The notes below the pieces were generated by a model. The model had not been told where the DNA came from. It saw only the letters and a list, made by a program, of their open reading frames with translations, and did no database searches. Below, piece after piece: positions 1 to 64,000 of a stretch of DNA of 64,000 bases. How positions within the stretch are numbered: position 1 is the stretch's first letter; each line of letters opens with the position of its first letter. A program made the position numbers and the translations under genes. Where the stretch lies: positions 186,001 through 250,000 of IMG/VR virus record IMGVR_UViG_3300020122_000238. One strand, written 5' to 3'.

Positions 1-66
1 TCTCGACCCTCTCGTGATAGCGAGACTCGCAGGTCGACGGCGCCTCATCCTCAAAATCCTCGAAAT

Positions 67-435
67 TCATGGCTTATCCTCCGGAATCACAGACAACACG
101 AGGGAGAGGGCGCCCAAGGCTTCGTTGGCTCTCTCTGCTTGCTTGACGGAATCCGCGAGGAGCTTCTCCTGGTGTTCCACCACCTTCTTCCGGAAGGCGG
201 GGAGAAGCGCTTGTGCCGCCTCATCGAGGGTCTTGCCCGTCCCCATGATGAAAAGGTTCGGCACGCTCTTGTCTCCGAAGGATTGGGATTGGGTGTCGAT
301 CATGTCGATGTGGACATTGCCCACATTCCCAGCGGGGACTTCCGTCAGGATCTTCACCCTGAACGTGAACAGGGATTGCGGCCGAAGAACCAACGCTTGA
401 GCAGCAAGAAGCCTGAAAATCTCTTCTAAAACCAT
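67..435 (-). CDS. hypothetical protein
   Basis: 122-aa ORF with natural composition; divergent from the HNH gene. Confidence 0.6.
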   Translation of the reverse strand: MVLEEIFRLLAAQALVLRPQSLFTFRVKILTEVPAGNVGNVHIDMIDTQSQSFGDKSVPNLFIMGTGKTLDEAAQALLPAFRKKVVEHQEKLLADSVKQAERANEALGALSLVLSVIPEDKP

Positions 436-823
436 GGCTGACCCTTACACCAATCGTCGCTGGGAACGCGCTCAGAGACGTAGAAAACTACGCGAAAAGG
501 CTGTCTCGTATCTTGGGGGTCGCTGTATGAATCCCAAATGTGGGTACGACCGCTGTATCACGGCGTTCGACTTCCATCACGTGGATGCCCGAGAGAAGGA
601 CTTCACCATCTCGGACCGGATGACCTCCTGGAAGGTGATCCGGTCCGAGCTAGATAGGTGCGTGCTTCTCTGCGCAAATTGCCATCGGGAAGTCCACGAT
701 GGACTTCTACCCGGCTTTCTTGCCGACGATGCTGACAGAGGATTCGATCTTGACGGGCCCGATTTTGATGATCCAACCCTCGGGGAGGACGATGTTCCGG
801 ATCTGCTTGAGGATAGCGCCTAA
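434..823 (+). CDS. HNH endonuclease with acidic tail
   Basis: GGRC..CGY...FDFHH and CVLLCANCHREVH motifs. Confidence 0.8.
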   Translation: MADPYTNRRWERAQRRRKLREKAVSYLGGRCMNPKCGYDRCITAFDFHHVDAREKDFTISDRMTSWKVIRSELDRCVLLCANCHREVHDGLLPGFLADDADRGFDLDGPDFDDPTLGEDDVPDLLEDSA

Positions 824-926
824 CTCGGTCGCGGGAGCATCCGGCGGGGCGACAATCTGAATCGTGGCGGTGAGCTTGGTCATGCCGGTAGGATAGAAGG
901 TTGGCCCCCCCAGGCCAACTTTGCGG

Positions 927-1565
927 CTACGGCTTGTCGGAGGTCGGCGGGTAGAAGAAGGGCTCCACGGGCTTCGGAGTGGTTGCCGGTTCCGGAGTGG
1001 GCTCTTCTTTCTCCAGGATCGGGCGATCCTTCACGAGAAGGTCGAGTGCGGCCTCGGTCAGGGCTTCCTGGAAACCCTTCTCGTTCGAGGTCGGGTTGAA
1101 CATGCCGTCGAGGAGGTTCCGGATGCGTTGGGCCTCCTCGTCGATCAGGGTCATGACGCGGGCCGTTGCCGCGTAGAAGTTGTCCTCGGGGATGATTCGC
1201 ATGTATGAACATCCGCCCGGGATCTCGTCCACCGCATTCGGGGTGACCCCCGTCGTGTTGAGGCCCTGCTTGCCTTCGCCGTAGGAACGGCCCGCTCGCG
1301 GCATGCCCTTGTATTCGCTACCAGCGCTGGCGATCGTACCCGTGAAAACGATGGCCCCCAGCTCAGCGATCCAGAAGACCTTGAGCCCCAGAGCGAGAGG
1401 GGTCGACTCCAGGTAGCTGAACAGGGTCCCCATGCTGCGGGACTTCCTGGTCTCGGTGACAAGACCGAGCGGGAGAGCCACTTCTTGGAGGACCCTCGCC
1501 GTGAGCGTGATGGTCTCCGGAATCGTGTTGTTCTGACGGGAGATATTGAATATTTCTCGAAGCAT
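927..1565 (-). CDS. hypothetical protein
   Basis: 212-aa ORF with a Pro-rich C-terminus, in the minus-strand run. Confidence 0.6.
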   Translation of the reverse strand: MLREIFNISRQNNTIPETITLTARVLQEVALPLGLVTETRKSRSMGTLFSYLESTPLALGLKVFWIAELGAIVFTGTIASAGSEYKGMPRAGRSYGEGKQGLNTTGVTPNAVDEIPGGCSYMRIIPEDNFYAATARVMTLIDEEAQRIRNLLDGMFNPTSNEKGFQEALTEAALDLLVKDRPILEKEEPTPEPATTPKPVEPFFYPPTSDKP

Positions 1566-1583
1566 GGGGATGGTCTTTCGGGG

Positions 1584-2120
1584 CTACAGGACGAACTTTT
1601 TGCGAAATGTTCTATCGAACAGCGCGGACTCTTCCGCGGGGGAGCCGTACAGCAATGACATGTTCGAGATGCCAATGGCAGTCGTGGGGTTGATAGCGAG
1701 CTGCCCCACAACATCGGAGAAGCGGCCTTGAATGAAGGTGCATCCGTCGCGAAAGAAGCGAGGGGTTTCTTTCATGATGTCGATCCCCACGTAGTTGATA
1801 CGAGGGTCAAAGAGGACATGCTGCAAGGCCAGGCAACACCCCACGTCGTAGACCGTAAGTCGCTGCTTTTCCCAGCCCATTCTAGCTCCCATCTCTCTGA
1901 TATCGGCTTTCCTCACGAGAAGCTGTGCGAAATTCTCGTAATCCTCAATGAAGCCGAGGAAGCTCATGTCGATTCCGACTGAATCGTCTTCACACACGAG
2001 CTTCTCGACATACTCGATGAAATCTTCTCGGCGGTCGTCTGGGACTCGCCGGAGGAGAAGCTCCATCTGAGACAGCCCCTTTTCAGGAGACATGGGCGGA
2101 CTCGAAGAGGGCCGCCGCAA
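1584..2120 (-). CDS. class I SAM-dependent methyltransferase-like protein
   Basis: VYDVGCC (motif I-like) followed by YVGID; start uncertain. Confidence 0.5.
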   Translation of the reverse strand: MRRPSSSPPMSPEKGLSQMELLLRRVPDDRREDFIEYVEKLVCEDDSVGIDMSFLGFIEDYENFAQLLVRKADIREMGARMGWEKQRLTVYDVGCCLALQHVLFDPRINYVGIDIMKETPRFFRDGCTFIQGRFSDVVGQLAINPTTAIGISNMSLLYGSPAEESALFDRTFRKKFVL

Positions 2121-2379
2121 GACGATGTTTGCAGTGGGCGCCCCGAAGGGTCGAGTCCGGACAGTTGCAGGTCGAGGTGCGGGCGCGACGGTTCACCCGA
2201 ACGATGTAGTCATGGGTGGGCGCGGACTCGACGAAGTAGACGTGGTCACAGCGACCAGGCTTGACGTTGGCGACGAGCGCCTTGGCTCGCTCCATACGGG
2301 GACCAAGGTCGGGATGCTTCGCGCTCCAACGGGCGACGGTGTCGTTCACAGCGGCGGCGGTAGGGGCTTCACGTTTCAT
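2083..2379 (-). CDS. SWIM zinc-finger protein
   Basis: CNCPD..RGAHCKH motif; class I promoter motif 8 nt upstream. Confidence 0.75.
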   Translation of the reverse strand: MKREAPTAAAVNDTVARWSAKHPDLGPRMERAKALVANVKPGRCDHVYFVESAPTHDYIVRVNRRARTSTCNCPDSTLRGAHCKHRLAAALFESAHVS

Positions 2380-2387
2380 GCTTCCTC

Positions 2388-2413
2388 TACAGGATGGGGC
2401 CCGTCTTGATCAA
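2388..2413 (-). promoter_or_regulatory. class I motif TTGATC-N16-TGTA
   Basis: 8 nt upstream of ATG 2379. Confidence 0.75.
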
Positions 2414-2419
2414 CCAGGG

Positions 2420-2653
2420 TCACACGATTCGTTCGAGAGTCCCTGCTTCCAAATCCTGGAGAGCCCGGATGGTCATGTGCCGTACGAGATTGCTGAAGCC
2501 GTCCCCTTGGGAGGCGAACCCGGCGAACCTCAAGACTGCCAGCCATGCGTATTCAACCCTGAACGCGATCGTCTCCCGGACCCAATCGGGCAACCCAGGG
2601 TGATTTTCGTCCAGGAACTTGTTGGTGGCAAGGAGCCGGTCGATCTCAGGCAT
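2420..2653 (-). CDS. hypothetical protein
   Basis: 77-aa ORF in a tightly packed minus-strand run. Confidence 0.55.
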   Translation of the reverse strand: MPEIDRLLATNKFLDENHPGLPDWVRETIAFRVEYAWLAVLRFAGFASQGDGFSNLVRHMTIRALQDLEAGTLERIV

Positions 2654-2657
2654 GGGG

Positions 2658-2924
2658 TCAGATCGTCCCGGGGCGCCACTTCTTCAGCCATATGTCGTAG
2701 AGCTGGTAGCCACCTCCGGCTTTTGGGTATGCCACCTCACACTCAGCGGCACACTGGGTCGCCAGCTTTTGCTCTTCGGGGGTTCCATCCCGCAAGATGT
2801 ACGGGCAGCTCCCACAGCGAGGGTTGAGGGAATGGCTACACCAGTAAGATTCCTTGCAGTTGTCGCGGATGACGATGCGCGCCTGGTTGGGATTGCTCGC
2901 CTTGTAGCCGGGGTACTTGATCAC
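2658..2924 (-). CDS. Cys-rich hypothetical protein
   Basis: 88 aa with several Cys pairs; overlaps the stop of the upstream gene. Confidence 0.6.
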   Translation of the reverse strand: MIKYPGYKASNPNQARIVIRDNCKESYWCSHSLNPRCGSCPYILRDGTPEEQKLATQCAAECEVAYPKAGGGYQLYDIWLKKWRPGTI

Positions 2925-3166
2925 TCGATCACCCTGATCCCGTCGAGGAGCGCGTTGACCTCGGACATCAAGCAGTGCGGATCGGCCGTGCAGATGAGGG
3001 CGTGGGCGAGCAGCCTCGCCCGATGCTGGGCCGTGGCCAGGTTGGCGTTGACGCAGACGTACAGCTCGTAAGGCTTCCCCAGGCCGAGGAGCACGTTGTA
3101 GCCACCGCCGTTCGGAACGCGGGTAATCAGGACTTCGTCACGGGCTGCCTCCAGTTGGGTCGTCAT
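2921..3166 (-). CDS. hypothetical protein
   Basis: 81 aa; promoter motif 8 nt upstream. Confidence 0.65.
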   Translation of the reverse strand: MTTQLEAARDEVLITRVPNGGGYNVLLGLGKPYELYVCVNANLATAQHRARLLAHALICTADPHCLMSEVNALLDGIRVIE

Positions 3167-3174
3167 GAGGGACC

Positions 3175-3201
3175 TACAGAGGGACGGGGTGGGGTGATCA
3201 A
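3175..3201 (-). promoter_or_regulatory. class I motif TTGATC-N17-TGTA
   Basis: 8 nt upstream of ATG 3166; its TGA is the stop of ORF 3198..3632. Confidence 0.7.
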
Positions 3202-3632
3202 CCCTGATTCTCCTCTGTGATGAGACGGTGAACCCGGCGGAGCAGGATCCGCTTCCACTCGACCTTCTCTGGAGTCAGGTGCGACGGAAGCGGGCAGTCA
3301 GGCGAGAGGATGTTGGGGATCCTACCCTCGTGCTCCTTCATCGCGTCCTGGAGCCGCCGAGCGGTGGATTCCCAGTACGAGATCATGGTCTTGACCTTGT
3401 TCGCCTCCTTCTTCAGATCCTCCTTCCCTTCGGGGGTGGCCTTGGGGAACTGCGCCGAGAGCTTGTTCAGCTCCGCGCGAGCATCGTCGAGCTTCTGAAT
3501 GGGCTCCCGGAGCTGCAACCCCAGAACAGCGATCTGTTCCACAGCATTCGCCTCATCCGCTCCGAGCCGTCGGAGCATGAGGCACTCCATGATATCGAGG
3601 GGGTGATCAACGATAACGCGGCGAGGGAGCAT
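3198..3632 (-). CDS. stand-alone seryl-tRNA synthetase N-terminal coiled-coil (tRNA-binding arm)-like protein
   Basis: ML....DHP....L..R start, heptad coiled coil (RAELNKLS) and IPNILSPDCP match the SerRS N-domain ending IPNIPHPDVP; no catalytic domain. Confidence 0.7.
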   Translation of the reverse strand: MLPRRVIVDHPLDIMECLMLRRLGADEANAVEQIAVLGLQLREPIQKLDDARAELNKLSAQFPKATPEGKEDLKKEANKVKTMISYWESTARRLQDAMKEHEGRIPNILSPDCPLPSHLTPEKVEWKRILLRRVHRLITEENQG

Positions 3633-3633
3633 T

Positions 3634-3861
3634 TCAGATTACCCTTGTGGTGACGGTGGGCGGGAGGAGCTGACAGACGACCTCGAATTCCTTCTCGCAG
3701 TCGTCGCACTCGGTCGTGAGCGTGAAAACCCCCCGAGAAGGCGTTTTCCCGGATTCGATGTCGAAGTCATCGAAGTAGAGGGAATTGGACGCGCCGCAGT
3801 ACGGGCAGTTCGCCTCTTCAGGCATGCCCAACATGTGAACGAGGTCGAGGTTCAGGCCCAT
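3634..3861 (-). CDS. zinc-ribbon protein
   Basis: CPYCG and CDDCE pairs; GGTGTA 10 nt upstream. Confidence 0.65.
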   Translation of the reverse strand: MGLNLDLVHMLGMPEEANCPYCGASNSLYFDDFDIESGKTPSRGVFTLTTECDDCEKEFEVVCQLLPPTVTTRVI

Positions 3862-3871
3862 GCTCCCTTAG

Positions 3872-3877
3872 TACACC
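3872..3877 (-). promoter_or_regulatory. class II motif GGTGTA
   Basis: 10 nt upstream of ATG 3861. Confidence 0.6.
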
Positions 3878-3944
3878 GTTTTTAGGGTCCCAACCCCAAA
3901 AACGTCCCACGGCCTTGGAAATTCTGGTAATTTTGGCCGCTTTC

Positions 3945-3950
3945 GGTGTA
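3945..3950 (+). promoter_or_regulatory. class II motif GGTGTA
   Basis: 11 nt upstream of ATG 3962. Confidence 0.6.
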
Positions 3951-3961
3951 GGGATCTGCCC

Positions 3962-6289
3962 ATGGTCGACTTCCAAATCTTCTCTCTGCAAGACGAAACC
4001 AACCAGGACCCGCGTTGGATCCTCCAGAAGCATGGCCGCCCCCTTCCTCCGGCCGGCACCAAGGTCCTGAAGTGCAAGGTCCAGATCCCGGTCACGAATG
4101 GCGTCGCCCCTCCGGAAGATGGGGATGAACTCACGGCGTACTGGGTCGAGCAAGAGGAGACCACGACAAGCGCTCTCTCCTTGAACGTCTATGCGTGGGG
4201 AGACTACGTGTTCGTCGGGGATCACCACTATACCGATATCAGCTACCAGATCGGTGGTGTCGAAGATGTCGATCCGTTCGTCGAGATGCAGGTCATCGGA
4301 GTGCCGGAGCATCGGCAAGTCCAAGTCACCGAGCAGTACGAAGCAACTTTCGGCTACAACTCGTACGGAAGCCGTTGGTCGTCAAGGACCGTCTCGCAAC
4401 TGGACACCTACAACGATCGCTACGACTACGAGCTGAAGCGCTACGTGCCCGGCGCCCCGTGGAACTTCTGCAAGATGAAGGTCACGGCGGGATCTGTAAC
4501 ACAGGAGATCAACCTCAAGATCCACCGCCCCGTGGGCGGCACCCTCACGTTGGACAATGGGGGGTTGCATACCAGGCTGGAGTTCAAGGCTTCCCTGAAC
4601 TTCTTCGGGCTGCCGCTGACGTGGACCGAGTCGCTGGTGCTCAACTCCGAGCGGTATGGGGGCGGTCGCGATCAGCAGTGGTCGAAGATGACCGAGCTTC
4701 TGCGTGGATACAAGATCACGGAGGGCGCGGATGCGCTCTGGGCTCGATTCCTCGACGACAATGCGAAGAACGGGGAAGATGTCGCGAAGATCAAGGGCAT
4801 CGAGGGGCGGAAGGGAGTCAAGGAAGTCCTCGCTCGGCTGCGTGCCGAGGAGCCGCTTCTCGCCAGGTTCTATGACTGGCTCCACGAGAGCAAGACCTCT
4901 GGAGGGACCAGCAACAACACCTTGCTGGCGGCCTTCCTGACGAAGCACGGGAAGAACTACGATGAGGTCGTCGCCGGCCTTCGTACGGCCATGGCAGCGG
5001 CCCCGGGGAAGGTGACCATCACCAAAAACTGGCGCGGTCGTCGGGGTGGTGCCCATTCCTACTCGTACGAGCAGCCGATGGGGCGGAGGGAAATCTGCCT
5101 CTCGCTCCCTGGTGCTTCCGAGAAGAACGAGGAGCAGCGCTCGAAGAAGGAATGGAACATGCGCAAGGGCGCACGGAACCAGGCCATCGGCTTGGGCGTG
5201 TCCCCCGAAGGGCATCCGACCCTCCTTGCGGCCATCGAGGGTCAGGAAATCCCGCTCAGCCTCTTCCACAAGCACGGAGACGCTCTGGCTCCCGTGAACA
5301 CCGAGTTCGACCTCTGGGAGATGGCCCTCGTTCAGCCGGGCTGGAGGCCGATCCTCTCCGAGATCGCCCACGATGCGAGCCGGCGGAACAAGTACGAGAA
5401 GGACATCACGCCCTACCTCGCCTTCCTGTTCCGGCTGCCCAACTACCTCGATCGGAACACGGAGCCGGGCGCGGGCTGGAAGACGATGCCCAAGTTCGTG
5501 AAGTCGGAGTACGAGCTGGAGATGAAGGACGAAGAGGCGTCAGAAGCGGGGACCACCAAGCGTCGTTCCGCCATGACCCCCGACGTCAACAACGCCAAGA
5601 GGACCGTCGTGGTTCCCTACGTCGCCATGGCGATCTCGGGCATTCAGACGACCTACTGCTACTCGCTCGACTACCAGGTCTTCGAGACGATGGACATCGA
5701 CCGTCAGTCGAGCACCCCGATCGTCCGTGAGCTGGAGAAGAAGCTCAACGGACGCGACGACTACGGGATGATGTACTTCACGCTGACGGGAACGGCGAGG
5801 AACACGGGTTACCCCGCCTTCCTGATCATCTTCGAACGACGGAAGACCCTCTCGAAAACGCACGTACACTTTCATCGGGTTCACCCGTGCCGTTCGAAGG
5901 ACGGTCGGGCCACGCCGGCATCCAAGCTTATCGAGGAGGGGTACAGGTACATGGCGGGCAACATCCGGGCGGAAGAGATCTTCGCACAGCAGGGCGACCT
6001 CATCTTCATCAAGACGGACCAGAAGATCGAGATCACCGATGCTGTGAAGCCGGTGAAGGAGTTCGAGTCCCATTGCTTCGTCCCGAAACAAGACAAGCCC
6101 GTCCTCCTGGCTCCGAACACGACGAAGATCAAGAACCGGCTGGGTCACCTCATCTGCGAGGGCATCTTCATGGTGAAGCACCCCGAGCACGAGAACATCA
6201 AGGCGATGCCGCCCGGGACGTACGAGGTCCGGCGCTGCAAGAGCTACGAGAACAACCCCACGGGCGTCTGGGTCCTCAACATCGACTGA
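3962..6289 (+). CDS. 775-aa hypothetical protein with a C-terminal QGD...HxEH...PPGxY beta domain
   Basis: strong GC3 bias; QQGDLIFIK...HPEHENI..MPPGTYEVRR resembles a small domain I recall from phage/bacterial hypothetical proteins. Confidence 0.85.
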   Translation: MVDFQIFSLQDETNQDPRWILQKHGRPLPPAGTKVLKCKVQIPVTNGVAPPEDGDELTAYWVEQEETTTSALSLNVYAWGDYVFVGDHHYTDISYQIGGVEDVDPFVEMQVIGVPEHRQVQVTEQYEATFGYNSYGSRWSSRTVSQLDTYNDRYDYELKRYVPGAPWNFCKMKVTAGSVTQEINLKIHRPVGGTLTLDNGGLHTRLEFKASLNFFGLPLTWTESLVLNSERYGGGRDQQWSKMTELLRGYKITEGADALWARFLDDNAKNGEDVAKIKGIEGRKGVKEVLARLRAEEPLLARFYDWLHESKTSGGTSNNTLLAAFLTKHGKNYDEVVAGLRTAMAAAPGKVTITKNWRGRRGGAHSYSYEQPMGRREICLSLPGASEKNEEQRSKKEWNMRKGARNQAIGLGVSPEGHPTLLAAIEGQEIPLSLFHKHGDALAPVNTEFDLWEMALVQPGWRPILSEIAHDASRRNKYEKDITPYLAFLFRLPNYLDRNTEPGAGWKTMPKFVKSEYELEMKDEEASEAGTTKRRSAMTPDVNNAKRTVVVPYVAMAISGIQTTYCYSLDYQVFETMDIDRQSSTPIVRELEKKLNGRDDYGMMYFTLTGTARNTGYPAFLIIFERRKTLSKTHVHFHRVHPCRSKDGRATPASKLIEEGYRYMAGNIRAEEIFAQQGDLIFIKTDQKIEITDAVKPVKEFESHCFVPKQDKPVLLAPNTTKIKNRLGHLICEGIFMVKHPEHENIKAMPPGTYEVRRCKSYENNPTGVWVLNID

Positions 6290-6294
6290 CGACC

Positions 6295-6468
6295 ATGAGC
6301 ATCGAGACGTTATCCGAAACACATGACTTAGGGTTTTGCGTCCGATGTCGAGGGGAAGGATATTTCCCCAAAACAGAGCGAATCTTTCGTTGCCCAGGCT
6401 GTCTCAGAGTTTCCAAGACAGCCTGGAATTACATCGACGCAACCCCTGACGAAGCACAGGACATCTGA
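6295..6468 (+). CDS. small zinc-finger protein (57 aa)
   Basis: CVRC and CPGC pairs; ATG 5 nt after the upstream stop. Confidence 0.5.
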   Translation: MSIETLSETHDLGFCVRCRGEGYFPKTERIFRCPGCLRVSKTAWNYIDATPDEAQDI

Positions 6469-6749
6469 TGCCTCCCCCCAAGCAGCCCTTCGTCATCGAC
6501 ATGCGCCACGACGAAACGGCGGACACGCACTACGGCGTCCGCCAAACCTGGGAAGAGGCGCTCCAGGTCGCCCGGAAGTACTGGGAGGGCTGCGACGGGG
6601 AATACGACGAGACGGCCAAGCAGCCGTTCAAGGCTGGGGAGGGGTACGACCAGCAGATATTCGTCAACATGCGCAAGGGCTCGTACCTGTTTCTCTCCGA
6701 TAGCGGAGGATCGGGCCCTTGCATTCGCATCGAACGTGCAACGAAGTGA
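6468..6749 (+). CDS. hypothetical protein
   Basis: TGATG coupling with the upstream ORF; GC3 bias. Confidence 0.65.
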   Translation: MPPPKQPFVIDMRHDETADTHYGVRQTWEEALQVARKYWEGCDGEYDETAKQPFKAGEGYDQQIFVNMRKGSYLFLSDSGGSGPCIRIERATK

Positions 6750-7001
6750 TTACTTCGCGATAGCCTTCGCGAGGTGCTTCAGGTAGGGACGAACGGGGGC
6801 GTTCGCGAAGTCGATCTTGACGAGCATCGTCTTGATCCCCGCCAGCTCCGTCACGGGGGCCGTCTTCATGACGTCCACGAGGATCCCGATGGTCATGTAG
6901 TTGGTCCCGCTGGGCCCCTCCACTTCGAGGGGCTCTTCGAGAGAGATTTCCTTCTCGCTGAGGAAGGTCTTGAGCCACGTCAGGAAGGTCTTAGTAGTCA
7001 T
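6750..7001 (-). CDS. hypothetical phage-type protein
   Basis: 83 aa; class I motif 8 nt upstream. Confidence 0.7.
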   Translation of the reverse strand: MTTKTFLTWLKTFLSEKEISLEEPLEVEGPSGTNYMTIGILVDVMKTAPVTELAGIKTMLVKIDFANAPVRPYLKHLAKAIAK

Positions 7002-7009
7002 GAAGTCCC

Positions 7010-7035
7010 TACAAATTTAGGGCCGCCCAGATCAA
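7010..7035 (-). promoter_or_regulatory. class I motif TTGATC-N16-TGTA
   Basis: 8 nt upstream of ATG 7001. Confidence 0.75.
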
Positions 7036-7082
7036 CCATGAAGTTGGGGATGTGTAACCCCTAATTCGGTGTAAGAAGGGTC

Positions 7083-7280
7083 ATGCCCAAAAAAGCCGAG
7101 AAGTTCTTCGTCACGACCCTCCAGGTTCAGGGGTCGGGCGAGTACCCCTGGGATATGCTCCGGTACGACATGTGCGGACCGAAGACGGAGGGGGAGAACC
7201 TCCGGGCGCACAAGGGACTCGCCGTCGTGGTCGTGGATTACGGGGTCGTCAAGATCTTCCCGGCGGGGATGACCAAGTGA
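7083..7280 (+). CDS. hypothetical protein
   Basis: 65 aa; GGTGTA at 7068-7073. Confidence 0.55.
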   Translation: MPKKAEKFFVTTLQVQGSGEYPWDMLRYDMCGPKTEGENLRAHKGLAVVVVDYGVVKIFPAGMTK

Positions 7281-7558
7281 GTCGCGAAGCCAAGAAGGCT
7301 CCGGGAGATGCCAAACTCCAGCGGGAGAAGCACCTCAAACGCCAAGCAGCTCAAGACGCCATCAGCGCCCTCAAGCGAGGGGAGACGGTCACGGTTCAGG
7401 CTTCTCACGAGGGCTGCCCCGTAACAGTGACCGTCACGCCTATCCCTGAAGAAGGGGCCTGGGGTGTACACGTTCTCTGTCTCGTCGGACGGCGCCTCCA
7501 GGTGATGTCCGACGAGACAAGGAGGGGCGGAACGTCATGGATCGCTTCGGAAGCCTGA
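7277..7558 (+). CDS. hypothetical protein
   Basis: GTG start overlapping the upstream TGA (GTGA). Confidence 0.5.
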   Translation: MSREAKKAPGDAKLQREKHLKRQAAQDAISALKRGETVTVQASHEGCPVTVTVTPIPEEGAWGVHVLCLVGRRLQVMSDETRRGGTSWIASEA

Positions 7559-7637
7559 CGATCCCCAACGAGCAAATCTACGGAATCGTCACCAAAAATC
7601 CCAACGACGCGTAACGCCCGATTTTCGGAGCTACCCC

Positions 7638-7847
7638 ATGATCGTGAAGTTGCAACGCTCTCTCGTCACACGCGAAAACAAAGAGCAAATGTTCCTCTAC
7701 AACGAGGACCGATCCGTGTGCTACCAGGGGGCCCTCACGTCATCCGTGAGAAAACTGATGAACGGGAAAAACAAGGTACACGTCGAGGCCGACCTCAAGA
7801 ATGGGCTTTCGGTCCTCAACGACATCGTACCGAACCAAGAGTGGTGA
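7638..7847 (+). CDS. hypothetical protein
   Basis: 69-aa ORF with natural composition. Confidence 0.55.
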   Translation: MIVKLQRSLVTRENKEQMFLYNEDRSVCYQGALTSSVRKLMNGKNKVHVEADLKNGLSVLNDIVPNQEW

Positions 7848-7874
7848 AATGATCTCTCTTCGTGTGTGGGTTGG

Positions 7875-7900
7875 TTGATCGGGGGTAGGGTTAATCTGTA
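7875..7900 (+). promoter_or_regulatory. class I motif TTGATC-N16-TGTA
   Basis: 8 nt upstream of ATG 7909. Confidence 0.75.
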
Positions 7901-7908
7901 GAGAAACC

Positions 7909-8277
7909 ATGTACCGAACCGCACCCCTCACCGATCGTACCTTCATGGAAACTCTCGCGTCCGAGATCGCGGAGGTCTTCTACAAGACTTCCCTCGAAAA
8001 CGGTACGCAGGACATCGTCATCACGGGCGTCTCCAGTCCGCGTGGGACGCACCTCCTCCGAGGCTACCCGCGGGACCAGTTCATCAACCTGGTGCTGGGC
8101 CCGAACCCGGACATGGAGAACGTTCCCGAGGAGCTGCGCAAGAGCGCCCTGGAGACGGCCCCGTGCGAGAGCGGCTGTGCCACCTGGATCCTCTTCCAGG
8201 AGGGAAGCCCGCGAGCCCCCATTCAGGTGTCGCTCATGCAGCTTCCGCCGCCCCCGCCCGCGTACTGTGACGCCTGA
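7909..8277 (+). CDS. hypothetical protein
   Basis: 122 aa directly after a class I motif. Confidence 0.7.
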   Translation: MYRTAPLTDRTFMETLASEIAEVFYKTSLENGTQDIVITGVSSPRGTHLLRGYPRDQFINLVLGPNPDMENVPEELRKSALETAPCESGCATWILFQEGSPRAPIQVSLMQLPPPPPAYCDA

Positions 8278-8288
8278 AAGGAATTCCA

Positions 8289-8912
8289 ATGAAAGAGCTT
8301 GCTGCTACTGGAATCTTCGGCTGGGAAGGTGCTGAACGTCGGAGCAATCGCTATGGCGCGATTCACATGTGCTCTGAACCCTATGAGGGGCCGGCTCGCG
8401 CCCTTGCCACACACAGGGGTTGTCTCATGACCTTGCTCGGGAAACGGGTTCATCTGACCGTCAAGGTCATCGAATCCCGCAAGAGCACACATCTGGGGGA
8501 TCAGGGACTTCGCATCTTCCCAATACAACCCGAAACGGGGGAGACGGTCGATCTCGGGGTCGGGTATCTTGGTGTTGAGCCAGGATGGGACGGGACCAAC
8601 GATATCGTGCTGAGGCCCGAGGATGGGCGCACGGTCTTTTGGCTGGACCCCCATAAGATGTACCGTCTCCACGATCAAACCGTCGAGGTTTACATCGAAG
8701 AGACGACCGCCCCATGCTCGCCCGCACCTGAGATCGAGGCGAGCACGGAACAGGAAGCCTTTGACAACGGGGAAGGCAGCTTCCAGCTCAAGAATGTGGC
8801 TGCGGGGGAAGAGATCCGCATCCTCCCCCACGTCGAGGACCTTGGGGGAGGAATGTTCTCCTTCAGCCTTCAGCCCGGCAAGGGCGTCAAGATGAAGGTC
8901 ACGAAGCTCTAG
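8289..8912 (+). CDS. hypothetical protein
   Basis: 207 aa, co-oriented and closely packed. Confidence 0.7.
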   Translation: MKELAATGIFGWEGAERRSNRYGAIHMCSEPYEGPARALATHRGCLMTLLGKRVHLTVKVIESRKSTHLGDQGLRIFPIQPETGETVDLGVGYLGVEPGWDGTNDIVLRPEDGRTVFWLDPHKMYRLHDQTVEVYIEETTAPCSPAPEIEASTEQEAFDNGEGSFQLKNVAAGEEIRILPHVEDLGGGMFSFSLQPGKGVKMKVTKL

Positions 8913-8943
8913 TTTTGGGGGTCTTCCGGTGTACTAGTTGCTC

Positions 8944-10074
8944 ATGGCAAGAGCACGCACCTCCAAGACCCCTGCAACTCCCACTCCCACGGAACCCGCC
9001 ACGGCTGCTCGCGAGCTTATTGTAAGCTTCGATACAACGGGATCGATGTTCCCCTGTCTCACCCAGGTGAGACGGAACGTTGGAGCCCTGATCGAGCGCA
9101 TGTTCCGCGAGGTCCCCGGCATCCGTATTGGGCTCATCGCCCACGGCGACTACTGCGACGGGCCCCGGATGATCAGCAAGCACGAGCTGTCCACCGACAT
9201 GCGCTCGCTCAGTCGCTTCGTCGAGACGACGGATTCGACGGGCGGCGGAGATGCGCCTGAGTGCTACGAAGCAGTTCTCCACGAAGCGAGGGGCTTCAAC
9301 TGGACGTCCGGCGAATCCAAGGCCCTTGTGATGATCGGGGATGAAGTTCCCCACGGCCCGGAAGAGCGGCAGAACCGGCACCACTACGACTGGCGCAACG
9401 AGGCCAACAGTCTTCGAGACATGGGCGTCAAAATCTACGGCGTCCAGTGCCTCAACCGCCGACACGCGACCAGCTTCTACTCGACGATCGCTCGCGTCAG
9501 CGGGGGCTACCACCTTCAGCTCGACCAGTTCGCGAACATCACAGAGCTGCTCCTCGCCGTCTCGTATCAGCAGGCGGGGGAGACCCAGCTCCAGAACTAC
9601 GAAGCCGAAGTCCAGGGCTCCGGCCGGATGACTCGGAACCTCGACGCGATCTTCGCTCGGCTGCGAGGGCGGACGGTGGCGGCCACCATGGGCACGACCG
9701 ATCTCCGGGCTGTCCCCTCGGGCCGGTTCCAGGTCCTCACGGTCGACCGCGAGATGGCCATCAAGGCGTTCTGCGAGGGGCAAGGCGTCACTTTCGGCAA
9801 GGGCAGGGGCTTCTACGAGCTGTCCAAGCCCGAGACGGTTCAGGGCACCAAGGAAATCGTTCTCATGGATCGTCGGACTGGGGACCTCTTCACGGGGCCG
9901 AAGGCTCGGGAGATGCTCTCGCTCCCGCTGCACGATGAAGACGTTCGCCTGCGTCCGGCTCACCTCGAAGAGTACGCCGTCTTCATTCAATCTACCTCTG
10001 TAAATAGAAAACTGGTGACTGGGACGCGCCTTCTGTACGAGATCCCGGACTGGGATGCCGCGGTGGCAGCCTGA
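8944..10074 (+). CDS. vWA domain protein
   Basis: MIDAS-like SFDTTGSM, GGGDAPECYE and LVMIGDE; GGTGTA 8928-8933 lies 10 nt before ATG 8944. Confidence 0.85.
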   Translation: MARARTSKTPATPTPTEPATAARELIVSFDTTGSMFPCLTQVRRNVGALIERMFREVPGIRIGLIAHGDYCDGPRMISKHELSTDMRSLSRFVETTDSTGGGDAPECYEAVLHEARGFNWTSGESKALVMIGDEVPHGPEERQNRHHYDWRNEANSLRDMGVKIYGVQCLNRRHATSFYSTIARVSGGYHLQLDQFANITELLLAVSYQQAGETQLQNYEAEVQGSGRMTRNLDAIFARLRGRTVAATMGTTDLRAVPSGRFQVLTVDREMAIKAFCEGQGVTFGKGRGFYELSKPETVQGTKEIVLMDRRTGDLFTGPKAREMLSLPLHDEDVRLRPAHLEEYAVFIQSTSVNRKLVTGTRLLYEIPDWDAAVAA

Positions 10075-10082
10075 CAAACACC

Positions 10083-10283
10083 ATGAGCAAGATCGTTTCC
10101 GCTTCTAGTACTCCGACAGGGGGTTTCAACCTCACCCTGTCGGATGGCTCAATCGTGGACGTGCTCACGATGCCCAAAGAGGCCCGAGACTTTGCCCGAG
10201 ACCTCCGAAATGCGGCCGATCGGCCACAACCCGGTTGTACAGATCCCTCCGATCACTTCGCTGGGCACTGCGGCTGCAAGTAG
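10083..10283 (+). CDS. hypothetical protein
   Basis: 66-aa ORF following the vWA gene. Confidence 0.55.
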   Translation: MSKIVSASSTPTGGFNLTLSDGSIVDVLTMPKEARDFARDLRNAADRPQPGCTDPSDHFAGHCGCK

Positions 10284-10290
10284 GGAACGT

Positions 10291-10470
10291 ATGAACTTTC
10301 ACGAACTTCGGAAAAATGACGAGGAGTTTCGCGGGGTGATTGTCGAGATCGAGCGGAAGGCAAAGGACCACGAGAACCTTCAGCTCTTCCGTCTCATCCT
10401 CGTGTTGATGGCCCTGGCGCTGTTCTTCGACCTGGGTATCGTGGGGCTTCTCCTCCTCTTTACTCGATGA
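10291..10470 (+). CDS. small membrane protein
   Basis: 59 aa with a hydrophobic C-terminal segment. Confidence 0.55.
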   Translation: MNFHELRKNDEEFRGVIVEIERKAKDHENLQLFRLILVLMALALFFDLGIVGLLLLFTR

Positions 10471-10474
10471 CACC

Positions 10475-10937
10475 ATGCCCACCCTCAGCATCCCTGACAT
10501 CTCGAATGTCGAGCTGGCAAAACGCGCGAAGACGATCCGCCCCGTAGGGATGAGAGACGGCAAGCTCTATTACTACGATGCCAAGAGCGACCACCGCAAC
10601 ACGTCGTTCTTGTGGTGTCCCCTCACGACCGAGGAGGCGAAGGGTCAAGCCTCACGGGTTGACCCTTCGCACCTTGCACGCCTTCATGTACGCCGGCTCC
10701 TTCAAGCCCACCGTTCGAGAAGTCATCTCGCAGATCCCCGCAGAGGTCCGCGATGAAGTCGTGGCTTTCCTCGTCGATGGAACGAACACAGTGGACGATA
10801 CCAACCGCGAGCGAGAAGCCCGTGATGCTGGCCTCCATGTGGCGAAGACGACCCTCTACATCGCGGGGAAGCCGCAGCACCAGAAGTCTGAGTTGACTCC
10901 TTTCGGCAAGGCTCTCCTCGACGACGAGATCGGCTGA
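10475..10937 (+). pseudogene. frameshifted hypothetical gene (or sequencing error)
   Basis: protein-like sequence switches frame at AAGGGTC (~10640-10647): ...TEEAK / VKPHGLTLRTLHAF... Confidence 0.6.
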
Positions 10938-10940
10938 TGT

Positions 10941-11303
10941 ATGCCCAAAGAACGTGTCTGGTCTACTCCGCTTCTGAACATCGTGCGGATGCCTCAGGAA
11001 GGGCGAGATCGTCTCCTCCGAGAGGAGATGAAGCTTCGGGCTCTCCTTCGAGCAGAGCAAAAAGAGGAGCTGACACTTCTCGATCTCCTCAAGAAGAAGC
11101 TCGGTAGGCAGAACTACACCTTCGTCAAGGGCCCCGATTGCCGCCTTTGGGTGTGGGAGAATCCGGCTGAGGGTTGGCGGGTCTACGCCAACAACCAACA
11201 TGGCCTGTCCTTCGAGATCCTCGTTCCTGGAAAAGACCCCACCGAAGAAAAAGCGTGGGCTGCCTGGAACGCATATCGGAAGGCTCTCGGCCATCCGGTG
11301 TAG
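10941..11303 (+). CDS. hypothetical protein
   Basis: 120 aa; ends GTG TAG inside a GGTGTA motif. Confidence 0.65.
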   Translation: MPKERVWSTPLLNIVRMPQEGRDRLLREEMKLRALLRAEQKEELTLLDLLKKKLGRQNYTFVKGPDCRLWVWENPAEGWRVYANNQHGLSFEILVPGKDPTEEKAWAAWNAYRKALGHPV

Positions 11304-11312
11304 TCCGCCCCC

Positions 11313-11810
11313 ATGGGCGTTGACTACTCAGCAAATCTGATCTTGGGTGTGGCCGTTTCTCGCGAGGAGCTATTCCCGAGAGACCCCGAATCGACGGTTC
11401 TCTGTAAAAAGGGCCACGTCCGGGAGAACTCCTTCGAGTTCTGCCCCCAAGACGGCACTCCTTTCAAGGAAAAGTACCTCCACAGGCCAACCCCTGCGGT
11501 CCTCGCGTATGCCGAATCGCTGAAGATGTCCCCTGAAGACCTCTTCAGCATCGGAAACTGGGAAAAGAACGTCGGAATCTACGACGGCCAACCCTTCCCC
11601 AGCAGCATGAGCGACAAGGAGATGACCCCCGTGCTCGGGATCGAACTCCTGACAACGGGCAGCCATCGTGGGGGCTCTACTCAAGATGCCATTTCGATGT
11701 CTATCTTGGAAGCGGCGGAAAAGGTGAACCTCATCCGGACCATCGCCCTCAAGATCGGGATCCCCGAGGATCGCCCCATCGAGCTGTACCTCACGCTGAG
11801 CGCGGGCTGA
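11313..11810 (+). CDS. hypothetical protein
   Basis: 165 aa; GGTGTA (11297-11302) 10 nt upstream. Confidence 0.7.
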   Translation: MGVDYSANLILGVAVSREELFPRDPESTVLCKKGHVRENSFEFCPQDGTPFKEKYLHRPTPAVLAYAESLKMSPEDLFSIGNWEKNVGIYDGQPFPSSMSDKEMTPVLGIELLTTGSHRGGSTQDAISMSILEAAEKVNLIRTIALKIGIPEDRPIELYLTLSAG

Positions 11811-11831
11811 TTTGGTGTACTAGCCGAGGGC

Positions 11832-13505
11832 ATGAAACGACGTCTTGCCCTCGGGCTTCTCTTCCTGGTCGCTCTGACCCTGTACTACTACGCCCCGGCG
11901 TTCGTTCGCTGGCGGGTGAGCGAGAAACTCGCAGAGCGCTACCCGGATGTGAAGGTGGACCTCATCGAACCCCAATGGGGGAAGACGGTCCTTCACACCG
12001 TGACGTTCGATCGAGATTGGGTCTGCGGGAAGCTCGACACCGTCACGATCACCTGGAAGGACGCCATCACAATCCAGGGGGGCACCGTTCGCGTGTACCC
12101 CGAAAAGCGGCCCGCATCGACTGGGGAGGGGTCTGGCAAAGACATCACCATCACGGACCTCGAAGGTACAGTGATATCCCCCGAAGGTGTCTTTAGCTTC
12201 GGAGGTCTCTCCCTGCATGGCCCCATGGTGACCATCGACAATGTCGGGGCGCACAGGTATGGCCGAAATGCCTACCTCAATGGGGTCAAGTTCAACAAGA
12301 ACCACCTGGACTTCGTTCACGTCGATTCGGCGTCGATGGTCATCCCGGAAGACGGCCCTGACCAGCTCGGGACGTTGACCGCCACAGCTATCGAGGTCTC
12401 CCGCAACCCCGAAAAGGAATGGCGGGCGTCCATCGAACATGCCGAGATCGCGGAGCTGAAAGCGAGCGCTTCGTCAATCCGTCTCGAAGAGTACACGGGC
12501 GAAGACAAGATCCACCGAATGGCCATCCTTCTGGGGGAAGCCACCATCGAGCACCCGAAGCTCTTCAGCAAGCCTCTGACCGTGCATCAGATGCGAATCC
12601 CGGTGGATGCCTACACGTTCGAGAGCGGAGAATTCACGGTCTGGCACAACTCGGCCTTCACCCCTGTGATCAAGGGGAACTTCAGGAAGAAGACCCTTGA
12701 GGGGAAGGGCTCCTGTTCTGATTGGCTTGAGACATTGCCAGACCAGCTCAGGAACGAGTCCGTCAAGCAATTGGACATGACGGGGAACATGTCGTTCGAT
12801 GTCTCGACGGATCCTCCGCACGCCTTCTTTCTCTACACGTGCAAGGTTTCGTGTGATGTCCCGCTGTTCAAGGCTCTCAAAGAGGTGTTCGTTTACCCTA
12901 TCCTTCAGGCGGATGGATCTCCTGGTCTCCGATCGTCGGGACCGAAGGGGAAAGACTGGACGCCACTCTCCCAGGTGAGCCCTGATGTGGTCACGGCTTT
13001 GACCACCATGGAAGACCCGGGCTTCTTCCAGCATCGAGGGCTCAGTGGGATGGCCATCGAGAACTCGTTCCAGATGAACCTCAAGGCGAACAAGTTCGTG
13101 CGCGGGGGATCGACCCTCACGATGCAGCTCGCGAAGAACCTCTGGCTCACTCAGGAGAAGACCCTCGGCCGCAAGGTTCAGGAGGCCTTCTTGACGATGG
13201 GCTTGGAAAGCTGCCTCTCGAAGGAAGAGATCCTCGCGCTCTACGTGAATGTGGTCGAGTTCGGCAAGGGGCTCTACGGGATCAGCCCGGCGGCCCGGAA
13301 GTACTTCAAGACCTCGGCCATGGGCTTGGCTCCCGAGGAGGCCTTCTACCTCGTGTCGATCCTCCCCCATCCTCGGACCGCCAATCCTCCGGATGCGGCC
13401 ACCTTGACCCGCGTGAAGAAGCTGATAGCCCGGTTCACCAAGGAAGGCCGGATCCCCGATATGGGGATCAACGACAGCCCGATCGACGACGCCGGCTGGG
13501 AGTAG
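11832..13505 (+). CDS. membrane-anchored monofunctional peptidoglycan transglycosylase (GT51)
   Basis: N-terminal TM; EDPGFFQHRG, GGSTLTMQLAKNL, RKVQE, KEEILALYVN and YGISPAARKYF motifs; no transpeptidase domain. Confidence 0.9.
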   Translation: MKRRLALGLLFLVALTLYYYAPAFVRWRVSEKLAERYPDVKVDLIEPQWGKTVLHTVTFDRDWVCGKLDTVTITWKDAITIQGGTVRVYPEKRPASTGEGSGKDITITDLEGTVISPEGVFSFGGLSLHGPMVTIDNVGAHRYGRNAYLNGVKFNKNHLDFVHVDSASMVIPEDGPDQLGTLTATAIEVSRNPEKEWRASIEHAEIAELKASASSIRLEEYTGEDKIHRMAILLGEATIEHPKLFSKPLTVHQMRIPVDAYTFESGEFTVWHNSAFTPVIKGNFRKKTLEGKGSCSDWLETLPDQLRNESVKQLDMTGNMSFDVSTDPPHAFFLYTCKVSCDVPLFKALKEVFVYPILQADGSPGLRSSGPKGKDWTPLSQVSPDVVTALTTMEDPGFFQHRGLSGMAIENSFQMNLKANKFVRGGSTLTMQLAKNLWLTQEKTLGRKVQEAFLTMGLESCLSKEEILALYVNVVEFGKGLYGISPAARKYFKTSAMGLAPEEAFYLVSILPHPRTANPPDAATLTRVKKLIARFTKEGRIPDMGINDSPIDDAGWE

Positions 13506-13506
13506 G

Positions 13507-13532
13507 TTGATCCTGGGGTATCCCTGTATGTA
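13507..13532 (+). promoter_or_regulatory. class I motif TTGATC-N16-TGTA
   Basis: 10 nt upstream of ATG 13543. Confidence 0.75.
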
Positions 13533-13542
13533 AGTATGGGAC

Positions 13543-13791
13543 ATGATCCATTACATCACGGCACATGTCTCTGAAGGTCAAGATCCTACCAACCCCCACC
13601 ATATCGGATACGACGACGAAACGGACGAAATCTGTTTTATTTACAGTAAATGGTACAGTGTGTACCCAGGTCGAAGGGCTCTTCGACCTACATTCGGCAT
13701 TTTTCATAAATGCCTCGCGTCGATCGCTCGGGACGCAATCTTGGCCAAGATTGCGTCGGGGGAGTTGATCCGGAAATTTCCCGTTCTGTAG
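13543..13791 (+). CDS. hypothetical protein (AT-richer)
   Basis: 82 aa after a class I motif. Confidence 0.6.
   Translation: MIHYITAHVSEGQDPTNPHHIGYDDETDEICFIYSKWYSVYPGRRALRPTFGIFHKCLASIARDAILAKIASGELIRKFPVL
13765..13790 (+). promoter_or_regulatory. class I motif TTGATC-N16-TGTA
   Basis: 8 nt upstream of micro-ORF ATG 13799. Confidence 0.7.
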
Positions 13792-13828
13792 GACCTACAT
13801 GGACGTCAAGATCATTAGGCGCAAAGGG

Positions 13829-13854
13829 TTGATCCCCGCGGGTCTGAACCTGTA
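13829..13854 (+). promoter_or_regulatory. class I motif TTGATC-N16-TGTA
   Basis: 8 nt upstream of ATG 13863. Confidence 0.75.
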
Positions 13855-13862
13855 GGAGCTTT

Positions 13863-14072
13863 ATGGTAGACGACGAAGTGTCATCGCGTCCTGAGGACGC
13901 GATGACACCCGAAGAAGCTGAGGCCAAACGGAAAATCGCGCTTGCTGTATGGTGGCAAGCGTTCGCCATTAGCGGCGATTTGGCTGATTCCCCGGTCGGT
14001 CTTGCTTACTATGAGGCCGAAAGAGCCTGTCACCCTTACGGTTGGCTTGGTGGAAAAGTGATCAGAAGTTGA
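13863..14072 (+). CDS. hypothetical protein
   Basis: 69 aa; its stop lies within the next TTGATC. Confidence 0.6.
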   Translation: MVDDEVSSRPEDAMTPEEAEAKRKIALAVWWQAFAISGDLADSPVGLAYYEAERACHPYGWLGGKVIRS

Positions 14073-14094
14073 TCCCTGCGTTCTTCAGCCTGTA
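14069..14094 (+). promoter_or_regulatory. class I motif TTGATC-N16-TGTA
   Basis: 11 nt upstream of ATG 14106. Confidence 0.75.
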
Positions 14095-14105
14095 GGAGCC
14101 TCACC

Positions 14106-14330
14106 ATGAAACCTGATCGATCTGTGCTCCCCTTGATATTTGGGACAAGTCACGAAATTCCCGCTCGGGACGTTCAAATTGGAGATGAGATTGCAATCAG
14201 AAATAGCTGTGGCGGACTAGAGAGTTGGGCCTGTGTAGTGGGTACACTCAAGTACAAAATCATTCAGACGAAGGTTTGCATGTATGACGTATGCCGTGAT
14301 GACGAGTTGGTAGAAGTCCGTGCAAAATGA
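14106..14330 (+). CDS. hypothetical protein
   Basis: 74 aa after a class I motif. Confidence 0.6.
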   Translation: MKPDRSVLPLIFGTSHEIPARDVQIGDEIAIRNSCGGLESWACVVGTLKYKIIQTKVCMYDVCRDDELVEVRAK

Positions 14331-14357
14331 TTCCAACTAGGAATCATAGGGTAAGTC

Positions 14358-14810
14358 ATGCGAAGCATTCTGAGATCGATGATCTGTTCTACTTTTGAGA
14401 GCGTCTGCGGCAAATGGCAGTCCAGACAGCCCGTGCCGCAGGCCTTCAAGTTCACGTTCCGCCTTCAGACGAACCACGAGGTGGAAGAGGGCTACCGCTA
14501 CCTCGACGTCCTGATCTATGGCGAGTCGAACTACGTCCAGGTCTACTGCCGAGAACGGTCGAATGTCATCTCGCTGGACGACATGGAGGAATCGGACCCC
14601 GAGGACCAGACGGGCGAGATGGTCCCCAAAGAGGGGAAGGGCATCGTCAAGACCACGAAGCCGTGGGAAAAGGTCGCCGACCATGATTCGTGCTGGCGCG
14701 AGGGGATCGAGAAAATACTCCAAACCTACGAGCCTCGAATCAACATGCTGGACGCGCCGAACGAGGGATGGTGGTCGCTGGTCTCTCCCAAAAGCGAAGG
14801 GATCAGTTGA
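14358..14810 (+). CDS. hypothetical protein
   Basis: 150 aa; its stop lies within the next TTGATC. Confidence 0.65.
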   Translation: MRSILRSMICSTFESVCGKWQSRQPVPQAFKFTFRLQTNHEVEEGYRYLDVLIYGESNYVQVYCRERSNVISLDDMEESDPEDQTGEMVPKEGKGIVKTTKPWEKVADHDSCWREGIEKILQTYEPRINMLDAPNEGWWSLVSPKSEGIS

Positions 14811-14832
14811 TCCTGATCCCCCAAAATCTGTA
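14807..14832 (+). promoter_or_regulatory. class I motif TTGATC-N16-TGTA
   Basis: upstream of the large vWA gene; followed by GGTGTA at 14851-14856. Confidence 0.7.
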
Positions 14833-14882
14833 CGGGAACCATCTAGTTTCGGTGTAGTACCTACCCAAGGAAAACCAGAAAA

Positions 14883-17477
14883 ATGCCCTCACGATCTTTC
14901 GGAATCACCCCCAGTCTCTTCCTCGTCCTCGCCACCGTCAGCACGGCTACGGCGGCTACGGCGGGCCGTGTGCCCGTCAACAACTACGTCGCCATCGACG
15001 GGTCCGGCAGCATGTACGGGACCATCGACGACCTGCGAAACCAGGTCAAGATGAAGCTCCCGTCGATCATGGGGCCCGACGACACGCTCTCGATGGTCGT
15101 CTTCTCCAGCCGTGGCGAGGTCCACAAGGTCTGCGAGGGCGTCAAGACTTGGGATTTCAAGTCCGTCTACCCGCTCATCGATCGCCTGGTCCGCGCGACC
15201 AACATGACCGGCTTCATCGACCCCCTGAAGGAGATTGCCGCCATGCGCGATCGGGTCGGGGCGAAGCACCCGGGGGCCAACTCGTTCTGGTTCCTCTCCG
15301 ACGGCGACGAGAACCAGGGCAGCAGGGCTCAGGTCATCGAAGCCATGAAGCTCGCGTCCGCCAAGATGGACAGCGTGACGGTCGTCGAGTTCGGTCGGTA
15401 CGCCAACCGCGCGCTCCTGACCGACATGGCCACCACGGGCAACGGTCGCCGCATCTTCGCCCCCAACTTCGCGGCCTACGAGCCGGAGTTCGAGGCCACC
15501 ATGGGCCGCAAGCTCACGGGCGGCAAGCGTGTCGACGTCAAGCTCGACGGGGAGCCCGTCGCGGGCCTCGTGTACGGCTTCCAGGGCAACGATCTGCTCA
15601 CGTTCTCGGTCGCCAACGGACACGTCTCGGTTCCCAAGGACGTCTCGTTCATCTCGTACCTGTCGGCCAGCGCCGTAGGGGAAAACCAACACACCCTGGA
15701 GACCTTCGCGAAGGTCTCCGCCATGGGTGCAACTGCGAACCCCAGGGCCATTTCTCCCACAAGCGAGATGGCCCTCGGCGTCAACCATGCATACGCGGCT
15801 CTCAGCCTCTTCGCGGTGCGCCTCAAGGGCGAGGTCGTGATCCCGCTCCTCAAGTCCCTCGGCGATGTGAAGCTCATCGAGGCCTTCTCGACCTGCTTCG
15901 GCAAGGAGAAGTACTCCGACTTCGAGAAGCTCGCCCGTGAAGCGGCCTTCGGTCGCGGCCGGTTCGAGAAGGGCTACAACCCCGACGCCGTCCCTGCGGA
16001 CGACGCCTTCACGGTCTTCCGCCTCCTGGAGATCCTTACCAAGAACCAGGGCAACAAGCTCCGGATCGAGGAGTTCGAGAAGAGCTACGCGAAGATCGGC
16101 CGCGCGAAGATCGCTTCCGCCGAGAACCTCACGGTGGATGAAGCCGCGAAGGTCGAGGAGTACAACGCCGAGATCGACGTGCTCCGTGCGGACCTGAAGG
16201 GCAAGCGGTCGAGCATGGTCATCGAGCAGATCAAGGAGAAGATCGCCGCCGTCGAGGCGAAGATTCAGGTCATCCTGGACTCGAAGTCTCCGGCCCTCAA
16301 GTTCGAGGCGACCCCGGTCCCGGAAGGGATCCCGATGACGAACCTCATCTTCAACGAGGAGACCCCCAACGTCTCCGTGCAGACGACGCGTCAGGGCAAG
16401 GTGGCCCTCAAGGATCGGATCCAGGCGGAGATGGCTCGCCTCGTCGCGGACAGCAAGGCGAACCCCGCGAACGACAGCGAGAACGCAGACAAGCTCCTCC
16501 AGATCGCCAAGATCCCCGAGGTGATGGACACCTTCCGCTTCCGCAACTACGCGATCCTGAAGGATGGCTGGTGCAACGCCGACGAGCTTCCGGTGCGTCT
16601 GACGAAGGCGACCCTGGACGAGCTGGTCGCGGCGGGCTTCACGATGGCCATGCTCAAGGACCCGCCTGCCAGCTTCCCGACGGCGGGAAATGTCGACGTC
16701 ACGATCATCCTCAAGGGGATGCCGACAATGAACCGCCAGATGGTGAAGGAGACCAGCGCTCGCAAGCTCTTCGAGCTGGAGTACCGCCTCACCAAGCTCC
16801 GGGCGGAGCAGAAGGTCTACAAGGCCTTCAAGACCGAGACGGTGGGGGCGAAGAAGTCGGAAGGCTTCGTGGCCACCTACGGCGAGTACGCGGAGAAGTT
16901 CCTCAAGGAGCTGGGGCTCACGGAGTCCGGAGGCTTCGCTCCGAAGGTGACGACGGCCGACCCGATCGACTTCTACATGAGCCGGATCCTCACGGTCATG
17001 CTCTACGAGGAGGGCGCCAAGGACAAGATCGCGGCCGGCAAGGCAGCGACGGGCAAGCTCGACACGCTCCCCAGCATGGCGGAGCTGAACAAGAAGATCG
17101 CTGCGAACGGCAAGATGGCCGGCGGGGCGGCGCTCATGGCAGAGGTCGTCAAGGAGGTCGAGGCCTTCAAGAAGTCCGATGTCTACACGAAGGCGAAGGA
17201 CCCGGAGGCGCTCTTCGCGGCCTGGATCGAGGGACAGGCCGATCAGACGGTCAAGGAGACGCGTGCGGCGCTCCGTGAGAAGGCCCAGATGGTCTTCTCG
17301 ATCATCGTCGGGCAGGTCTGGTTCTCGGAGCCGGAGTACGCGACCCCGGTCGCCTTCACGATCCCGACGAAGAAGGACCCCAGGAACCTCCTCGGCACCC
17401 TGGCGACGATGACGACGGTCGACGGCTCCAAGGTCGACTTCATCGTCGGGCAGGAAGAGGAAAAGGTCCTCGTCTAG
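14883..17477 (+). CDS. large vWA domain protein (864 aa)
   Basis: N-terminal MIDAS VAIDGSGSM and FLSDGDEN; very strong GC3 bias. Confidence 0.85.
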   Translation: MPSRSFGITPSLFLVLATVSTATAATAGRVPVNNYVAIDGSGSMYGTIDDLRNQVKMKLPSIMGPDDTLSMVVFSSRGEVHKVCEGVKTWDFKSVYPLIDRLVRATNMTGFIDPLKEIAAMRDRVGAKHPGANSFWFLSDGDENQGSRAQVIEAMKLASAKMDSVTVVEFGRYANRALLTDMATTGNGRRIFAPNFAAYEPEFEATMGRKLTGGKRVDVKLDGEPVAGLVYGFQGNDLLTFSVANGHVSVPKDVSFISYLSASAVGENQHTLETFAKVSAMGATANPRAISPTSEMALGVNHAYAALSLFAVRLKGEVVIPLLKSLGDVKLIEAFSTCFGKEKYSDFEKLAREAAFGRGRFEKGYNPDAVPADDAFTVFRLLEILTKNQGNKLRIEEFEKSYAKIGRAKIASAENLTVDEAAKVEEYNAEIDVLRADLKGKRSSMVIEQIKEKIAAVEAKIQVILDSKSPALKFEATPVPEGIPMTNLIFNEETPNVSVQTTRQGKVALKDRIQAEMARLVADSKANPANDSENADKLLQIAKIPEVMDTFRFRNYAILKDGWCNADELPVRLTKATLDELVAAGFTMAMLKDPPASFPTAGNVDVTIILKGMPTMNRQMVKETSARKLFELEYRLTKLRAEQKVYKAFKTETVGAKKSEGFVATYGEYAEKFLKELGLTESGGFAPKVTTADPIDFYMSRILTVMLYEEGAKDKIAAGKAATGKLDTLPSMAELNKKIAANGKMAGGAALMAEVVKEVEAFKKSDVYTKAKDPEALFAAWIEGQADQTVKETRAALREKAQMVFSIIVGQVWFSEPEYATPVAFTIPTKKDPRNLLGTLATMTTVDGSKVDFIVGQEEEKVLV

Positions 17478-17480
17478 GGG

Positions 17481-17506
17481 TTGATCCGAGACATGGTTCC
17501 TCTGTA
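17481..17506 (+). promoter_or_regulatory. class I motif TTGATC-N16-TGTA
   Basis: 11 nt upstream of ATG 17518. Confidence 0.75.
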
Positions 17507-17517
17507 GAAGGGGGACC

Positions 17518-17775
17518 ATGTCTGACTCCTACTCCTCCCGCGTCGCGTTGACCCCCATTATCCGGTGGGTCACCCTCATCCTCCTCTTCGTGATGAAGCA
17601 TGGCGACCTGGTCCCCTCCCATGAGGGATCGGTCGACAGGTACGAGTCTCCCGAAGATTCGGATGAAGATTCGAATGACGAGGTCAATTTTCCTGGCAAC
17701 TCCGTTGACTTCACCCCCGTCGACTGTGTCGACGTAGACGACCTGGATTCAATCGAATCCTACGACATCGTCTGA
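17518..17775 (+). CDS. acidic hypothetical protein with N-terminal hydrophobic segment
   Basis: 85 aa after a class I motif. Confidence 0.55.
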   Translation: MSDSYSSRVALTPIIRWVTLILLFVMKHGDLVPSHEGSVDRYESPEDSDEDSNDEVNFPGNSVDFTPVDCVDVDDLDSIESYDIV

Positions 17776-17794
17776 TCCTGGTGTAACCCCCAGG

Positions 17795-17980
17795 ATGGCC
17801 ATGAAGCTCTTTCACGACGACGACTGCGGGGAACTCCTGGATCAGACCGGGATGTGCCCGAAGTGCAAGTTCTACCCGGACATGCAGAGCACCTCCTTCA
17901 AGGAAGTGTCGGATGCTGAGTATCGGTCCGGGAAGTCGCAAGGACAGACGTACCTCGGAAAGTATCGGACGCCGCTTTGA
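17795..17980 (+). CDS. small zinc-finger protein
   Basis: H.DDCG...CPKC; GGTGTA 17780-17785. Confidence 0.65.
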   Translation: MAMKLFHDDDCGELLDQTGMCPKCKFYPDMQSTSFKEVSDAEYRSGKSQGQTYLGKYRTPL

Positions 17981-18135
17981 TTACCCATCCCTCGAACATC
18001 ACCCAGGATGAAGCTCGGAACATCGGTCTTGCTGTGCTGACAGCAGGACTTGTGGCTGTTGTTGACAGCGTCATACGGCTCGGCTTCTACGAGTTTCAAG
18101 TGTGGCGCGAAGCACGTCGGAAAAAGCCCGAGTAA
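17977..18135 (+). CDS. small membrane protein (52 aa, not in ORF track)
   Basis: TTGA overlap start; IGLAVLTAGLVAVV hydrophobic stretch followed by a basic tail. Confidence 0.45.
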   Translation: MITHPSNITQDEARNIGLAVLTAGLVAVVDSVIRLGFYEFQVWREARRKKPE

Positions 18136-18229
18136 CAAGCTACACCCCGGTGTAGCCGGGTGGCATGAAGCTACTCGGAATTTCTGGGCTTGTCGTTTTC
18201 TATTGCCCCACACAGACACCCAGGACATA

Positions 18230-19558
18230 ATGCGGGCTATGTCTTACCGCAAGATATCAACACGGCGTTTGGAAGTCTACGGCATCTCGGGCAACAAGGG
18301 ACATGGCAAGGACACCTTCGCCAACCTCATCACACAGGCAAACACATCTTACAAAGTTGTCCCTTTCGCAGGGGCACTGAAGCGTATGTCAGCCAGGATC
18401 TTTGGGCTGACATACGCTCAGATGAACGATCCCTCCCTCAAAGAGATACCCCTTCCTCATGCCCGGGACATGGATCTGTTCGTCCCAGCCATGAAAGCCG
18501 AGACTGGACTACACATACAACCGGCGGGCAAGATTGCCCATAGTCCTCGTGAGGTCATGCAGTTTTTCGGGACAGAATATGTCCGAAGGATTCAGGACGA
18601 CTACTGGATCCAAAAACTACTCGCTGAGGTGGGAAACTCTCGACAAGTGCTCATTCCCGACGTCCGCTTTCCGAACGAAGCGGCTGCACTACGTTCTTAT
18701 GGGGGCATCATAATCAAGGTGGAACGGATCGATGCTCCCGTTCCGAAGGATGGGCATCTCTCCGAGACAGAGATGGCCAAAATCATCCCGGATCTTCTAG
18801 TGGGCGCACGGACAGGGGATCTGTCCCTTCCGTCTCGGATCGCGCGTCTCATTGCGATGAACCGTTTCGATTCTGCTACCAGCTACGACTATCGTAAGTC
18901 TAAGGAAGCAATTGCTTCCTATACATCAGGGAAGAGCGCCGAGGAGAGTTCTCTTCTCCTCGGCCACAAGCACCCCTATGCGCTCTACAACACCCTAGAT
19001 TACTATGGGGTACAGCGCCGAAAGCAGGCCCCAAACCGTGTCCACCATAAAGTTGTTGATGGGGTGGTTGGTAAATTCTGCATTCGGTGTGTGTGGCAAC
19101 CTCTGATTGAGTTCAACATGAGCACGAAGGCATGGGACGGTAAACATAGCTTGTGCCGTGCTTGCGCTTCTTTGGATCACAAGGATCGATACCAGAAGTA
19201 CGGGAAGACGGACAGCCTGTCGAGGGTCTACGCGATTTCGAAGAAACAAGCGGCGCAGCGTGGCATTCCCTTCAACTTGAGGGCGAGTGACATCCAATTC
19301 CTTTGGAATGCACAGGGAGGTCGTTGTACTTACAGCGGGCTGGAGATGACGACCGAGCTGAGATCCCCCAACAAGGTCACGATTGACAGAATTGATTCAT
19401 CGAAGGGGTATGAGATCGACAATATCGTTCTCTGCGGCTACCGCGTCAACTTGATGAAACGAGAAATGTCCTTGAGCGAGTTCAAGGGAATGATCCGCAC
19501 GTTGTACGAAAATCTGGCGGGAAGCTCATTCGGGTCGTGCGGCCCGGGGCTGGGCTGA
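18230..19558 (+). CDS. deoxynucleoside monophosphate kinase fused to an HNH-type endonuclease
   Basis: GNKGHGKDT P-loop, PREVMQFFGTE, DVRFPNE; C-terminal CTYSG...TIDRIDSSKGYEIDNIVLC. Confidence 0.85.
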   Translation: MRAMSYRKISTRRLEVYGISGNKGHGKDTFANLITQANTSYKVVPFAGALKRMSARIFGLTYAQMNDPSLKEIPLPHARDMDLFVPAMKAETGLHIQPAGKIAHSPREVMQFFGTEYVRRIQDDYWIQKLLAEVGNSRQVLIPDVRFPNEAAALRSYGGIIIKVERIDAPVPKDGHLSETEMAKIIPDLLVGARTGDLSLPSRIARLIAMNRFDSATSYDYRKSKEAIASYTSGKSAEESSLLLGHKHPYALYNTLDYYGVQRRKQAPNRVHHKVVDGVVGKFCIRCVWQPLIEFNMSTKAWDGKHSLCRACASLDHKDRYQKYGKTDSLSRVYAISKKQAAQRGIPFNLRASDIQFLWNAQGGRCTYSGLEMTTELRSPNKVTIDRIDSSKGYEIDNIVLCGYRVNLMKREMSLSEFKGMIRTLYENLAGSSFGSCGPGLG

Positions 19559-19704
19559 AGGGGGCCACGGGGCTGCACGTGAGCGAGGTTGAGCAGATGT
19601 CGATCCCCAACGAGGACTTCCACGTTGTCATCGTCAACGACGGGACCCTCGATGACCTGGCAGTCTCCGCCCGGAAGGCAGCCGAGCATTTGCTCTTTGG
19701 TTGA
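19516..19704 (+). pseudogene. orphan 3' remnant of a second dNMP kinase
   Basis: startless frame GGKLIRVVRPGAGLKGATGLHVSEVEQMSIPNEDFHVVIVNDGTLDDL...* matches the dNMP-kinase C-terminus (GG.IxV.R...HxSE...D.xI.NDGTL). Confidence 0.75.
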
Positions 19705-19741
19705 GGGCATTTTGGTGTAAGATCCCCCAGGAGGATCTTCC

Positions 19742-20047
19742 ATGGGCTGGGCTGCACACCACATCGCGAAGCTTCAAAAGGGTGAGGTCGTTCAATTTCG
19801 ACCTCACGGTCACTCGATGACGGGGAAGATCGAGAGCGGCCAGCTCGTGACAATCGAGCCCTTGCTGATGGCGACCACCCTGGAGCCAGGGGACATCGTT
19901 CTTTGCAAGGTGAAGGGCAACGAGTACGTTCACCTCATCTCCGCGGTGCGCGATCGGCAGTACCAGATATCCAACAATCGCGGACATGTCAACGGGTGGG
20001 TGACCCGAGGAGCTATCTTCGGGAAGTGCGTGCGGGTGGAGCCATGA
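19742..20047 (+). CDS. S24/S26 peptidase-like single-domain protein
   Basis: GHSMTGKIESGQLV...PGDIVL...YVHLI. Confidence 0.65.
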   Translation: MGWAAHHIAKLQKGEVVQFRPHGHSMTGKIESGQLVTIEPLLMATTLEPGDIVLCKVKGNEYVHLISAVRDRQYQISNNRGHVNGWVTRGAIFGKCVRVEP

Positions 20048-20253
20048 ATTACCGTGCGACCACACATCTGTCGTTCGGGCCTGGGAGAAACCTACTCCTC
20101 AGAGTAGGTGAGACCACTTCTTCAGAAGTGGTCAGAAAACACCCCGCACTTCAAGGAGCCATTCGCCAGGGGTGGTTGGTGGAAGTCCCTGAAGTCTCGC
20201 ATGAGATATACCCCACCTGGCAAGCCCATTTACTTGCGGACGAGACCATCTGA
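20044..20253 (+). CDS. small paralogue 1 with C-terminal TW..LL-acidic tag
   Basis: MNYRAT...AIRQGWL...PTWQAHLLADETI. Confidence 0.7.
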   Translation: MNYRATTHLSFGPGRNLLLRVGETTSSEVVRKHPALQGAIRQGWLVEVPEVSHEIYPTWQAHLLADETI

Positions 20254-20255
20254 GC

Positions 20256-20444
20256 ATGCCGTATAGGGCGACCCGAGAATTCTACTACTCGCTGATGCTC
20301 GGCGACATCACGGTATACAAAGACGACATCGTATCGGACTGGGAAGTGAAAGAGTACAATCTGGAGGACGCCATCAAGCAGGGTTGGCTCATCTCATCCG
20401 AGCCCCCTACTTGGCAAGAGCGCTTGCTCGCGGACGACATATGA
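20256..20444 (+). CDS. small paralogue 2 with C-terminal tag
   Basis: MPYRAT...AIKQGWL...PTWQERLLADDI. Confidence 0.7.
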   Translation: MPYRATREFYYSLMLGDITVYKDDIVSDWEVKEYNLEDAIKQGWLISSEPPTWQERLLADDI

Positions 20445-20638
20445 AGTACCGCGCTTTGAGCCCGTTCATAATGGGTCCCTTCACAGACCCTTTATCGTTG
20501 AGCAAGGGGTCTGTGGTGAGCACAGAGGACTTCGCGAAGTACCCGTACCTGACGCATGCCCTGAAGCAGGGGTATCTGGAGGAAATCCCTGAGCCGAAGG
20601 TCTTGACATGGCACGACCACCTCATGGAAGACGACTGA
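20441..20638 (+). CDS. small paralogue 3 with C-terminal tag
   Basis: MKYRAL...ALKQGYL...LTWHDHLMEDD. Confidence 0.7.
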   Translation: MKYRALSPFIMGPFTDPLSLSKGSVVSTEDFAKYPYLTHALKQGYLEEIPEPKVLTWHDHLMEDD

Positions 20639-20645
20639 GGGTGCC

Positions 20646-21017
20646 ATGGCTGAAATCGACGACATGTGGGACCTCTTGCATACACCATCCCCAGCCCCTC
20701 CTCGAACCTCGGGCAAGATCGAACACATACAGTGCTTTCGAGGGCTTCGTTTGGAGCCTAAACCCCATCTCGTGCTTGGCACAACGATAGAAGGTCTCCG
20801 GTTTGCCATTGAAAAGCTCTGGTGGGAAATCGATGCTTTTTCCTTGGAGAAGGAAATCACAGGTCCCCTCCCCTGTCTGATCTATCCTCAGAAGCACTGG
20901 CAAGAGATTCAGCAAGAATTAGCCTACATACAAGCCTCTTTGAGCCAGGCATTTATTGGGACAATGGACTGCTTTGTCATTGATTGTTTCTACTTCCACT
21001 CTGCGGAAGACGTCTGA
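20646..21017 (+). CDS. hypothetical protein with acidic-W-Pro N-terminal segment
   Basis: starts MAEIDDMWDLLHTPSPAPP. Confidence 0.6.
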   Translation: MAEIDDMWDLLHTPSPAPPRTSGKIEHIQCFRGLRLEPKPHLVLGTTIEGLRFAIEKLWWEIDAFSLEKEITGPLPCLIYPQKHWQEIQQELAYIQASLSQAFIGTMDCFVIDCFYFHSAEDV

Positions 21018-21152
21018 AGCCGGGTCCTGTTTTGCGATCCCTCTGGGACCCTTTCCCGCATGTCAGAAGACGACGCTGACGCCTTCTATAGATCCTACAA
21101 AACTGAAGTCCTGCACACATCTGAAATTCTTCGCACAAAAGGTCTCTGGTAG

Positions 21153-21178
21153 TTGATCCGCGGACGAGTCGAGCTGTA
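21153..21178 (+). promoter_or_regulatory. class I motif TTGATC-N16-TGTA
   Basis: 12 nt upstream of ATG 21191. Confidence 0.75.
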
Positions 21179-21190
21179 TTGCTCCCCGCC

Positions 21191-21355
21191 ATGACGATCG
21201 ACTACAACGACCTCTTCCACGCGAAACCCGCGGATGTCGTCAGGCTTGCCCGAGCTATCAAGATTCCGCTCGGGACGAAGTCCCACGATTCCCTGTGCAA
21301 GGCCGTCGCGCAGTGGATCCGCAAGAACCCCACCCCGAAGCTGAAAAACCGCTAG
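21191..21355 (+). CDS. small basic protein (54 aa, not in ORF track)
   Basis: MTIDYNDLFHAKPADVVRLARAIKIP...; follows a class I motif; GC3 bias. Confidence 0.6.
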   Translation: MTIDYNDLFHAKPADVVRLARAIKIPLGTKSHDSLCKAVAQWIRKNPTPKLKNR

Positions 21356-21439
21356 GGATTCCGAGGGTTTAGCAACAATCGTCCGCCAGCCTGTTGATTT
21401 GTGTGAAAAGCACACCATGGTTGGTGTAGAAGAAACACC

Positions 21440-22156
21440 ATGAGTCACACGTACGAATATCCCCGACCGTCTGTCACGGTCGACTGCGTTGTCTTCGGCG
21501 TCGCAGACCATCTCAAGGAGATGCACGTTCTCCTGGTCCGCCGTGGCTCCGCCCCCTTTCAGGGGTTGTGGGCTCTTCCGGGCGGGTTCGTCGAGACCTC
21601 GGATACCAGAGACCAGGGTGAGTCCCTGGACGAAGCGGCGCAACGTGAGCTGAGCGAGGAGACGGGAGCCCAAGTGGGTTTTCTGGAGCAGCTCGGCACG
21701 TATGGGACGCCCGGAAGGGATCCGCGAGGTCGAGTGATCTCGGTCGCCTACTACGCTCTGGTCCGCCTCGAAGACCATCCGGTCAAGGGTGGTGATGACG
21801 CGGCAGAGGCCAAGTGGTGGCCTCTGCCGAAAGCCCTCCGGCTATACAAGGCTTTCGACCACGACAAGATTCTCAAGGATGCTTGGGCGAGGCTACAGGC
21901 GAAGGTTCGGTATGCCCCCATCGGGTTCAACCTTCTTCCGCCGAAGTTCTCTCTGACGGAGCTGCAATCCCTCTACGAGCTGATCCTCAATCGGACGCTC
22001 GACAAGCGGAACTTCCGCAAGCGCATCCTGGCAATGGGCATCCTCAAAGAGGCGGGTGTCCAGGTTGGTGTCCCGCACCGACGAGCGTGCCTCTACAGAT
22101 TCGACAGCGTTGCTTACAAGCGAGCTGTTCGTGACGGTTTCAACTTCGAGATTTGA
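21440..22156 (+). CDS. nrtR: NrtR-family Nudix/wHTH transcriptional regulator
   Basis: [44 protein letters not shown] and [10 protein letters not shown]; adjacent to nadV. Confidence 0.85.
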
Positions 22157-22166
22157 TGGAGACCCC

Positions 22167-23552
22167 ATGACCACGTACGAAACGAACCCGATCCTCGACA
22201 CCGATAGCTACAAGCTCTCGCACCCCGAGCTGCAATACCCGGCGAACATGACGAGCATGTTCCACTACTTCGAGTCGCGCGGTGGCCGCTACGGCTCGAC
22301 CCTCTTCTTCGGCCTCAGCTATCTGTGCCAGGAGTACCTCAGCAAGGGCTTCACGCAGGACCACGTCAACGAGGCGGCCGACTTCGCCGCAGCCCACGGT
22401 GAGCCCTTCCCCAAGGCCGCCTGGGACCGTCTGGTGGCCAAGGGCGGCTACTACCCGGTGAAGATCAACGCGGTCCCGGAAGGCACGCTCGTCCCGACGC
22501 ACAACGTGCTCATGACGACGGAGTCGACGGACCCCGAGGCCCCGTGGGTCGGTTCGTGGATCGAGAACCAGCTCGTGCGCCTCTGGTATCCGATCACCGT
22601 CGCCACCCAGTCGTTCTTCATCAAGAAGATCATCTTCGAGGCCCTCGTGAAGTCCTCGGATGATCCGGTCGGCGAGATCGGATTCAAGCTCCACGACTTC
22701 GGCAGCCGTGGCGTCAGCTCGCGGGAATCGGCTGGCATCGGCGGCATGAGCCACCTGGTCAACTTCCTCGGTTCGGACACCATCGAGGGCATCCGCTACG
22801 CCAACCACTACTACACGGACAAGATGGCGGGCTTCTCGATCCCCGCGTCGGAGCACTCGACGATCACGAGCTGGGGCAAGTCGAACGAGATCGACGCCTA
22901 CCGCAACATGGTTCACCAGTTCGCGAAGCCGGGCAAGATGTTCGCCTGCGTCAGCGACTCCTACGATCTCTACAACACGGTCGAGAACATCTGGGGTGAC
23001 ATCCTCCGCGAGGAGATCAAGGAGTCGGGTGCGACCCTCGTGATCCGGCCGGACTCGGGCAATCCCTCGGAGGTCATCCTCAAGTGCCTCCAGATCTTGG
23101 AGCGCAAGGTCGGGATGACGACCAACACCAAGGGCTTCAAGGTCCTCCCGAAGTACATCCGCCTGATCCAGGGCGACGGCGTGAACGAAGAGTCGATTCG
23201 CGAGATCCTCAACGTGATGATGGCCAACGGCTACAGCGCCTCGAACATCGGATTCGGCATGGGTGGCGCTCTGCTCCAGGGTGTCAATCGCGACACCCAG
23301 CGCTTCGCCTACAAGTGCTCGGAGGTCCTGGTCGATGGTGAGACCCGCGAGGTCTTCAAGGACCCCGTCACCGACAAGGGCAAGCGCTCGAAAGCGGGCC
23401 GCGTCGACCTCATCCACGAGAACAGCGAGTTTAAGACCGTTCGGGGTACACGTCGGAACAGCGCTCTCATCTCGGTCTTTGAGAACGGCAAGATCCTGGT
23501 TCAGCCGACCCTCGCCGAGATCCGGAAAATCTCGGAACGTCACATCTTCTGA
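22167..23552 (+). CDS. nadV: nicotinamide phosphoribosyltransferase (NAMPT)
   Basis: DTDSYKLSH, LHDFGSRG, PASEHST, VSDSYD, VIRPDSG, IQGDG, FGMGGALLQ. Confidence 0.95.
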   Translation: MTTYETNPILDTDSYKLSHPELQYPANMTSMFHYFESRGGRYGSTLFFGLSYLCQEYLSKGFTQDHVNEAADFAAAHGEPFPKAAWDRLVAKGGYYPVKINAVPEGTLVPTHNVLMTTESTDPEAPWVGSWIENQLVRLWYPITVATQSFFIKKIIFEALVKSSDDPVGEIGFKLHDFGSRGVSSRESAGIGGMSHLVNFLGSDTIEGIRYANHYYTDKMAGFSIPASEHSTITSWGKSNEIDAYRNMVHQFAKPGKMFACVSDSYDLYNTVENIWGDILREEIKESGATLVIRPDSGNPSEVILKCLQILERKVGMTTNTKGFKVLPKYIRLIQGDGVNEESIREILNVMMANGYSASNIGFGMGGALLQGVNRDTQRFAYKCSEVLVDGETREVFKDPVTDKGKRSKAGRVDLIHENSEFKTVRGTRRNSALISVFENGKILVQPTLAEIRKISERHIF

Positions 23553-23640
23553 CCCCAAGAAGAAACCTTCGGTAGGTGAAGGGTATCTGGTGTACCTCTC
23601 ATCTACCGAAGCCTACCCCCAAGAAGAAAAGAGGCCCATC

Positions 23641-23820
23641 ATGGGTTCCAGCGTCTACAGCGAAGAGTTCAGCGACAAGGCCAAGCAGGCTGTGAGCGAG
23701 ACCGTCCCGGCGACCCCGGCGGTGGTGTCTCCGCCGGGAACGGAGACCAAGGAAGAGCCCTCCGTCCCGACCCCGGCTCCCACCACGACCCCGACCGGCG
23801 AGACCCCGGCGACCCCCTGA
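23641..23820 (+). CDS. 59-aa Pro/Thr-rich peptide whose N-terminus mimics the downstream vWA protein
   Basis: MGSSVYSEEF versus MGGSSYSEDF; GC3-biased codons. Confidence 0.55.
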   Translation: MGSSVYSEEFSDKAKQAVSETVPATPAVVSPPGTETKEEPSVPTPAPTTTPTGETPATP

Positions 23821-23895
23821 AGCAATGTTGGGGTTGCTGCATAGTGCGAGTAGCCCCAACACCTGCTCACCTGAGACGAAGAAAGAGAGTCCACC

Positions 23896-24855
23896 ATGGG
23901 CGGATCCAGCTACAGCGAAGACTTCTACCATGCCCGAGCCAAAGAGCGCGAACGTACGAAGACCCCGACCTTCGCACACAGCGTGACGACGGCCACGAAG
24001 CCGGCCCACGAGCAGCGTACGCACGCACTGCTCGACCCCAAGAACAAGCTCATCCGCGAGTCGCGCGATTCGAAGGCTCATCCCGAGTCCCTCGCCGTCG
24101 CCGTGATGTTTGACGTGACGGGCTCGATGGCGGCGACTCCGACGGTCTTCCAGACCAAGCTTCCGCGGCTGATGAACCTCCTCACGGCGACCGGCGTCCA
24201 GCACCCGCAGCTCCTCTTCGGATGCGTCGGTGACGCGGTCTCCGACAAGGGCTCGATTCAGATCGGCGAGTTCGAGTCCGGCAACGAGATGGACGAGACC
24301 TTCAGCCACGTCTGGCTGGAAGGTCATGGTGGCGGCACGAACCAGGAGAGCTACCAGAACGCGCTCTACTTCTTCGCCCGGCACACGCAGATCGACTGCG
24401 TCGAGAAGCGCAACAAGAAGGGCTACCTCTTCTTGCTCGGTGACGAGGAGGCCTACCCCGTGGTGCGCCGACGGGAAGTCGAGGCGCTCTTCGGCGAGAC
24501 GATCCAGGAGGATATCTCGCTGGAGAACATCATTGCGGAAGCCCACGACAAGTACAACGTCTTCTTCGTCATCCCGGCCGAGACGCAGGGAGGGCGGAAC
24601 CCGGCGATCCGCAACTACTGGGTCGACCGCTTCGACGAAACCCACGTTCTCAACCTGACCTCCGCCGAGGGCGTGGCCGAAACGATCGCCCTCACCGTGG
24701 GGCTCTGCGAAGGGACGACCAACCTCGACGCGGCTCGCCAGGACCTCGTGACCGCGGGTGTCTCGACCAAGCTGATCAACGACACCATCGCCAGCCTGAC
24801 GCCCCTCGCTGAGAGCCTCGGCAAGGCCAGCACCAGCTCGACCATCCGGCTCTAG
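23896..24855 (+). CDS. vWA-like protein of the type linked to PurA-like genes
   Basis: FDVTGSM, VGDA..D, EGHGGG..ESY, ARHT.IDC.EKR.KKGYLF..GDE. Confidence 0.85.
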   Translation: MGGSSYSEDFYHARAKERERTKTPTFAHSVTTATKPAHEQRTHALLDPKNKLIRESRDSKAHPESLAVAVMFDVTGSMAATPTVFQTKLPRLMNLLTATGVQHPQLLFGCVGDAVSDKGSIQIGEFESGNEMDETFSHVWLEGHGGGTNQESYQNALYFFARHTQIDCVEKRNKKGYLFLLGDEEAYPVVRRREVEALFGETIQEDISLENIIAEAHDKYNVFFVIPAETQGGRNPAIRNYWVDRFDETHVLNLTSAEGVAETIALTVGLCEGTTNLDAARQDLVTAGVSTKLINDTIASLTPLAESLGKASTSSTIRL

Positions 24856-24858
24856 GGG

Positions 24859-24884
24859 TTGATCAGACGGGCCGTTCTCTTGTA
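24859..24884 (+). promoter_or_regulatory. class I motif TTGATC-N16-TGTA
   Basis: 10 nt upstream of TTG 24895. Confidence 0.7.
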
Positions 24885-24894
24885 CAGTCCGACA

Positions 24895-25310
24895 TTGCAA
24901 CCCAACACGTTCTGCGGCTTCTGCGGCTTCCGATTTTTCGAGGGAGCCGCATGGCCTCGGAAGTGTTCAAATTGTACACGAACAACCTACCGGAATCCAA
25001 TGCCGGTAGTCGTGGCCATCATTTTCGTTCGTGGATTCGACCCCGACGAAAGTACCACATGGAAGTCTCCGAAGAAGTAGGAATAGTCACCTCTTCTTTG
25101 GAGTACCGTCTCCTCAACATCAAGACATCAACCACAGGATCGAGCCTGCTCATCTTCTGTGCAGGTCCGATCGTCCGCTGGGACGAGGTCGAATGGGCAT
25201 TCAAACCCAACAGGGAGGTCTCCGAGGTTGCTGTTGCCACCTTCGAGACTGAGCTGGGCTTCTCGCTTCACACGGAAGCCCTTCGTCAATACGCCCTCAA
25301 CCCAGTATAA
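24895..25310 (+). pseudogene. disrupted Zn-ribbon Nudix hydrolase
   Basis: FCGFCG..WPRKCSNC...YRNPMPVV in one frame and EVSEEVGI (end of Nudix box) plus the C-terminus in another; the strand leading to PGG is missing. Confidence 0.7.
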
Positions 25311-25361
25311 TTTTCCTCGCATGGGGATCTATACAAGGCTCCCCACCTTGTATAGATCCCC

Positions 25362-25568
25362 ATGCCCATCGAACTCTCTCCCCAGCTCATGAACACCCTC
25401 GCCGGCTTGATCGGTGAAGGCGCTTCCATCGATGACCTGTTCGCCCGTCTGCGGGAGGAAGGGGACATCCCGGAACACGAGTTTCCGGGCATCCTCTGCA
25501 AGGTGCTGACGACCACCTTGGCGGAGAACACCAACAACTTCCGCAACCAGCTCGTGAAGTTCCTGTGA
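25362..25568 (+). CDS. hypothetical protein
   Basis: 68 aa; GC3 bias. Confidence 0.6.
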   Translation: MPIELSPQLMNTLAGLIGEGASIDDLFARLREEGDIPEHEFPGILCKVLTTTLAENTNNFRNQLVKFL

Positions 25569-25843
25569 ACCTCGAAATTCACGACAACACGACGGATGAG
25601 GGGGGCACCTTGATAGGAGTCGCCAGAAATCTGGACTACATGTACCAGGCGGAGCAGTGGGTGATCGACTCCAAGGACGAGAGGCGGGTCGCTCGCTTCG
25701 TCCTGTTCTCGGGCCCTATGACGCCGATTCGCGAATGGCGTATGGTCAACGGAGAGCCGAGCGACGTCCCCATCACGCCGGGGACGGTCGCCGATCCCCG
25801 AACGTTCGCCCGCGAGACAACGGACCGAACATGTAGAGGTTGA
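25565..25843 (+). CDS. hypothetical protein
   Basis: GTGA overlap start; its stop lies within the next TTGATC. Confidence 0.6.
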   Translation: MNLEIHDNTTDEGGTLIGVARNLDYMYQAEQWVIDSKDERRVARFVLFSGPMTPIREWRMVNGEPSDVPITPGTVADPRTFARETTDRTCRG

Positions 25844-25865
25844 TCGGCAGCTCCCTCGGACTGTA
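25840..25865 (+). promoter_or_regulatory. class I motif TTGATC-N16-TGTA
   Basis: 8 nt upstream of ATG 25874. Confidence 0.75.
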
Positions 25866-25873
25866 GGACGGGC

Positions 25874-26107
25874 ATGAACACTGAAGAAATGGTGGACGCC
25901 CTATTCGCCAACAAGCCCGTGAAAGTCAGAGTGCCCGAAACGGGCCTGGCGTTCACGATCGCTCCGAAGAGGGGGTCTTTCGGGATCCTGTTCTTCGGGA
26001 TCATCCCCGAGGGAAAGAAGCGCGCTCTGAAAACTCATGGGTACATGCTCATGGGGCGGAATGAGATGTGGGCCTGGGTAAACAGTCTTGAGTCCGTGGA
26101 GAACTGA
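25874..26107 (+). CDS. hypothetical protein
   Basis: 77 aa after a class I motif. Confidence 0.65.
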   Translation: MNTEEMVDALFANKPVKVRVPETGLAFTIAPKRGSFGILFFGIIPEGKKRALKTHGYMLMGRNEMWAWVNSLESVEN

Positions 26108-26108
26108 C

Positions 26109-26468
26109 ATGTTGAGCACCATTGAACGAGCCATTGCTCTCAGAACGCACTACCGGGAAATCCTGGTCGCTCGCAACGGACACTGGGGTACTTGCTCTGG
26201 GTGCCCTCGCGACGAAGATGGTGTCCCACACCCTGGACGCTGTTCGGAGTATTCGCGATCCGATCATCACATTCCGGCCAGCGAAACGCATCGTGGTGAA
26301 GGCGTAAACACGACCGAAGCCATCGCTGCATTGGCTCGGGTTCTTTACGAGCGCGCTCCGAAGCCTGTGAAGACTGGCCACGCGGAAGCCGACGCGAAAG
26401 CGGAATGGCTGGCTGCGTGGGGCTGTGTGGAAGAAGCCGAGAAGAAATTTTATCCTCCTCGTGGTTGA
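26109..26468 (+). CDS. hypothetical protein
   Basis: ATG 1 nt after the upstream stop; its stop lies within the next TTGATC. Confidence 0.55.
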   Translation: MLSTIERAIALRTHYREILVARNGHWGTCSGCPRDEDGVPHPGRCSEYSRSDHHIPASETHRGEGVNTTEAIAALARVLYERAPKPVKTGHAEADAKAEWLAAWGCVEEAEKKFYPPRG

Positions 26469-26490
26469 TCGACAGCCACCCCCGACTGTA
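26465..26490 (+). promoter_or_regulatory. class I motif TTGATC-N16-TGTA
   Basis: 8 nt upstream of ATG 26499. Confidence 0.75.
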
Positions 26491-26498
26491 GGACTCCC

Positions 26499-26861
26499 AT
26501 GACGACCACCAAGTACGACTTCACCAAGCTCACCGCGGACCTCAAGGCTGGCCTCCTCGTGGCCAAGCAGGTTGCGGCGGCCACCCACGACGGCGGCACC
26601 TGTAACTTCGACGCCCCCAAGTTCCACTTCGATCGTTCACCGTCCCCCAAGGTGCGGGCGGAGTTCGAGAAGGCCGCAACGGAAGCGGGGGTTCCCGGCT
26701 ACTGGACGGGGGACACGTTCGGCCGTCACCAAAACCGTCGCTTCGTCTTCGGTCCCGGGTGCGGCGGGCAGGGCCACTCGCGCACGAAGGCCGCGGAAGC
26801 TCTCAAGGATCACCTCGTCGCTGCGGGCTGGGACGTCAGCATGTACTACCAGGCGGACTGA
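26499..26861 (+). CDS. hypothetical protein
   Basis: 120 aa; strong GC3 bias. Confidence 0.75.
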   Translation: MTTTKYDFTKLTADLKAGLLVAKQVAAATHDGGTCNFDAPKFHFDRSPSPKVRAEFEKAATEAGVPGYWTGDTFGRHQNRRFVFGPGCGGQGHSRTKAAEALKDHLVAAGWDVSMYYQAD

Positions 26862-27106
26862 TCATGGGACGCCTGGTAGTTACCGTGAGGGGAGAATGCG
26901 AGCACCACAAGCGACGCGGACATCTACTGTGATGTCCGCGTCGCTTGTGGTGCAACGATCCTCCGCGTCGAGATGATAGGGGACTACCCCTCCACGGGCG
27001 CCCACATCTACGTGAAGTGCCAAAAATCTCCCGCCGAGCTGTCCGCGGCTATCGACGCTGCGGACGAGATCCCGCAATATTCAATCAGGACGGAAGTAGA
27101 GCGAAA

Positions 27107-28423
27107 ATGAGTAACGTAATCCTGATCGCGGGCCTCAACTACGGAGATGAGGGCAAGGGGACGACCGTCGACTACCTCGCTCGGAAGCACGAAGCGCACA
27201 CGGTCGTCCGCTACAACGGCGGAGCCCAAGCAGGCCATTCGGTGGTCCTGGAGGATGATCGGCACCACACCTTCGCCCAGTTCGGGAGCGCCACCTTCGT
27301 CCCTGGGGTGAAGACGCACCTCAGCCGGCACATGCTCATCAACCCGATCTTCATGATGTCTGAGGAGAAGCACCTCCGCACTGTCGGCGTCGAGGATGCC
27401 TTCGAACGGATGACCATCGAACGGGATGCGCTGATCACGACTCCCTACCATGTCGCCGCGAATCGCATCCGGGAGATGGCTCGCTCAAACCGCCACGGAT
27501 CTTGTGGGATGGGAATCGGCGAGACGGTGAGCAGTCACCTGTTCCACCCTCAAGAGGATCTCCGGATTGGGGATCTGGAAGGGCCAATCACCGCGCGATT
27601 GGAGCAGATCCGAGCGCGGTATTTGTGGGAGCTGGCTACTCTGCACATTCCCGAGTGCAAGTTCCGCGACTACGATTGCATCTGCCCGTTCAAGCATGAA
27701 TGGGGCATGCTCTTGAACAAGAGCCTTCTCCCCTTGATTGTGGGGTTGCTCACGGGATTTCTCAAGCTCCCGCTCAAGGTTGTCGATGAGACCTACCTCC
27801 CGCTCATCATGGGGGAAGGGACCACGATCTTCGAGGGTGCTCAGGGTGTCCTCCTTGATCAGGACTACGGGTTCCACCCCTACACGACCTGGTCCGACAC
27901 GACCTTCAGCAACGCCCTCAACCTGATCGAAGGCTTCTCTGGAGACGTAAGGAAGATCGGGATCGTTCGATCCTACATGACCCGGCACGGGGCGGGCCCA
28001 TTCGTCACGGAAGATGTCACCCTCCAGCTCCCCTCCACGAAGGTTGAGCACAACTCGCTCAATCCCTGGCAATCGAATTTCCGGGTGGGGCATTTCGACG
28101 CCTTCGCGACCAATTACGCCCTCAAGGTGATTGGGGGTGTCGACGAGATCGCCATGACACACTGCGATGTGCCAAGTAGTGGTAAAATTTGTGTTGGATA
28201 CAGGGGAGAGTTTACCCCCGAAGTGCTTCAGGATATGCCGCATGTGAAGCATATTCGTGAAGACCTCGACGTTCGTACGGGTATCACAAATGCTCTTTTC
28301 AATGTCTTTCCGGTGTACTTGACCGATGTGGCAGAGAAGGATTTCATCCCCAAAATTGAAGATTTCGTGGGGACTCCCATCACCATCAAGTCGTACGGCC
28401 CCACGGCCAAGGACAAGCGATAA
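27107..28423 (+). CDS. divergent adenylosuccinate synthetase (PurA)-like ligase
   Basis: GDEGKG, GGAQAGH, EGAQGVLLD, TRHGAGPF and SYGP are present; the aspartate-binding TTGRxR loop is replaced by HNSLNPWQSNFR. Confidence 0.85.
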   Translation: MSNVILIAGLNYGDEGKGTTVDYLARKHEAHTVVRYNGGAQAGHSVVLEDDRHHTFAQFGSATFVPGVKTHLSRHMLINPIFMMSEEKHLRTVGVEDAFERMTIERDALITTPYHVAANRIREMARSNRHGSCGMGIGETVSSHLFHPQEDLRIGDLEGPITARLEQIRARYLWELATLHIPECKFRDYDCICPFKHEWGMLLNKSLLPLIVGLLTGFLKLPLKVVDETYLPLIMGEGTTIFEGAQGVLLDQDYGFHPYTTWSDTTFSNALNLIEGFSGDVRKIGIVRSYMTRHGAGPFVTEDVTLQLPSTKVEHNSLNPWQSNFRVGHFDAFATNYALKVIGGVDEIAMTHCDVPSSGKICVGYRGEFTPEVLQDMPHVKHIREDLDVRTGITNALFNVFPVYLTDVAEKDFIPKIEDFVGTPITIKSYGPTAKDKR

Positions 28424-29337
28424 TGGACCCCATCAAGATCATCCTCCCGCCCACCAGGCCCAAGCACGCGACGAACGCGTGGGAAGCCCTCATGGCGGAT
28501 GATGATGGTATCCTTGAGGGTGATACCGCGACCTTCACCTTCGACACGAAGGTTGCGGAAGGGGACCTCTGCGACATCTACCGAGGCACCTACAACGGCC
28601 GCCCGGCGGCTTTGAAGGTGTCCCATGGGGTCGACGTCAACGACCTCGTCGAGCATGAGGCGGACGTCATCCGGCACCTCTTCCCCGCAGAAGAGGCGAA
28701 CGTCGGGTTCCTCCGCTACCTCTCCAAGCTCAGCTACTCCTTCCATGACGAACGGGAGGGAAAGCGGATCAACGTCTTCCCCTGGCTCGGAGAACATGTC
28801 TCCGTCGCCGACATCCTGAAGGCGTATCCAGGCGGCATCGAGTACCAAAACATGGTCTGGATGTTCAAGCGTGGACTGGAAGGCCTCGGATACGTTCACG
28901 AAAAGAACGTCATTCACGGTGCGGTCCTCCCCCCGCATCTGCTGATCCATCCGGCCGACCACGGGGCCAAGCTGATCGACTGGTCCTACGCCGTCCTCAA
29001 CGCGGACGCACGACGGAACAAGGTCCGGGCCATGTCCGCACCCTGGAGGTCCTTCTATGCCCCCGAGATTCCCGGGAAAGGGATCCCGACGGCGGCGACG
29101 GATATCTACATGCTGGCCAAGTGCATGGTCGCTCTGCAAGGCGGGGACGTCACCACGGACGCGATGCCGGATACGACCCCAGAGCCCATTCAGAGGTTCT
29201 TGAGGGAGTGCCTGTCTCCCATGCAGCACCTTCGGCCGAACAGCGCATGGGATCTCGTCGAGGAGTTCAACGCGCTTCTTCGCTCCGTGATCGGCCCGCC
29301 GAAATACTTCAAGTTCGAGATGTCCCCCAAGGTGTAA
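28423..29337 (+). CDS. Ser/Thr kinase-fold protein lacking the catalytic HRD Asp (pseudokinase-like)
   Basis: AALKV and EHE kept; HGAVLPPH replaces HRDLKPEN; DWS replaces DFG; coupled to the PurA-like gene. Confidence 0.75.
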   Translation: MDPIKIILPPTRPKHATNAWEALMADDDGILEGDTATFTFDTKVAEGDLCDIYRGTYNGRPAALKVSHGVDVNDLVEHEADVIRHLFPAEEANVGFLRYLSKLSYSFHDEREGKRINVFPWLGEHVSVADILKAYPGGIEYQNMVWMFKRGLEGLGYVHEKNVIHGAVLPPHLLIHPADHGAKLIDWSYAVLNADARRNKVRAMSAPWRSFYAPEIPGKGIPTAATDIYMLAKCMVALQGGDVTTDAMPDTTPEPIQRFLRECLSPMQHLRPNSAWDLVEEFNALLRSVIGPPKYFKFEMSPKV

Positions 29338-29339
29338 TC

Positions 29340-29501
29340 ATGCTGAGTATGCAAAATATCCCGCCCGTCTGTGGGATCGTCATCGTGGTGGTTCTCATCC
29401 TCTCCGCTCTGGGGGTGGAAAATCGCTACTTGGGATACTTCATTATCGGAGCGGCGTTGGCCATGATTCTCGATGTGATCATCATGTGGGCACGTAAATA
29501 A
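29340..29501 (+). CDS. small two-TM membrane protein
   Basis: 53 aa with two hydrophobic stretches. Confidence 0.55.
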   Translation: MLSMQNIPPVCGIVIVVVLILSALGVENRYLGYFIIGAALAMILDVIIMWARK

Positions 29502-29532
29502 CGTTCTCCCACTCTGGCCGTAGAGGAGTTCC

Positions 29533-29841
29533 ATGTTCAAATTCAACGGAGGCCGGGGCGCAACGATATGTGACTTCTGCCGGACCATGTTGACCAGCGG
29601 GTCCCGCCAGATTCGACCTTTTCTCACGGTCAAGATGATGGAAGGGTCCGAAGAGCATCTCGCTTTGGTCCACCTGTGTGACGCACAGTGCTTGGCCAAG
29701 AAGATCGACCGCGTGGTCGATCAGACCGAAGCGGGCTGGGGTGACGACCACGACTTCGGAGCTGAGAACCTGCAACTCCTGATCGCCGCCCTCAAAGAGC
29801 AAGGCGTCAGGGAGGCTCGCCGTATCACGCAGCCTCGATAA
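29533..29841 (+). CDS. hypothetical protein
   Basis: MFKFNGGRGATICDFC; 102 aa. Confidence 0.6.
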   Translation: MFKFNGGRGATICDFCRTMLTSGSRQIRPFLTVKMMEGSEEHLALVHLCDAQCLAKKIDRVVDQTEAGWGDDHDFGAENLQLLIAALKEQGVREARRITQPR

Positions 29842-29897
29842 ACACAGCACACACCTAAAGTATTGACCTACCTCACGTCATACGTCAATATGTACGT

Positions 29898-30599
29898 ATG
29901 GGACGTCCTGCCACAGACCTGACGGATTTCAGGTCTGGTAAACTAACAGCCACACATCGAGAAGGGAGCACTGCTCAAGGAGCTGCTCTCTGGTTCTGCC
30001 GTTGCGATTGCGGGGAATTCGTACTCGTTCGAGGCACCAAGCTCAAATCAGGACAGATACAATCCTGTGGGTGCGGGATGCGTGAGTACCAAAACAGCCC
30101 AAAAGACTGGGAGATTCACGGTCAGGCGGGCACCCCAAAACGCAAGCCCACATCACTTTACAACACCTGGACCCTGATGCGATCCAGGTGTTGTAAAGTG
30201 AGAAACCCTGACTATCCGTCATATGGCGGGCGGGGGGTACAAGTGTGTGAAAGATGGCTAAATAGCTTCACGGCTTTCCAAGAAGATATGGGGCCGAAGC
30301 CGGGAGCCTCATACACAATCGATCGTATCGATGTCAACGGGAACTACACCCCCGAAAATTGTAGGTGGGCCACACGTAAAGAACAGGCGAGAAACCGCCG
30401 AGATAATGTCTTTGTGTCTTACGAAGGTGAGACGCTGTGCCTCACAAACTGGTCCGAACGTTTCGGGGTTGCAGCTAGAGACATCAAACGAAGGCTGTAC
30501 TTGGGCTGGTCTATTGAGCGAGCCCTGAGAGAACCTTCTCGTATGCTACCCAAGAGGCGACATGGTGACTCCGAAAGAAGTGGGCTGGGGATCGTATAA
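29898..30599 (+). CDS. free-standing HNH homing endonuclease
   Basis: WFCRCDCG, SCGC, YGGRGVQVCERW, TIDRIDVNGNYTPENCRWAT..EQARN; AT-richer than flanks. Confidence 0.85.
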   Translation: MGRPATDLTDFRSGKLTATHREGSTAQGAALWFCRCDCGEFVLVRGTKLKSGQIQSCGCGMREYQNSPKDWEIHGQAGTPKRKPTSLYNTWTLMRSRCCKVRNPDYPSYGGRGVQVCERWLNSFTAFQEDMGPKPGASYTIDRIDVNGNYTPENCRWATRKEQARNRRDNVFVSYEGETLCLTNWSERFGVAARDIKRRLYLGWSIERALREPSRMLPKRRHGDSERSGLGIV

Positions 30600-31689
30600 A
30601 TCCTATGAAGGACCGATTTGGCTCGGTCGCGATACCCCCTACAAGATGCCCGACGCCCCTACAAGTGCGGAGAAAGTGATGACTGTCATCACAAGTACGG
30701 AAGGGGGGTCCTTCTCAGCGATCAACATGTACGACCGCATGGTTATTTCATGCGGCATTTTGCAGTGGGGCGAGGCAGGCCAGTACAGCGTCTCCGATAT
30801 GATCGGGGCCATCGTTGACCAGGCAGGGGGCTTCCCGAAGCCTTTCCAAACCCAGCTCTCCAACGTCGACATCAACTTCGAGAAGAACGCCAAGGGGCGC
30901 TGGAGGTTCTTCTTCCGGGACTTCCGAGGTGAGGTCGACCGTCTCGGAGAGCAGAAGCAGCTCTTCTTGCTCCGCTCGAATGGCCTGAAGGGGACATGGG
31001 ACGAGGGCTCCAAGGAGTACGCCAAGAGCTGGGCAGCGGCTATCGCGAGCACCCTGGCACTCCCCGAGGCGCAGAAGGTCCAGGTTGCCTTCACGGTCCC
31101 GAAACTCTTGAGCTTCATCACGCCCGAGGCCCATGCGATCCTTTGGGAAGGGTCTCTCACGACGGACGCATCCGCCATGTCTTCTGGCTGGATCGGGGCT
31201 CTCCGTTCGGCCTACCTTTCCTTCGCCGCCAATCTCCCCATGGTCGCAAGCAACCAGCTCAAGATCGCGGTCGCGAAGTCAAAGGCTCCGAAGTGGTCCT
31301 CGGACTGGTGCATCGACATCTTGAAGCAGCTCACCTTTGGGCCGCAGATCACGATCTACCCGGTCCGCTACAACGGGATCCGGCCGGTCATTGAGCGGAT
31401 CTACGGTGTGGACCTACCTGACTTCGCTGCGGATCTCCAGGCATGGAGCGCGAAGCTGGGGATCGACCCGACGGATTCGATGCCTCCTTTCCTGACCCCG
31501 AAAGAGATTCAGATGGAGCTGATCGCAGAGGGTTATGACCTCGGGCCGGCGGGAGCTGATGGGCGGATTGGGGTCAAGACCACGGATGCCTTGTTTGCAT
31601 TCCAGGCAATACACGGGCTCAAGGTCGACGGAATCATCGGACCCATGACCCGCAAGGCTCTTCTGGCCGAGTGGCAGCGGCGGAACTAG
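30562..31689 (+). CDS. putative endolysin: lysozyme-like N-domain plus C-terminal PG_binding_1 domain
   Basis: C-terminal IQMEL..GYDLGPAGADG.IG.KT.DAL.AFQ..HGL.VDGIIGP.T; N-terminal EGGS.SAINMYD...SCGILQW. Confidence 0.7.
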   Translation: MVTPKEVGWGSYKSYEGPIWLGRDTPYKMPDAPTSAEKVMTVITSTEGGSFSAINMYDRMVISCGILQWGEAGQYSVSDMIGAIVDQAGGFPKPFQTQLSNVDINFEKNAKGRWRFFFRDFRGEVDRLGEQKQLFLLRSNGLKGTWDEGSKEYAKSWAAAIASTLALPEAQKVQVAFTVPKLLSFITPEAHAILWEGSLTTDASAMSSGWIGALRSAYLSFAANLPMVASNQLKIAVAKSKAPKWSSDWCIDILKQLTFGPQITIYPVRYNGIRPVIERIYGVDLPDFAADLQAWSAKLGIDPTDSMPPFLTPKEIQMELIAEGYDLGPAGADGRIGVKTTDALFAFQAIHGLKVDGIIGPMTRKALLAEWQRRN

Positions 31690-31749
31690 AGGAGGCGCCA
31701 AGTCGGAAGATGTAGGAGCTTGGGCGCATCCCACATCTTCACACCGACA

Positions 31750-32466
31750 TCAGATCGTCGGGATGGTCATCGACTCGACCGGCTCATCGACGGCCTCCGG
31801 CTTCAAGATGTCCGCGGTCGTGAAGCTCGGGATGTGCGTGCCGAACCAGCGAACAGCAACCCCCATGCGGAGCTGGCTCTCCTTGGAGCCGCCCTCGCAT
31901 GTGCCGCTCGCATAGGCCCGGAGACCCTCCAGCGTGCCAAGACGTGAGCACGAAGCCACCGACGACTTCATCAAGTGATGCGCCGCTCGAAAGCACTTCT
32001 TCCGATCCGCTAGCAGCTCGTCAGCCGTCCACCCAATCTGGACATCGGCTGCATCATCGTAGGGAGAAGCCCAGCGACTCAGGGTCTTGTTCCAGTCCCT
32101 CGTTCGCCCCTTACCCACGTTGATCTGCATCAAGCAGACGCTCTTCCCACCGTCGCCTCGAAGGAGGCCATTGTCCACCTTCGAGGCGAAACGACCCGAC
32201 TCAAAGTAGGCCCCTCCGAGCATTGCCGCAGCCGTGCGAACAAGCCCATGGTCTGGACCTTTTGCCGGGGTGCTGTAGAAAGAAGGCTCGCTCATGACCA
32301 CTTCAGCAAGGTCTTGGGCAGTCTGCTCATACCGTGCCTGGGTTTGCTCGGGAGTTTCGAGACCTCCCCCATATTGGGTGTGACCCGGCGGAGACTTAGT
32401 CACCAAGAACGTCAGGATCCAAGAAACAAGCAACTTCACAATCAACCTCCTGAAAGCCTGACCCAA
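31750..32466 (-). CDS. secreted lysozyme/lytic-transglycosylase-fold protein
   Basis: N-terminal hydrophobic signal; YFESG...GDGGKSVCLMQI. Confidence 0.55.
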   Translation of the reverse strand: MGQAFRRLIVKLLVSWILTFLVTKSPPGHTQYGGGLETPEQTQARYEQTAQDLAEVVMSEPSFYSTPAKGPDHGLVRTAAAMLGGAYFESGRFASKVDNGLLRGDGGKSVCLMQINVGKGRTRDWNKTLSRWASPYDDAADVQIGWTADELLADRKKCFRAAHHLMKSSVASCSRLGTLEGLRAYASGTCEGGSKESQLRMGVAVRWFGTHIPSFTTADILKPEAVDEPVESMTIPTI

Positions 32467-32605
32467 AAAGGGTAGGGCTGGCCTTTCTACACCAGATAAA
32501 GTCTAAATCAAGAGAAATCGACGTAATTATGAGCCTTTTGGGGATCCACACCCCCAAAAGGCTCATAATTTCTAGAACGCCTACACTTCTGGTGTAGACG
32601 CCCTT

Positions 32606-33121
32606 GTGACCATCGACGCAAAGAAGCTCCGGGCGATTCACGAGATGTTCCTGTGCAAGTCTCCGGACTCGACTCAAGAACTCCTCTACACAGCATACCC
32701 CAAAGCACGAGGTTTCTCCCACAATGAACGGAATCTAGCGGTTCTCGACGCGACCATCATTTTGGGGCTAGCTCAGACGTGGCCGGAAAACGAAGAGGAA
32801 CCGAACCAGGTGTTTTTCTTGGTCCGGTCCGCAGACGAGCTGGTCTGGTGTCTGAAAAGGCTCAAGGAGATCGCCAGAGGCTTCTTCGAGCGCCTCAAGC
32901 AGATGCCCAGTCAGAAGGAGGCCAAGGTGCAAGCGGCAAAGCTCATTGCCTCTTTCTTCAACAACCTTCGTATCGGGATCTCCACTCAGTTTGACGAGCC
33001 CCCGGCAAACTGGGTGTCCTTTAGCTACCTCGCATCCGACCCGGTCCCGACCTGGATGCGAGACAAGCTTATCCCTGTGCCTGTGCAACAGGACATGTTC
33101 GCCGGAGTCGAGGAGCAGTGA
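32606..33121 (+). CDS. hypothetical protein
   Basis: GTG start 9 nt after GGTGTA (32591-32596). Confidence 0.7.
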   Translation: MTIDAKKLRAIHEMFLCKSPDSTQELLYTAYPKARGFSHNERNLAVLDATIILGLAQTWPENEEEPNQVFFLVRSADELVWCLKRLKEIARGFFERLKQMPSQKEAKVQAAKLIASFFNNLRIGISTQFDEPPANWVSFSYLASDPVPTWMRDKLIPVPVQQDMFAGVEEQ

Positions 33122-33213
33122 GTATGTCCAGAGAGTAGACTTTCACGTTTTCCGTCTAGTACGTGATCCAACATACTAGACGATACCCGTCGAAGTCGGT
33201 GTAACCTCTCCCC

Positions 33214-34029
33214 ATGTATGACGATGCCTCGCTGGACGATTACTGGGCCATGTTGCGGCCCCCCGAGCCCATGCCGTCCCCTGTGATCTCCCTTGAGACC
33301 GCTACCGAATGGCTGAAAACCATTGGGGCTCCGAGACATTCTCCCCTCTTGGTAGTCCCTGGTACATCTGTGGAGCGTTGCAGCGTTTTTCGGGCTCTGG
33401 GGAAAGTCGTGGACAGCACCTACTTCGAGTGCGACCTGGAAAACGCCTCCTGGTTAGAGGTGGGTCTCGACACGACCATCGCAGCTCTCGTCTCCTGTCA
33501 GGACCTCGATCTGGAGGGCACCATTCGAACGATGGCTGACACGTCCCATTACCTGGAGCATGACGTGTACCGGATTCTCTGGGAAATTCGGTTCTTGCGT
33601 CGTGAAGATCGGCATCAAGCGGACGAGCTGTTCGATATCTTCCGGCGATTGGTCCGTGACACACAACTTCGAGAACATGAGGTTCGGAGGCTCCGGGACC
33701 TTGGCATCTCGAAGTTCATCTTCTCTTTCCGGGAGAAAGTGGAAGTGCTGTGCTTCCTCCGCACCCTCGCCTCTCAGAACGAAATCCCGAGTCGCCTGGT
33801 TCTTTCTTTCGACGGGTTGGACCAGGCCATACAAGCTGAGAACAAGGGGGTTCTTCGCCAGCTCGTGATGCTCATCTCTGAAGTCCGACGTTGGACGCTA
33901 ATCACCAGTTGCCCGATTGGCATCCTCCTGGGTTTTTCAGCGGCCCGAAGTAATACCGCAAAACTCCGCAAGCTCAATCAGAATCTCACCGCCGAAATGG
34001 AGGCCGGGCTCGCCTGGACCAAGTCATGA
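33214..34029 (+). CDS. hypothetical protein with N-terminal acidic-YW-Pro tag
   Basis: MYDDASLDDYWAMLRPPEP; GGTGTA 10 nt upstream. Confidence 0.7.
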   Translation: MYDDASLDDYWAMLRPPEPMPSPVISLETATEWLKTIGAPRHSPLLVVPGTSVERCSVFRALGKVVDSTYFECDLENASWLEVGLDTTIAALVSCQDLDLEGTIRTMADTSHYLEHDVYRILWEIRFLRREDRHQADELFDIFRRLVRDTQLREHEVRRLRDLGISKFIFSFREKVEVLCFLRTLASQNEIPSRLVLSFDGLDQAIQAENKGVLRQLVMLISEVRRWTLITSCPIGILLGFSAARSNTAKLRKLNQNLTAEMEAGLAWTKS

Positions 34030-34535
34030 TCCGGATCAATTTCACTTGCGATGTTGTCGAACTCGAACCGCTCAACACTGACGAGTACGACGGCCTGCTC
34101 ATGGTGATCTCCACAGCCACCACCCCGATTGGAGGGAATGACCAGGTGAAACATCAGGATACGGCGACGGGGGAATGGGACGACATCCCTGTTTCTGCGG
34201 GGGCCCGCTCAACAGGGGGGTTGGTCTTCCGGGAGCGGCAAGTCACTCTGCCGGGGAAGTACCTGATCCGCTCCGCGATCCGCAATGGGAAAGAGCCCTT
34301 CAGGACTTTCGACCTCTTCCTCGAACATCTGGGAGACCGAAATGCCCGCCTCACGGTCGAGCCTGGAAGCACCCTTGCGTTCTGGATCATGGGCAACTTC
34401 GACCCGATCTTGATCGGTGCAGAGCGTACGATCATTCACATCGAGAATGGGCAAATCACGTTGATCGACACAGGGAAGCCGAGCGATCAGCGCCGTCCGA
34501 CCGCCTGGGAGAAAATGGACGACGACGACATCTAG
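34026..34535 (+). CDS. hypothetical protein with C-terminal tag
   Basis: ends PTAWEKMDDDDI. Confidence 0.7.
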   Translation: MIRINFTCDVVELEPLNTDEYDGLLMVISTATTPIGGNDQVKHQDTATGEWDDIPVSAGARSTGGLVFRERQVTLPGKYLIRSAIRNGKEPFRTFDLFLEHLGDRNARLTVEPGSTLAFWIMGNFDPILIGAERTIIHIENGQITLIDTGKPSDQRRPTAWEKMDDDDI

Positions 34536-34556
34536 CTCTTGGTGTCCATAGAAGGG

Positions 34557-35159
34557 ATGCCCCCTCGTCACCATCAACTAGACCCCCAAAGTGGAATGGG
34601 TATGAGCCCTCCGCACTGCCTCGTCTGTCGGGCCAGCTTCAACCCCAACGAGCCGCTCACCTCATGCGACCATATCTCGATCGACGACCTGAAGATCCAG
34701 ACAGTCTACGACATCGACATGGACGAGAAGCCCATCGGCATGGGGCTCTCGGGGGAGTGCTTCAACCTGAAGTGCCCCGACTGCAAGCAGACCTTCATGC
34801 AGCTCCGCAAGTCCATGCACGGGCTCTTCTATGGGTGCCCTTCCTACCCCGCGTGCAAGGGCACTCACGGGGCCAATGCGGACGGCGCTCCGAAGGGCAT
34901 CCCTGGAGACTTCGCGACCCGTCAGGCCCGTATAGCGGTTCACCTGGTCTTCGATCGTATATGGAATCAACCTGGCTCCAACCTGACCCGAATCCAGGCC
35001 TATACCTGGATGGCTTGGGAAATGAGGCTGGGAATCATGGAAGCCCATATCGCACGCTTCGACATTGAAATGTGCGAGAAGCTCGTCTCCCTGGTGAAAA
35101 AACACTTCGGGGTCACGAACGCGTGGGAAGCCATCCTCGACGACTCCATCTGGGATTGA
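34557..35159 (+). CDS. zinc-finger protein (topoisomerase Zn-ribbon/DUF3268-like) with C-terminal tag
   Basis: CPDC...FYGCPSYPAC.GTHGA..DG.P.G.P...TRQAR..VH..FD.IW; ends TNAWEAILDDSIWD. Confidence 0.75.
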   Translation: MPPRHHQLDPQSGMGMSPPHCLVCRASFNPNEPLTSCDHISIDDLKIQTVYDIDMDEKPIGMGLSGECFNLKCPDCKQTFMQLRKSMHGLFYGCPSYPACKGTHGANADGAPKGIPGDFATRQARIAVHLVFDRIWNQPGSNLTRIQAYTWMAWEMRLGIMEAHIARFDIEMCEKLVSLVKKHFGVTNAWEAILDDSIWD

Positions 35160-35183
35160 CGTCGTAAGACGCTACCCCGAAGG

Positions 35184-35408
35184 ATGGGTCCCCCAACAGC
35201 GTTTGCCGGGGGTTCATTTTGCGCCCGCGGACCCATGCGTCTTATCGACGGACCCTACGGCCGGTTCTACGGCTGCAAGCACTGGCCTGACTGTGTGTCT
35301 CGAATTCCGGCCGAGTATGACGGTACGCCGAAGTACCCGAAAAAGAAGCTGCCCCGAAGTCATTCGCGGGGCAGCTTCTTTCGGACGACTTCGACTAGTC
35401 GTTGGTGA
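35184..35408 (+). CDS. degenerate topoisomerase-type Zn-ribbon ORF
   Basis: PMRLIDGPYGRFYGCKHWPDC; the first Cys pair is incomplete. Confidence 0.4.
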   Translation: MGPPTAFAGGSFCARGPMRLIDGPYGRFYGCKHWPDCVSRIPAEYDGTPKYPKKKLPRSHSRGSFFRTTSTSRW

Positions 35409-35841
35409 CGGTCTCGACCGTCCAGTAAGGCGGGAGGGGCTCGGCGATCCGAGCGGCCATGGCCTGGACGACGTCCAGGGGAGTTCCGTGCAGGTTCCGA
35501 GCTGCCGCCTTCTCGACAGAGCACTCGATGCGCAGGATGGCCGCCTCGTACCCGAAGGCCGAAGCCGCGAGCATGTAAGGCGCGATCTCGGCAACCGACG
35601 TGTTCGTGTTGTCGACGACGATGAGACTCCAGTCGGCCTCCAACGCAATGAGGAATCTCTTGAAGCACCTTCCGTGCGCTTCCCCGATCTTGGTGGGATC
35701 GAACTCATACTCCCCCGCCTCGTTGACCATGAATTGGTCGGTGGAGACGATGACCGCCTGGTTGACACCCTCGACCAGCTTTTTTGCAATCGTGGACTTC
35801 CCCGATCCCGACAGACCTTGCAAAACGATAACCTTCGGCAT
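35395..35841 (-). CDS. AAA_33/polynucleotide-kinase-like P-loop protein
   Basis: GLSGSGKST, VSTDQF, IVVDNTN. Confidence 0.8.
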   Translation of the reverse strand: MPKVIVLQGLSGSGKSTIAKKLVEGVNQAVIVSTDQFMVNEAGEYEFDPTKIGEAHGRCFKRFLIALEADWSLIVVDNTNTSVAEIAPYMLAASAFGYEAAILRIECSVEKAAARNLHGTPLDVVQAMAARIAEPLPPYWTVETVTND

Positions 35842-35850
35842 GTGTACATC

Positions 35851-35876
35851 TACACAGGAAGAGGGAGGGGGATCAA
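35851..35876 (-). promoter_or_regulatory. class I motif TTGATC-N16-TGTA
   Basis: 9 nt upstream of ATG 35841; one of a divergent pair. Confidence 0.75.
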
Positions 35877-35891
35877 CCATATTTTCCCTGG

Positions 35892-35917
35892 TTGATCCCC
35901 CTCCCGGTGTTTTTGTA
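35892..35917 (+). promoter_or_regulatory. class I motif TTGATC-N16-TGTA
   Basis: 10 nt upstream of ATG 35928. Confidence 0.75.
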
Positions 35918-35927
35918 AGACGACCAC

Positions 35928-37253
35928 ATGACGGCCACCCAAATGCACTTTCGGATCGATGGGGACGACTTCACTCGCATCGCCAGGGATTTCTTTCTGG
36001 AGGAGCGCCCTGATGCTGCGTGGCGCTTCATCACGGAAGGCCTGATGGGTGGTGAGCCAGGACAAGCCGAGCACTACGCCAAGCTCATCCTCAACGGAAA
36101 GACCAAGCTCATCGGCAACGAGACCGTGGGGCTGGAGCCGGTCGACGATGACGCGGCTGACTTTCAAAAGCAGGCCCGGTACATCTACGCCGGGCGCATC
36201 CGTAAAGAGGGCCGATGGTGGCGGCCGAGAGCCAAGGTCACGAACTTCGGCCCCGAGGATTGGCCGAAGGGAGCTGTGGCAGGTGATCAAGCCACCACGG
36301 CAGGCAAGGCGCATCTCCACGAGATCGGACGTCAGCGCGTCGCCCACTACGAGCTCAAGGACGAGCGCGTCTTCGATGTCGAAGGGGATTCCCTCATCTT
36401 CGAGCCGTGTGGAGAGCCACCGCATTGGTGGCCGGTTAACCGCACGACCGATGCCGCCCTCAAGGATTTCTTGGCCGCCGGGCGCAAGCTGGAGCTGGAT
36501 GGCTGGTCGCGTCGCTACCAGGTCCGTACCAAGAAGATCACCCCGCCGCCCCTCACGGACGACGAAAAGAGGGCCATTGCTGCCAAGCGGGCCAAGGAAG
36601 ACGAGGAAGATCGGAAGAAGATTGCAGCCTTCTCGATGAAGTGCACCATCATCGGGGCTCAGGTGGTGCTCCAAGCCGGCGAGGACACGTTCGACATGCC
36701 CTTGGAGGACGGGACGACGATCAAGGTCCCGCGGGCTCCGTTCGAAAACTGGGCCCTCCGGAACACGTCGCTGAGCCACCTCGCCCCGGCGTGGCAACCA
36801 ATATCCACGCCGGGGATGAAGATGCCGGGGGACGATGTCTTCCACACGGACTGGGTTCTCGGGGCCCAGCAGACGCTCAAGTCGGCCTATGAGGGCCCGG
36901 TCAAGGATGCCTCCTGGACTGCACGGTTCGATCTGCAACGGAAGCTGGGCAACTGGGAGTGTGGTGTCGTCGTCTCGGGGGAAGATGTGACGGGTGTGGT
37001 CGGCAAGGGCATCCTTGTGCTGTCCGACCTCGACCCCAAGAACCTCGAAGCCGTGATGAAGTCGAAAGCCGTCATCACGCAAGCGGGAGGGAGGCTCGCG
37101 CACCTGGCTCTGGTGGCCATGGAGCACTGCGTCCCGATCCTGCTTGTCCCCGACGCTCTGACCCGATACCCCAAGGGGGCGAAGTTGACCCTCTCGCCGA
37201 AAGACGGGAAGATCCACACGAGGGAGATCGGGGCCATCTACGACTGCGGTTGA
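35928..37253 (+). CDS. hypothetical protein with C-terminal PEP-utilising enzyme mobile (phospho-His swivel) domain
   Basis: KAVITQAGGRLAHLALVAMEHCVPIL matches the TxxGGxxxH..IVA.E..IP signature. Confidence 0.75.
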   Translation: MTATQMHFRIDGDDFTRIARDFFLEERPDAAWRFITEGLMGGEPGQAEHYAKLILNGKTKLIGNETVGLEPVDDDAADFQKQARYIYAGRIRKEGRWWRPRAKVTNFGPEDWPKGAVAGDQATTAGKAHLHEIGRQRVAHYELKDERVFDVEGDSLIFEPCGEPPHWWPVNRTTDAALKDFLAAGRKLELDGWSRRYQVRTKKITPPPLTDDEKRAIAAKRAKEDEEDRKKIAAFSMKCTIIGAQVVLQAGEDTFDMPLEDGTTIKVPRAPFENWALRNTSLSHLAPAWQPISTPGMKMPGDDVFHTDWVLGAQQTLKSAYEGPVKDASWTARFDLQRKLGNWECGVVVSGEDVTGVVGKGILVLSDLDPKNLEAVMKSKAVITQAGGRLAHLALVAMEHCVPILLVPDALTRYPKGAKLTLSPKDGKIHTREIGAIYDCG

Positions 37254-37275
37254 TCCCGGTCGCCCACTTGCTGTA
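37250..37275 (+). promoter_or_regulatory. class I motif TTGATC-N16-TGTA
   Basis: 8 nt upstream of ATG 37284; its TGA is the upstream stop. Confidence 0.75.
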
Positions 37276-37283
37276 GGTGAAAC

Positions 37284-37523
37284 ATGGACCGTCGAACCAA
37301 CTACGAAGATCGCACCATCCGTCGTCTGACCCGCATCATGTACCCCAAGTACGTGGAGGTCATGAAGAAGGGGGTGGCGCAGGGTGACATCTGGACCCTG
37401 AACGTCTCTGGGAAGAATGTCCTCGCCATCATCGGCGACGGAAACATCACCGTGATGGCGGATGGCGGGGGCTTCCGCCAGGTGGGCACCCCCAAGCGCA
37501 GCAAGTACACCCCCATCTTCTGA
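37284..37523 (+). CDS. hypothetical protein
   Basis: 79 aa after a class I motif. Confidence 0.7.
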   Translation: MDRRTNYEDRTIRRLTRIMYPKYVEVMKKGVAQGDIWTLNVSGKNVLAIIGDGNITVMADGGGFRQVGTPKRSKYTPIF

Positions 37524-37527
37524 CCCC

Positions 37528-37743
37528 ATGTCGACCCCTCAGCACCCTTCCCTGGAAGAACGCCTCAGTCTCTCTTGGGCCTCGTGGCTGCACTCGCATG
37601 AGGACGCAACACAGAAGTGCCCGGTGGTCCACTGCGAGCATAACCGCCCGCTTGGGACTATGCCGGGCTCCTCGTGTTGTTGCTCGTGGTGTCAAGGCCC
37701 GCCTTGGCCGATAAAAGAGCCGAATCCTAGTCCGAAGGTGTAA
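37528..37743 (+). CDS. Cys/His-rich small protein
   Basis: CPVVHCEH...CCCSWC; ends GTG TAA inside GGTGTA. Confidence 0.5.
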   Translation: MSTPQHPSLEERLSLSWASWLHSHEDATQKCPVVHCEHNRPLGTMPGSSCCCSWCQGPPWPIKEPNPSPKV

Positions 37744-37746
37744 TCT

Positions 37747-38211
37747 ATGGCGATGAACCCCGACGCCGTAGCCGTGTGGCAAGACTTGAAGACATGGGCG
37801 ATCCCTATCTTCGAGTGGTGCAAGGTGCATCCCTGGGGTGTTCTTACGTTCAACTTGTTCTTCGTCCTCGGGTGTTTCGACTCCTACCGCAGAGGGGCTC
37901 GCAAATACCGGCGTCTGGCAGAAGCTCAACAACTTCGAGACAGCAAACTGATCCGGGGCCTGGAGCAAAATGTGGAAAGTCGCATCCGGCGCCTGGACCA
38001 AGTGCAGCAAGCGCTTGCGGATCTTCGAGCGCAAGTCGCGTTGATTCGACCTGGGGGTGAGACAACGCCTGAACTCTTCCCCGAGATCCCGTCGCCACCC
38101 AAGAAGGCTCCGCGAAAGTCTCGGGCAAAGAAGGTCCCGCCGGAGCCGACCACATGGCACTCAAAGCTCCTCGACGACGGGGATGACATTGGGACGGCCG
38201 AGAAGAAGTAG
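37747..38211 (+). CDS. membrane-anchored coiled-coil protein with C-terminal tag
   Basis: TM near the N-terminus, coiled coil, TTWHSKLLDDGDD near the end. Confidence 0.7.
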   Translation: MAMNPDAVAVWQDLKTWAIPIFEWCKVHPWGVLTFNLFFVLGCFDSYRRGARKYRRLAEAQQLRDSKLIRGLEQNVESRIRRLDQVQQALADLRAQVALIRPGGETTPELFPEIPSPPKKAPRKSRAKKVPPEPTTWHSKLLDDGDDIGTAEKK

Positions 38212-38214
38212 ACG

Positions 38215-38958
38215 ATGCCTACCCCTGACGACGACATCCTCAAAGAGTACTGGGAAGACCTACAGGTTGGGCCGGTCCCGGACCCCACCCTCCCGAGCTT
38301 CTACGGGAAGCATCCTGGAGACCTGGTCATCGGGACATCCAAGGATCGGATCCTTGTTCGGATCCACCCCGACGGCACTCTGACCTATGGCCCGGACTAC
38401 ACGCCGGATGAAGCTGCGGTCGAGTTCTGGACGCAAATGTGCGTTCGTCGTATGGAGTCTGAAGAGCGGGTGATGCACCTCGGAGTCGTCGAGTCGATGC
38501 TCATTCGCATGGGGAACGCCGACCTCAACTACGAGGGCCGACAGAGGCAAGCTCAAGCCGAGGGCGCGACAGACCACGATCGCTTCCAAGCGGAGATGGC
38601 CCGACGCAACCTCGAAGCCATCGTTCACCAGACGATCGAATTCGGACGTGGCCTGGTCGCTCGTCCGGATGCTCCGGCTCCCATCGTGCCTGAACCTGCC
38701 CCCTCGGACGTGGACGGTCCTCCGGTCGATTACGAGCAGTATTCGTCCCCCATCGCGGATCCCCCTCCGACTCCGCGACCCTCGGCGAACCTTCAAGATG
38801 CGTGGAACATGATGAGCAACAGGCTCGAAGAGGCCGCAGCTCGTCGCCCCGTGGAGCACAGGCGAGCCCCTGGGTTTGGCAATGGCGTCGGGCCTTGTGT
38901 GTGTGGCGCTGCCTGGGATTTCAGGCAGCGTCGATGTTCGACCAGGAATTCTGGTTGA
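38215..38958 (+). CDS. hypothetical protein with N-terminal acidic-YW-Pro tag
   Basis: MPTPDDDILKEYWEDLQVGPVPDP. Confidence 0.75.
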   Translation: MPTPDDDILKEYWEDLQVGPVPDPTLPSFYGKHPGDLVIGTSKDRILVRIHPDGTLTYGPDYTPDEAAVEFWTQMCVRRMESEERVMHLGVVESMLIRMGNADLNYEGRQRQAQAEGATDHDRFQAEMARRNLEAIVHQTIEFGRGLVARPDAPAPIVPEPAPSDVDGPPVDYEQYSSPIADPPPTPRPSANLQDAWNMMSNRLEEAAARRPVEHRRAPGFGNGVGPCVCGAAWDFRQRRCSTRNSG

Positions 38959-38981
38959 GCGGATCAATCGAGTCGAAGATC

Positions 38982-39179
38982 ATGGAATTCGCGAGCATCG
39001 TCACTGAGTACCTCGAACTCGTTGGCTCGTATGCACTGGTCGACGAGTTCGAGGTAAGCCTAGTCACGGTCGAACGTTGGGCGACCGGCATTGCGACCCC
39101 ACACCCGAAGATCCAGGAGCTTGTCACGGCTTGGGTCCTCAAGCAGAAGCCGCTTGCAATTCTCGCTGTCTTGCTGTAG
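38982..39179 (+). CDS. small HTH-like protein
   Basis: LVDEFEVSLVTVERWATG...PHP resembles an XRE/Cro HTH. Confidence 0.5.
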   Translation: MEFASIVTEYLELVGSYALVDEFEVSLVTVERWATGIATPHPKIQELVTAWVLKQKPLAILAVLL

Positions 39180-39217
39180 GCTGGTTTCTCTGGATCGGTC
39201 GTGGTGAGTGGGCATGG

Positions 39218-39251
39218 AAGCCCGGGAAGTTTTGACTTCCCGGGCTTTTTT
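39218..39251 (+). terminator. intrinsic terminator
   Basis: 13-bp stem AAGCCCGGGAAGT/ACTTCCCGGGCTT, 4-nt loop, T tail; lies between convergent genes. Confidence 0.85.
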
Positions 39252-39994
39252 CATTGGCCAACGCCAGGCAGACGCACAAGTTTCAGGGCCCCGTTGTGGC
39301 TAACGAGAGGCGCCAGCTCGGGACTCCGGAACACGTCGAACAGGTGCATATCCTGACCGTCGACCGTGCAGCCCAACGAGACAAGGGTGACCGTCTGGCT
39401 GTAGTCCGTGTGCGCCATGTTGTGTCGCCACCCACAACCCTGAATGACGCGGACGAAGCGCCCCTTGGAGTCCTTCGAAAGAGAGACATTGGCTTCCCCT
39501 CGGATGCCCTTGTACCCCACGCCCTCGAAGTGCCAGCCGTAGTTCTCGACGAAGCCCGGGTGCGAGAGAATGGCGTTGTCGAGGACCCAGTGCTTGCCGA
39601 CGTTGCACACGAGGCCCTCAGGGTTCCCTTGCGCAGCGAGAGCCGTGTCAATCCGGCCGCTATGGGCGAGCATTGCAGCCGTTGAAGAATTGAACGGCTG
39701 AATCGAAGGCCCGAGAGTAACAACTTTCTGCGTCCAGATGAGATCCGCCAGCTTCGGGGTGAGTAGAGAACAGCCAAGAAGATCCGCGAGGTGCTGCTCC
39801 GTTTCGGCGGAAGCGTTGATCCGCACGCCCTCGATTTTGAGCGCATCCGAGAAGACCTGGAACTCGGCGTGGTGATCGCCATGGTCGGAGGTGACCGTGG
39901 ACCACAAGATAGGGTCAAAGGTCCCTTCTGCGACGAGTGCTCGGATTGCTTGTTCGCGAGCAGGGCCAGCGGACGGGGGAAGGTTCAGGCTCAT
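39251..39994 (-). CDS. hypothetical protein
   Basis: 247 aa with GC3 bias; ENYGWH and HNMAHTDYSQ conserved-looking motifs. Confidence 0.75.
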   Translation of the reverse strand: MSLNLPPSAGPAREQAIRALVAEGTFDPILWSTVTSDHGDHHAEFQVFSDALKIEGVRINASAETEQHLADLLGCSLLTPKLADLIWTQKVVTLGPSIQPFNSSTAAMLAHSGRIDTALAAQGNPEGLVCNVGKHWVLDNAILSHPGFVENYGWHFEGVGYKGIRGEANVSLSKDSKGRFVRVIQGCGWRHNMAHTDYSQTVTLVSLGCTVDGQDMHLFDVFRSPELAPLVSHNGALKLVRLPGVGQ

Positions 39995-40027
39995 ACTGAG
40001 GATCTTCCTAAAAAAACCCTATACACG

Positions 40028-41065
40028 ATGGCCATGATCGGACTCCGGGTGCCTCCCGAAACTGCTCAACTCCTGAAGCAGATCGACCTCAAGGGATTTG
40101 GGGTCCCCGAGCCTATGGATCAAGCGCACATCACGCTGCTCCATTTGGGGGATGATGTTCCGATTGAGTCTCTGACCGAGGCAATTCGGGTGTTGTACAC
40201 AGTGGCCTCGAAGACCAGACCATTTGCTGTGCAGACGAGCCGAGCGACAACCTTCCCGCCCCAAGATGGGAAGAAGACTCCCATGATTGCTCAGGTGGAC
40301 TCCAATGCCCTCCACGACTTCCACCGAGCCCTACAAGAAGCCTTCGAGGCTGCCGGGATCGACTTCTCGAAGAAGTGGCCCGAGTTCAAGCCTCATGTGA
40401 CTTTGGGGTATTCTAAAGACCCTTTGGTCGATGCAGACCACGTATTCGATGAGACTTTCCCTACGGTCGAGTGGGGCGCCCATGAAGCTGTGCTTTTTGG
40501 GGGTGACAAAGGAAAACAGACCATGATGGTAACAACCCCCTTCTCTCTGAGCCCCTTTCGCCAGGCTGTCCGACAGGCCATGTTCCGAGCTGCCAACCGG
40601 CCCTACGAACACGACCAGGAGGCTCAAAGCGAGAAGAAGGAGCTTCTTAAGAAGCTCGAATTGCTTTCCCAAGCAGCCTATGCTTCGGGAGACAACGCAA
40701 TGGCGTCCTTCGCAGAAAGTCTGGGGATGCAACTCGAACGAGCGGACACAGCCTGGAACTTCAGTCTCCCCCAAGAACGGAAACTCCGGGAAGGCCTACA
40801 ACAGTACCATCACCTGATGTCTCACCCGGCTGAGCTTGATCGACTGTTTGAAGAGAAGAACCGAGCCCCTCAAGTCAGCCCCGCGGAGCAGACGAGAAAC
40901 CTTCGGATCCGAATCAACCAGCTCCTCGATGCCGCGAAGCAAGATGGGGACAACTGGGTGATCAGTTTCGCAACCAATATCGGGAACATGGTGCGAAACA
41001 ACCGACAGCTATCTCCCGCTCAAAGCAACGCGCTGGAGAAAGCATTCAAGAAGTACCGTCTTTGA
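40028..41065 (+). CDS. 2H phosphoesterase (LigT/Acb1-like) with C-terminal extension
   Basis: two HxT motifs: AHITLLHLG and KPHVTLGY. Confidence 0.75.
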   Translation: MAMIGLRVPPETAQLLKQIDLKGFGVPEPMDQAHITLLHLGDDVPIESLTEAIRVLYTVASKTRPFAVQTSRATTFPPQDGKKTPMIAQVDSNALHDFHRALQEAFEAAGIDFSKKWPEFKPHVTLGYSKDPLVDADHVFDETFPTVEWGAHEAVLFGGDKGKQTMMVTTPFSLSPFRQAVRQAMFRAANRPYEHDQEAQSEKKELLKKLELLSQAAYASGDNAMASFAESLGMQLERADTAWNFSLPQERKLREGLQQYHHLMSHPAELDRLFEEKNRAPQVSPAEQTRNLRIRINQLLDAAKQDGDNWVISFATNIGNMVRNNRQLSPAQSNALEKAFKKYRL

Positions 41066-41435
41066 GATTCGAGCCCCAGTAAATGACGTCATTCTGAGAG
41101 TACGACCTCGCGTGCCCCATTTCTTCGAGCCACGCGAGACCGTGCCGTAGAAGGGCAGAGGAGACCCCCGACGTCTTCCGCCACGCTTCGAGTTGGGGCC
41201 ACGTCCGAGGCTCCGACAAGTACTTGGAGATGGGGGCAGTCCACCCCACCCAACAGGGGTCCGTGAGAGTTGGAGCCCGCACATCCGAGAGCCGATGGTC
41301 GAACTTGTTCCTGGGAACCCCAGGAACAAGTTCGGGTTTTTTGGTGCGGGAGGGTCTCTTCACAGACGGGACTTTTGCTGCGGGGGCCACGTTGGAAACA
41401 GGGAACCCCAAGTCGTCTTCTGTCTCTTGCCACAT
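41046..41435 (-). CDS. hypothetical protein
   Basis: 129 aa; GGTGTA (41445-41450) 9 nt upstream. Confidence 0.6.
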   Translation of the reverse strand: MWQETEDDLGFPVSNVAPAAKVPSVKRPSRTKKPELVPGVPRNKFDHRLSDVRAPTLTDPCWVGWTAPISKYLSEPRTWPQLEAWRKTSGVSSALLRHGLAWLEEMGHARSYSQNDVIYWGSNLKDGTS

Positions 41436-41498
41436 CCCCGTCCCTACACCGACATTTTTATCGTTGCAGGATTACCCAAAGAATCGTAGGAAATAGGT

Positions 41499-42308
41499 AT
41501 GGCCACCGTAATCGCCCAATGCAAGAGCTGTCATCAGATGATCTATTGGGAGGACCACATCGCCGGAGCGTGTTCCTGCCCTGAAGGCTCCTTGCGTCAG
41601 CTTCTCGCGCAGAAGCAACGTCGGCCGGCAACAATGGCTCGAACCGCGAGCCAAGCTCCAGTTCGTCAACAACTTCCGGACCTTACCCCCGAGATGCTCC
41701 TATCGAGCAGTGCCCTCCGAGAAATGCGAGCGGCCGAGGGCCACACGCATCGGATGCCTGCTCCTCGGCCTCCCCGAAATGAGGACAGGAACGCCTATCG
41801 GCGTGAGTATGCCGCCTCCTTCGACTCCGAGGATGAGCCCGCTGAAGACCCGGCGGCGTCCCTGGGGAGCCTGGAGGACATCTGGGGAGGGGCTGTGGCG
41901 AGGGATACCGGACGGCGAGGGAGCCTCGACATCGACTTCTCGACCGGGGAGCTGGATTACGAACCGCCTGTGCAGCAAGCACGGCCTTCGGGCATGGGAG
42001 CCGCCAGCCTTCCTCGCTTCAATGTCACCCGTCCTCCGGTGGATCAGACCGCGTTCCGCCGAGAGCTGGTCGGGGCCAACATGCGTGAGATCGGCCGGAC
42101 CCGAAACGGGCAGGTGATCTTCTCCGATCGGAGCACCCGCTCGGTTGATGAGCCCGCGCCTCGCCCCAGCTTCATCGAGCACACCTCCAGGACGGTGCCT
42201 GCCTCGCAAGCAAACGCCAGAACGGCCGCGATTCGAGCCGCGGAGCATGCGAAGCTCCCGACGGCGTTCGAGGTTCTACAGAGGCCCTTCCTCGAAGACG
42301 ACGACTGA
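41499..42308 (+). CDS. largely disordered protein with N-terminal Cys motif and variant C-terminal tag
   Basis: CKSCH..CSC; ends PTAFEVLQRPFLEDDD. Confidence 0.7.
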   Translation: MATVIAQCKSCHQMIYWEDHIAGACSCPEGSLRQLLAQKQRRPATMARTASQAPVRQQLPDLTPEMLLSSSALREMRAAEGHTHRMPAPRPPRNEDRNAYRREYAASFDSEDEPAEDPAASLGSLEDIWGGAVARDTGRRGSLDIDFSTGELDYEPPVQQARPSGMGAASLPRFNVTRPPVDQTAFRRELVGANMREIGRTRNGQVIFSDRSTRSVDEPAPRPSFIEHTSRTVPASQANARTAAIRAAEHAKLPTAFEVLQRPFLEDDD

Positions 42309-42349
42309 TTTGGGGTCGTCTTGGGAGTCCCTTGGTGTACTCTCAAGGA

Positions 42350-42740
42350 ATGGACCTCGAAGCATTCTCAAGCCCGCAATGAGGACGAGCGCCTGGAAAT
42401 GCAAGTCATCCTCGTGGGGCAAAAGGGGTCTGTCCCCGAGACGGTCAAAGACATCATTCAGGTTGTCCCGGACTTGTTCGAGATGACCATCGAACAAGTC
42501 CGTGATCATCTGGCTCATGTCCAGCCTCAGATCCCCACGTTCATCATCTTGCCCGAAGTGGCAGAGGAGCTGCTGGGGTTGAATCTGACGCAGATATACG
42601 CCTGTGTGACACAGGCGGTTCTGGACCTCAAGCTCACCCCGAACGAGCCCAACGAGCCCAACGAGCTGGTCCGTGGCGTCAGGGACATGTCCGCGGAGCT
42701 GGTCCGCCTGCATCGCAATCGTCTCTTCCCGGCCAAATAG
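42350..42740 (+). pseudogene. hypothetical gene with a probable early frameshift
   Basis: ATG 42350 lies 10 nt after GGTGTA but is out of frame with the main ORF; next in-frame ATG is 42399. Confidence 0.5.
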
Positions 42741-42777
42741 GCTCAGGACAGCCATGGGGCGGTGTAGTCCCGCCTCC

Positions 42778-43215
42778 ATGCTAGACATTTCTTCTCCCGA
42801 GTCCTTCATCAAGGGTCTCGAAGTCCTCAACACCCTCCGAGACCTCGTCGTCGACAATTCCACGAAGAAGGGCTTTCGAGCCCAGCTCATGTTGGGCTTG
42901 ACGGCAGCTCAGATCGCGGGCCCGATCGGCACCCTCATCCGAGCTGCCGTGATGACGATGAACGAAGTCGGCGAGCTGGCCGAGTTCTGGGAGTCGTTCC
43001 GGGATGGAACTCTCTTCTCGGAATGCGATAAGGCCGAGAAGATGCGCTTGATGGGGCTACCCGTTCTCACGAGTGCCGAAGAAGAAGTCGCGGACTCCTT
43101 CATTCGGAATCTCGATCGGGCAGAAGCCTTCAACGTTGATGTGGCGAAGGCGGTCGCCGTGAAGATGCTGATGAACGCAGGGCGCGCGCATCTTCACGGC
43201 GGAAAATTGGCATAG
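42778..43215 (+). CDS. hypothetical protein
   Basis: ATG 11 nt after GGTGTA (42761-42766). Confidence 0.7.
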   Translation: MLDISSPESFIKGLEVLNTLRDLVVDNSTKKGFRAQLMLGLTAAQIAGPIGTLIRAAVMTMNEVGELAEFWESFRDGTLFSECDKAEKMRLMGLPVLTSAEEEVADSFIRNLDRAEAFNVDVAKAVAVKMLMNAGRAHLHGGKLA

Positions 43216-43246
43216 TTGGAGGAAGTGCTTGTAAAGCGTCTCAGGT

Positions 43247-43865
43247 ATGACACTGAGCGACGAAGCACGACAACAAAAAATTAGAGCCAAAGCTGAAGGA
43301 CGAGCTTGGAGGGAAGCCAACCCCAAGCTCGTCCTTCAGGGTATCCGGCGGTGTGCCCGATGTGGTTATATCGGGCAGCAAGAAACAGATTTCATTGCTG
43401 ATGCTCGGTGTCAAGGGGGCTACCGAAATGTGCCGAAAGTGTATTCGGGAATCTTCAGTCAAGTATCGTGAGACAAATCACGACGAGCTTCGCGAACGAT
43501 TCAAGAAGTGGCACCAAGCGAACATGGAAACATACCGAGCTAGCAAAAGAGCGTCTAACAAGAAACATGCGGTAAAGATCGCAGTGCAGAAGCGATCCGC
43601 TCGTCTCAAGCGGAATTATGGCCTCACGCTTGAGGATTACGAACACATGCTAGCGGAACAGGGGGGTGCATGTGCGATCTGTCACGACACTCCAAACGGG
43701 CGTTGGACGAAATTGAATATCGACCATTGCCACATAACCGGAAAAGTCCGGGGCCTTCTTTGCGTCAACTGTAACCGGGCTCTGGGGTATCTCAAGGATG
43801 ACCCCTCTAGGGCGATCCGTTGTGCAGAGTATCTTCAAATTAGCAAAGAAGGGAAGCTTCCCTGA
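43247..43865 (+). pseudogene. endonuclease VII-type homing endonuclease split by a frameshift
   Basis: YGLTLEDY..ML.EQGG.CAIC...IDHCH.TGKVRGLLC.NCN.ALG; N-terminal CxxC...CxxC finger split across frames at a G5 run (~43415). Confidence 0.7.
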
Positions 43866-43942
43866 TGGACACTATTCCCCCGCGGATCCCGATCCCAAGC
43901 CGTACTAGTACGGCTTGGGATCGGGATCCGCGGGAAGCGGGC

Positions 43943-44503
43943 CTAGAAGCAGGTCCCCTCGCTGAACCATCCGCCGGCTTTGTTCTGGGCCGTGCAGATG
44001 CTTCCGTGCTTGCAGTAGCCGAGATCCGCCGGGTTACCCGAGCAGAGAAGCTTCCTCATCGGGTCATCCCACTTCCCCTGGAAGAGATTGTACCCGTTGG
44101 GAGAAGTATTCCCCGACCCGTCGCACCCAAGCACCGTGATGTACCCACCCTCAGGAGCCGGCACAGCACAGACGACAGGGACATGGGGCAAGCAGACTCC
44201 ATCGAGACAGACTCCGTCGGGGCACAGATCCCCATCTGTCGCACAGAACCCGCCCCCCGAAGACGAAGACGAAGACGAAGACGCCGAAACGGATGTTGAC
44301 GAGCTGGTCTCGCCCGTCCCTCCGGCCGTACCCATCTCACCCCCAGCTCCGCCGAGTCCAGGCATCCCCCCCATGCCGCCCATGCCGCCCGTACCCGAAG
44401 AGCCGGCGTTCGTTGCGGTCGTGCTGCCGCCAGATCCCGAAGGGTCAGGGGTGGAAGCACAGCCAGTCAAAACCAAGATTCCCAAGAGAACGATGTTCTT
44501 CAT
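43943..44503 (-). CDS. lipoprotein with Gly/Ser linker and Cys-rich domain (paralogue A)
   Basis: lipobox LTGC, GGMGGMGG linker, C..DGVC.DGVC; GGTGTA 10 nt upstream. Confidence 0.75.
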   Translation of the reverse strand: MKNIVLLGILVLTGCASTPDPSGSGGSTTATNAGSSGTGGMGGMGGMPGLGGAGGEMGTAGGTGETSSSTSVSASSSSSSSSGGGFCATDGDLCPDGVCLDGVCLPHVPVVCAVPAPEGGYITVLGCDGSGNTSPNGYNLFQGKWDDPMRKLLCSGNPADLGYCKHGSICTAQNKAGGWFSEGTCF

Positions 44504-44563
44504 GTTTTTGGGGTACACCGAAGCCAGGGTCTTACTTCCCTGGTTTCGATGTACGGGGGATCC

Positions 44564-45109
44564 TTAGTTCGTCGAGTTGGCGAGGTAACAGGTCCCGCGC
44601 ATCATGAAGAACGGCCCCCCATTGGGGTACACGACCGTCACCGCGCAGGAGTCGCCGTTGTCGCAGAACCCGATCTCCTCGACCTTGCCCGTGCAGAGCT
44701 GAAGAGCCGCCGCCCAGTCCTCGTTGGTGGGCACATCGGGCAGCGGACCATCCGTCTTGTAGATGGTGACCCCGTGCGGGGGAAAGCCGACTGCGTCGAT
44801 CCCATCCTTGCCGTCGCAGCCCTTCACGAAGAGGGAGGGCTTGGCCGGGTCCTTGTCCACGATCTGACAGGTGACCGGGATGCGCTCGACGCACTCACCC
44901 TGGAAGCAGATGCCCGTGGTGGGTCCGCCGCCTTCCAAGGGGCAGACGGTTCCGTTTTCCCCACAGAGGTTCGGTTTGCCGCCCGTACCGGAGCTGGATG
45001 AAGTCGTCGTCGTCGAGCTGGATGCGTCGGACCACGGAGCAGTATCGTCCGTGCCGCAGCCGCAGCCGAAGATGAAACCAGAGAAAATGATCAAAATGGT
45101 GTGCTTCAT
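44564..45109 (-). CDS. lipoprotein with Ser/Thr linker and Cys-rich domain (paralogue B)
   Basis: IFGC lipobox, SSSTTTTSSSSGTGG linker, Cys spacing shared with paralogue A. Confidence 0.75.
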   Translation of the reverse strand: MKHTILIIFSGFIFGCGCGTDDTAPWSDASSSTTTTSSSSGTGGKPNLCGENGTVCPLEGGGPTTGICFQGECVERIPVTCQIVDKDPAKPSLFVKGCDGKDGIDAVGFPPHGVTIYKTDGPLPDVPTNEDWAAALQLCTGKVEEIGFCDNGDSCAVTVVYPNGGPFFMMRGTCYLANSTN

Positions 45110-45117
45110 GTCGCCTC

Positions 45118-45143
45118 TATAGTCCGACCTGGATTCGGATCAA
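45118..45143 (-). promoter_or_regulatory. class I variant TTGATC-N16-TATA
   Basis: 8 nt upstream of ATG 45109. Confidence 0.65.
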
Positions 45144-45164
45144 CTGGTGTAAGTAAAAAAAGAT

Positions 45165-45647
45165 ATGCCTAAGCTCGACAAGAAACTCCGCCTGGAAGTC
45201 GCACAGACCGTGCTCGATGGGGGGTCCGTCCTCTTCCTCACTCCGAACTCAGAAATGAATGACCGGGTTGCGGACCTCTTCAGGAAGGCATTCGTGGAGA
45301 ACGCCATGGATGTCACAGGCTGCGCGGAACTCACCGCCCGCAAGCTCATGAAGCCCGAAGGCGCAAATCCGAGCTATGTCCAGCTCGCGAAAGGCCCCGG
45401 GCATGCCTTCTTCCACCCGAACCAGGACATGACCGCCGACGAAGAGATCGGGAACCCCACCTTCGTCTACTGGCCGACCGAGGGCGGGGACTACCAGAAG
45501 GTGCCCTATAACACATGGAAGCGAGAGCGTCGGGCTCACCTCTGGCGGCCGGTTCACCTGAAGGGACAGCTCCTTTGGGAAGACACGCCGGCTGTGATTG
45601 CGGGCCCGTCGAATGCGTGGGCCAAGATCCTGGAGGATGACCTGTGA
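45165..45647 (+). CDS. hypothetical protein with C-terminal tag
   Basis: ends SNAWAKILEDDL; GGTGTA 45146-45151. Confidence 0.75.
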   Translation: MPKLDKKLRLEVAQTVLDGGSVLFLTPNSEMNDRVADLFRKAFVENAMDVTGCAELTARKLMKPEGANPSYVQLAKGPGHAFFHPNQDMTADEEIGNPTFVYWPTEGGDYQKVPYNTWKRERRAHLWRPVHLKGQLLWEDTPAVIAGPSNAWAKILEDDL

Positions 45648-45880
45648 CCCCAAGCGAGATGAAGCTGGCGGGCATTCTCCTGGAGATGGCGGCCGACGAG
45701 TTCGGCAATCACAGCTGCAACGACTTCAAGTTGCCACCGATGCCGGAGACAGCCGTGCTCACCCTCCTCACGGAGTACTACGCCCCGGATCCGATCCCTG
45801 AGCTTCAGAGCCCCATCCTCAACGACGCCATCCTCATGTCGATGATGGCCAAGAAGCTCCTGGTGGATGCCGGGCCATGA
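45644..45880 (+). CDS. hypothetical protein
   Basis: GTGA and ATGA coupling on both sides. Confidence 0.65.
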   Translation: MTPSEMKLAGILLEMAADEFGNHSCNDFKLPPMPETAVLTLLTEYYAPDPIPELQSPILNDAILMSMMAKKLLVDAGP

Positions 45881-46302
45881 GCACGACGGCATGGGACCTG
45901 ATCCTGAACGATTTCGATGAAATCGAAGACCGGATCACGGCGGCCTGCCTCGCCTGCAAAGCCCGAGGGATTGTTGTCCAGTCTGGCGACTGGGGCGTCA
46001 CCTATGACGAAGACACCCACAAGTGGGTCCAGGGTACACCTTGGCGGGAGAGCACCTCTCTCCCTGTGAATCTCCTCGGCGCCTTGTTGCTCATCGAGAA
46101 CCCTTTCCCCGAGATGTACGTGTACGAGAACCGCACATGTTACGCGCCCACCGACACGGTGAGTAGACTTTTGGGCGTTGGGATCGCCTGGACTCTCTCA
46201 TTCTTCGCGGGGTGGGATGCAGCTCGGTTCCCCTCTTCGGGAGTCAGGACCGCCTATGACTTCGGGCAGCGGTTGGCAACAGAGATTTCATGTCCTCTGT
46301 GA
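45877..46302 (+). CDS. hypothetical protein carrying the tag at its N-terminus
   Basis: starts MSTTAWDLILNDFDE. Confidence 0.65.
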   Translation: MSTTAWDLILNDFDEIEDRITAACLACKARGIVVQSGDWGVTYDEDTHKWVQGTPWRESTSLPVNLLGALLLIENPFPEMYVYENRTCYAPTDTVSRLLGVGIAWTLSFFAGWDAARFPSSGVRTAYDFGQRLATEISCPL

Positions 46303-46345
46303 AATCTCTGAATGTCCGGGATAATTTCTGGTGTACTACGAGAAT

Positions 46346-46669
46346 ATGACCGACCCCACTTCGATTCCGACCGCAACCGCAACTGCAACTGCAACCCCGA
46401 AGCGCATCAAGCGCCCGACCAAGAAGACCTCGGCGAAGAAAACCGCCAAGAAGGTGGCCAAGAAGACCGTGGACACCACCATCAACGCCGTGGCTGCGTG
46501 GGCGACCACCAAGGCCAAGGCCAAGAAGGGTGACCGTGCCATGTTCGAGGCTGCCGCTGGCTTCCTCAACCAGCTCGCCAGCGCTCAGGCGGCGCTCCTC
46601 GCGAACCTCAGCCCCAGCGTGCTGAAGGCCGTCAAGGATCGCCTCGCTGCACTCCCGTACGGAAAGTGA
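46346..46669 (+). CDS. basic Lys/Ala/Thr-rich (histone H1-like) protein
   Basis: KRPTKKTSAKKTAKKVAKK; GGTGTA 10 nt upstream. Confidence 0.7.
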   Translation: MTDPTSIPTATATATATPKRIKRPTKKTSAKKTAKKVAKKTVDTTINAVAAWATTKAKAKKGDRAMFEAAAGFLNQLASAQAALLANLSPSVLKAVKDRLAALPYGK

Positions 46670-46673
46670 ACGC

Positions 46674-46715
46674 AAAAAAGCCCCCGGAGCAGCACGCTGC
46701 TCCGGGGGCTTTTTT
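46674..46715. terminator. bidirectional intrinsic terminator
   Basis: perfect 20-bp inverted repeat AAAAAAGCCCCCGGAGCAGC / GCTGCTCCGGGGGCTTTTTT between convergent genes. Confidence 0.9.
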
Positions 46716-46719
46716 CATT

Positions 46720-47583
46720 TCAGCCCGCCTTCTTCCAGCCGTCTTCCGTCAACGTGACCCTGAACGTCCCCTTCGGGTTGTCCTTCGAGGTCCCGTTGTC
46801 ACGCTCGTTCAGCCAGAACCGGATGCCCAGCCCCGGCTTCTGGTGAAGAAGCCACACGAAGCAGACCCCGCCGCCATTCTCCAGCTCGCGAGAGACGACC
46901 ATCGGACGACCGTCGCGGTGGACCAGGATGCGCTCATCCGCGTCCTTGATGCGACGGAGGTTGTTGACCGTGCAGTTCGAGTTACGCGTGCAACCCGCCC
47001 GCTTCGCCGAGTGAATGACCGCCGTGCCGACGATCGTGTAGTACTTGCCAGCGATCTGGCAGGGAACCGTCTCGATGAAGGGGTGCTTCAACCCCTTCGA
47101 GAAACGATCCGCCGCCTCCTCCAGAGCCACCTGAAGGCCATCCTTCGGGGGAGCCGGAGCAGGCTCGTTCAGGTCCTCCAGAAGGAGGTCCATGTCCGCC
47201 GGATCGAGCGCGAGATTCACACCCGGGTTCGAGGGAGGAGTCTTGTCCTCCTCCTTCTTCCCCTGGAGGAAGTTCTGGAGAGCCTCTTCCGTCTTGGACT
47301 GGACAGGACGGAAGAGATTCCGGAGTGCCTCTTCCATCTTGTCCACGACAGGAGGAAGCTGCATCGCCATCGGAGGCTGCGGGAAGAGCCTGGATAGAAT
47401 CGTCCAGGCGTGGCGGTTCGTCTCCGCCGGGTACTGCTTGCCCATCGGCTCCAACATCAGCAGCTCCAGGAACTTGGTCCGCACAGCGTCCGCCTTGTCG
47501 GGCCGGAGAGCACCCTCCGAGACGAGAACCGTCGTGAGGGTCTGGAGTAGAAACGAGTTCGAGCCTTCCTTGATCTTCGCCAT
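46720..47583 (-). CDS. hypothetical protein
   Basis: 287 aa from MAKIKEG; GC3 bias. Confidence 0.7.
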   Translation of the reverse strand: MAKIKEGSNSFLLQTLTTVLVSEGALRPDKADAVRTKFLELLMLEPMGKQYPAETNRHAWTILSRLFPQPPMAMQLPPVVDKMEEALRNLFRPVQSKTEEALQNFLQGKKEEDKTPPSNPGVNLALDPADMDLLLEDLNEPAPAPPKDGLQVALEEAADRFSKGLKHPFIETVPCQIAGKYYTIVGTAVIHSAKRAGCTRNSNCTVNNLRRIKDADERILVHRDGRPMVVSRELENGGGVCFVWLLHQKPGLGIRFWLNERDNGTSKDNPKGTFRVTLTEDGWKKAG

Positions 47584-47709
47584 GACACACCTCTGTGTGA
47601 GTGTTTCGACCCTCGATCCCCCACTGAGGACTTCGAGGGAGGCCGAGACTCCTCTGAGCCCCGGTCGTATACCCACTCTACACCAGAGATATCGTGTCTC
47701 AGACGGAAA

Positions 47710-48009
47710 TCAGAAGTCTTCGTCTTCTTTTAGCAACCGCTCATGCCACGTCCGAATTTTTTGAGCCCGAAGTCTGGCGAGGGGGCTAGGAAACAGAACA
47801 TCATACCCACGCAACTCACTCCGGAATGGCCCTCTGTAGCCTTCTTTGAAGATGACACGAATTCTAAATGAGTCCCTCGTAAAAATGGACTCCAACACGG
47901 CTTCAACCATCGAATCAGAACGGAAAAGAGAGACAATATGACGGAAACGAGTTTTCTCCTCAATCGTGAAGGTAGGGAACTCCAAGTCCCAAACGACTTG
48001 ATTAGACAT
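47710..48009 (-). CDS. hypothetical protein with C-terminal tag (AT-richer)
   Basis: ends RTWHERLLKEDEDF. Confidence 0.65.
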   Translation of the reverse strand: MSNQVVWDLEFPTFTIEEKTRFRHIVSLFRSDSMVEAVLESIFTRDSFRIRVIFKEGYRGPFRSELRGYDVLFPSPLARLRAQKIRTWHERLLKEDEDF

Positions 48010-48010
48010 A

Positions 48011-48406
48011 TCAGTCCTCCAGGATGGCATCCCAAACCGTGGGACCCTTCAAAGAATGAAACTGGTTGATAAAGTTTACCCATGAAGTAATTCGGAATTG
48101 TCTTGAATCATCGTGACTATAAGACAGCCAGCCATTTTTGATGGTCATAACGGAGACCATGTTTTTAAAATGTGTGGGATCCTTGTCTACAAAAACGGCG
48201 TCATGGTGTACCCAATGAGGAACGGGGGTGCCTTCATATTTCGGATGGAAAGGCGACCAAAAACGCTCAACTCTCTCAAGAGAAGTACATCCTGGTCGAC
48301 TCTCCCCCACGGCCAAAAGCCAGAGCCCATTGTCCGAGAAAGCCACGACCTCCGCCCAATACCCGGGCCCCTCAAGTTCCAACCAATCCCCAATTTCGTA
48401 GGCCAT
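48011..48406 (-). CDS. hypothetical protein with C-terminal tag (AT-richer)
   Basis: MAYEIGDW... ends PTVWDAILED; GGTGTA (48416-48421) 9 nt upstream. Confidence 0.65.
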   Translation of the reverse strand: MAYEIGDWLELEGPGYWAEVVAFSDNGLWLLAVGESRPGCTSLERVERFWSPFHPKYEGTPVPHWVHHDAVFVDKDPTHFKNMVSVMTIKNGWLSYSHDDSRQFRITSWVNFINQFHSLKGPTVWDAILED

Positions 48407-48421
48407 ACAAGAGATTACACC

Positions 48422-48748
48422 ATGAAGTGGAACGTCGACAAAGCCCTGACCGACTTGGCGAAGTGGGCGAGCGATCGGGACACCTTGGCGGGCATCTCGC
48501 AGGTCTACGTGGACGCTTCGAGGGCGACAGAGGTTGGGGTGCATCCGACCCCGCCCGAGACGAAGAAGGGGGTCGTCTACGTCTGGAAGGTGTACCTGCT
48601 CGCCGGGATGAACATCCACAGTTTCTACGGCCGGACGATTCAGGAGGCCTACCACAAGGCTCGCCGGATGCTTCGGCCCCCGGTCGGCAAGTCGACCAAG
48701 AAGAAGGTTGATCGGTTCAAACGTCGGCGTGTAGGACACGAGCAATGA
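48422..48748 (+). CDS. hypothetical protein
   Basis: MKWNVDKAL...; GC3 bias. Confidence 0.6.
   Translation: MKWNVDKALTDLAKWASDRDTLAGISQVYVDASRATEVGVHPTPPETKKGVVYVWKVYLLAGMNIHSFYGRTIQEAYHKARRMLRPPVGKSTKKKVDRFKRRRVGHEQ
48708..48733 (+). promoter_or_regulatory. class I motif TTGATC-N16-TGTA
   Basis: 11 nt upstream of ATG 48745. Confidence 0.7.
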
Positions 48749-48990
48749 GCACAGTAGAATCCAAAGAGCCTGCCTGCTTCGCCATTTCGTTGGCAGTCAG
48801 TTCCTACATCGTTACCACGGCGGTCCGATCAGGAGGGACCGTGGTGTATGTCACAAAAAGTGTGGGAACTCACGCTCATCACAAGTACATCGGGACCTTC
48901 GGAGCTGAGGATGAAACTCCGGAGATGGAGCATCTCCGAGGCTACCGAGATTTACTGCTCGACACTGTCAAGAGGATGTTCGTGAAATGA
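48745..48990 (+). CDS. hypothetical protein
   Basis: 81 aa after a class I motif. Confidence 0.6.
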   Translation: MSTVESKEPACFAISLAVSSYIVTTAVRSGGTVVYVTKSVGTHAHHKYIGTFGAEDETPEMEHLRGYRDLLLDTVKRMFVK

Positions 48991-49265
48991 AAGAAAAAAA
49001 GCCCCCCATCTCTCTGAAGGCTGTCCGCAAGGTGTGCAGCTTGCCGGGGAACAAGGCAAGCGTCGCCTGGTGGGATGACACGCTTCACGTCTGGTGGTAC
49101 AAGCCTTTGAGCATCGAAGCCGCACAGGGGCGCCTGAACAAGCTTCTGGACGACAAGGATGTGCATGACGGGCGTTGCCCCTACGCCCTGAGCCCCAAGC
49201 CGGGGGCTCGTCCCGCCCTCACGGTCGACGACGTGTACACGCCTCCGAAGCACATCCTGGAGTAA
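48987..49265 (+). CDS. hypothetical protein
   Basis: ATGA coupling with the upstream ORF. Confidence 0.65.
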   Translation: MKEKKPPISLKAVRKVCSLPGNKASVAWWDDTLHVWWYKPLSIEAAQGRLNKLLDDKDVHDGRCPYALSPKPGARPALTVDDVYTPPKHILE

Positions 49266-49348
49266 GAATTTTGGGTACGCGAGCCTGAATCCCTATATGG
49301 TCAAGACTCGCGTACGTCGTCCGGTGGACCTTCCCAGTAATGGGTGAG

Positions 49349-49684
49349 CTACGATGCTCTTGAGCCATTCGACCGCGGAATCAACAGCGGGCAAACCCGG
49401 CGGGCGTGGTGGAAAGCCACGCCATTTTCTCTAGAACTCCTCGTCGAGCCTCTCCCACCCCGTGAGATACGGGAGTTTCGGTGGGGTGAGTGGCGGGGTT
49501 CAGGATTGGAGCAAGGCTCCACAAGAATCGAACCTACCCCGATTGGGAAGTAGGTTGCTATCTCCTTCGAACAACGCGTGCAGATGTAGAAGTGCTTTGC
49601 CCAAAGCCCAATCGCACCGGACTCAACCTGAGTCCGGTGCGATTGGGGGCAAAAGAGGTGCCCAGCGTTATACGTCGTCGCCAT
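49349..49684 (-). CDS. possible Zn-ribbon protein containing an internal palindrome
   Basis: FCPQ...YICTRC; overlaps the stop of the upstream gene. Confidence 0.4.
   Translation of the reverse strand: MATTYNAGHLFCPQSHRTQVESGAIGLWAKHFYICTRCSKEIATYFPIGVGSILVEPCSNPEPRHSPHRNSRISRGGRGSTRSSRENGVAFHHARRVCPLLIPRSNGSRAS
49607..49647. repeat. perfect 19-bp inverted repeat
   Basis: CCCAATCGCACCGGACTCA-ACC-TGAGTCCGGTGCGATTGGG. Confidence 0.9.
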
Positions 49685-50033
49685 CAAGATGCTCCCAAAC
49701 CGTGGGGTTGGTCTCTGGCAGCTTCGGTTGAGCTTGCGCCATCGGGGGCAGAGTTGTTCTCAGAACGAGGCTCAGAAGCTCTGAATCACCCCGCGGTCGA
49801 GCTTGTGCCTGAAGCTGGGCTCGTAGCTCCCTGCGTTCTCGGATGATCCTCTCCAGGACCTCGACGGAGTTCTCGTCGCTGTCTTCCGCGTACCTTTGCA
49901 GACGTTCCGTGAGCTGCTTGAGGAGGACTGCATCTTCAGACTCCGTGTGAACGTAGGCAAGGAGCTTGCCTACGCCAATTGCTATCGCAATGAGCAGCAC
50001 CGCGAGACCAAGGGTAACAATGAAAGCGATCAT
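49668..50033 (-). CDS. membrane-anchored coiled-coil protein with C-terminal tag
   Basis: N-terminal TM; ends PTVWEHLDGDDV. Confidence 0.7.
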   Translation of the reverse strand: MIAFIVTLGLAVLLIAIAIGVGKLLAYVHTESEDAVLLKQLTERLQRYAEDSDENSVEVLERIIRERRELRAQLQAQARPRGDSELLSLVLRTTLPPMAQAQPKLPETNPTVWEHLDGDDV

Positions 50034-50422
50034 CCGATCTCCTCTTCATCCGAGAGCAAGGCCGCAGCTCCCGCCGGTTGCGGGGGAGGAGTAGGTTCTT
50101 CAAACACATCTCCTCCCGCCCAGACCACTTCACCCCCACGAGTACAAATATAGCCAAAGCAAGAGGCCTTAAGCCCCCTCACGATTTCCCGAGTGTCATC
50201 GAGAACCTGACTGTGAGGTGGCGTCTCGTTGCCATCCTTGAAGGTTGTCCCTGTCCCCCCCACAGTCAGAGACAGGAGAGCAGAGTACTTGGTGTTCTGC
50301 GAGAGCTTCTTGGTTGATGCGAGGGCGCCCACTGTATACCCTTTGGCCACCAATCCCGCAATAATGCGAGGGATGTGCATCTCGGATATGAGGGTCACCC
50401 AAAGTCGACACGTAGCTTCCAT
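50030..50422 (-). CDS. hypothetical protein
   Basis: 130 aa; ends ALLSDEEEIG; ATGA coupling. Confidence 0.6.
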   Translation of the reverse strand: MEATCRLWVTLISEMHIPRIIAGLVAKGYTVGALASTKKLSQNTKYSALLSLTVGGTGTTFKDGNETPPHSQVLDDTREIVRGLKASCFGYICTRGGEVVWAGGDVFEEPTPPPQPAGAAALLSDEEEIG

Positions 50423-50498
50423 GACGTCTCCAAAAAAAGGAAGGTCTGTCCCGCTTTCGGGACAGACCTTCCTTACACCTCAACCAGAGCGAACCTGC

Positions 50499-51665
50499 TT
50501 ACCAGTCGGAGCCGCCGCCGCTGGAGTCCGAGCTGGACGATGAGTCCGAGCTGGACGATGAGTCCGAGCTGCTTCCTCCGCGGTCCGAGGGCGGAGAAGT
50601 CGAGGAGACCCAGTTCGAGGACCCGCCACCCGCATCGTAGCTCGAAGAACCTCCCGAGCTGGGCTCGTAGCTCGGCGTGGGCGTGTAGCTGTGACGTTGG
50701 ATCGGAACCTCACGCTCGATGTACACGTCCCGCTCGACGACGCGACCCCGATCCCGATGCAAGGCATCTCCGATGAGCATGCCCGTGAGCAGGTCGTTGC
50801 CATTCGAGCCGTAGTGGCCACCGTACCCGCCGTTGTTGTTGATGACCGTCGTGGAACTCGATGCAGCGGCAGCCGCGGGAGCCGGCTGGATGTAGGTGGG
50901 AGCCGCGACCCGGCGAGGAATGGGGGTGCTCGCCACGTTGTAGTCACCTCGGCCGATGCCACCCGTCCTCGCCCTGGCGGCCCCTGCTGAGGCGCTGGCT
51001 GTCGCCGTGGACTTCCGGATACCCTCGGCCCACGCACCTTCCTCGATGTTCCGCGAGCGCATTTCCTGAGCTTCCTCGCGGGTTTCGTTCAACACGGCCT
51101 GGTAGCGGGCCTGATCCGCCTGCGACTTGCGGTACAGGTAGATGGCGAACCAGACGAGCGAGCCGACACCGAGGAGGATGAGAGCCCAGCCACCGACACC
51201 GAGGCCTTCATGCACGACGATCGGGGGCGGGGGAGCGAGAGTCCCGCTGGTCGTCCTGGTCGACACATCGGCACGGGCTCCGATGGCCGTGAGTCCGCCC
51301 ACCCAGTTCTTCTCGCGAAAGGCCGGATTGCCCGCGGCGAAGATGGAGTCCTGATCGAGGGCCTTCACCGGGACGCCGACCCCGAACCGAACGATCGTCG
51401 AGTGATGGTCCGGATCGAGCGCGATGACGATGACGTTGGGCGAGTCCACCCAGGCTTTGGCCGCGCTGACGAGCGCTTCCTTGGCGGGCGAAACCCGGAT
51501 GAGGACATGGGTCTCGAAGGACCAGCTCGACCCTCTGGCCTGGAGGTTCGCGACATCAGCCGACGAAAGCAGATGCGCCTCATCGTTGACGACGACATGT
51601 CCAGCCATGGCGGACAAGGTCCAGAAGAAGACGGCGAATGCGAGGGAAATGCTGTGTTTTTTCAT
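50499..51665 (-). CDS. TPM (DUF477-like) domain membrane protein with Gly/Ser-rich tail
   Basis: signal peptide, VNDEAHLLS, one TM, C-terminal SSGGGSDW tail. Confidence 0.7.
   Translation of the reverse strand: MKKHSISLAFAVFFWTLSAMAGHVVVNDEAHLLSSADVANLQARGSSWSFETHVLIRVSPAKEALVSAAKAWVDSPNVIVIALDPDHHSTIVRFGVGVPVKALDQDSIFAAGNPAFREKNWVGGLTAIGARADVSTRTTSGTLAPPPPIVVHEGLGVGGWALILLGVGSLVWFAIYLYRKSQADQARYQAVLNETREEAQEMRSRNIEEGAWAEGIRKSTATASASAGAARARTGGIGRGDYNVASTPIPRRVAAPTYIQPAPAAAAASSSTTVINNNGGYGGHYGSNGNDLLTGMLIGDALHRDRGRVVERDVYIEREVPIQRHSYTPTPSYEPSSGGSSSYDAGGGSSNWVSSTSPPSDRGGSSSDSSSSSDSSSSSDSSGGGSDW
50524..50571. repeat. 18-bp tandem repeat (about 2.7 copies) encoding a Ser-rich tail
   Basis: unit GAGTCCGAGCTGGACGAT. 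Confidence 0.85.
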
Positions 51666-51679
51666 GTCTTCTCTTCAAT

Positions 51680-52786
51680 CTACACCAGCTTGAGATCAAC
51701 CGAAGCGCGTTCAAGAGAGTCGAACGATGCCCTCAAATCCCCGACACCACCACGGTAGGCGAGAGCGTAAGGGGTAGGGTTGTCCCCAGCGGCATCCGTC
51801 AGTTTTTTGGAAACGGCGTGCCCGATCAGACCTTCCAAGATGATCATGGCACCCACACCCCCATTTCGGATCTTATGCGCGAGGTTGGATGATATCTTGT
51901 GCCCGCCGTTGTCGGTGGGATACCATTCGGCCTCGATGTTGAAGCGCTCCCGAATCGTCCGGAGCTTCTCGTCTTTGACGATGCCCCCGATGATGACGAG
52001 CGGCTTGTTTTGAAGCCGGGCCCTGAGCGTGGGCCATTCCCCAGGGGTGACTGTCTTCGCGAGGATCACATCTTCTTCCCCCTCGAAGGCGGCGAGCTTC
52101 TCCCTGGATTCGCGGGCGATCCTATCCCAGTCGTCGTTATGATCCTTCGCGAGTCCTCGTACGTAGTTGTGGGGGCAGTTGTCCCCACGGACCTTGGAGA
52201 GCAGGGGGATCGAGCGTTCGACCTGCCAGAACAGGTGATGGGTTGAGGGCAGCCGCGTCAACATCTGGCGCACCTCAGCCGTGAGAGCCTGCACGTAGGT
52301 TTGGATCTGAGCAGGGGGTTTCTTCCGAAGATCTGACGTGGCGAAATCCTCGATCTCATCGAGGATCCTCTGTGCACTATGTGCGAGAGGATCTTCCTCG
52401 ACTGCCGGGTCTTCGTGCGGGGGTGCCTGGGGTGGGAGGACCACCTTGACAGGAGGCACCTCTACCACCTTGACAGGGACAGGCGAGGCTTTCAGCTCTT
52501 GCGGGGGAGCTTGAAACGGAACCGCACCGATCAACTCCAGAAGGCTTGTCAACGCATCGCATAGTTTGAGACGCTCTGCATCGATGATTGAAGGCGCTGG
52601 AGTGGACGCTTCCTGTTTGATGGCCGCGAGCATGGCGGCGATCGTTCGTTGTTCCGCATCCTCTCTGTGCGCGACCTCGAAGGAGGTGAGTCGTTCGCGG
52701 AGACATGCGACCATGTCAGATATCGGCCGCACCTCGGCTTCGACGCTGAGAGCACAGGCATTGTATAGTAAATTGGGCAGTTCCAT
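51680..52786 (-). CDS. helical protein with C-terminal DUF2325-like domain
   Basis: LVIIGG...AMIILEGLIGHAVSKKL; start uncertain; ends GTG TAG inside GGTGTA. Confidence 0.6.
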   Translation of the reverse strand: MELPNLLYNACALSVEAEVRPISDMVACLRERLTSFEVAHREDAEQRTIAAMLAAIKQEASTPAPSIIDAERLKLCDALTSLLELIGAVPFQAPPQELKASPVPVKVVEVPPVKVVLPPQAPPHEDPAVEEDPLAHSAQRILDEIEDFATSDLRKKPPAQIQTYVQALTAEVRQMLTRLPSTHHLFWQVERSIPLLSKVRGDNCPHNYVRGLAKDHNDDWDRIARESREKLAAFEGEEDVILAKTVTPGEWPTLRARLQNKPLVIIGGIVKDEKLRTIRERFNIEAEWYPTDNGGHKISSNLAHKIRNGGVGAMIILEGLIGHAVSKKLTDAAGDNPTPYALAYRGGVGDLRASFDSLERASVDLKLV

Positions 52787-52862
52787 TGTTTCCCGAGTTA
52801 CCTTTGAAAGGTGTACAATGTAGGCAAAAATGGCCTCGTTGAGGTTCTCCCTTCTATACACC

Positions 52863-52893
52863 GGGGAGCCCTGGGGGTAAAACAGGGCTCCCC
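52863..52893. repeat. 11-bp stem-loop between divergent GGTGTA motifs
   Basis: GGGGAGCCCTG-N9-CAGGGCTCCCC. Confidence 0.7.
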
Positions 52894-52935
52894 GCACGTC
52901 GACCTAGAATACAAATTGCCGGTGTATAGGCCAAC

Positions 52936-53325
52936 ATGTCCGACGACGACTTGGAAGAATACTGGGAGGTCAGTGTCCTCCCTCCCCGCCCTCCTGGTCT
53001 TCTCCAACCTTTGGGCCCTCCGGAAGGATCTGGAGGGCCTCTCTATATTTTTGGAAAGGCCTCTGTGCTCTATTTGGAGGTAGGGGCCGCAAATTGCGAG
53101 CGCTTTGGAGACCGGCAACCCATTACGATGACCCCCGTATCTGACACAGGGGGCACGCAATGGCGACTCAGCCCGGAATTCCGATTTACACGATCAGCAC
53201 TCATCTCAAGGTTCGATCTTTGGGATAATCCAAGCGGCGGGCGCAAGCTATACACCTCTGACTTCGAGCCTCTCAACGTTGGCCCTGAGTATACATTCAC
53301 CTTCCACCTGAATATTAAAATTTGA
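52936..53325 (+). CDS. tail-fibre-associated-like beta protein with N-terminal acidic-YW-Pro tag
   Basis: MSDDDLEEYWEVSVLPPRPP; LWDNPSGGRKLY is similar to ORF 59224. Confidence 0.65.
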   Translation: MSDDDLEEYWEVSVLPPRPPGLLQPLGPPEGSGGPLYIFGKASVLYLEVGAANCERFGDRQPITMTPVSDTGGTQWRLSPEFRFTRSALISRFDLWDNPSGGRKLYTSDFEPLNVGPEYTFTFHLNIKI

Positions 53326-53326
53326 C

Positions 53327-53608
53327 ATGCCTACCGATCGCCAAACCCTCGTCGCTGTTCTATCGCTCCCTCCGGGCAAGCTATCCCCGCGAGAGAAGAC
53401 CATCTTCACGCAGTGGCTCGATACTCTCGACGCTGGAGTCATCGCCCTGACCAAGGGGCAGCGAAAGTGGGTGGATGATGTCTTCGTGAAAAATGAGCTA
53501 GACAAGGGGGAGCGGCCTCCCCCCAAGCCGCTGAAGGGGCGCATCAAGAATGAGCAGCCCCTCGACAAGATGCCCCGACCTCTGCGTCCCCCGGGGCGAT
53601 CGAAATGA
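53327..53608 (+). CDS. hypothetical protein
   Basis: 93 aa; GC3 bias. Confidence 0.7.
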   Translation: MPTDRQTLVAVLSLPPGKLSPREKTIFTQWLDTLDAGVIALTKGQRKWVDDVFVKNELDKGERPPPKPLKGRIKNEQPLDKMPRPLRPPGRSK

Positions 53609-54240
53609 GCGGTACCCATGAAAATCTCATGGGGCAGGTCTTCGGTCGCCTCACGGTAATCGCGGGCCCGACCCATAAACGTGGGCGCACAGCCTGGATG
53701 TGTCTGTGCTCATGCAGCAAACGAAACTCTTTTATCGTTTGCTCGAAAGAGTTGAAGATGGGGCAGTCCACCTCATGCGGTTGCATCAAGGATGAGCTTC
53801 ATCGCGTCCGCCTCGCAACACATGGGATGTCCGAAACCCCTGAATACCGTGCCTGGCAGCTCATCAAGAACAGATGTGGAAACCCCAAGGCAAGAGAGTA
53901 CCTCTACTACGGGGGACGGGGAATCAAGCTATACGACGCCTGGCAGACCTCCTTTGTGCTATTCCACACACATCTTGGGCCAAGACCCTCACCCCTACAT
54001 TCTGTGGATCGGCATCCCGACATGAATGGGGACTATGCACCTGGTAACGTTCGATGGGCAACCTCCAAAGAGCAGAACAGAAATCGTAGAAACAACGTAC
54101 TAATCGTAGTTGGCGGGCGCACAATAACGTTGGCACAGGCTGCCGAAGAAGCTGGCCTCCCTTACGGTCTGGTGTATCGAAGATTCGTCAGAGATAAATT
54201 TACACCTGAATTGACTCTCAAACCTCCTGGACGAAAATGA
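53605..54240 (+). CDS. free-standing HNH homing endonuclease
   Basis: WMCLCSC, SCGC, YGGRGI, SVDR...NGDYAPGNVRWAT.KEQNRN; paralogue of 29898; ATGA-coupled on both sides. Confidence 0.85.
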   Translation: MSGTHENLMGQVFGRLTVIAGPTHKRGRTAWMCLCSCSKRNSFIVCSKELKMGQSTSCGCIKDELHRVRLATHGMSETPEYRAWQLIKNRCGNPKAREYLYYGGRGIKLYDAWQTSFVLFHTHLGPRPSPLHSVDRHPDMNGDYAPGNVRWATSKEQNRNRRNNVLIVVGGRTITLAQAAEEAGLPYGLVYRRFVRDKFTPELTLKPPGRK

Positions 54241-54797
54241 AACGCTGGGATCCTGACATCGAGGATTACATCGACGAGACGAATGGCGAGGAGCCGGATA
54301 TCGAAGACGATATCCGCTTCAAGCTCGATATGGTCGAGATGATCCGTACCGAGTTGGGAGACAAGAAAGCAGCTTTGGCTCAAACCACGCTGAAGATCCC
54401 CGAGCTGGACTATTCTATGTCCTTCCACGTCGGGATGTGGCTGCGCCATGCTGAAGACGAAGTAACCAGAGTTCGTCTCGAAATATTGGAGGTTCGAGAC
54501 GAAACCTGTCTCGTCTACTGCGTCGGGTGGGAGGAGCCGACTGAGAAAACAAAGAAGATACTCTGTTGGTATAGAATATCTGAACCCCCCTCGACGGCTC
54601 TGCCATCTTGGGTGAAGCCGGGTGCGTACTTCGGCAGCAATTCTCGCAACAGATGGTGCATTCTTACCATCAAAGAGGGCATGTTCACAGCGAAGCGTAC
54701 ACGCGATCAGTACTTCGCCACCTGGACATCAGAGGACCTGTTCGACGAGTGCCGTCCCATCCTCACGGCATGGGAACAGCTCGACGACTTGGGATAG
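54237..54797 (+). CDS. hypothetical protein with C-terminal tag
   Basis: acidic N-terminus; ends LTAWEQLDDLG. Confidence 0.7.
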   Translation: MKRWDPDIEDYIDETNGEEPDIEDDIRFKLDMVEMIRTELGDKKAALAQTTLKIPELDYSMSFHVGMWLRHAEDEVTRVRLEILEVRDETCLVYCVGWEEPTEKTKKILCWYRISEPPSTALPSWVKPGAYFGSNSRNRWCILTIKEGMFTAKRTRDQYFATWTSEDLFDECRPILTAWEQLDDLG

Positions 54798-54799
54798 CT

Positions 54800-55105
54800 A
54801 TGGCTCGTTTCTGTACACACTTTTCCGATATCGACTGCTGTGATGTCCCTTGTTCAAGGCAAGGCTGTGGACACGAATGCTCGTACCACGAAGAGAAGTT
54901 GTGCATTGGCGTGGGTTGTACCTGCACAGCCTTCGACAACACCCCCGTTGTCCGAGATCACCATGCTGAGGACCTCAGCTTCATCCTGGAGCTGAGGACT
55001 GCGACCCCCGAGAAGCTCCGCGAGCTTGAGATCAACCTGCACTTTGGGGGTCCACAGTGGCAGCGCATCGCAGTTGAACGAGAAGTCTCAAAAAGATCGG
55101 TGTAG
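54800..55105 (+). CDS. Cys/His-rich protein
   Basis: CTH..DCCDVPC..GCGHEC.YH..C..VGCTC. Confidence 0.6.
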   Translation: MARFCTHFSDIDCCDVPCSRQGCGHECSYHEEKLCIGVGCTCTAFDNTPVVRDHHAEDLSFILELRTATPEKLRELEINLHFGGPQWQRIAVEREVSKRSV

Positions 55106-55114
55106 TCGCTCGGG

Positions 55115-55687
55115 ATGTTGACGAAGAAGATCCTGACGGCGACGAAGCATTACCTGAGCAAGACCCCCGAAGAGAACCGCGCCTATGGCCTGGTTACGGA
55201 TGGGAAGATCAACCCCGGCACCTTCCGCTTCATGCCGGTGCTGGCGTGGCTTCGCAAGAAGCCCGAGAGGAGCAGGATTGTCCTCTCGGGCTTCTTGCTG
55301 CGCATGACGGAAGGTGCTTTCGTGGGAGGCCTCGACTGGTCCATCCCGCTGAACCCGGAAACCGAGAACGACGCCGCGAACCTTCTCTCGTCCTTCGGGT
55401 GGGACAATCGAGTGTGGCCTTCAGACCCGGGCTGGCCCGACGATCTGCCGGATGAGGAACACACGCTGCACGGGATGCTCAAGAAGAAGGGCATCTTGGA
55501 GACGCTCACGTTCCCGCCGAAGGAATCGGGCAACAGGGTGATGACGCTTCATGTGCTGAAGGTGTCGAACCCCTTCCCGCTGCCGATCCTGGTTGCTGAT
55601 GAAGACCGTCAGGAGGTGGCCCCCGAGATGCTCTCGAAACTTCGAGAGCTGGTCGCCGACCCGAGCTGCTTCTCGCTGTCCTCCTAG
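55115..55687 (+). CDS. hypothetical protein
   Basis: 190 aa; GGTGTA (55099-55104) 10 nt upstream. Confidence 0.75.
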   Translation: MLTKKILTATKHYLSKTPEENRAYGLVTDGKINPGTFRFMPVLAWLRKKPERSRIVLSGFLLRMTEGAFVGGLDWSIPLNPETENDAANLLSSFGWDNRVWPSDPGWPDDLPDEEHTLHGMLKKKGILETLTFPPKESGNRVMTLHVLKVSNPFPLPILVADEDRQEVAPEMLSKLRELVADPSCFSLSS

Positions 55688-56277
55688 TCGTCCGCGAGAA
55701 GGTGCCCCCACGCGTTGTCAGGTCTACCTTTGGGCCCTCTCGTCCGAAGCAACCTGACAATGGGGAGATCGGCTGCCGCAGCCAGGGAATCATCCAGCTC
55801 CCTGGTTGCGATGGAGCACTGGTCGATGTGGTGCGCGGGATTTGAGATGTCCCGCACCGTGATGAGCCACACCCCCTTCTTCTTCTGAATGTAGACCCCA
55901 GCCCGCCAGGTGTTCATGACCTTCGTGTTGGGGTCTTGGGCTCCCGTGGCGACATCGAATGGCTCTGGGATCAAAGCCATCGTGTTCTCCGTCTCACGGT
56001 AGAGATGTTTCCCGAAGGGCCGTCGCGTGTACTCCGTGCTGATCTGGTTCAGCGGAATTTGAGTCTCATGGCAGACAGTATCCCACCGCGTAAGAATTCC
56101 CCCAGGCACGAGAGTGGTGATTGGCCCTGTAGTTCTTGACCCGTGGGGGGTCGTCAGGTCAGGCCGCCAGGTCACGATCCCATCAACCTCGGAGGTCTTC
56201 AGCGATCGAATCACAACATGACCGGGGCACATGTCCCCCAAAATCATGACAGGCTTCTGCATCAGGACAAGGATCAT
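55684..56277 (-). CDS. hypothetical protein with C-terminal tag
   Basis: ends DNAWGHLLADD; GGTGTA 10 nt upstream. Confidence 0.65.
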   Translation of the reverse strand: MILVLMQKPVMILGDMCPGHVVIRSLKTSEVDGIVTWRPDLTTPHGSRTTGPITTLVPGGILTRWDTVCHETQIPLNQISTEYTRRPFGKHLYRETENTMALIPEPFDVATGAQDPNTKVMNTWRAGVYIQKKKGVWLITVRDISNPAHHIDQCSIATRELDDSLAAAADLPIVRLLRTRGPKGRPDNAWGHLLADD

Positions 56278-56287
56278 CTTGAGGATC

Positions 56288-56301
56288 TACACCGCGGTGT
56301 A
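56288..56301. promoter_or_regulatory. palindromic back-to-back pair of class II motifs
   Basis: TACACCGCGGTGTA; ATGs at 56277 (-) and 56312 (+), each 10 nt away. Confidence 0.75.
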
Positions 56302-56311
56302 CTCTAGCGAC

Positions 56312-57031
56312 ATGGGATCGACCCCCAAAAAGACCCCTGTGAAGTACCACTCCTGGTGGACCGAGAAAGCCGTACCTCATCGGAACATGTTGATGGTGAG
56401 GTACGACTACGGGCACTCCAGGGTCGATAGATCCTTGTACGGATGTCTGGTCGTCGGAGACGACCAGACGCTCCTCTGGCTCAGCAGTGAGGAGATCCGG
56501 GAAAAGTGGAAGCCCTTCCGCGTACCCTTCTCGGCAGTTATTCCTCTGGGGGTGTGGCCCCAGTGGGTGACTCGACGAGATGTCCAATGGCACACAGCGC
56601 CAGACCATCCTCGGCGAATGACCATCGTCTCGTACAAGCCCAAGAGCTTCTGGCTTGCAACCACCACCGTGGTCGAGCCCTTCGAGGGCCCAAGATTCCA
56701 AGTCTACAGAGCAACGCAGAGTTTCAAGGTTGATCACGAGATGGTGCAATACGGGGACCATCTCACCCTCGATAGAGACTACAACGTGTGGACCGTGCGT
56801 AAGAAGAGCATCGCTCGGTTCTGCAACCGGGAGATCACAGCCTTCCTTGCTATGCAATACCTCATCCCCGTGATTCAACCGAGCGGGATGCCCTTCGATT
56901 GGAGCATTCAGAAGTTCACCACACGCTTCTGGAGTCTCCACACTTTCGCTCAGAACCATCGGCCTCTGATGCCCTCAAAACCGACCGCTTGGGACGTTGT
57001 GATGGCCGACGAATTCGAGGAAATGGTGTAG
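56312..57031 (+). CDS. hypothetical protein with C-terminal tag
   Basis: ends PTAWDVVMADEFEEMV. Confidence 0.7.
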   Translation: MGSTPKKTPVKYHSWWTEKAVPHRNMLMVRYDYGHSRVDRSLYGCLVVGDDQTLLWLSSEEIREKWKPFRVPFSAVIPLGVWPQWVTRRDVQWHTAPDHPRRMTIVSYKPKSFWLATTTVVEPFEGPRFQVYRATQSFKVDHEMVQYGDHLTLDRDYNVWTVRKKSIARFCNREITAFLAMQYLIPVIQPSGMPFDWSIQKFTTRFWSLHTFAQNHRPLMPSKPTAWDVVMADEFEEMV

Positions 57032-57040
57032 GTATAGCCC

Positions 57041-57586
57041 ATGGGAATCCTCGATCGTGTTGTGCGTCGCGTCTGTGAAAAAGTCTCCAAGTGGGCCCCT
57101 TCGTGGCGCATGATCACCCGAGGTGACAACGAGCCCTACCTGAAGAGGTACTACTTCTTCAGGCGTGAATGGGTTCTGGAATGGTTCGAGACTCAGGGTT
57201 GGGAGACCCCGAGGTTCGTGGCCAAGATCCCCTCGCTCTACCTTCACCATTTCGTGGCGGGGGATGATGAGGTCGAGCTGCACAACCATCCCTTCAAGAA
57301 GAGCCTCGCCCTCGTTCTGACGGGCGGGTATCACGAGGAACGTAAGGTGGGGAACGAGGTCCACAGCCGGATCGTCCCGCCCTGGTCCTTCAACCTCATC
57401 GACGCCAATACCTTCCACAAGGTGGAACTCCTCGACAAGGAGAAGGGCGCCTGGACCATCTTCCTTTCGGGAGAGCGTACCCAGCGCTGGGGTTTTTGGC
57501 ATCCGGAGACGTTCGAGTACGTCGACTGGGAAAACCATGTGGACGCCCGCCCCAACCCCGAGGCAAGGCTTCACCATGCCCCCTAG
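57041..57586 (+). CDS. cupin-like protein
   Basis: LYLHHF...D..LHNHPF..SLALVL.GGY.E...FHKV...WTIF. Confidence 0.65.
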   Translation: MGILDRVVRRVCEKVSKWAPSWRMITRGDNEPYLKRYYFFRREWVLEWFETQGWETPRFVAKIPSLYLHHFVAGDDEVELHNHPFKKSLALVLTGGYHEERKVGNEVHSRIVPPWSFNLIDANTFHKVELLDKEKGAWTIFLSGERTQRWGFWHPETFEYVDWENHVDARPNPEARLHHAP

Positions 57587-57908
57587 AATGTGGGCTGGGG
57601 GGCCCCTCTACCCTGACTGGTTGGTCATCAACCAACTCGTTGAGACGACGGCAAGACACCCAGGGATACGACAACAATCAGTCATTACCAGGATCACTGA
57701 CGGGTTGGTGTACGTCCGATCAAATACCGGCATCGGAGATATTTGGTATCGAGCAGAGCACTTCGTGGACGAATGGCGGGTGCTTCATACCCCCCTGAAG
57801 AACGATCTCGCTCCCGAGGACTACAGGTGGGAGCCCAAGCCTGTCGAGCCCCCCAAGCCCGCTCCGACGTGGCATGAGCTCCTCATTGACGATGACTTCG
57901 ACATCTAG
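57576..57908 (+). CDS. hypothetical protein with C-terminal tag
   Basis: ends PTWHELLIDDDFDI. Confidence 0.7.
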   Translation: MPPRMWAGGPLYPDWLVINQLVETTARHPGIRQQSVITRITDGLVYVRSNTGIGDIWYRAEHFVDEWRVLHTPLKNDLAPEDYRWEPKPVEPPKPAPTWHELLIDDDFDI

Positions 57909-57933
57909 TCGAAGTCATCGTCAATGAGGAGCT
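57877..57933. repeat. perfect 26-bp inverted repeat formed by the 3' ends of two convergent genes
   Basis: AGCTCCTCATTGACGATGACTTCGAC-ATCTA-GTCGAAGTCATCGTCAATGAGGAGCT. Confidence 0.95.
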
Positions 57934-58621
57934 GCTCCCAGGCAGTGGGCCAGAAGATGTGGACCCTGGGGGTGGCCGGAGGGGGAGGGGGCTGCGTCGG
58001 CACCCCGGGAAGGTACCTCCCCATCAGAGAGGGGGTCTCGGTCGGATCGAACTCCGGGACTTCAACTCGACGTCGCATGTTTTCCAAAGCCCGCGTGTTG
58101 AAGACCATGTCCCCAACGTGTTCGTGAGCCGTTAACCCCTCGCCGGAAATCCGATCCATGGCGTCGAAGACCCGCTGGTCCTCTTCCTCTCGAAGACGCT
58201 CTTGCGCGAACATCTCTCGTGTCCTCACAACATCCTGCCACACAGTATTAGGGGCAACCTGCACGAAGGAGGGCGTAAACTCCTCTCGGAAAACCGAGTA
58301 CCTGGGGTCAGGAGAGGGTTCTCCAATCCCGTAGACGTTGCGGAACGTTTCTTGGGAGACGCACAGATCCACGTGGACCATACGCTCCATGATCTCCATT
58401 TCCTCCGATAGGTTGAGGGATGAGGGCAGCAAAGGAAGCAACTGTATGGGGGGTGCCGGTAGGATGGGGAGCGCCGGTAGGACCGGTAGGATGGGGAGCG
58501 CCGGTAGGACCGGTAGGAGCCCCATCCTCCTGATCACTTCATTCGCACGCTCACGTATGTCTTGGAGCACCAGATGCTCCAGAACTCGCCGGATGAGAGG
58601 GACACCATCACGAGGGGGCAT
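57905..58621 (-). CDS. hypothetical Pro-rich protein with C-terminal tag
   Basis: ends PTAWEQLLIDDDFD; GGTGTA (58631-58636) 9 nt upstream. Confidence 0.65.
   Translation of the reverse strand: MPPRDGVPLIRRVLEHLVLQDIRERANEVIRRMGLLPVLPALPILPVLPALPILPAPPIQLLPLLPSSLNLSEEMEIMERMVHVDLCVSQETFRNVYGIGEPSPDPRYSVFREEFTPSFVQVAPNTVWQDVVRTREMFAQERLREEEDQRVFDAMDRISGEGLTAHEHVGDMVFNTRALENMRRRVEVPEFDPTETPSLMGRYLPGVPTQPPPPPATPRVHIFWPTAWEQLLIDDDFD
58456..58518. repeat. 27-bp tandem repeat (about 2.3 copies) encoding LPx repeats
   Basis: unit CCGGTAGGATGGGGAGCGCCGGTAGGA. Confidence 0.85.
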
Positions 58622-58662
58622 GGAGAGCCCTACACCACCTTTCCGCGGTGTAGGGCAGGAAG

Positions 58663-59136
58663 ATGGCTGACGAAGATCCGGATGATTTGAGCGCGGACTG
58701 GAAACTGATCGGAGGACCTCCGCCTCCTCCCGAAGAACCCCCTCCGATCAGTGCAACCGAAGCCATCGAGCGCATGGTGATGGCTTCGGTTCAGTACTTG
58801 GCCATCCTATCGGCAAGGGTGGAAAAGTCCCCATCCATCACCATACAGGTGCATCACAAGAAGGACGCAGAGGGGCAAATCGTCACGACCTGGTCTGCCC
58901 AATACCGCTCCGAGTCGAACCCAGCCATCAGCCTGGTCCCCAGTACGCAGTTCCCCACCATCGACGAAGCCGTTGAGAGCTTGCATAGCAACATGGCTAC
59001 CATGCTCTCGAATCAGTTGAGAGCATGGCAAAAAGAGGCGGCCTCGCACCAACAGCAGATGGAGGAGAAGTTCAAGATCGCTTCCTCCATCGCTACGATC
59101 TTGGGGAATTTAGGGGTTCCGCAGACGAAAGTCTAG
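58663..59136 (+). CDS. hypothetical protein with N-terminal acidic-W-polyPro tag
   Basis: MADEDPDDLSADWKLIGGPPPPPEEP; GGTGTA 10 nt upstream. Confidence 0.7.
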   Translation: MADEDPDDLSADWKLIGGPPPPPEEPPPISATEAIERMVMASVQYLAILSARVEKSPSITIQVHHKKDAEGQIVTTWSAQYRSESNPAISLVPSTQFPTIDEAVESLHSNMATMLSNQLRAWQKEAASHQQQMEEKFKIASSIATILGNLGVPQTKV

Positions 59137-59223
59137 CCTTACAGGCTACGTCTGTGTTACCCTCGCCTCGAAACCCTGCCAGATCAGCGCGATCTAGGGC
59201 AAAGCCGGTGTATAGGAGTACTC

Positions 59224-59649
59224 ATGAGCGAAGACCTGTATGATTTGGACAGCTATTGGGAGTTGAGGGTTCTACCTCCTCGGCCTCCCGAACCTGAGAT
59301 CGAAGCAGCGCCAGAACCCATTCAAGAACTCACTTTCACTCCGAGGGGAGTGTACTTGGGCCTATTCACAGCCCTACCCCAAGACACCAATGAGGGTGTG
59401 GAGCTTACCGATACCAGATACGCTCGCGCATCTGTGAATCCCAGATTCACATCAAACAGTAGGGGGGAATCGGTAGCTGAGATCACACACCGATTCCCCC
59501 CTATGAGCACTCCCGTGGTTGTGATGGGTGGGGGTCTTTGGGATGCCCCTGTGGGGGGCAATCTCCTCTACTTTTCAAGCCTAGCCGTGAATCTCCGCGT
59601 CGACCTCGGAATGAACGCGGAGATTCACCTCACCGTCTCTGCTGACTAG
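59224..59649 (+). CDS. tail-fibre-associated-like protein with N-terminal acidic-YW-Pro tag
   Basis: VYLGLFTALP...YARA...LWDAPVGGNLLY resembles a small family often annotated as phage tail fibre protein. Confidence 0.65.
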   Translation: MSEDLYDLDSYWELRVLPPRPPEPEIEAAPEPIQELTFTPRGVYLGLFTALPQDTNEGVELTDTRYARASVNPRFTSNSRGESVAEITHRFPPMSTPVVVMGGGLWDAPVGGNLLYFSSLAVNLRVDLGMNAEIHLTVSAD

Positions 59650-60035
59650 AGCTGTACCTTCACCTGAGCGTAAGCGAGCGCATCGGCCCAGCCCTCTTCG
59701 GAGGCGGGAAAGCGAGCGGAAGGACCCGGGGCCTCCGTGGCGTCACGAGAAGCCTTCTTAGGGTCTCGGAAGTGCGGGTCGATGGTCCGCCAGCGCATCG
59801 CATTCAGAGACGAGACGCCCAGATAGACGAGGACCTTCACCCCCTCGTAACTGCATGTCTTGCAGTTGGGGTAGGACACCTTGATGACGAGGTGCCGTCC
59901 AACCGCAACTGCGTCCACGATTGTGTAGTTCTTGGCGTCGGGTGTCTTGGGCACGGAGGAGTAGCTTTCGTAGGGGTCTCTGTAGTCCTTGTGGCTGCTA
60001 CAGCTCGGGTCATTGGCGCTGTGTCGACAGGTCAT
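59646..60035 (-). CDS. hypothetical phage-type protein
   Basis: NY.IV...G..LVIKVSYPNC..YEG.KVLVY...DPHF...ARF...GW. Confidence 0.7.
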   Translation of the reverse strand: MTCRHSANDPSCSSHKDYRDPYESYSSVPKTPDAKNYTIVDAVAVGRHLVIKVSYPNCKTCSYEGVKVLVYLGVSSLNAMRWRTIDPHFRDPKKASRDATEAPGPSARFPASEEGWADALAYAQVKVQL

Positions 60036-60059
60036 GGGCTCTCTTCAAGGGTAAGACGT

Positions 60060-60299
60060 TTAGACGTAACGTGGATCCCGCAAGTACGGAAACAGCTCTT
60101 GCATCGAACCAGGCTTGGCCGGAGGGAACCCTTCACCATCCGGCACCCCCAGCATCTTGCTGAAGTTCGGCTCGCCCGTTTCAGCCGCCATATCATTCAG
60201 GGTATCGGCGAAAGACGCTGCCAGATCCTCCGGAAGATCGGGGTTGGCGTCGATGGCCTTTTGTTCTGCGGGCGTCCAGTTCGTCGTCTTCATCGTCAC
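60060..60299 (-). CDS. hypothetical protein
   Basis: 79 aa coupled to the upstream gene. Confidence 0.6.
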   Translation of the reverse strand: MTMKTTNWTPAEQKAIDANPDLPEDLAASFADTLNDMAAETGEPNFSKMLGVPDGEGFPPAKPGSMQELFPYLRDPRYV

Positions 60300-61429
60300 T
60301 TCGCCGTGTTGCGCAGCTCGGTCGAGCTGATGTCCCAGCGGCCCGGGACGTCCTTGAACAGAAAGACAAGGATGTCGACGACATCCTTGTGGGCGTAGAT
60401 GATGTCACTGCCCGTCTTGTACTCACCCTTGACGAGCCGACCGAGCACGTAAAAGCGCGTGCAGTGGGCCGAGAACTCCTCCAGCAAGGGCGCGACTTCG
60501 ATGCCCCACTTGGGGTCGAGCATCGTCGCCAGGGTGTCCGCCCCGAGCACGAAGGCAGCACCCGGGAAGGCCTTCGCCTTGTCGAGGAAGAGCGGGTCGT
60601 TCTCCGACAAGAGGTAGTTACGCCCTCGCATCCCAGCCACCCGTTGCAACAGCTCCGGGACCGTGACAGGCGTCTTGTGGACCGGGTTGATGGTGGTCAT
60701 GTGGACCAACGTCTGGTAGAACCTGTAGGCGAGAAGATGCGCTTCCCGGCCCCCCTTCTCGTGCCCATCATGGAAGGGATTGAAGCTCCCCGGGTAGATA
60801 AGGGTCGTCAGGGGGTTGATGTCCGCAGCCGTTCCGCGCGTCCCATCCGCCTTGAAGTAGGGGTGAGCGAAGAGACGAGCCCGCGCTTTGTCCATGGCCT
60901 CGATGGGCTCGAACTTCACCCCGAGGATGTCGGGGTCGACCGGGAGGCCCATCGCTCGCGAGAGGATGTTCAACCCCATCGAATCGGCGATCATCCCGTC
61001 CACCGTGCGCTGCTCCCAGCCCACTCCTTTGGGGATGACAGCGGAGGCGATGTAGCAGCCCCCATCACCGAAGGCCGCGACGAAGATCCGGTGATCTCCC
61101 CGGTGCTCCCGAGTCGAAGCGACCGAAGCAGCGAGGCCAATCCCGATTGCCTTCGAGCCAGGCTTCACGGCCCGGAGGTACGCGGTCATGGCGAGGTCGA
61201 GCGCGATGTTCTCGTCGCAGTACTTCTCGGGGATGAATCCGAGATGGCGCGCGGTGGCCTCGGGCTCGTACGGGAAGCACGCTTCGATGAAGAAGTTAGA
61301 AATGCCCGGAGGAGCCCAGAGGCGGGACTGGACCCCTGCTCCGGCCCCCGTGGCGATGACGACGACCCGTGGAGCGTCAGCCCCAAGGTCGCGGAGGATT
61401 TCGATGTTGCGTGTGGTGTTGGTGCTCAT
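60296..61429 (-). CDS. CinA-like domain fused to a nicotinamide-nucleotide adenylyltransferase (NMNAT)-like domain
   Basis: YPGSFNPFHDGH (HxGH), FVLGADT, DISSTELR; N-terminal TGAG...GIGLAASVAS...RGDHRIFVA. Confidence 0.75.
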   Translation of the reverse strand: MSTNTTRNIEILRDLGADAPRVVVIATGAGAGVQSRLWAPPGISNFFIEACFPYEPEATARHLGFIPEKYCDENIALDLAMTAYLRAVKPGSKAIGIGLAASVASTREHRGDHRIFVAAFGDGGCYIASAVIPKGVGWEQRTVDGMIADSMGLNILSRAMGLPVDPDILGVKFEPIEAMDKARARLFAHPYFKADGTRGTAADINPLTTLIYPGSFNPFHDGHEKGGREAHLLAYRFYQTLVHMTTINPVHKTPVTVPELLQRVAGMRGRNYLLSENDPLFLDKAKAFPGAAFVLGADTLATMLDPKWGIEVAPLLEEFSAHCTRFYVLGRLVKGEYKTGSDIIYAHKDVVDILVFLFKDVPGRWDISSTELRNTAK

Positions 61430-61440
61430 GTTGTCGGCTC

Positions 61441-61466
61441 TACAAGACGAGAAAGCCACGGATCAA
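61441..61466 (-). promoter_or_regulatory. class I motif TTGATC-N16-TGTA
   Basis: 11 nt upstream of ATG 61429. Confidence 0.75.
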
Positions 61467-61583
61467 CCAGGATTCTCTTCGGGGTTGTGGGTCCCCACAG
61501 AGATCGGACCAGTGGCGTCGATGTAGCATAGCCTAACCTTCCAGGGCTTCCTTCTCCCGAAGGACATGGTGCTTTGGGGCACC

Positions 61584-61862
61584 TTAAAAATCGTCGTCTT
61601 CCAAGAGGAAGGCCACATGTGGGGGAGGCAGAAGCCGTAACCGACTCACGAGCACGCCTGCATGTGTCGTCTCCCCATACTGAAGATCCAGGGGGCATAC
61701 AGTGACCCACCCCTTCTGGAAATGATACCCGGGAGTGGAGTTGTCGCGCACTCCCGAAATCAATCGAACTTTTCTCCCCTGCCAACTATAACCCAAGCGA
61801 CCTTCGACGATGTATATCTCGGGAGAAAAGTTGGCACGTGGTTGAGGACAGTCTTCGCTCAT
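61584..61862 (-). CDS. hypothetical protein with variant acidic tail
   Basis: ATGA coupling; ends HVAFLLEDDDF. Confidence 0.5.
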   Translation of the reverse strand: MSEDCPQPRANFSPEIYIVEGRLGYSWQGRKVRLISGVRDNSTPGYHFQKGWVTVCPLDLQYGETTHAGVLVSRLRLLPPPHVAFLLEDDDF

Positions 61863-62083
61863 TTGCGGTGGAAGACCTTGATCTCCCCCTCGGTCTCTTC
61901 GACGGAAGCCAGCATTTGCAGGGCTTCTTGGGCGGTTCGGACCTTCTCCCGAGTGCTGTAGGTGAAGGCCCAAGATCGTACGTCAACCCATCCGTCGGTA
62001 TCCCCCGCCCACCAATACCTCCGAGCCCAGCGATTGGCGGCAGAGGTATCAACACGCACATCTCGACGGATGATGTAGAGCAT
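61859..62083 (-). CDS. hypothetical protein
   Basis: 74 aa directly downstream of the DUF4419-like gene. Confidence 0.55.
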   Translation of the reverse strand: MLYIIRRDVRVDTSAANRWARRYWWAGDTDGWVDVRSWAFTYSTREKVRTAQEALQMLASVEETEGEIKVFHRK

Positions 62084-62086
62084 GGA

Positions 62087-63178
62087 CTACTTCGCAGCCG
62101 GCTCGTCGCGCACAGCCCAGCCGATGGCCGGACGCACGATGAGGCTCTCCTCGTTCTGTGATACGCCAACGAAGCCCCCGAGGAACTCCATCTCGAACTT
62201 CGCGTCGTAGTAGAGCCAGGTGAACGGGACCTTCGAGAGACCGAGCGAGAAATCGGAGGGGTTGGGCCCTCCGCACATGTCCCCGATGCCCCGGGACCAC
62301 TTGTCGAGCGCGCGGTTCTTCCCGCGCGTGAGGTACGGGAAGAGCACGTTGATCCAACCCGTCACGTACGGCCCGCCGCTACCCCCGCCCTCATGGTAGA
62401 AGCTCTCCCAGAACTTGGGGTCGGCCTTACCTTCGGCCGACTCGATGACCTTGTCCAACACGGGGAGCAGCGCGTCAATCCACCACCCAAGGTCGTACTC
62501 CGCGAGGACCGCTGCCCGCGCCTTGACCCGACGCCAGTCTTCCACGGTGCCGAGCAGGGTGATCTCCGGGATGCCGCATGCCGTCCGCATGCCGTATGTG
62601 AAGTAGGCGCTCATGGCGTCCATGAGGACAATCTCGGAGGCCGCCTTCTCGATCAGGCCGGTCGTCGAGAAGTCCGCAACGATGAGGTCACGGGTCTTGC
62701 CGATGTGCTGGGCGAGCTGGTCAGAGAACTCACCGAAGGCTCCCGGCCAATCATTATCGGCGGAGCCCTTCACGAAGAAGTCCCGCACGACCTCGATGTG
62801 CTCCTTCCCCTCGTGCTTGACGAAGCGGCTCCGGAGCTTCTCCGCATTCTCATTGACATGGGCCGCGAAGCCCTGCGCGATGCAGAGCCAGAAGTCGTCC
62901 GGGCTCAGGGCGAACGGGTAGTGGTGATCGAAGGCGATGTGGACAGCCGAGATGAAGGGGTTGATGCTGACGGTGTCCCCTTTTCTCTCCGACTTGCGGG
63001 TTCCGATGAGGGTCTCCGAGCTGGAGGCCGCTGCTTCGGGGGGAGCACCCCCAACGAGCCGGTGAATGGCTTCACCAACGGCAATACCGGCATCATAGGG
63101 CCGGTATTTGTTTTTGATCTGGGTGTACGGAGCTTCCGCGAGGGCGATCTTTTTGATCGTGGCTTTGAAGGTCTGCAT
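62087..63178 (-). CDS. DUF4419-like protein
   Basis: LSPDDFWL.IAQGF..HVNENAEKLR..FV.HEGK, FSTT, CGIP.ITL.GT.EDW, YVTGWI. Confidence 0.75.
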   Translation of the reverse strand: MQTFKATIKKIALAEAPYTQIKNKYRPYDAGIAVGEAIHRLVGGAPPEAAASSSETLIGTRKSERKGDTVSINPFISAVHIAFDHHYPFALSPDDFWLCIAQGFAAHVNENAEKLRSRFVKHEGKEHIEVVRDFFVKGSADNDWPGAFGEFSDQLAQHIGKTRDLIVADFSTTGLIEKAASEIVLMDAMSAYFTYGMRTACGIPEITLLGTVEDWRRVKARAAVLAEYDLGWWIDALLPVLDKVIESAEGKADPKFWESFYHEGGGSGGPYVTGWINVLFPYLTRGKNRALDKWSRGIGDMCGGPNPSDFSLGLSKVPFTWLYYDAKFEMEFLGGFVGVSQNEESLIVRPAIGWAVRDEPAAK

Positions 63179-63204
63179 GAGGACCTCTTACACCAAGACG
63201 ACCC

Positions 63205-63534
63205 TCAAGAGAGGAAGAAAAAGTCCACCCTTTTGCCCTCGAACTCCCAAACCTCGACGATCTTCTCATCCTGAGACCCCAAGCTCCGCCACCTCGCCTG
63301 GACGATGTCCTTGTCGTAGAGCTTCTTCAGCCCAGCGCCTCGAAGGATCTGTTCCACCCAGAGCTTGTCCTGATCAGCGGACGACGCCGGGTAGACGATC
63401 AGATCCATGTCTTTGGTGCTCGACCCCTTGATCAAAACACTCCCCGTCAAGCCGAGATAGTACCTCGGCTTGAGAAGCTCGGAAAGCGTGAGAATGAAGG
63501 TCAGGCCGGAATCTCGATCCCAGGTGATAGGCAT
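63205..63534 (-). CDS. minimal Pol-beta-like nucleotidyltransferase
   Basis: LTGSVLIKGSSTKDMDLIV (GS..G...DxD) and a third acidic in RVDFF; GGTGTA 10 nt upstream. Confidence 0.65.
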   Translation of the reverse strand: MPITWDRDSGLTFILTLSELLKPRYYLGLTGSVLIKGSSTKDMDLIVYPASSADQDKLWVEQILRGAGLKKLYDKDIVQARWRSLGSQDEKIVEVWEFEGKRVDFFFLS

Positions 63535-63557
63535 CCCCAGGGGCTACACCAACCAGG

Positions 63558-63989
63558 TCAGAGCGATTCCGTCTCAAGCCACCAAAAATGAGGCAAGTAC
63601 TCTGCGGGTACGAATGGAGATTGACGTCCAGCCACTCGCATAGGTTGGAAATTCACCAGAAGGCGAAGCAAGGTTTCGAACTCCCAAGGTTCTGGTGTTT
63701 TGGGGTCCTTGAGCCATTCTTCAATGAAACCGCGCTGCTCGTATCGAAATCTGGACAGAAAAACTCTTGTCTCAAGAAGTTTGTGCGCCGCGACCATCTG
63801 ATCATAGGCAAGAGCATCCAGTCGAGCCTGCATCTCTACAGAGATGCAGGCTTCCGGCACTCGAAGTCGGAAGCGTTCGGGAACAACAGTTTGAGGGTTC
63901 CAGTCTTCAAGACCCAAGGATGCTCGAAGTTCATTGATATAGGACAGCAGAGAAGAAGACAGACGAAACAATTCTCGTGTCCCCTCCAC
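63558..63989 (-). CDS. hypothetical protein
   Basis: 143 aa, AT-richer. Confidence 0.55.
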   Translation of the reverse strand: MEGTRELFRLSSSLLSYINELRASLGLEDWNPQTVVPERFRLRVPEACISVEMQARLDALAYDQMVAAHKLLETRVFLSRFRYEQRGFIEEWLKDPKTPEPWEFETLLRLLVNFQPMRVAGRQSPFVPAEYLPHFWWLETESL

Positions 63990-64000
63990 ATAGATCCAGT

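Follow-up and report, generated by a model that had tools for sequence, protein, structure and literature searches.

Several described systems use short peptides, or small modules, to bring unrelated proteins to a common partner. The AAA+ unfoldase ClpX reads ssrA-type C-terminal tags, N-terminal motifs and tethering motifs bound by its zinc-finger domain, such as the XB peptide that the adaptor SspB carries on a flexible tail. The J-domain, a folded domain of about 70 residues with an HPD motif, recruits Hsp70. Ku-binding motifs, found at the C-terminus, the N-terminus or internal sites of many unrelated factors, are read by the vWA domains of Ku80/Ku70, and the eukaryotic pseudokinase STRAD-alpha docks into MO25 through a WEF motif of three residues at its C-terminus. 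Encapsulin cargo-loading peptides and the T4 capsid-targeting sequence are terminal portable peptides that sort unrelated cargo to an HK97-fold shell, whereas the acidic C-terminal tip of SSB and the acidic C-tails of T7 gp2.5 and gp4 dock on several partners. Phage-encoded ClpX and J-domain proteins have been noted in jumbo phages, but no substrates or recognition rules are given in the papers that we read (PMC6102473, PMC7824862, PMC12619734).

Here we analysed a 64,000-nucleotide stretch (the window) of a 275-kb huge-phage record, hereafter G000. About twenty unrelated proteins of this phage carry a short peptide, a predicted helix followed by acidic residues, nearly always at their very ends. 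A first-pass annotation had reported that this C-terminal-type tag also occurs at two N-termini, one of them that of a pseudokinase, and had inferred that the tag does not need a free C-terminal carboxylate, that it is a docking helix rather than a C-degron, and that it links a PurA-like/pseudokinase module to the tagged protein set.

Results

Tag copies in the window

The reported observation proved correct, with one amendment on the position of the tag in the kinase-fold protein. The open reading frame (ORF) of that protein (28423-29337, + strand, 304 aa) has an ATG that overlaps the TAA of the upstream PurA-like gene (TAATG), and its tag corresponds to T17-G29, with the Trp at position 20 (nt 28471-28509, 31.5 bits with the matrix described below). 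The tag is thus not at a free N-terminus but in a loop between a short predicted strand (residues 4-8) and beta1. The 92%-identical relative keeps it. The second protein, a 141-aa ORF without Pfam or PHROG hit (45877-46302, +), carries the tag at its extreme N-terminus, at residues 3-15 with W6 (nt 45883-45921, 30.7 bits). Its start codon is supported by the overlap of its ATG with the TGA of a 73-codon upstream ORF (45660-45880, +; ATGA), and its orthologue in the related genome G006 has the same N-terminal tag. Nucleotides 28471-28488 are identical to nucleotides 35115-35132, and these are the only two copies of this 18-mer in the 275-kb record. Given the identical hexapeptide and the codon usage of this phage, identical codons have a probability of about 0.009.

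The other copies in the window are C-terminal. On the + strand, a 169-aa ORF (34026-34535; tag at nt 34497-34532, 33.3 bits) is conserved in L016 and G006. It is followed by a DUF3268/topoisomerase-type zinc-ribbon protein (34539-35159, +; PF11672 and PF01396) whose tag (nt 35115-35156, 32.6 bits) begins with the 18 nucleotides shared with the kinase copy. Its orthologue in G002, another huge-phage genome, carries the Phe-type tag that the G002 kinase also has. Further + strand copies belong to ORFs of 186 aa (54237-54797, 24.6 bits) and 266 aa (56231-57031, 31.0 bits), and weaker or degenerate ones to ORFs of 160 aa (45165-45647, 14.6 bits; 18.2 bits in the G006 orthologue) and 84 aa (20384-20638, 14.9 bits; not in the seed set). 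On the - strand, tags are found in ORFs of 244 aa (48011-48745, 26.3 bits), 121 aa (49668-50033, 29.9 bits) and 238 aa (57905-58621, 35.3 bits, the best score), with a weaker one in an ORF of 197 aa (55684-56277, 17.6 bits; not in the seed set).

Statistics and conservation of the tag

A 13-column matrix built from 14 seed copies gave 17 hits of at least 14 bits in the 338 predicted proteins of the phage, against a mean of 0.05 in residue-shuffled proteomes. Fifteen hits lie within 20 residues of a C-terminus, two near an N-terminus and none is internal, and hits outside the seed set are also terminal. In an independent genome, G001, we found 14 hits against 0.15 expected, 12 of them C-terminal (binomial P 8e-11). 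The tag is conserved as protein rather than as DNA, since synonymous codons differ among all copies other than the pair sharing 18 nucleotides, and the carriers are not paralogues of each other. It is also conserved in orthologues at 30-45% identity and in phages of different GC content. A megablast against the phage collection found nothing.

The tag consists of about 13 residues: usually Pro, then a helix N-cap (Thr, Ser or Asn), a small residue, Trp (Phe or Tyr in some lineages), Asp or Glu, any residue, two aliphatic residues and an acidic run. Its last residues vary. The idea that the conserved Thr is a phospho-acceptor in a CK2-like site was rejected because that position is often Asn or Ser; it fits a helix N-cap with Asp or Glu three residues on, i.e. 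a capping box.

The tag recurs on unrelated proteins in six other huge-phage genomes: G001 (16 tagged ORFs besides the kinase), G003 (11 others), G006 (about 20), G002 and G013 (a Phe variant shared by the kinase and two to four other proteins) and G033 (six C-terminal copies in the 400 of 529 kb scanned). In each of these genomes that has the kinase, the latter carries that genome's tag variant. Outside the kinase, the tags are almost always within 7-16 residues of a protein end. No copies were found in the complete phage G005, the only tag-negative genome scanned in full, or in about 1.2 Mb of bacterial loci.

The kinase-fold protein and its tag

The 304-aa protein is predicted to have a kinase fold, as its AlphaFold (AF2) model has a pLDDT of 90 and the top 50 Foldseek matches listed are all protein kinases (E down to 4e-13). 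It matches phrog_3043 (1.8e-35), but its score with Pfam Pkinase (PF00069) is 27.4 bits, below the gathering threshold of 31.7. The beta3 Lys (K65), the alphaC Glu (E79) and the DFG-type Asp (D186) are invariant in the family, but the HRD Asp is replaced (HGA) and the catalytic-loop Lys and Asn are lost, the family consensus being H-G-A-(V/I)-L-P-P-H. The protein is thus an atypical kinase or a pseudokinase.

It had been set beforehand that finding the same N-terminal sequence in chromosomal homologues, as part of the fold, would refute the first-pass interpretation; none of the 40 chromosomal homologues checked has the tag. Instead, 25 of them have an N-terminal HPD (J-domain) motif, and PF00226 was confirmed on one. 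No PF00226 hit was found in the kinase of the window or in the 275-kb record. Of 120 homologues of the kinase, 54 have a J-domain and no tag, 34 have a tag and no J-domain, and three have both (Fisher P 2e-9). Viral homologues without a J-domain carry the tag at three different sites: the N-terminal loop, the beta2-beta3 loop and the activation segment. AlphaFold leaves the tag of the window's kinase undocked, with pLDDT below 50 for residues 14-33. The tag is therefore a portable motif and not part of the fold. The C-terminal helix of the kinase itself (around 29233-29270, residues 271-283) also contains A-W-D, but its hydrophobic register differs and its matrix scores are 10.7 bits or less, so we treat this resemblance as superficial.

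A conserved triad

The kinase belongs to a triad with a PurA-like enzyme and a vWA-fold protein, the latter being its operon partner. The PurA-like gene (26945-28423, +; likely start near 27107) matches PF00709 at 5e-63, but by the NCBIfam cut-offs its product is neither a PurA equivalog (157 bits against 396) nor PurZ of the 2-aminoadenine pathway (41.5 against 300). The product of 23896-24855 (+) has no Pfam hit but matches the bacterial family at 2.4e-133 by hmmsearch. Its AF2 model has a pLDDT of 90, with Foldseek matches to integrin I-domains (probability 1.00) and the Ku80 vWA, and it harbours a MIDAS-like D73-x-T-x-S77 motif in which D73 and S77 are invariant and T75 is conserved in the consensus. 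The triad is found in bacterial loci, in G002 and G005 and in mycobacteriophage Colt. With a J-domain pseudokinase, it occurs in Myxococcota, Chloroflexota, Micromonospora, Planctomycetota and cultured mycobacteriophages. Our literature searches found no functional study of it; one yielded only a genome announcement naming the PurA-like gene.

Phage-encoded ClpX

G000 encodes its own ClpX outside the window (G000:163376-164623), a 415-aa protein with a C4 zinc finger, GYVG and LGF loops and a D2-small domain, but lacking the RKH loop. ClpX is present in G000, G001, G002, G003, G004, G006, G007, G008, G009, G010 and G033, thus in all tag-positive genomes with adequate coverage, and absent from G005 and 16 other J-type records, 10 of them complete. 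No phage ClpP was found.

Discussion

The interpretation made in the first-pass annotation is only partly supported. That the tag works away from a free C-terminus is supported by its position at residues 3-15 of the 45877-46302 product and in three different loops of the kinase family, and these copies, together with the variable last residues, do not fit a C-degron that needs the free alpha-carboxylate. The link between the kinase and the tagged set is likewise supported by the shared tag variants. In contrast, 'docking helix rather than degron' is not established, because the tags are almost always terminal, ClpX accepts signals at both ends as well as tethering motifs, and the tag-positive genomes with adequate coverage encode a ClpX. 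An unfolding or degradation tag thus remains the leading option. Furthermore, the PurA-like/vWA/kinase module appears to be a carrier of the tag rather than its reader.

In our reading, a clade of huge phages appends this peptide to roughly 5% of their proteins, most of them small and without family match, nearly always at the extreme C-terminus, occasionally at the N-terminus, and in the kinase family in surface loops. Our analyses show that it is selected at the protein level, sits on unrelated proteins and is not part of the kinase fold, that in this kinase family it is almost mutually exclusive with the J-domain found in cellular and many viral homologues, and that its variant co-varies within a genome, which points to one shared reader per genome evolving with the lineage. 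What we infer is that the peptide forms a short capped amphipathic helix, with Trp and the two aliphatic residues on one face, followed by an acidic tail, and that its most likely reader is the phage ClpX, which could bind it through its zinc-finger domain, its pore loops or both, and would then unfold, remodel or, with host ClpP, degrade the carriers. For the pseudokinase, the tag would replace recruitment of Hsp70 through the J-domain with recruitment of ClpX. We are highly confident that the peptide is a portable shared recognition tag, but the identification of ClpX as its reader, and hence the explanation as a whole, remains tentative.

Like the ClpX signals, the tag is short, portable, predicted to be unstructured in the kinase, and found at either protein end. 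However, its acidic sequence with a capped Trp helix resembles none of the E. coli ClpX signal classes that we know of, its extreme C-terminal residues are not conserved, the phage ClpX lacks the RKH loop, no phage ClpP was found, and tags in kinase loops would be unusual as threading signals. No direct evidence links the tag to ClpX, and their co-occurrence, with only one tag-negative genome scanned in full, is confounded by phylogeny: profiling gave 46 clade-specific candidates, i.e. about 45 other proteins are also in the tag-bearing clade and absent from G005, and ClpX was picked on the basis of known biology, not of statistics.

Alternatively, the tag might connect its carriers to the Hsp70 system by binding host DnaK or DnaJ, or the roughly 400-aa phage J-domain protein found in several of these phages, as a substitute in trans for the J-domain of the kinase family. 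In that family the tag and the J-domain occupy the same role of appended module, which suggests that both recruit an ATP-driven remodelling machine, although the tag is a 13-residue linear motif with no HPD. The C-terminal domain of the phage J-domain protein occurs in G001, G002, G004, G008, G010 and G013 and in none of 10 complete J-type phages, and numbers of J-domain genes and tags run inversely (0 against more than 20 in G000/G006, 2 against 17 in G001, 4 against 5 in G002 and 3 against 0 in G005). Nevertheless, G000 and G006, which together appear to close a circular map of about 365 kb, have the most tags but contain no J-domain protein and no homologue of that C-terminal domain, which argues against this protein as the universal reader. 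Moreover, acidic peptides are poor DnaK or DnaJ clients, and no phage Hsp70 was found. We consider this possibility unlikely.

Equally unlikely, in our view, is a sorting signal for another conserved phage structure, such as cargo loading into the capsid for co-injection, or recruitment to a second AAA+ protein, of 524 aa (G000:148736-150310). The tag is terminal and portable on many small accessory proteins, the system is restricted to one phage clade with genome-specific variants, and the 524-aa protein and many others share this clade-specific distribution. However, no evidence ties any tagged protein to the virion, most tagged genes lie outside the block of large, probably structural, genes, and no sequence similarity to known targeting peptides, encapsulin cargo-loading peptides and the T4 sequence included, is apparent to us.

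Slightly less likely still, the reader might be a host hub protein unrelated to chaperones or proteases, such as RNA polymerase, the sliding clamp or partners of SSB, to which the tags would bring phage takeover proteins. Acidic tails with a hydrophobic or aromatic end serve this way in SSB and in T7 gp2.5 and gp4, and the genome-specific variants could track different hosts (GC 49-64%). In those proteins, however, the terminal residue and carboxylate are essential, whereas the conserved core here is the upstream capped Trp helix and the motif is also found in loops and at N-termini. No match to the clamp-binding or SSB-tip consensus is apparent to us.

That the triad itself reads the tag, the vWA MIDAS site binding the acidic run or the kinase N-lobe docking the helix as a PIF pocket does, is very unlikely. 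The intact MIDAS-like motif, the tight linkage of the triad in bacteria and phages, and the tags in kinase loops speak for this idea, in which the MIDAS site would act as the Ku80 vWA domain does on Ku-binding motifs. However, G033 has tags and ClpX but no kinase and no vWA homologue, so the Ku analogy is about logic and not about the reader. In STRAD-alpha, too, a pseudokinase carries a short Trp-acid-hydrophobic docking motif outside its fold, and MST3-MO25 with a WIF motif appeared among the kinase fold matches, but the STRAD-alpha motif is not shared by a set of other proteins. Conversely, G005, the bacteria and mycobacteriophage Colt have the triad without tags, and AF2 does not dock the tag on the kinase in cis. 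A complex prediction with the vWA protein, the kinase domain (residues 34-304), Mg and the last 40 residues of the best-tagged protein, without ClpX, scored 0.00, which we count neither for nor against this reading. Finally, chance, a DNA-level repeat at gene boundaries or the conserved tail of one paralogous family, for which only the pair of copies sharing 18 nucleotides could be invoked, is rejected by the hit statistics, the varying synonymous codons, the lack of similarity between carriers outside the tag and the conservation in distant orthologues.

A sequence-defined tag shared by about twenty otherwise unannotatable proteins per genome gives a handle on a large part of the dark proteome of huge phages, a directly testable hypothesis on the role of phage ClpX, and a possible orthogonal tag and reader pair for engineering. 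It is tempting to speculate, although this remains doubtful on present evidence, that a clade of huge phages runs a private proteostasis code, in which their own ClpX would read an orthogonal tag marking about 5% of the phage proteome for timed unfolding or degradation. In this view, the tag would have replaced the J-domain in a pseudokinase/vWA/PurA-like module shared with multicellular-type bacteria and mycobacteriophages, rewiring the module from Hsp70 to ClpX.

Genomic setting

The record analysed here (G000) is a 275,300-bp IMG/VR virus record with 58% GC; positions without a record handle refer to the window (G000:C1:186001-250000). The record encodes ribonucleotide reductase, an NAD-dependent ligase, helicases and a large terminase of 1130 aa, the latter with an extra N-terminal helicase-like region (G000:29680-33072; L002:14680-18069 in the extracted locus). 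No close relative was found in the phage collection. In contrast, a 93%-identical relative of 350 kb (G006) overlaps the record. The two are permuted relative to each other (comparison over loci L184-L201), and together they appear to close a circular map of about 365 kb, in which case the CheckV completeness estimates of 58% and 73% would be too low.

The tag near two N-termini

The first-pass annotation had reported that a tag otherwise of C-terminal type also occurs at the N-termini of a kinase-fold protein and of a second ORF, and that the DNA of the kinase copy is identical over 18 nt to that of another tagged gene. All of these observations hold. The 304-aa kinase-fold ORF (28423-29337) starts at an ATG that overlaps the stop codon of the upstream PurA-like gene, and it has the tag at T17-G29. 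ORF 45877-46302 has the tag at residues 3-15, its ATG overlaps the stop codon of a small upstream ORF, and its orthologue in G006 keeps the tag. Nucleotides 28471-28488 and 35115-35132 are identical, and these are the only two copies in the record. Given the identical hexapeptide, this identity has a codon-usage probability of about 0.009, which hints at a shared recent origin of these two copies. Elsewhere the copies use different synonymous codons, and selection therefore acts on the peptide.

Just downstream of the tagged gene pair, a 441-aa protein with a PEP-utilising mobile domain lies next to a small P-loop protein that looks kinase-like from its sequence (35928-37253 and 35395-35880 (-)). 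A 375-aa protein with a C-terminal peptidoglycan-binding domain, a probable cell-wall enzyme, is encoded 1.2 kb downstream of the kinase gene (30562-31689).

Statistical support and sequence pattern

We built a 13-column matrix from 14 seed copies located by their coordinates. It gives 17 hits of at least 14 bits in the predicted proteome, against 0.05 in shuffled proteomes. Of these hits, 15 are within 20 residues of a C-terminus, two are near an N-terminus and none is internal; the hits outside the seed set are also terminal. When all coding-looking ORFs are counted, the record has about 20 copies. The carriers share no similarity outside the tag, and those that were scanned have almost no family matches, the exceptions being the kinase, a DUF3268/zinc-ribbon protein and, in the complete 437-kb genome G001, a radical-SAM enzyme.

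The pattern is Pro, followed by an N-cap residue (Thr, Ser or Asn), a small residue, Trp, Asp or Glu, any residue, two aliphatic residues and then an acidic run. An N-cap with an acidic residue three positions later is a classic capping box, and we therefore infer a short amphipathic helix with Trp and the aliphatic residues on one face. The kinase family has its own conserved C-terminal helix (Arg-Pro-x-x-Ala-Trp-Asp-Leu...; residues 271-283, 29233-29270), which looks superficially like the tag but has a different hydrophobic register and low matrix scores.

Distribution in other genomes

In G001, the kinase is 42-46% identical and carries the tag in the beta2-beta3 loop, and 16 other ORFs are tagged, nearly all of them at the C-terminus (P 8e-11). 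In G003, a 252-kb record that is about half complete and of which 240 kb were scanned, the kinase has the tag in the activation segment and 11 other ORFs are tagged. In G006, the kinase has the tag as in G000, with about 20 other tagged ORFs. A Phe variant (Thr-Arg-Phe-Asp-Arg-Ile-Leu type) is found in the kinase and in four other ORFs of the complete 407-kb genome G002, as well as in the kinase and two other ORFs of G013, a 145-kb fragment. In contrast, the complete 362-kb genome G005 has a kinase of the J-domain type and no tagged ORF. The DUF3268 orthologue in G002 carries the Phe variant where the window's copy carries the Trp variant. About 1.2 Mb of bacterial loci contain no copy. The co-variation of the variant within each genome argues for one shared reader per genome that evolves with the lineage.

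The kinase family

The protein has a canonical kinase fold. The HRD Asp and the catalytic-loop Lys and Asn are lost, whereas the beta3 Lys, the alphaC Glu and the DFG-type Asp are invariant. It is an atypical kinase or a pseudokinase. Among 120 homologues, 54 have a J-domain and no tag, 34 have a tag and no J-domain, three have both and 29 have neither (Fisher's exact test, P = 2e-9). The tag occupies three different sites, namely the N-terminal loop, the beta2-beta3 loop and the activation segment. The presence of the same N-terminal sequence in chromosomal homologues, as part of the fold, had been set beforehand as the outcome that would contradict the annotation. This is not what we found, as all 40 chromosomal homologues checked lack the tag, and 25 of them have an HPD (J-domain) motif in the N-terminal region. 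They come from Myxococcota, Chloroflexota, Micromonospora, Planctomycetota and Acidobacteriota. AlphaFold models the domain at pLDDT above 93 but leaves residues 14-33 below 50. The tag is therefore an add-on and not part of the fold.

A conserved triad

In 18 of the 20 bacterial loci compared, the J-domain kinase is followed by a protein of about 330 aa and a PurA-like enzyme. The 330-aa protein has a vWA fold with a MIDAS-like motif. All three genes are in the window, at 23896-24855 (vWA protein), 26945-28423 (PurA-like enzyme) and 28423-29337 (kinase). Kinase and vWA genes are also present in G001, G002 and G005, although BLAST confirmed the PurA-like gene only in G002. In G000 and G002 the gene order is vWA, PurA-like, kinase, and in G001 the vWA gene lies upstream of the kinase gene. 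Mycobacteriophage Colt has a J-domain kinase, a vWA protein and a PurA-like enzyme. The module occurs in chromosomes of Myxococcota, Chloroflexota, Micromonospora and Planctomycetota and in Bixzunavirus mycobacteriophages (loci L053-L115 and L183:4638-8108), and our literature searches found no functional study of it.

The PurA-like gene matches the PHROG named for PurZ-type enzymes. Nevertheless, it is far below the NCBIfam cut-offs for both PurZ (41.5 against 300) and PurA (157 against 396), and by these criteria it is neither. Its annotated TTG start is probably too far upstream, with a likely ATG near 27107.

Candidate readers of the tag

Phylogenetic profiling gave 46 clade-specific proteins, one of which is a full-length ClpX (G000:163376-164623; L011:13376-14620). 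It has a C4 zinc finger, a GYVG pore loop, an LGF loop of the kind that docks ClpP and a D2-small domain, but no RKH loop. ClpX occurs in G000, G001, G002, G003, G006 and five further records (G004, G007, G008, G009 and G010). It is absent from G005 and 16 other J-type records, ten of them complete. It is also present in G033, a complete 529-kb phage with at least six C-terminal tags. In G002, an intein with a LAGLIDADG endonuclease interrupts the gene near the P-loop (G002:280061-282388; L154:61-2385), and the ClpX frame of G004 is similarly enlarged (795 aa). No phage ClpP was found. ClpX-family unfoldases read short peptides at either protein end, as well as tethering motifs through the zinc-finger domain. 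As the tags are overwhelmingly terminal, we rank phage ClpX first among the candidates. This link is an inference from sequence and distribution alone, the co-occurrence is confounded by phylogeny, and the tag is unlike the known E. coli signals. The one complex prediction, made before ClpX had emerged as a candidate, returned no answer.

A second clade-specific AAA+ protein (524 aa, classical AAA domain, phrog_8638; G000:148736-150310, L010:13736-15307) has the same distribution across G000, G001, G002, G003 and G006 and is also absent from G005; it is an alternative candidate. A phage J-domain protein of about 400 aa tracks the tag-bearing clade, to which the family is restricted, but it is missing from G000 and G006. 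Of the members identified, those at L121:1787-2962, L152:12851-14146 and L025:444-1844 share a conserved C-terminal domain that has no family match, whereas the one at L148:17570-18847 shares only the N-terminal J-domain region. Finally, the triad itself is an unlikely reader, as G033 has tags but no kinase and no vWA homologue, and triads also occur without tags.

Proposed mechanism

We propose that the tag is a portable recognition peptide that brings its carriers to a common phage-specific machine, most likely phage ClpX. The carriers would then be unfolded, remodelled or, with host ClpP, degraded. Our analyses establish that the tag is portable, biased towards protein ends, co-variant within genomes, nearly exclusive with the J-domain in the kinase family and independent of the kinase fold. 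In contrast, the helix, the identity of the reader and the fate of the carriers are inferred. The interpretation given in the first-pass annotation is supported in part. Its proposals that the tag does not depend on a free carboxylate and that the kinase is linked to the tagged set are supported. Its preference for docking over a degron is not settled, because a ClpX-type tag can be both.

In this model, the tag takes the place of the J-domain in the pseudokinase, so that the module would be coupled to ClpX instead of Hsp70, and the pseudokinase could be a substrate or an adaptor.

What the first reader, a model, noticed from the sequence alone, without database searches (positions are those of the whole stretch)
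57877..57933. Two convergent genes end in the identical tag through a perfect 26-bp hairpin: possible snapshot of tag copying
Seen: ORF 57576..57908 (+) and ORF 57905..58621 (-) overlap at their stops. Both encode LLIDDDFD from identical DNA, giving a 26-bp perfect inverted repeat with a 5-nt loop. The genes are otherwise unrelated. Inference: the tag was copied to the opposite strand by template switching or fold-back repair, or is homogenised by gene conversion. That would be a mechanism for recruiting new genes into the tagged set. The hairpin may also act as a bidirectional terminator, although it has no T tails.
Basis: partly seen in the sequence, partly recalled or inferred. Interest (0 to 1): 0.75.

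Follow-up and report, generated by a model that had tools for sequence, protein, structure and literature searches.

The report
Template-switch hairpin joining two gene tails
Two convergent genes of an uncultured huge phage end in identical DNA because a short-range replication template switch made their two already existing tail motifs into a perfect 26-bp hairpin, so this is a known mutation type and not a new way of handing a tag to a new gene.

Summary
A perfect 26-bp inverted repeat (57877-57902 / 57908-57933, loop ATCTA) covers the last codons of a + gene (57576-57908) and a - gene (57905-58621), whose stops share CTAG. Both end in LLIDDDFD.

The window belongs to a 275-kb soil phage contig. 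A relative with about 86% DNA identity has the same gene pair meeting on CTAG, but with two different tags (+: WHEHLDDEDDFD*, -: WEQLLKEDDI*) and no hairpin. Distant homologues of the - gene end in LLxEDxF*, like the relative. Both tags therefore predate the hairpin, and the window's - tail is the derived state.

The window's central 21 nt are the exact reverse complement of the relative's. This inverts the 5-nt spacer and moves the terminal Ile codon from one gene to the other. Differences are concentrated in the central 45 nt (17/45 against 13/125 in the flanks).

Arm homogenisation plus spacer inversion is the known signature of template switching at quasi-palindromes. The genome has many long perfect hairpins (62 against about 1 expected) and several other spacer inversions.

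The recruitment idea is not supported. A terminator role is possible but untested, and there are no T tails. An assembly artefact could not be tested with reads.

The parts
57877..57902 (+). Left arm of the perfect 26-bp inverted repeat. It encodes (E)LLIDDDFD, the end of the + gene.
57903..57907 (.). 5-nt spacer ATCTA. It is the reverse complement of the relative's spacer TAGAT. It holds the + gene's last codon ATC (Ile) and part of both stop codons.
57908..57933 (-). Right arm of the inverted repeat. On the - strand it encodes (Q)LLIDDDFD, the end of the - gene.
57870..57940 (.). Extended quasi-palindrome (33-nt arms, 91% complementary) that includes both Trp codons of the tags.
57899..57919 (.). 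21 nt (CGACATCTAGTCGAAGTCATC) that are the exact reverse complement of the relative's orthologous GATGACTTCGACTAGATGTCG. This is the footprint of the template switch and spacer inversion.
   Evidence: sequences
57905..57908 (.). CTAG shared by the two overlapping stop codons. The same arrangement is found in the relative and in outgroup L030.
57576..57908 (+). The + gene (110 aa, orphan) with a Pro-rich linker and a C-terminal tag. It is conserved only in the one relative and is not called in the public annotation.
57905..58621 (-). The - gene (238 aa). It belongs to a family with the conserved PEFEIxSNPxxxLxDIRxRRFDLIDR region and a C-terminal ...TAWExLL..DD tag.

Best explanation
The two convergent genes each already carried a C-terminal tag of the same family (about P-T-(A)-W-[EH]-x-L-L-acidic-hydrophobic). 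Because the genes abut on CTAG, their tag-coding ends formed an imperfect inverted repeat (a quasi-palindrome, about 61% alike in the relative). In the lineage of the window's phage, one or two short-range template switches occurred during DNA synthesis, in which the nascent strand copied the opposite arm. These switches replaced part of each arm with the reverse complement of the other and inverted the 5-nt spacer. The result is a perfect 26-bp hairpin, two identical peptide tails (LLIDDDFD), one extra codon in the - gene, and transfer of the terminal Ile codon from the - gene to the + gene. The change was probably tolerated because each overwritten tail was replaced by another valid tag. Shown here: the repeat itself, the older state with two different tags in the relative and in the outgroups, the reverse-complement relation, the clustering of differences, and the abundance of the same two signatures elsewhere in both genomes. 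Inferred: that the mechanism is replicative template switching rather than some other arm-to-arm repair; the number and order of the events; and whether the hairpin has since been kept because it is useful at the RNA 3' ends.
For: The relative G001 has about 86% DNA identity and is collinear over 127 kb. In it the + tail is TGG CAT GAG CAC CTC GAT GAC GAG GAT GAC TTC GAC TAG and the - tail is TGG GAG CAG CTC CTC AAG GAA GAC GAC ATC TAG. There is no hairpin at its junction (z = -1.65 and -0.46). The window's 57899-57919 is the reverse complement of the relative's 126161-126181 over 21 nt. The window's GACATCTAGTC corresponds to the relative's GACTAGATGTC, which is a spacer inversion. Differences between the two genomes are 17/45 in the central columns against 13/125 in the flanks, Fisher p = 1.3e-4, and 41 nt next to the hairpin are identical. 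For polarity, the outgroup - gene tails are CTC CTC AAT GAG GAT CCC TTC TAG (L030) and CTT CTT CAA GAA GAC CCT TTT TGA (L031). These match the relative's pattern of LL-x-E-D-x-hydrophobic-stop. The window's - tail is one codon longer, and its distal 12 nt GATGACTTCGAC equal the + gene tail in both genomes. Twelve other tags are nearly identical between the two genomes, so the junction tags changed abruptly. The lineage is prone to such events. It has 62 perfect IRs with stem >= 11 against about 1 in shuffles, and 25 with stem >= 14 against 0.05. Exact spacer inversions occur at win 55254 (GCAGGATTG against CAATCCTGC), win 32525 and win 41300. One-arm homogenisations are seen in the relative. 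A scan found 14 and 16 reverse-complement replacement segments in the two genomes. The known mechanism is described in PMC8604942 (arm homogenisation and spacer inversion in coding DNA), PMC5941160 and PMC7202029.
Against: Only two genomes carry the + gene, so the polarity of the + arm changes (CAC->CTC, GAT->ATT, loss of GAG) is not resolved. A single switch from a relative-like ancestor does not explain every difference, so at least two events or extra point changes are needed. The assembly has no read-level confirmation. Selection for a hairpin could give the same end state through ordinary mutations, although the 21-nt reverse-complement block argues for a block event. The gene calls used for the genome-wide context come from my own crude caller.
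Confidence: 0.75

Rival explanations
1. The hairpin is kept, or was built, by selection as an RNA element at the convergent junction: a bidirectional terminator or a 3'-end stabiliser. On this view the identical tags are a by-product of the need for pairing. This rival concerns why the hairpin persists and can coexist with a template-switch origin.
For: Long perfect hairpins lie mostly just 3' of genes. Seven of 23 convergent junctions carry a perfect stem of 13 or more. Seven of 21 convergent junctions have a 60-nt MFE <= -30 kcal/mol, against 1 of 40 CDS interiors. Some hairpins are conserved with paired changes, such as 148630, which is 25/1 in the window's genome and 22/7 in the relative. 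The relative has a different 22-bp hairpin 70 nt from the same junction, inside the - gene (L005 6566-6617), so each genome has one strong hairpin near this junction.
Against: There is no U tract on either strand. Most of the longest hairpins lack T tails. Two thirds of convergent junctions have no strong hairpin. The relative has no hairpin at the junction itself. No RNA data exist for this uncultured phage.
Confidence: 0.3
2. Tag acquisition: one of the two genes had no tag and obtained it when the other gene's tag was copied onto the opposite strand.
For: A palindrome centred on a stop codon does write the same peptide end on the opposite strand. An unused example is the 28/5 hairpin at genome 274959-275019, which puts an orphan ...EDDL* on the + strand. 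The + gene is lineage-specific. Outgroup L030 has an untagged 74-aa gene at that place and L031 has none.
Against: In the relative both genes already have tags, and the tags differ (WHEHLDDEDDFD and WEQLLKEDDI). These tails are only about 61% alike at the DNA level. The - gene's tag is ancient. No other convergent pair in the genome shares tag DNA.
Confidence: 0.05
3. Assembly fold-back or chimera artefact of the metagenome assembler.
For: The contig comes from a single assembly. The only public run found holds four 151-nt pieces, none of which covers the junction.
Against: The repeat lies 31 kb from the contig end. It sits inside a region collinear with the relative on both sides, and both reading frames stay intact and end in valid tags. 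It is only 57 nt long. Equally long hairpins at other sites are reproduced in the relative, whose junction region is identical in 8 independent assemblies.
Confidence: 0.03
4. Coincidence: two copies of a constrained motif happen to use the same codons.
For: Both tails belong to one motif family, and the genome has codon bias.
Against: Even given the same peptide, the chance of the same 8 codons is about 0.004. The peptides of other tags differ widely. The 26-nt run is far outside the distribution of 378 tag pairs. The spacer inversion is not explained by coincidence.
Confidence: 0.01

Closest known systems
Quasipalindrome-associated template-switch mutations (Ripley model; E. coli reporters in PMC7202029; perfect-IR maintenance in Proteobacteria in PMC5941160)
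   Same: An imperfect inverted repeat is converted towards a perfect one by a clustered multi-nucleotide change. The new sequence is the reverse complement of the other arm.
   Different: Here the two arms are the coding 3' ends of two different convergent genes, so one event rewrites two proteins. The events are inferred from comparative data in an uncultured phage and were not measured.
Template switching in yeast coding DNA giving arm homogenisation and spacer inversion (PMC8604942)
   Same: Both signatures are present, arm homogenisation and spacer inversion. Several neighbouring amino acids are replaced at once, which mimics positive selection or convergence.
   Different: The yeast cases lie within single genes and have short arms. 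Here the arm is 26 bp, spans a gene-gene overlap, and moves a terminal codon from one gene to the other.
Minute hairpin-flanked inversions in chloroplast non-coding DNA (from my own knowledge: Kelchner and Wendel 1996; not checked here)
   Same: Loop inversion between close relatives, flanked by perfect stems, recurring at many hairpins of one genome.
   Different: Those are non-coding organelle hairpins. Here several lie in or at the ends of phage protein-coding genes.
Bidirectional intrinsic terminators between convergent genes
   Same: The position is exactly between two convergent genes. The stem is strong in both transcripts. One classic example exists in this window (46674-46715, A6...T6).
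   Different: There is no U tract on either side. The stem is 26 bp at 50% GC and is made of coding sequence. No RNA 3' ends are known.

Membership tests
Template-switch (quasipalindrome) mutation | An imperfect inverted repeat existed at the site before the event | tested here: met
   In the relative the two tag-coding tails are 22/36 alike and meet on the same CTAG. The outgroup - gene tails match the relative.
Template-switch (quasipalindrome) mutation | A clustered multi-nucleotide change raises arm complementarity | tested here: met
   17/45 central columns differ against 13/125 flank columns, p = 1.3e-4. The arms go from about 61% alike to 26/26 perfect.
Template-switch (quasipalindrome) mutation | The new sequence equals the reverse complement of adjacent ancestral sequence | tested here: met
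   Window 57899-57919 is the reverse complement of the relative's 126161-126181 over 21 nt.
Template-switch (quasipalindrome) mutation | Spacer inversion can accompany the event | tested here: met
   Spacer ATCTA against TAGAT. The 11-mer GACATCTAGTC against GACTAGATGTC.
Template-switch (quasipalindrome) mutation | Polarity: the perfect repeat is the derived state | tested here: met
   This holds for the - arm. Outgroups L030 and L031 share the relative's LL-x-E-D-x-hydrophobic-stop, while the window's tail is one codon longer and carries the + gene's GATGACTTCGAC. The + arm has no outgroup.
Template-switch (quasipalindrome) mutation | Arises during DNA synthesis by strand switching | not testable with these tools
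   This needs a genetic reporter or mutation-accumulation data.
Intrinsic (Rho-independent) bidirectional terminator | A stable stem-loop directly 3' of the stop codon in each transcript | tested here: met
   -61 kcal/mol on both strands. For each gene the second arm lies just after its stop.
Intrinsic (Rho-independent) bidirectional terminator | A U tract following the stem on both strands | tested here: not met
   The 3' flanks are GCTCCCAGGC (+) and CATGCCACGT (-). The terminator scan does not report the site.
Intrinsic (Rho-independent) bidirectional terminator | RNA 3' ends at the stem | not testable with these tools
   No RNA run holds the sequence.
Concerted evolution (gene conversion) among dispersed tag copies | DNA identity between the tags of other gene pairs beyond what the peptide requires | tested here: not met
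   The longest shared run among the other 377 pairs is 14 nt, the median is 5 nt and the mean identity is 43%.
Mobile palindromic element (REP/MITE-like) | Several copies of the same sequence in the genome | tested here: not met
   The arm sequence occurs only at this locus, allowing up to 3 mismatches. The other hairpins have unrelated sequences.
Assembly fold-back artefact | Reads do not support the palindrome; the repeat lies at a contig end or a break of synteny | tested here: inconclusive
   The repeat is not at a contig end and synteny holds on both sides. No reads cover the site.

The most novel reading that the evidence does not exclude
Palindrome-forming template switches at convergent gene junctions may be a general route by which this clade of huge phages spreads its C-terminal docking tag. 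A hairpin centred on the stop codon of a tagged gene writes the same tag and stop on the opposite strand, where an incoming convergent ORF can capture it. On this reading the lineage-specific + gene originally obtained its tag this way, and the present perfect hairpin is a second round at the same site.
Probability: 0.08. Interest if true: 0.7.

Novelty: new member of a known kind. Interest (0 to 1): 0.42.

Why it matters
This is a clear natural example in which one short-range template switch rewrites the C-terminal motifs of two different proteins at once and passes a terminal codon from one gene to the other. A reader without relatives would take the identical tails for convergence, selection or domain transfer. 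The case therefore warns against reading identical short motifs in adjacent inverted genes as functional copying. It also points to a huge-phage lineage in which long perfect hairpins and spacer inversions are unusually frequent. That lineage could be used to study how template switching and hairpin function shape phage genomes. The C-terminal tag family itself has no known function and may be the more interesting object.

Tried and rejected
1. Read support: the one public run found (X1) holds only four 151-nt pieces and none covers the junction. The artefact question therefore stays open at the read level.
2. More relatives: two pattern scans of viral contigs found only the same relative. Both metagenome scans found nothing. 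A word-based protein search with the - gene found one other cluster. The + gene has no other homologue. All eight contigs carrying the relative's - gene are identical at the junction, so they count as one taxon.
3. Tag function: the tagged proteins have no Pfam or PHROG family, except a zinc-finger protein and a neighbouring cysteine-dioxygenase-like gene. No paper on such a tag was found. I tested the idea that the tag docks on the phage's actin-like protein, and the complex prediction gave 'no answer'. This is not evidence either way.
4. The AAA+ ATPase that neighbours the outgroup homologues has no homologue in the window's contig or the relative's contig.
5. No cultured phage carries the - gene family.
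6. The AlphaFold2 model of the - gene product is poor (pLDDT 64, pTM 0.25), so I ran no fold search. It only suggests that the tag forms a short helix (residues 227-233) after a disordered stretch.
7. Rfam has no match in the window.
8. A second apparent 'shared tag' hairpin at genome 274959-275019 turned out to lie after the end of the real + gene. Its + strand copy of ...EDDL* is attached to no gene.

Full report
OBSERVATION

The sequence at 57860-57940 reads ...CCG ACG TGG CAT GAG CTC CTC ATT GAC GAT GAC TTC GAC ATC TAG TCG AAG TCA TCG TCA ATG AGG AGC TGC TCC CAG GCA GTG GG....
- A perfect 26-nt inverted repeat lies at 57877-57902 / 57908-57933 with a 5-nt loop ATCTA. The arms extend to 33 nt at 91% complementarity.
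- The + ORF ends ...PAPTWHELLIDDDFDI*. The - ORF (57905-58621) ends ...FWPTAWEQLLIDDDFD*. The two stops share CTAG at 57905-57908.
- The 24-mer occurs only at these two places in the window and in the whole genome.
- Either transcript would fold at about -61 kcal/mol, z about -9.5.
- Given the same peptide, the chance of using the same 8 codons is about 0.004 with this genome's codon usage.
- Among 378 pairs of tag-coding tails in the genome, this pair's 26-nt identical run stands alone (next longest 14 nt, median 5 nt).

CONTEXT

- The window is bases 186001-250000 of a 275.3-kb linear IMG/VR virus contig from a soil metagenome, with 58% GC and a CheckV completeness estimate of 58%.
- It is a tailed huge phage. 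It has a large terminase, portal, head protease, RNR, NAD ligase, ExoV/Dda-like helicase and UvsX-like recombinase. In the window it has NAMPT, adenylosuccinate synthetase, a transglycosylase and a LigT/Acb1-like protein.
- About 20 or more ORFs end in a motif of the form [P]T[A]W[ED]x[LI]L, then acidic residues, then a hydrophobic residue. With my crude gene calls, 14 C-termini match against 1.4 expected from internal positions. The 'tagged set' is therefore real.
- The public annotation calls the - gene but not the + gene. It calls a 51-aa antisense ORF instead.
- The + ORF is nevertheless the likely gene. Its codon score is positive (+5.6 against -12.5 for the antisense ORF). Its protein is conserved in the relative, with a 55-residue insertion there.

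THE RELATIVE

- One related phage contig (IMGVR_UViG_3300035181_001402, 128 kb, handle G001) is collinear with genome positions 118-245 kb at about 80-92% DNA identity.
- Eight independent contigs of that phage are identical at the junction.
- The same two genes converge there on CTAG, but the tails differ. The + tail is TGG CAT GAG CAC CTC GAT GAC GAG GAT GAC TTC GAC TAG (WHEHLDDEDDFD*). The - tail is TGG GAG CAG CTC CTC AAG GAA GAC GAC ATC TAG (WEQLLKEDDI*).
- There is no hairpin at that junction. The fold z-scores are -1.65 and -0.46.
- The two tails are only 22/36 alike.

Both genes therefore carried a tag before the hairpin existed.

POLARITY

- A profile search of 1.84 billion representative proteins with the - gene found 12 distant homologues.
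- Most of them end in the same motif. Examples are ...KAHIFWPTSWEHLLQEDPF...KAHIFYPTAWERLLNEDPF...RRTAWERVLDIDDLEFPT and ...RRTSWQRIDADDFDF.
- The DNA of two outgroup loci gives CTC CTC AAT GAG GAT CCC TTC TAG (L030) and CTT CTT CAA GAA GAC CCT TTT TGA (L031).
- Codon by codon, these match the relative's LL-x-E-D-x-hydrophobic-stop pattern.
- The window's - tail (CTC CTC ATT GAC GAT GAC TTC GAC TAG) is one codon longer. Its distal 12 nt GATGACTTCGAC are identical to the + gene tail in both genomes.

The window's - tail is therefore derived and was overwritten from the + arm. The proximal AGCTCCTCA of the window's + arm matches the - gene in the relative and in L030. This suggests a transfer in the opposite direction too, but the + gene has no outgroup, so that step is inferred.

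SIGNATURE OF THE EVENT

- The window's 57899-57919 (CGACATCTAGTCGAAGTCATC) is the exact reverse complement of the relative's GATGACTTCGACTAGATGTCG.
- Within it, the 11-mer GACATCTAGTC corresponds to GACTAGATGTC in the relative, so the 5-nt spacer is inverted.
- As a consequence the codon ATC, which ends the - gene in the relative (...DDI*), ends the + gene in the window (...FDI*).
- Differences between the two genomes are concentrated in the central 45 alignment columns (17/45) compared with the flanks (13/125), p = 1.3e-4. A 41-nt stretch next to the hairpin is identical.
- Twelve other tags are almost unchanged between the two genomes, with 0-2 residues different. The junction tags therefore changed abruptly.

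THE LINEAGE IS PRONE TO THIS

- The genome has 62 perfect hairpin-type repeats with stem >= 11 and loop <= 12 (about 1 in shuffles), and 25 with stem >= 14 (0.05 in shuffles). Their sequences are unrelated and stems reach 28 bp.
- Comparison with the relative shows three patterns:
  - Exact spacer inversions at win 55254-55298 (GCAGGATTG against CAATCCTGC, inside a CDS), win 32525-32570 and win 41300-41334.
  - Paired changes that keep a stem perfect, at genome 148630.
  - Perfect repeats in one genome opposite quasi-repeats in the other, with clustered changes in one arm, in both directions.
- A simple scan finds 14 segments in the window's genome and 16 in the relative that are replaced by the reverse complement of the orthologous neighbourhood.

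The tag hairpin is thus one member of a class. What is special is only that its two arms are the coding ends of two genes that carry the same kind of motif. That probably made the swap harmless.

FUNCTION OF THE HAIRPIN

- There is no T tract on either side, so the hairpin is not a canonical intrinsic terminator.
- Long hairpins in this genome lie mostly just downstream of genes. Seven of 23 convergent junctions carry a perfect stem >= 13. Seven of 21 have a 60-nt MFE <= -30 kcal/mol, against 1 of 40 CDS interiors.
- The relative has a different 22-bp hairpin 70 nt from this junction, created by a 36-nt in-frame palindromic insertion in the - gene.
- A role at RNA 3' ends is therefore plausible. 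It may explain retention, but it is untested, and most convergent junctions lack such a structure.

WHAT REMAINS OPEN

- The assembly could not be checked with reads. Against an artefact: the repeat is internal, synteny and both reading frames are intact, and similar hairpins are reproduced in the relative's independent assemblies.
- The tag's function is unknown.
  - The - gene product is predicted to be mostly helices and disorder, with the tag as a short helix after a Pro-rich stretch. This fits a short docking motif.
  - A test of docking onto the phage's actin-like protein gave no answer.

VERDICT

The reading as recruitment of a new gene into the tagged set is not. This is a new, instructive example of a known mutational process, of moderate interest.

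Noticed in passing
whole genome; in the window at 43879-43934 (28/0), 26902-26953 (23/6), 25319-25365 (20/7), 46674-46715 (20/2), 30153-30201, 32525-32570, 49607-49647, 55254-55298, 35863-35905, 50437-50474, 41300-41334: There is a large excess of long perfect hairpin-type inverted repeats with unrelated sequences: 62 with stem >= 11 against about 1 expected, and 25 with stem >= 14. Most lie just 3' of genes, and few have T tails. 43879-43934 is a perfect 56-bp palindrome between convergent genes.
   Followed up: partly
window 55254-55298 (inside CDS 55115-55687 +), 32525-32570, 41300-41334; relative G001 123362-123406, 99154-99201, 108828-108864: The hairpin loops are exact or near-exact reverse complements between the two phage genomes, while the stems are kept. 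One of these spacer inversions lies inside a protein-coding gene.
   Followed up: partly
window ORF ends at about 20441, 20635, 34532, 35156, 45644, 47713, 48014, 49668, 54794, 55684, 57028, 57905, 57908; elsewhere in the genome, e.g. 2262, 65079, 140624, 143235, 155427, 262144, 268068, 275006: A C-terminal motif family (about [P]T[A]W[ED]x[LI]L, then acidic residues, then a hydrophobic residue, usually after a Pro-rich stretch) is found on 20 or more otherwise unrelated, mostly orphan proteins. It is almost invariant between orthologues in the relative and is present in distant huge-phage homologues. No known function and no literature were found.
   Followed up: partly
L005 6436-6446 (relative, + gene): In all 8 assemblies of the relative the + gene has C5 where the window has C6, so its tag lies in the -1 frame. 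The site reads GAG CCC CCA AAC, which contains the canonical slippery heptamer C CCA AAC. Downstream differences from the window are synonymous in the tag frame. This could be programmed -1 frameshifting giving tagged and untagged forms, or a recent frameshift.
   Followed up: partly
L005 6566-6617 (relative, inside the - gene): A 36-nt in-frame palindromic insertion (22-nt arms at 95%, 8-nt loop) adds 12 residues (SMWGHSQPHMEY) compared with the window. It sits at the centre of a small pre-existing palindrome (window GGTACC region at about 58003-58013).
   Followed up: no
window 58456-58518: A perfect 27-nt tandem repeat (2.3 copies) in the - gene duplicates LPVLPALPI. The relative has a single copy.
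   Followed up: no
L036 3784-4821 and 4822-5082 (genome 63784-65082, outside the window): An actin-like gene (Pfam Volactin PF25216, E = 8.5e-76) is followed directly by an 86-aa ORF ending in the tag ...TPTAWDVLLGDEAI. That ORF contains a 22/1 perfect hairpin. The gene order recalls parM-parR. A complex prediction of the actin-like protein with a tag peptide gave no answer.
   Followed up: partly
window 57720-57875 (-): The public (JGI) gene call places a 51-aa ORF here, antisense to the conserved + gene, and omits the + gene. Its codon score is -12.5 against +5.6 for the + gene. It is probably a miscall.
   Followed up: yes
genome 274959-275019 (outside the window): A 28/5 perfect hairpin has a right arm that covers the last four codons and the stop (...EDDL*) of a tagged - strand ORF. 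The left arm therefore carries an orphan ...EDDL* on the + strand that is attached to no gene.
   Followed up: yes
genome-wide; window 55684-55687, 57905-57908, 59646-59649: Seven convergent gene pairs overlap by exactly 4 nt at their stop codons, according to my crude gene calls. This arrangement seems habitual in this phage and is also seen at the outgroup locus L030 3453-3456.
   Followed up: no
window 22056-23552, 26945-28423, 39791-41065, 60296-61459, 11832-13505: Auxiliary genes are present: NAMPT, adenylosuccinate synthetase, a LigT/2H-phosphoesterase with a weak Acb1 (anti-CBASS) match, a cytidylyltransferase-like protein, and a protein with a transglycosylase domain.
   Followed up: no
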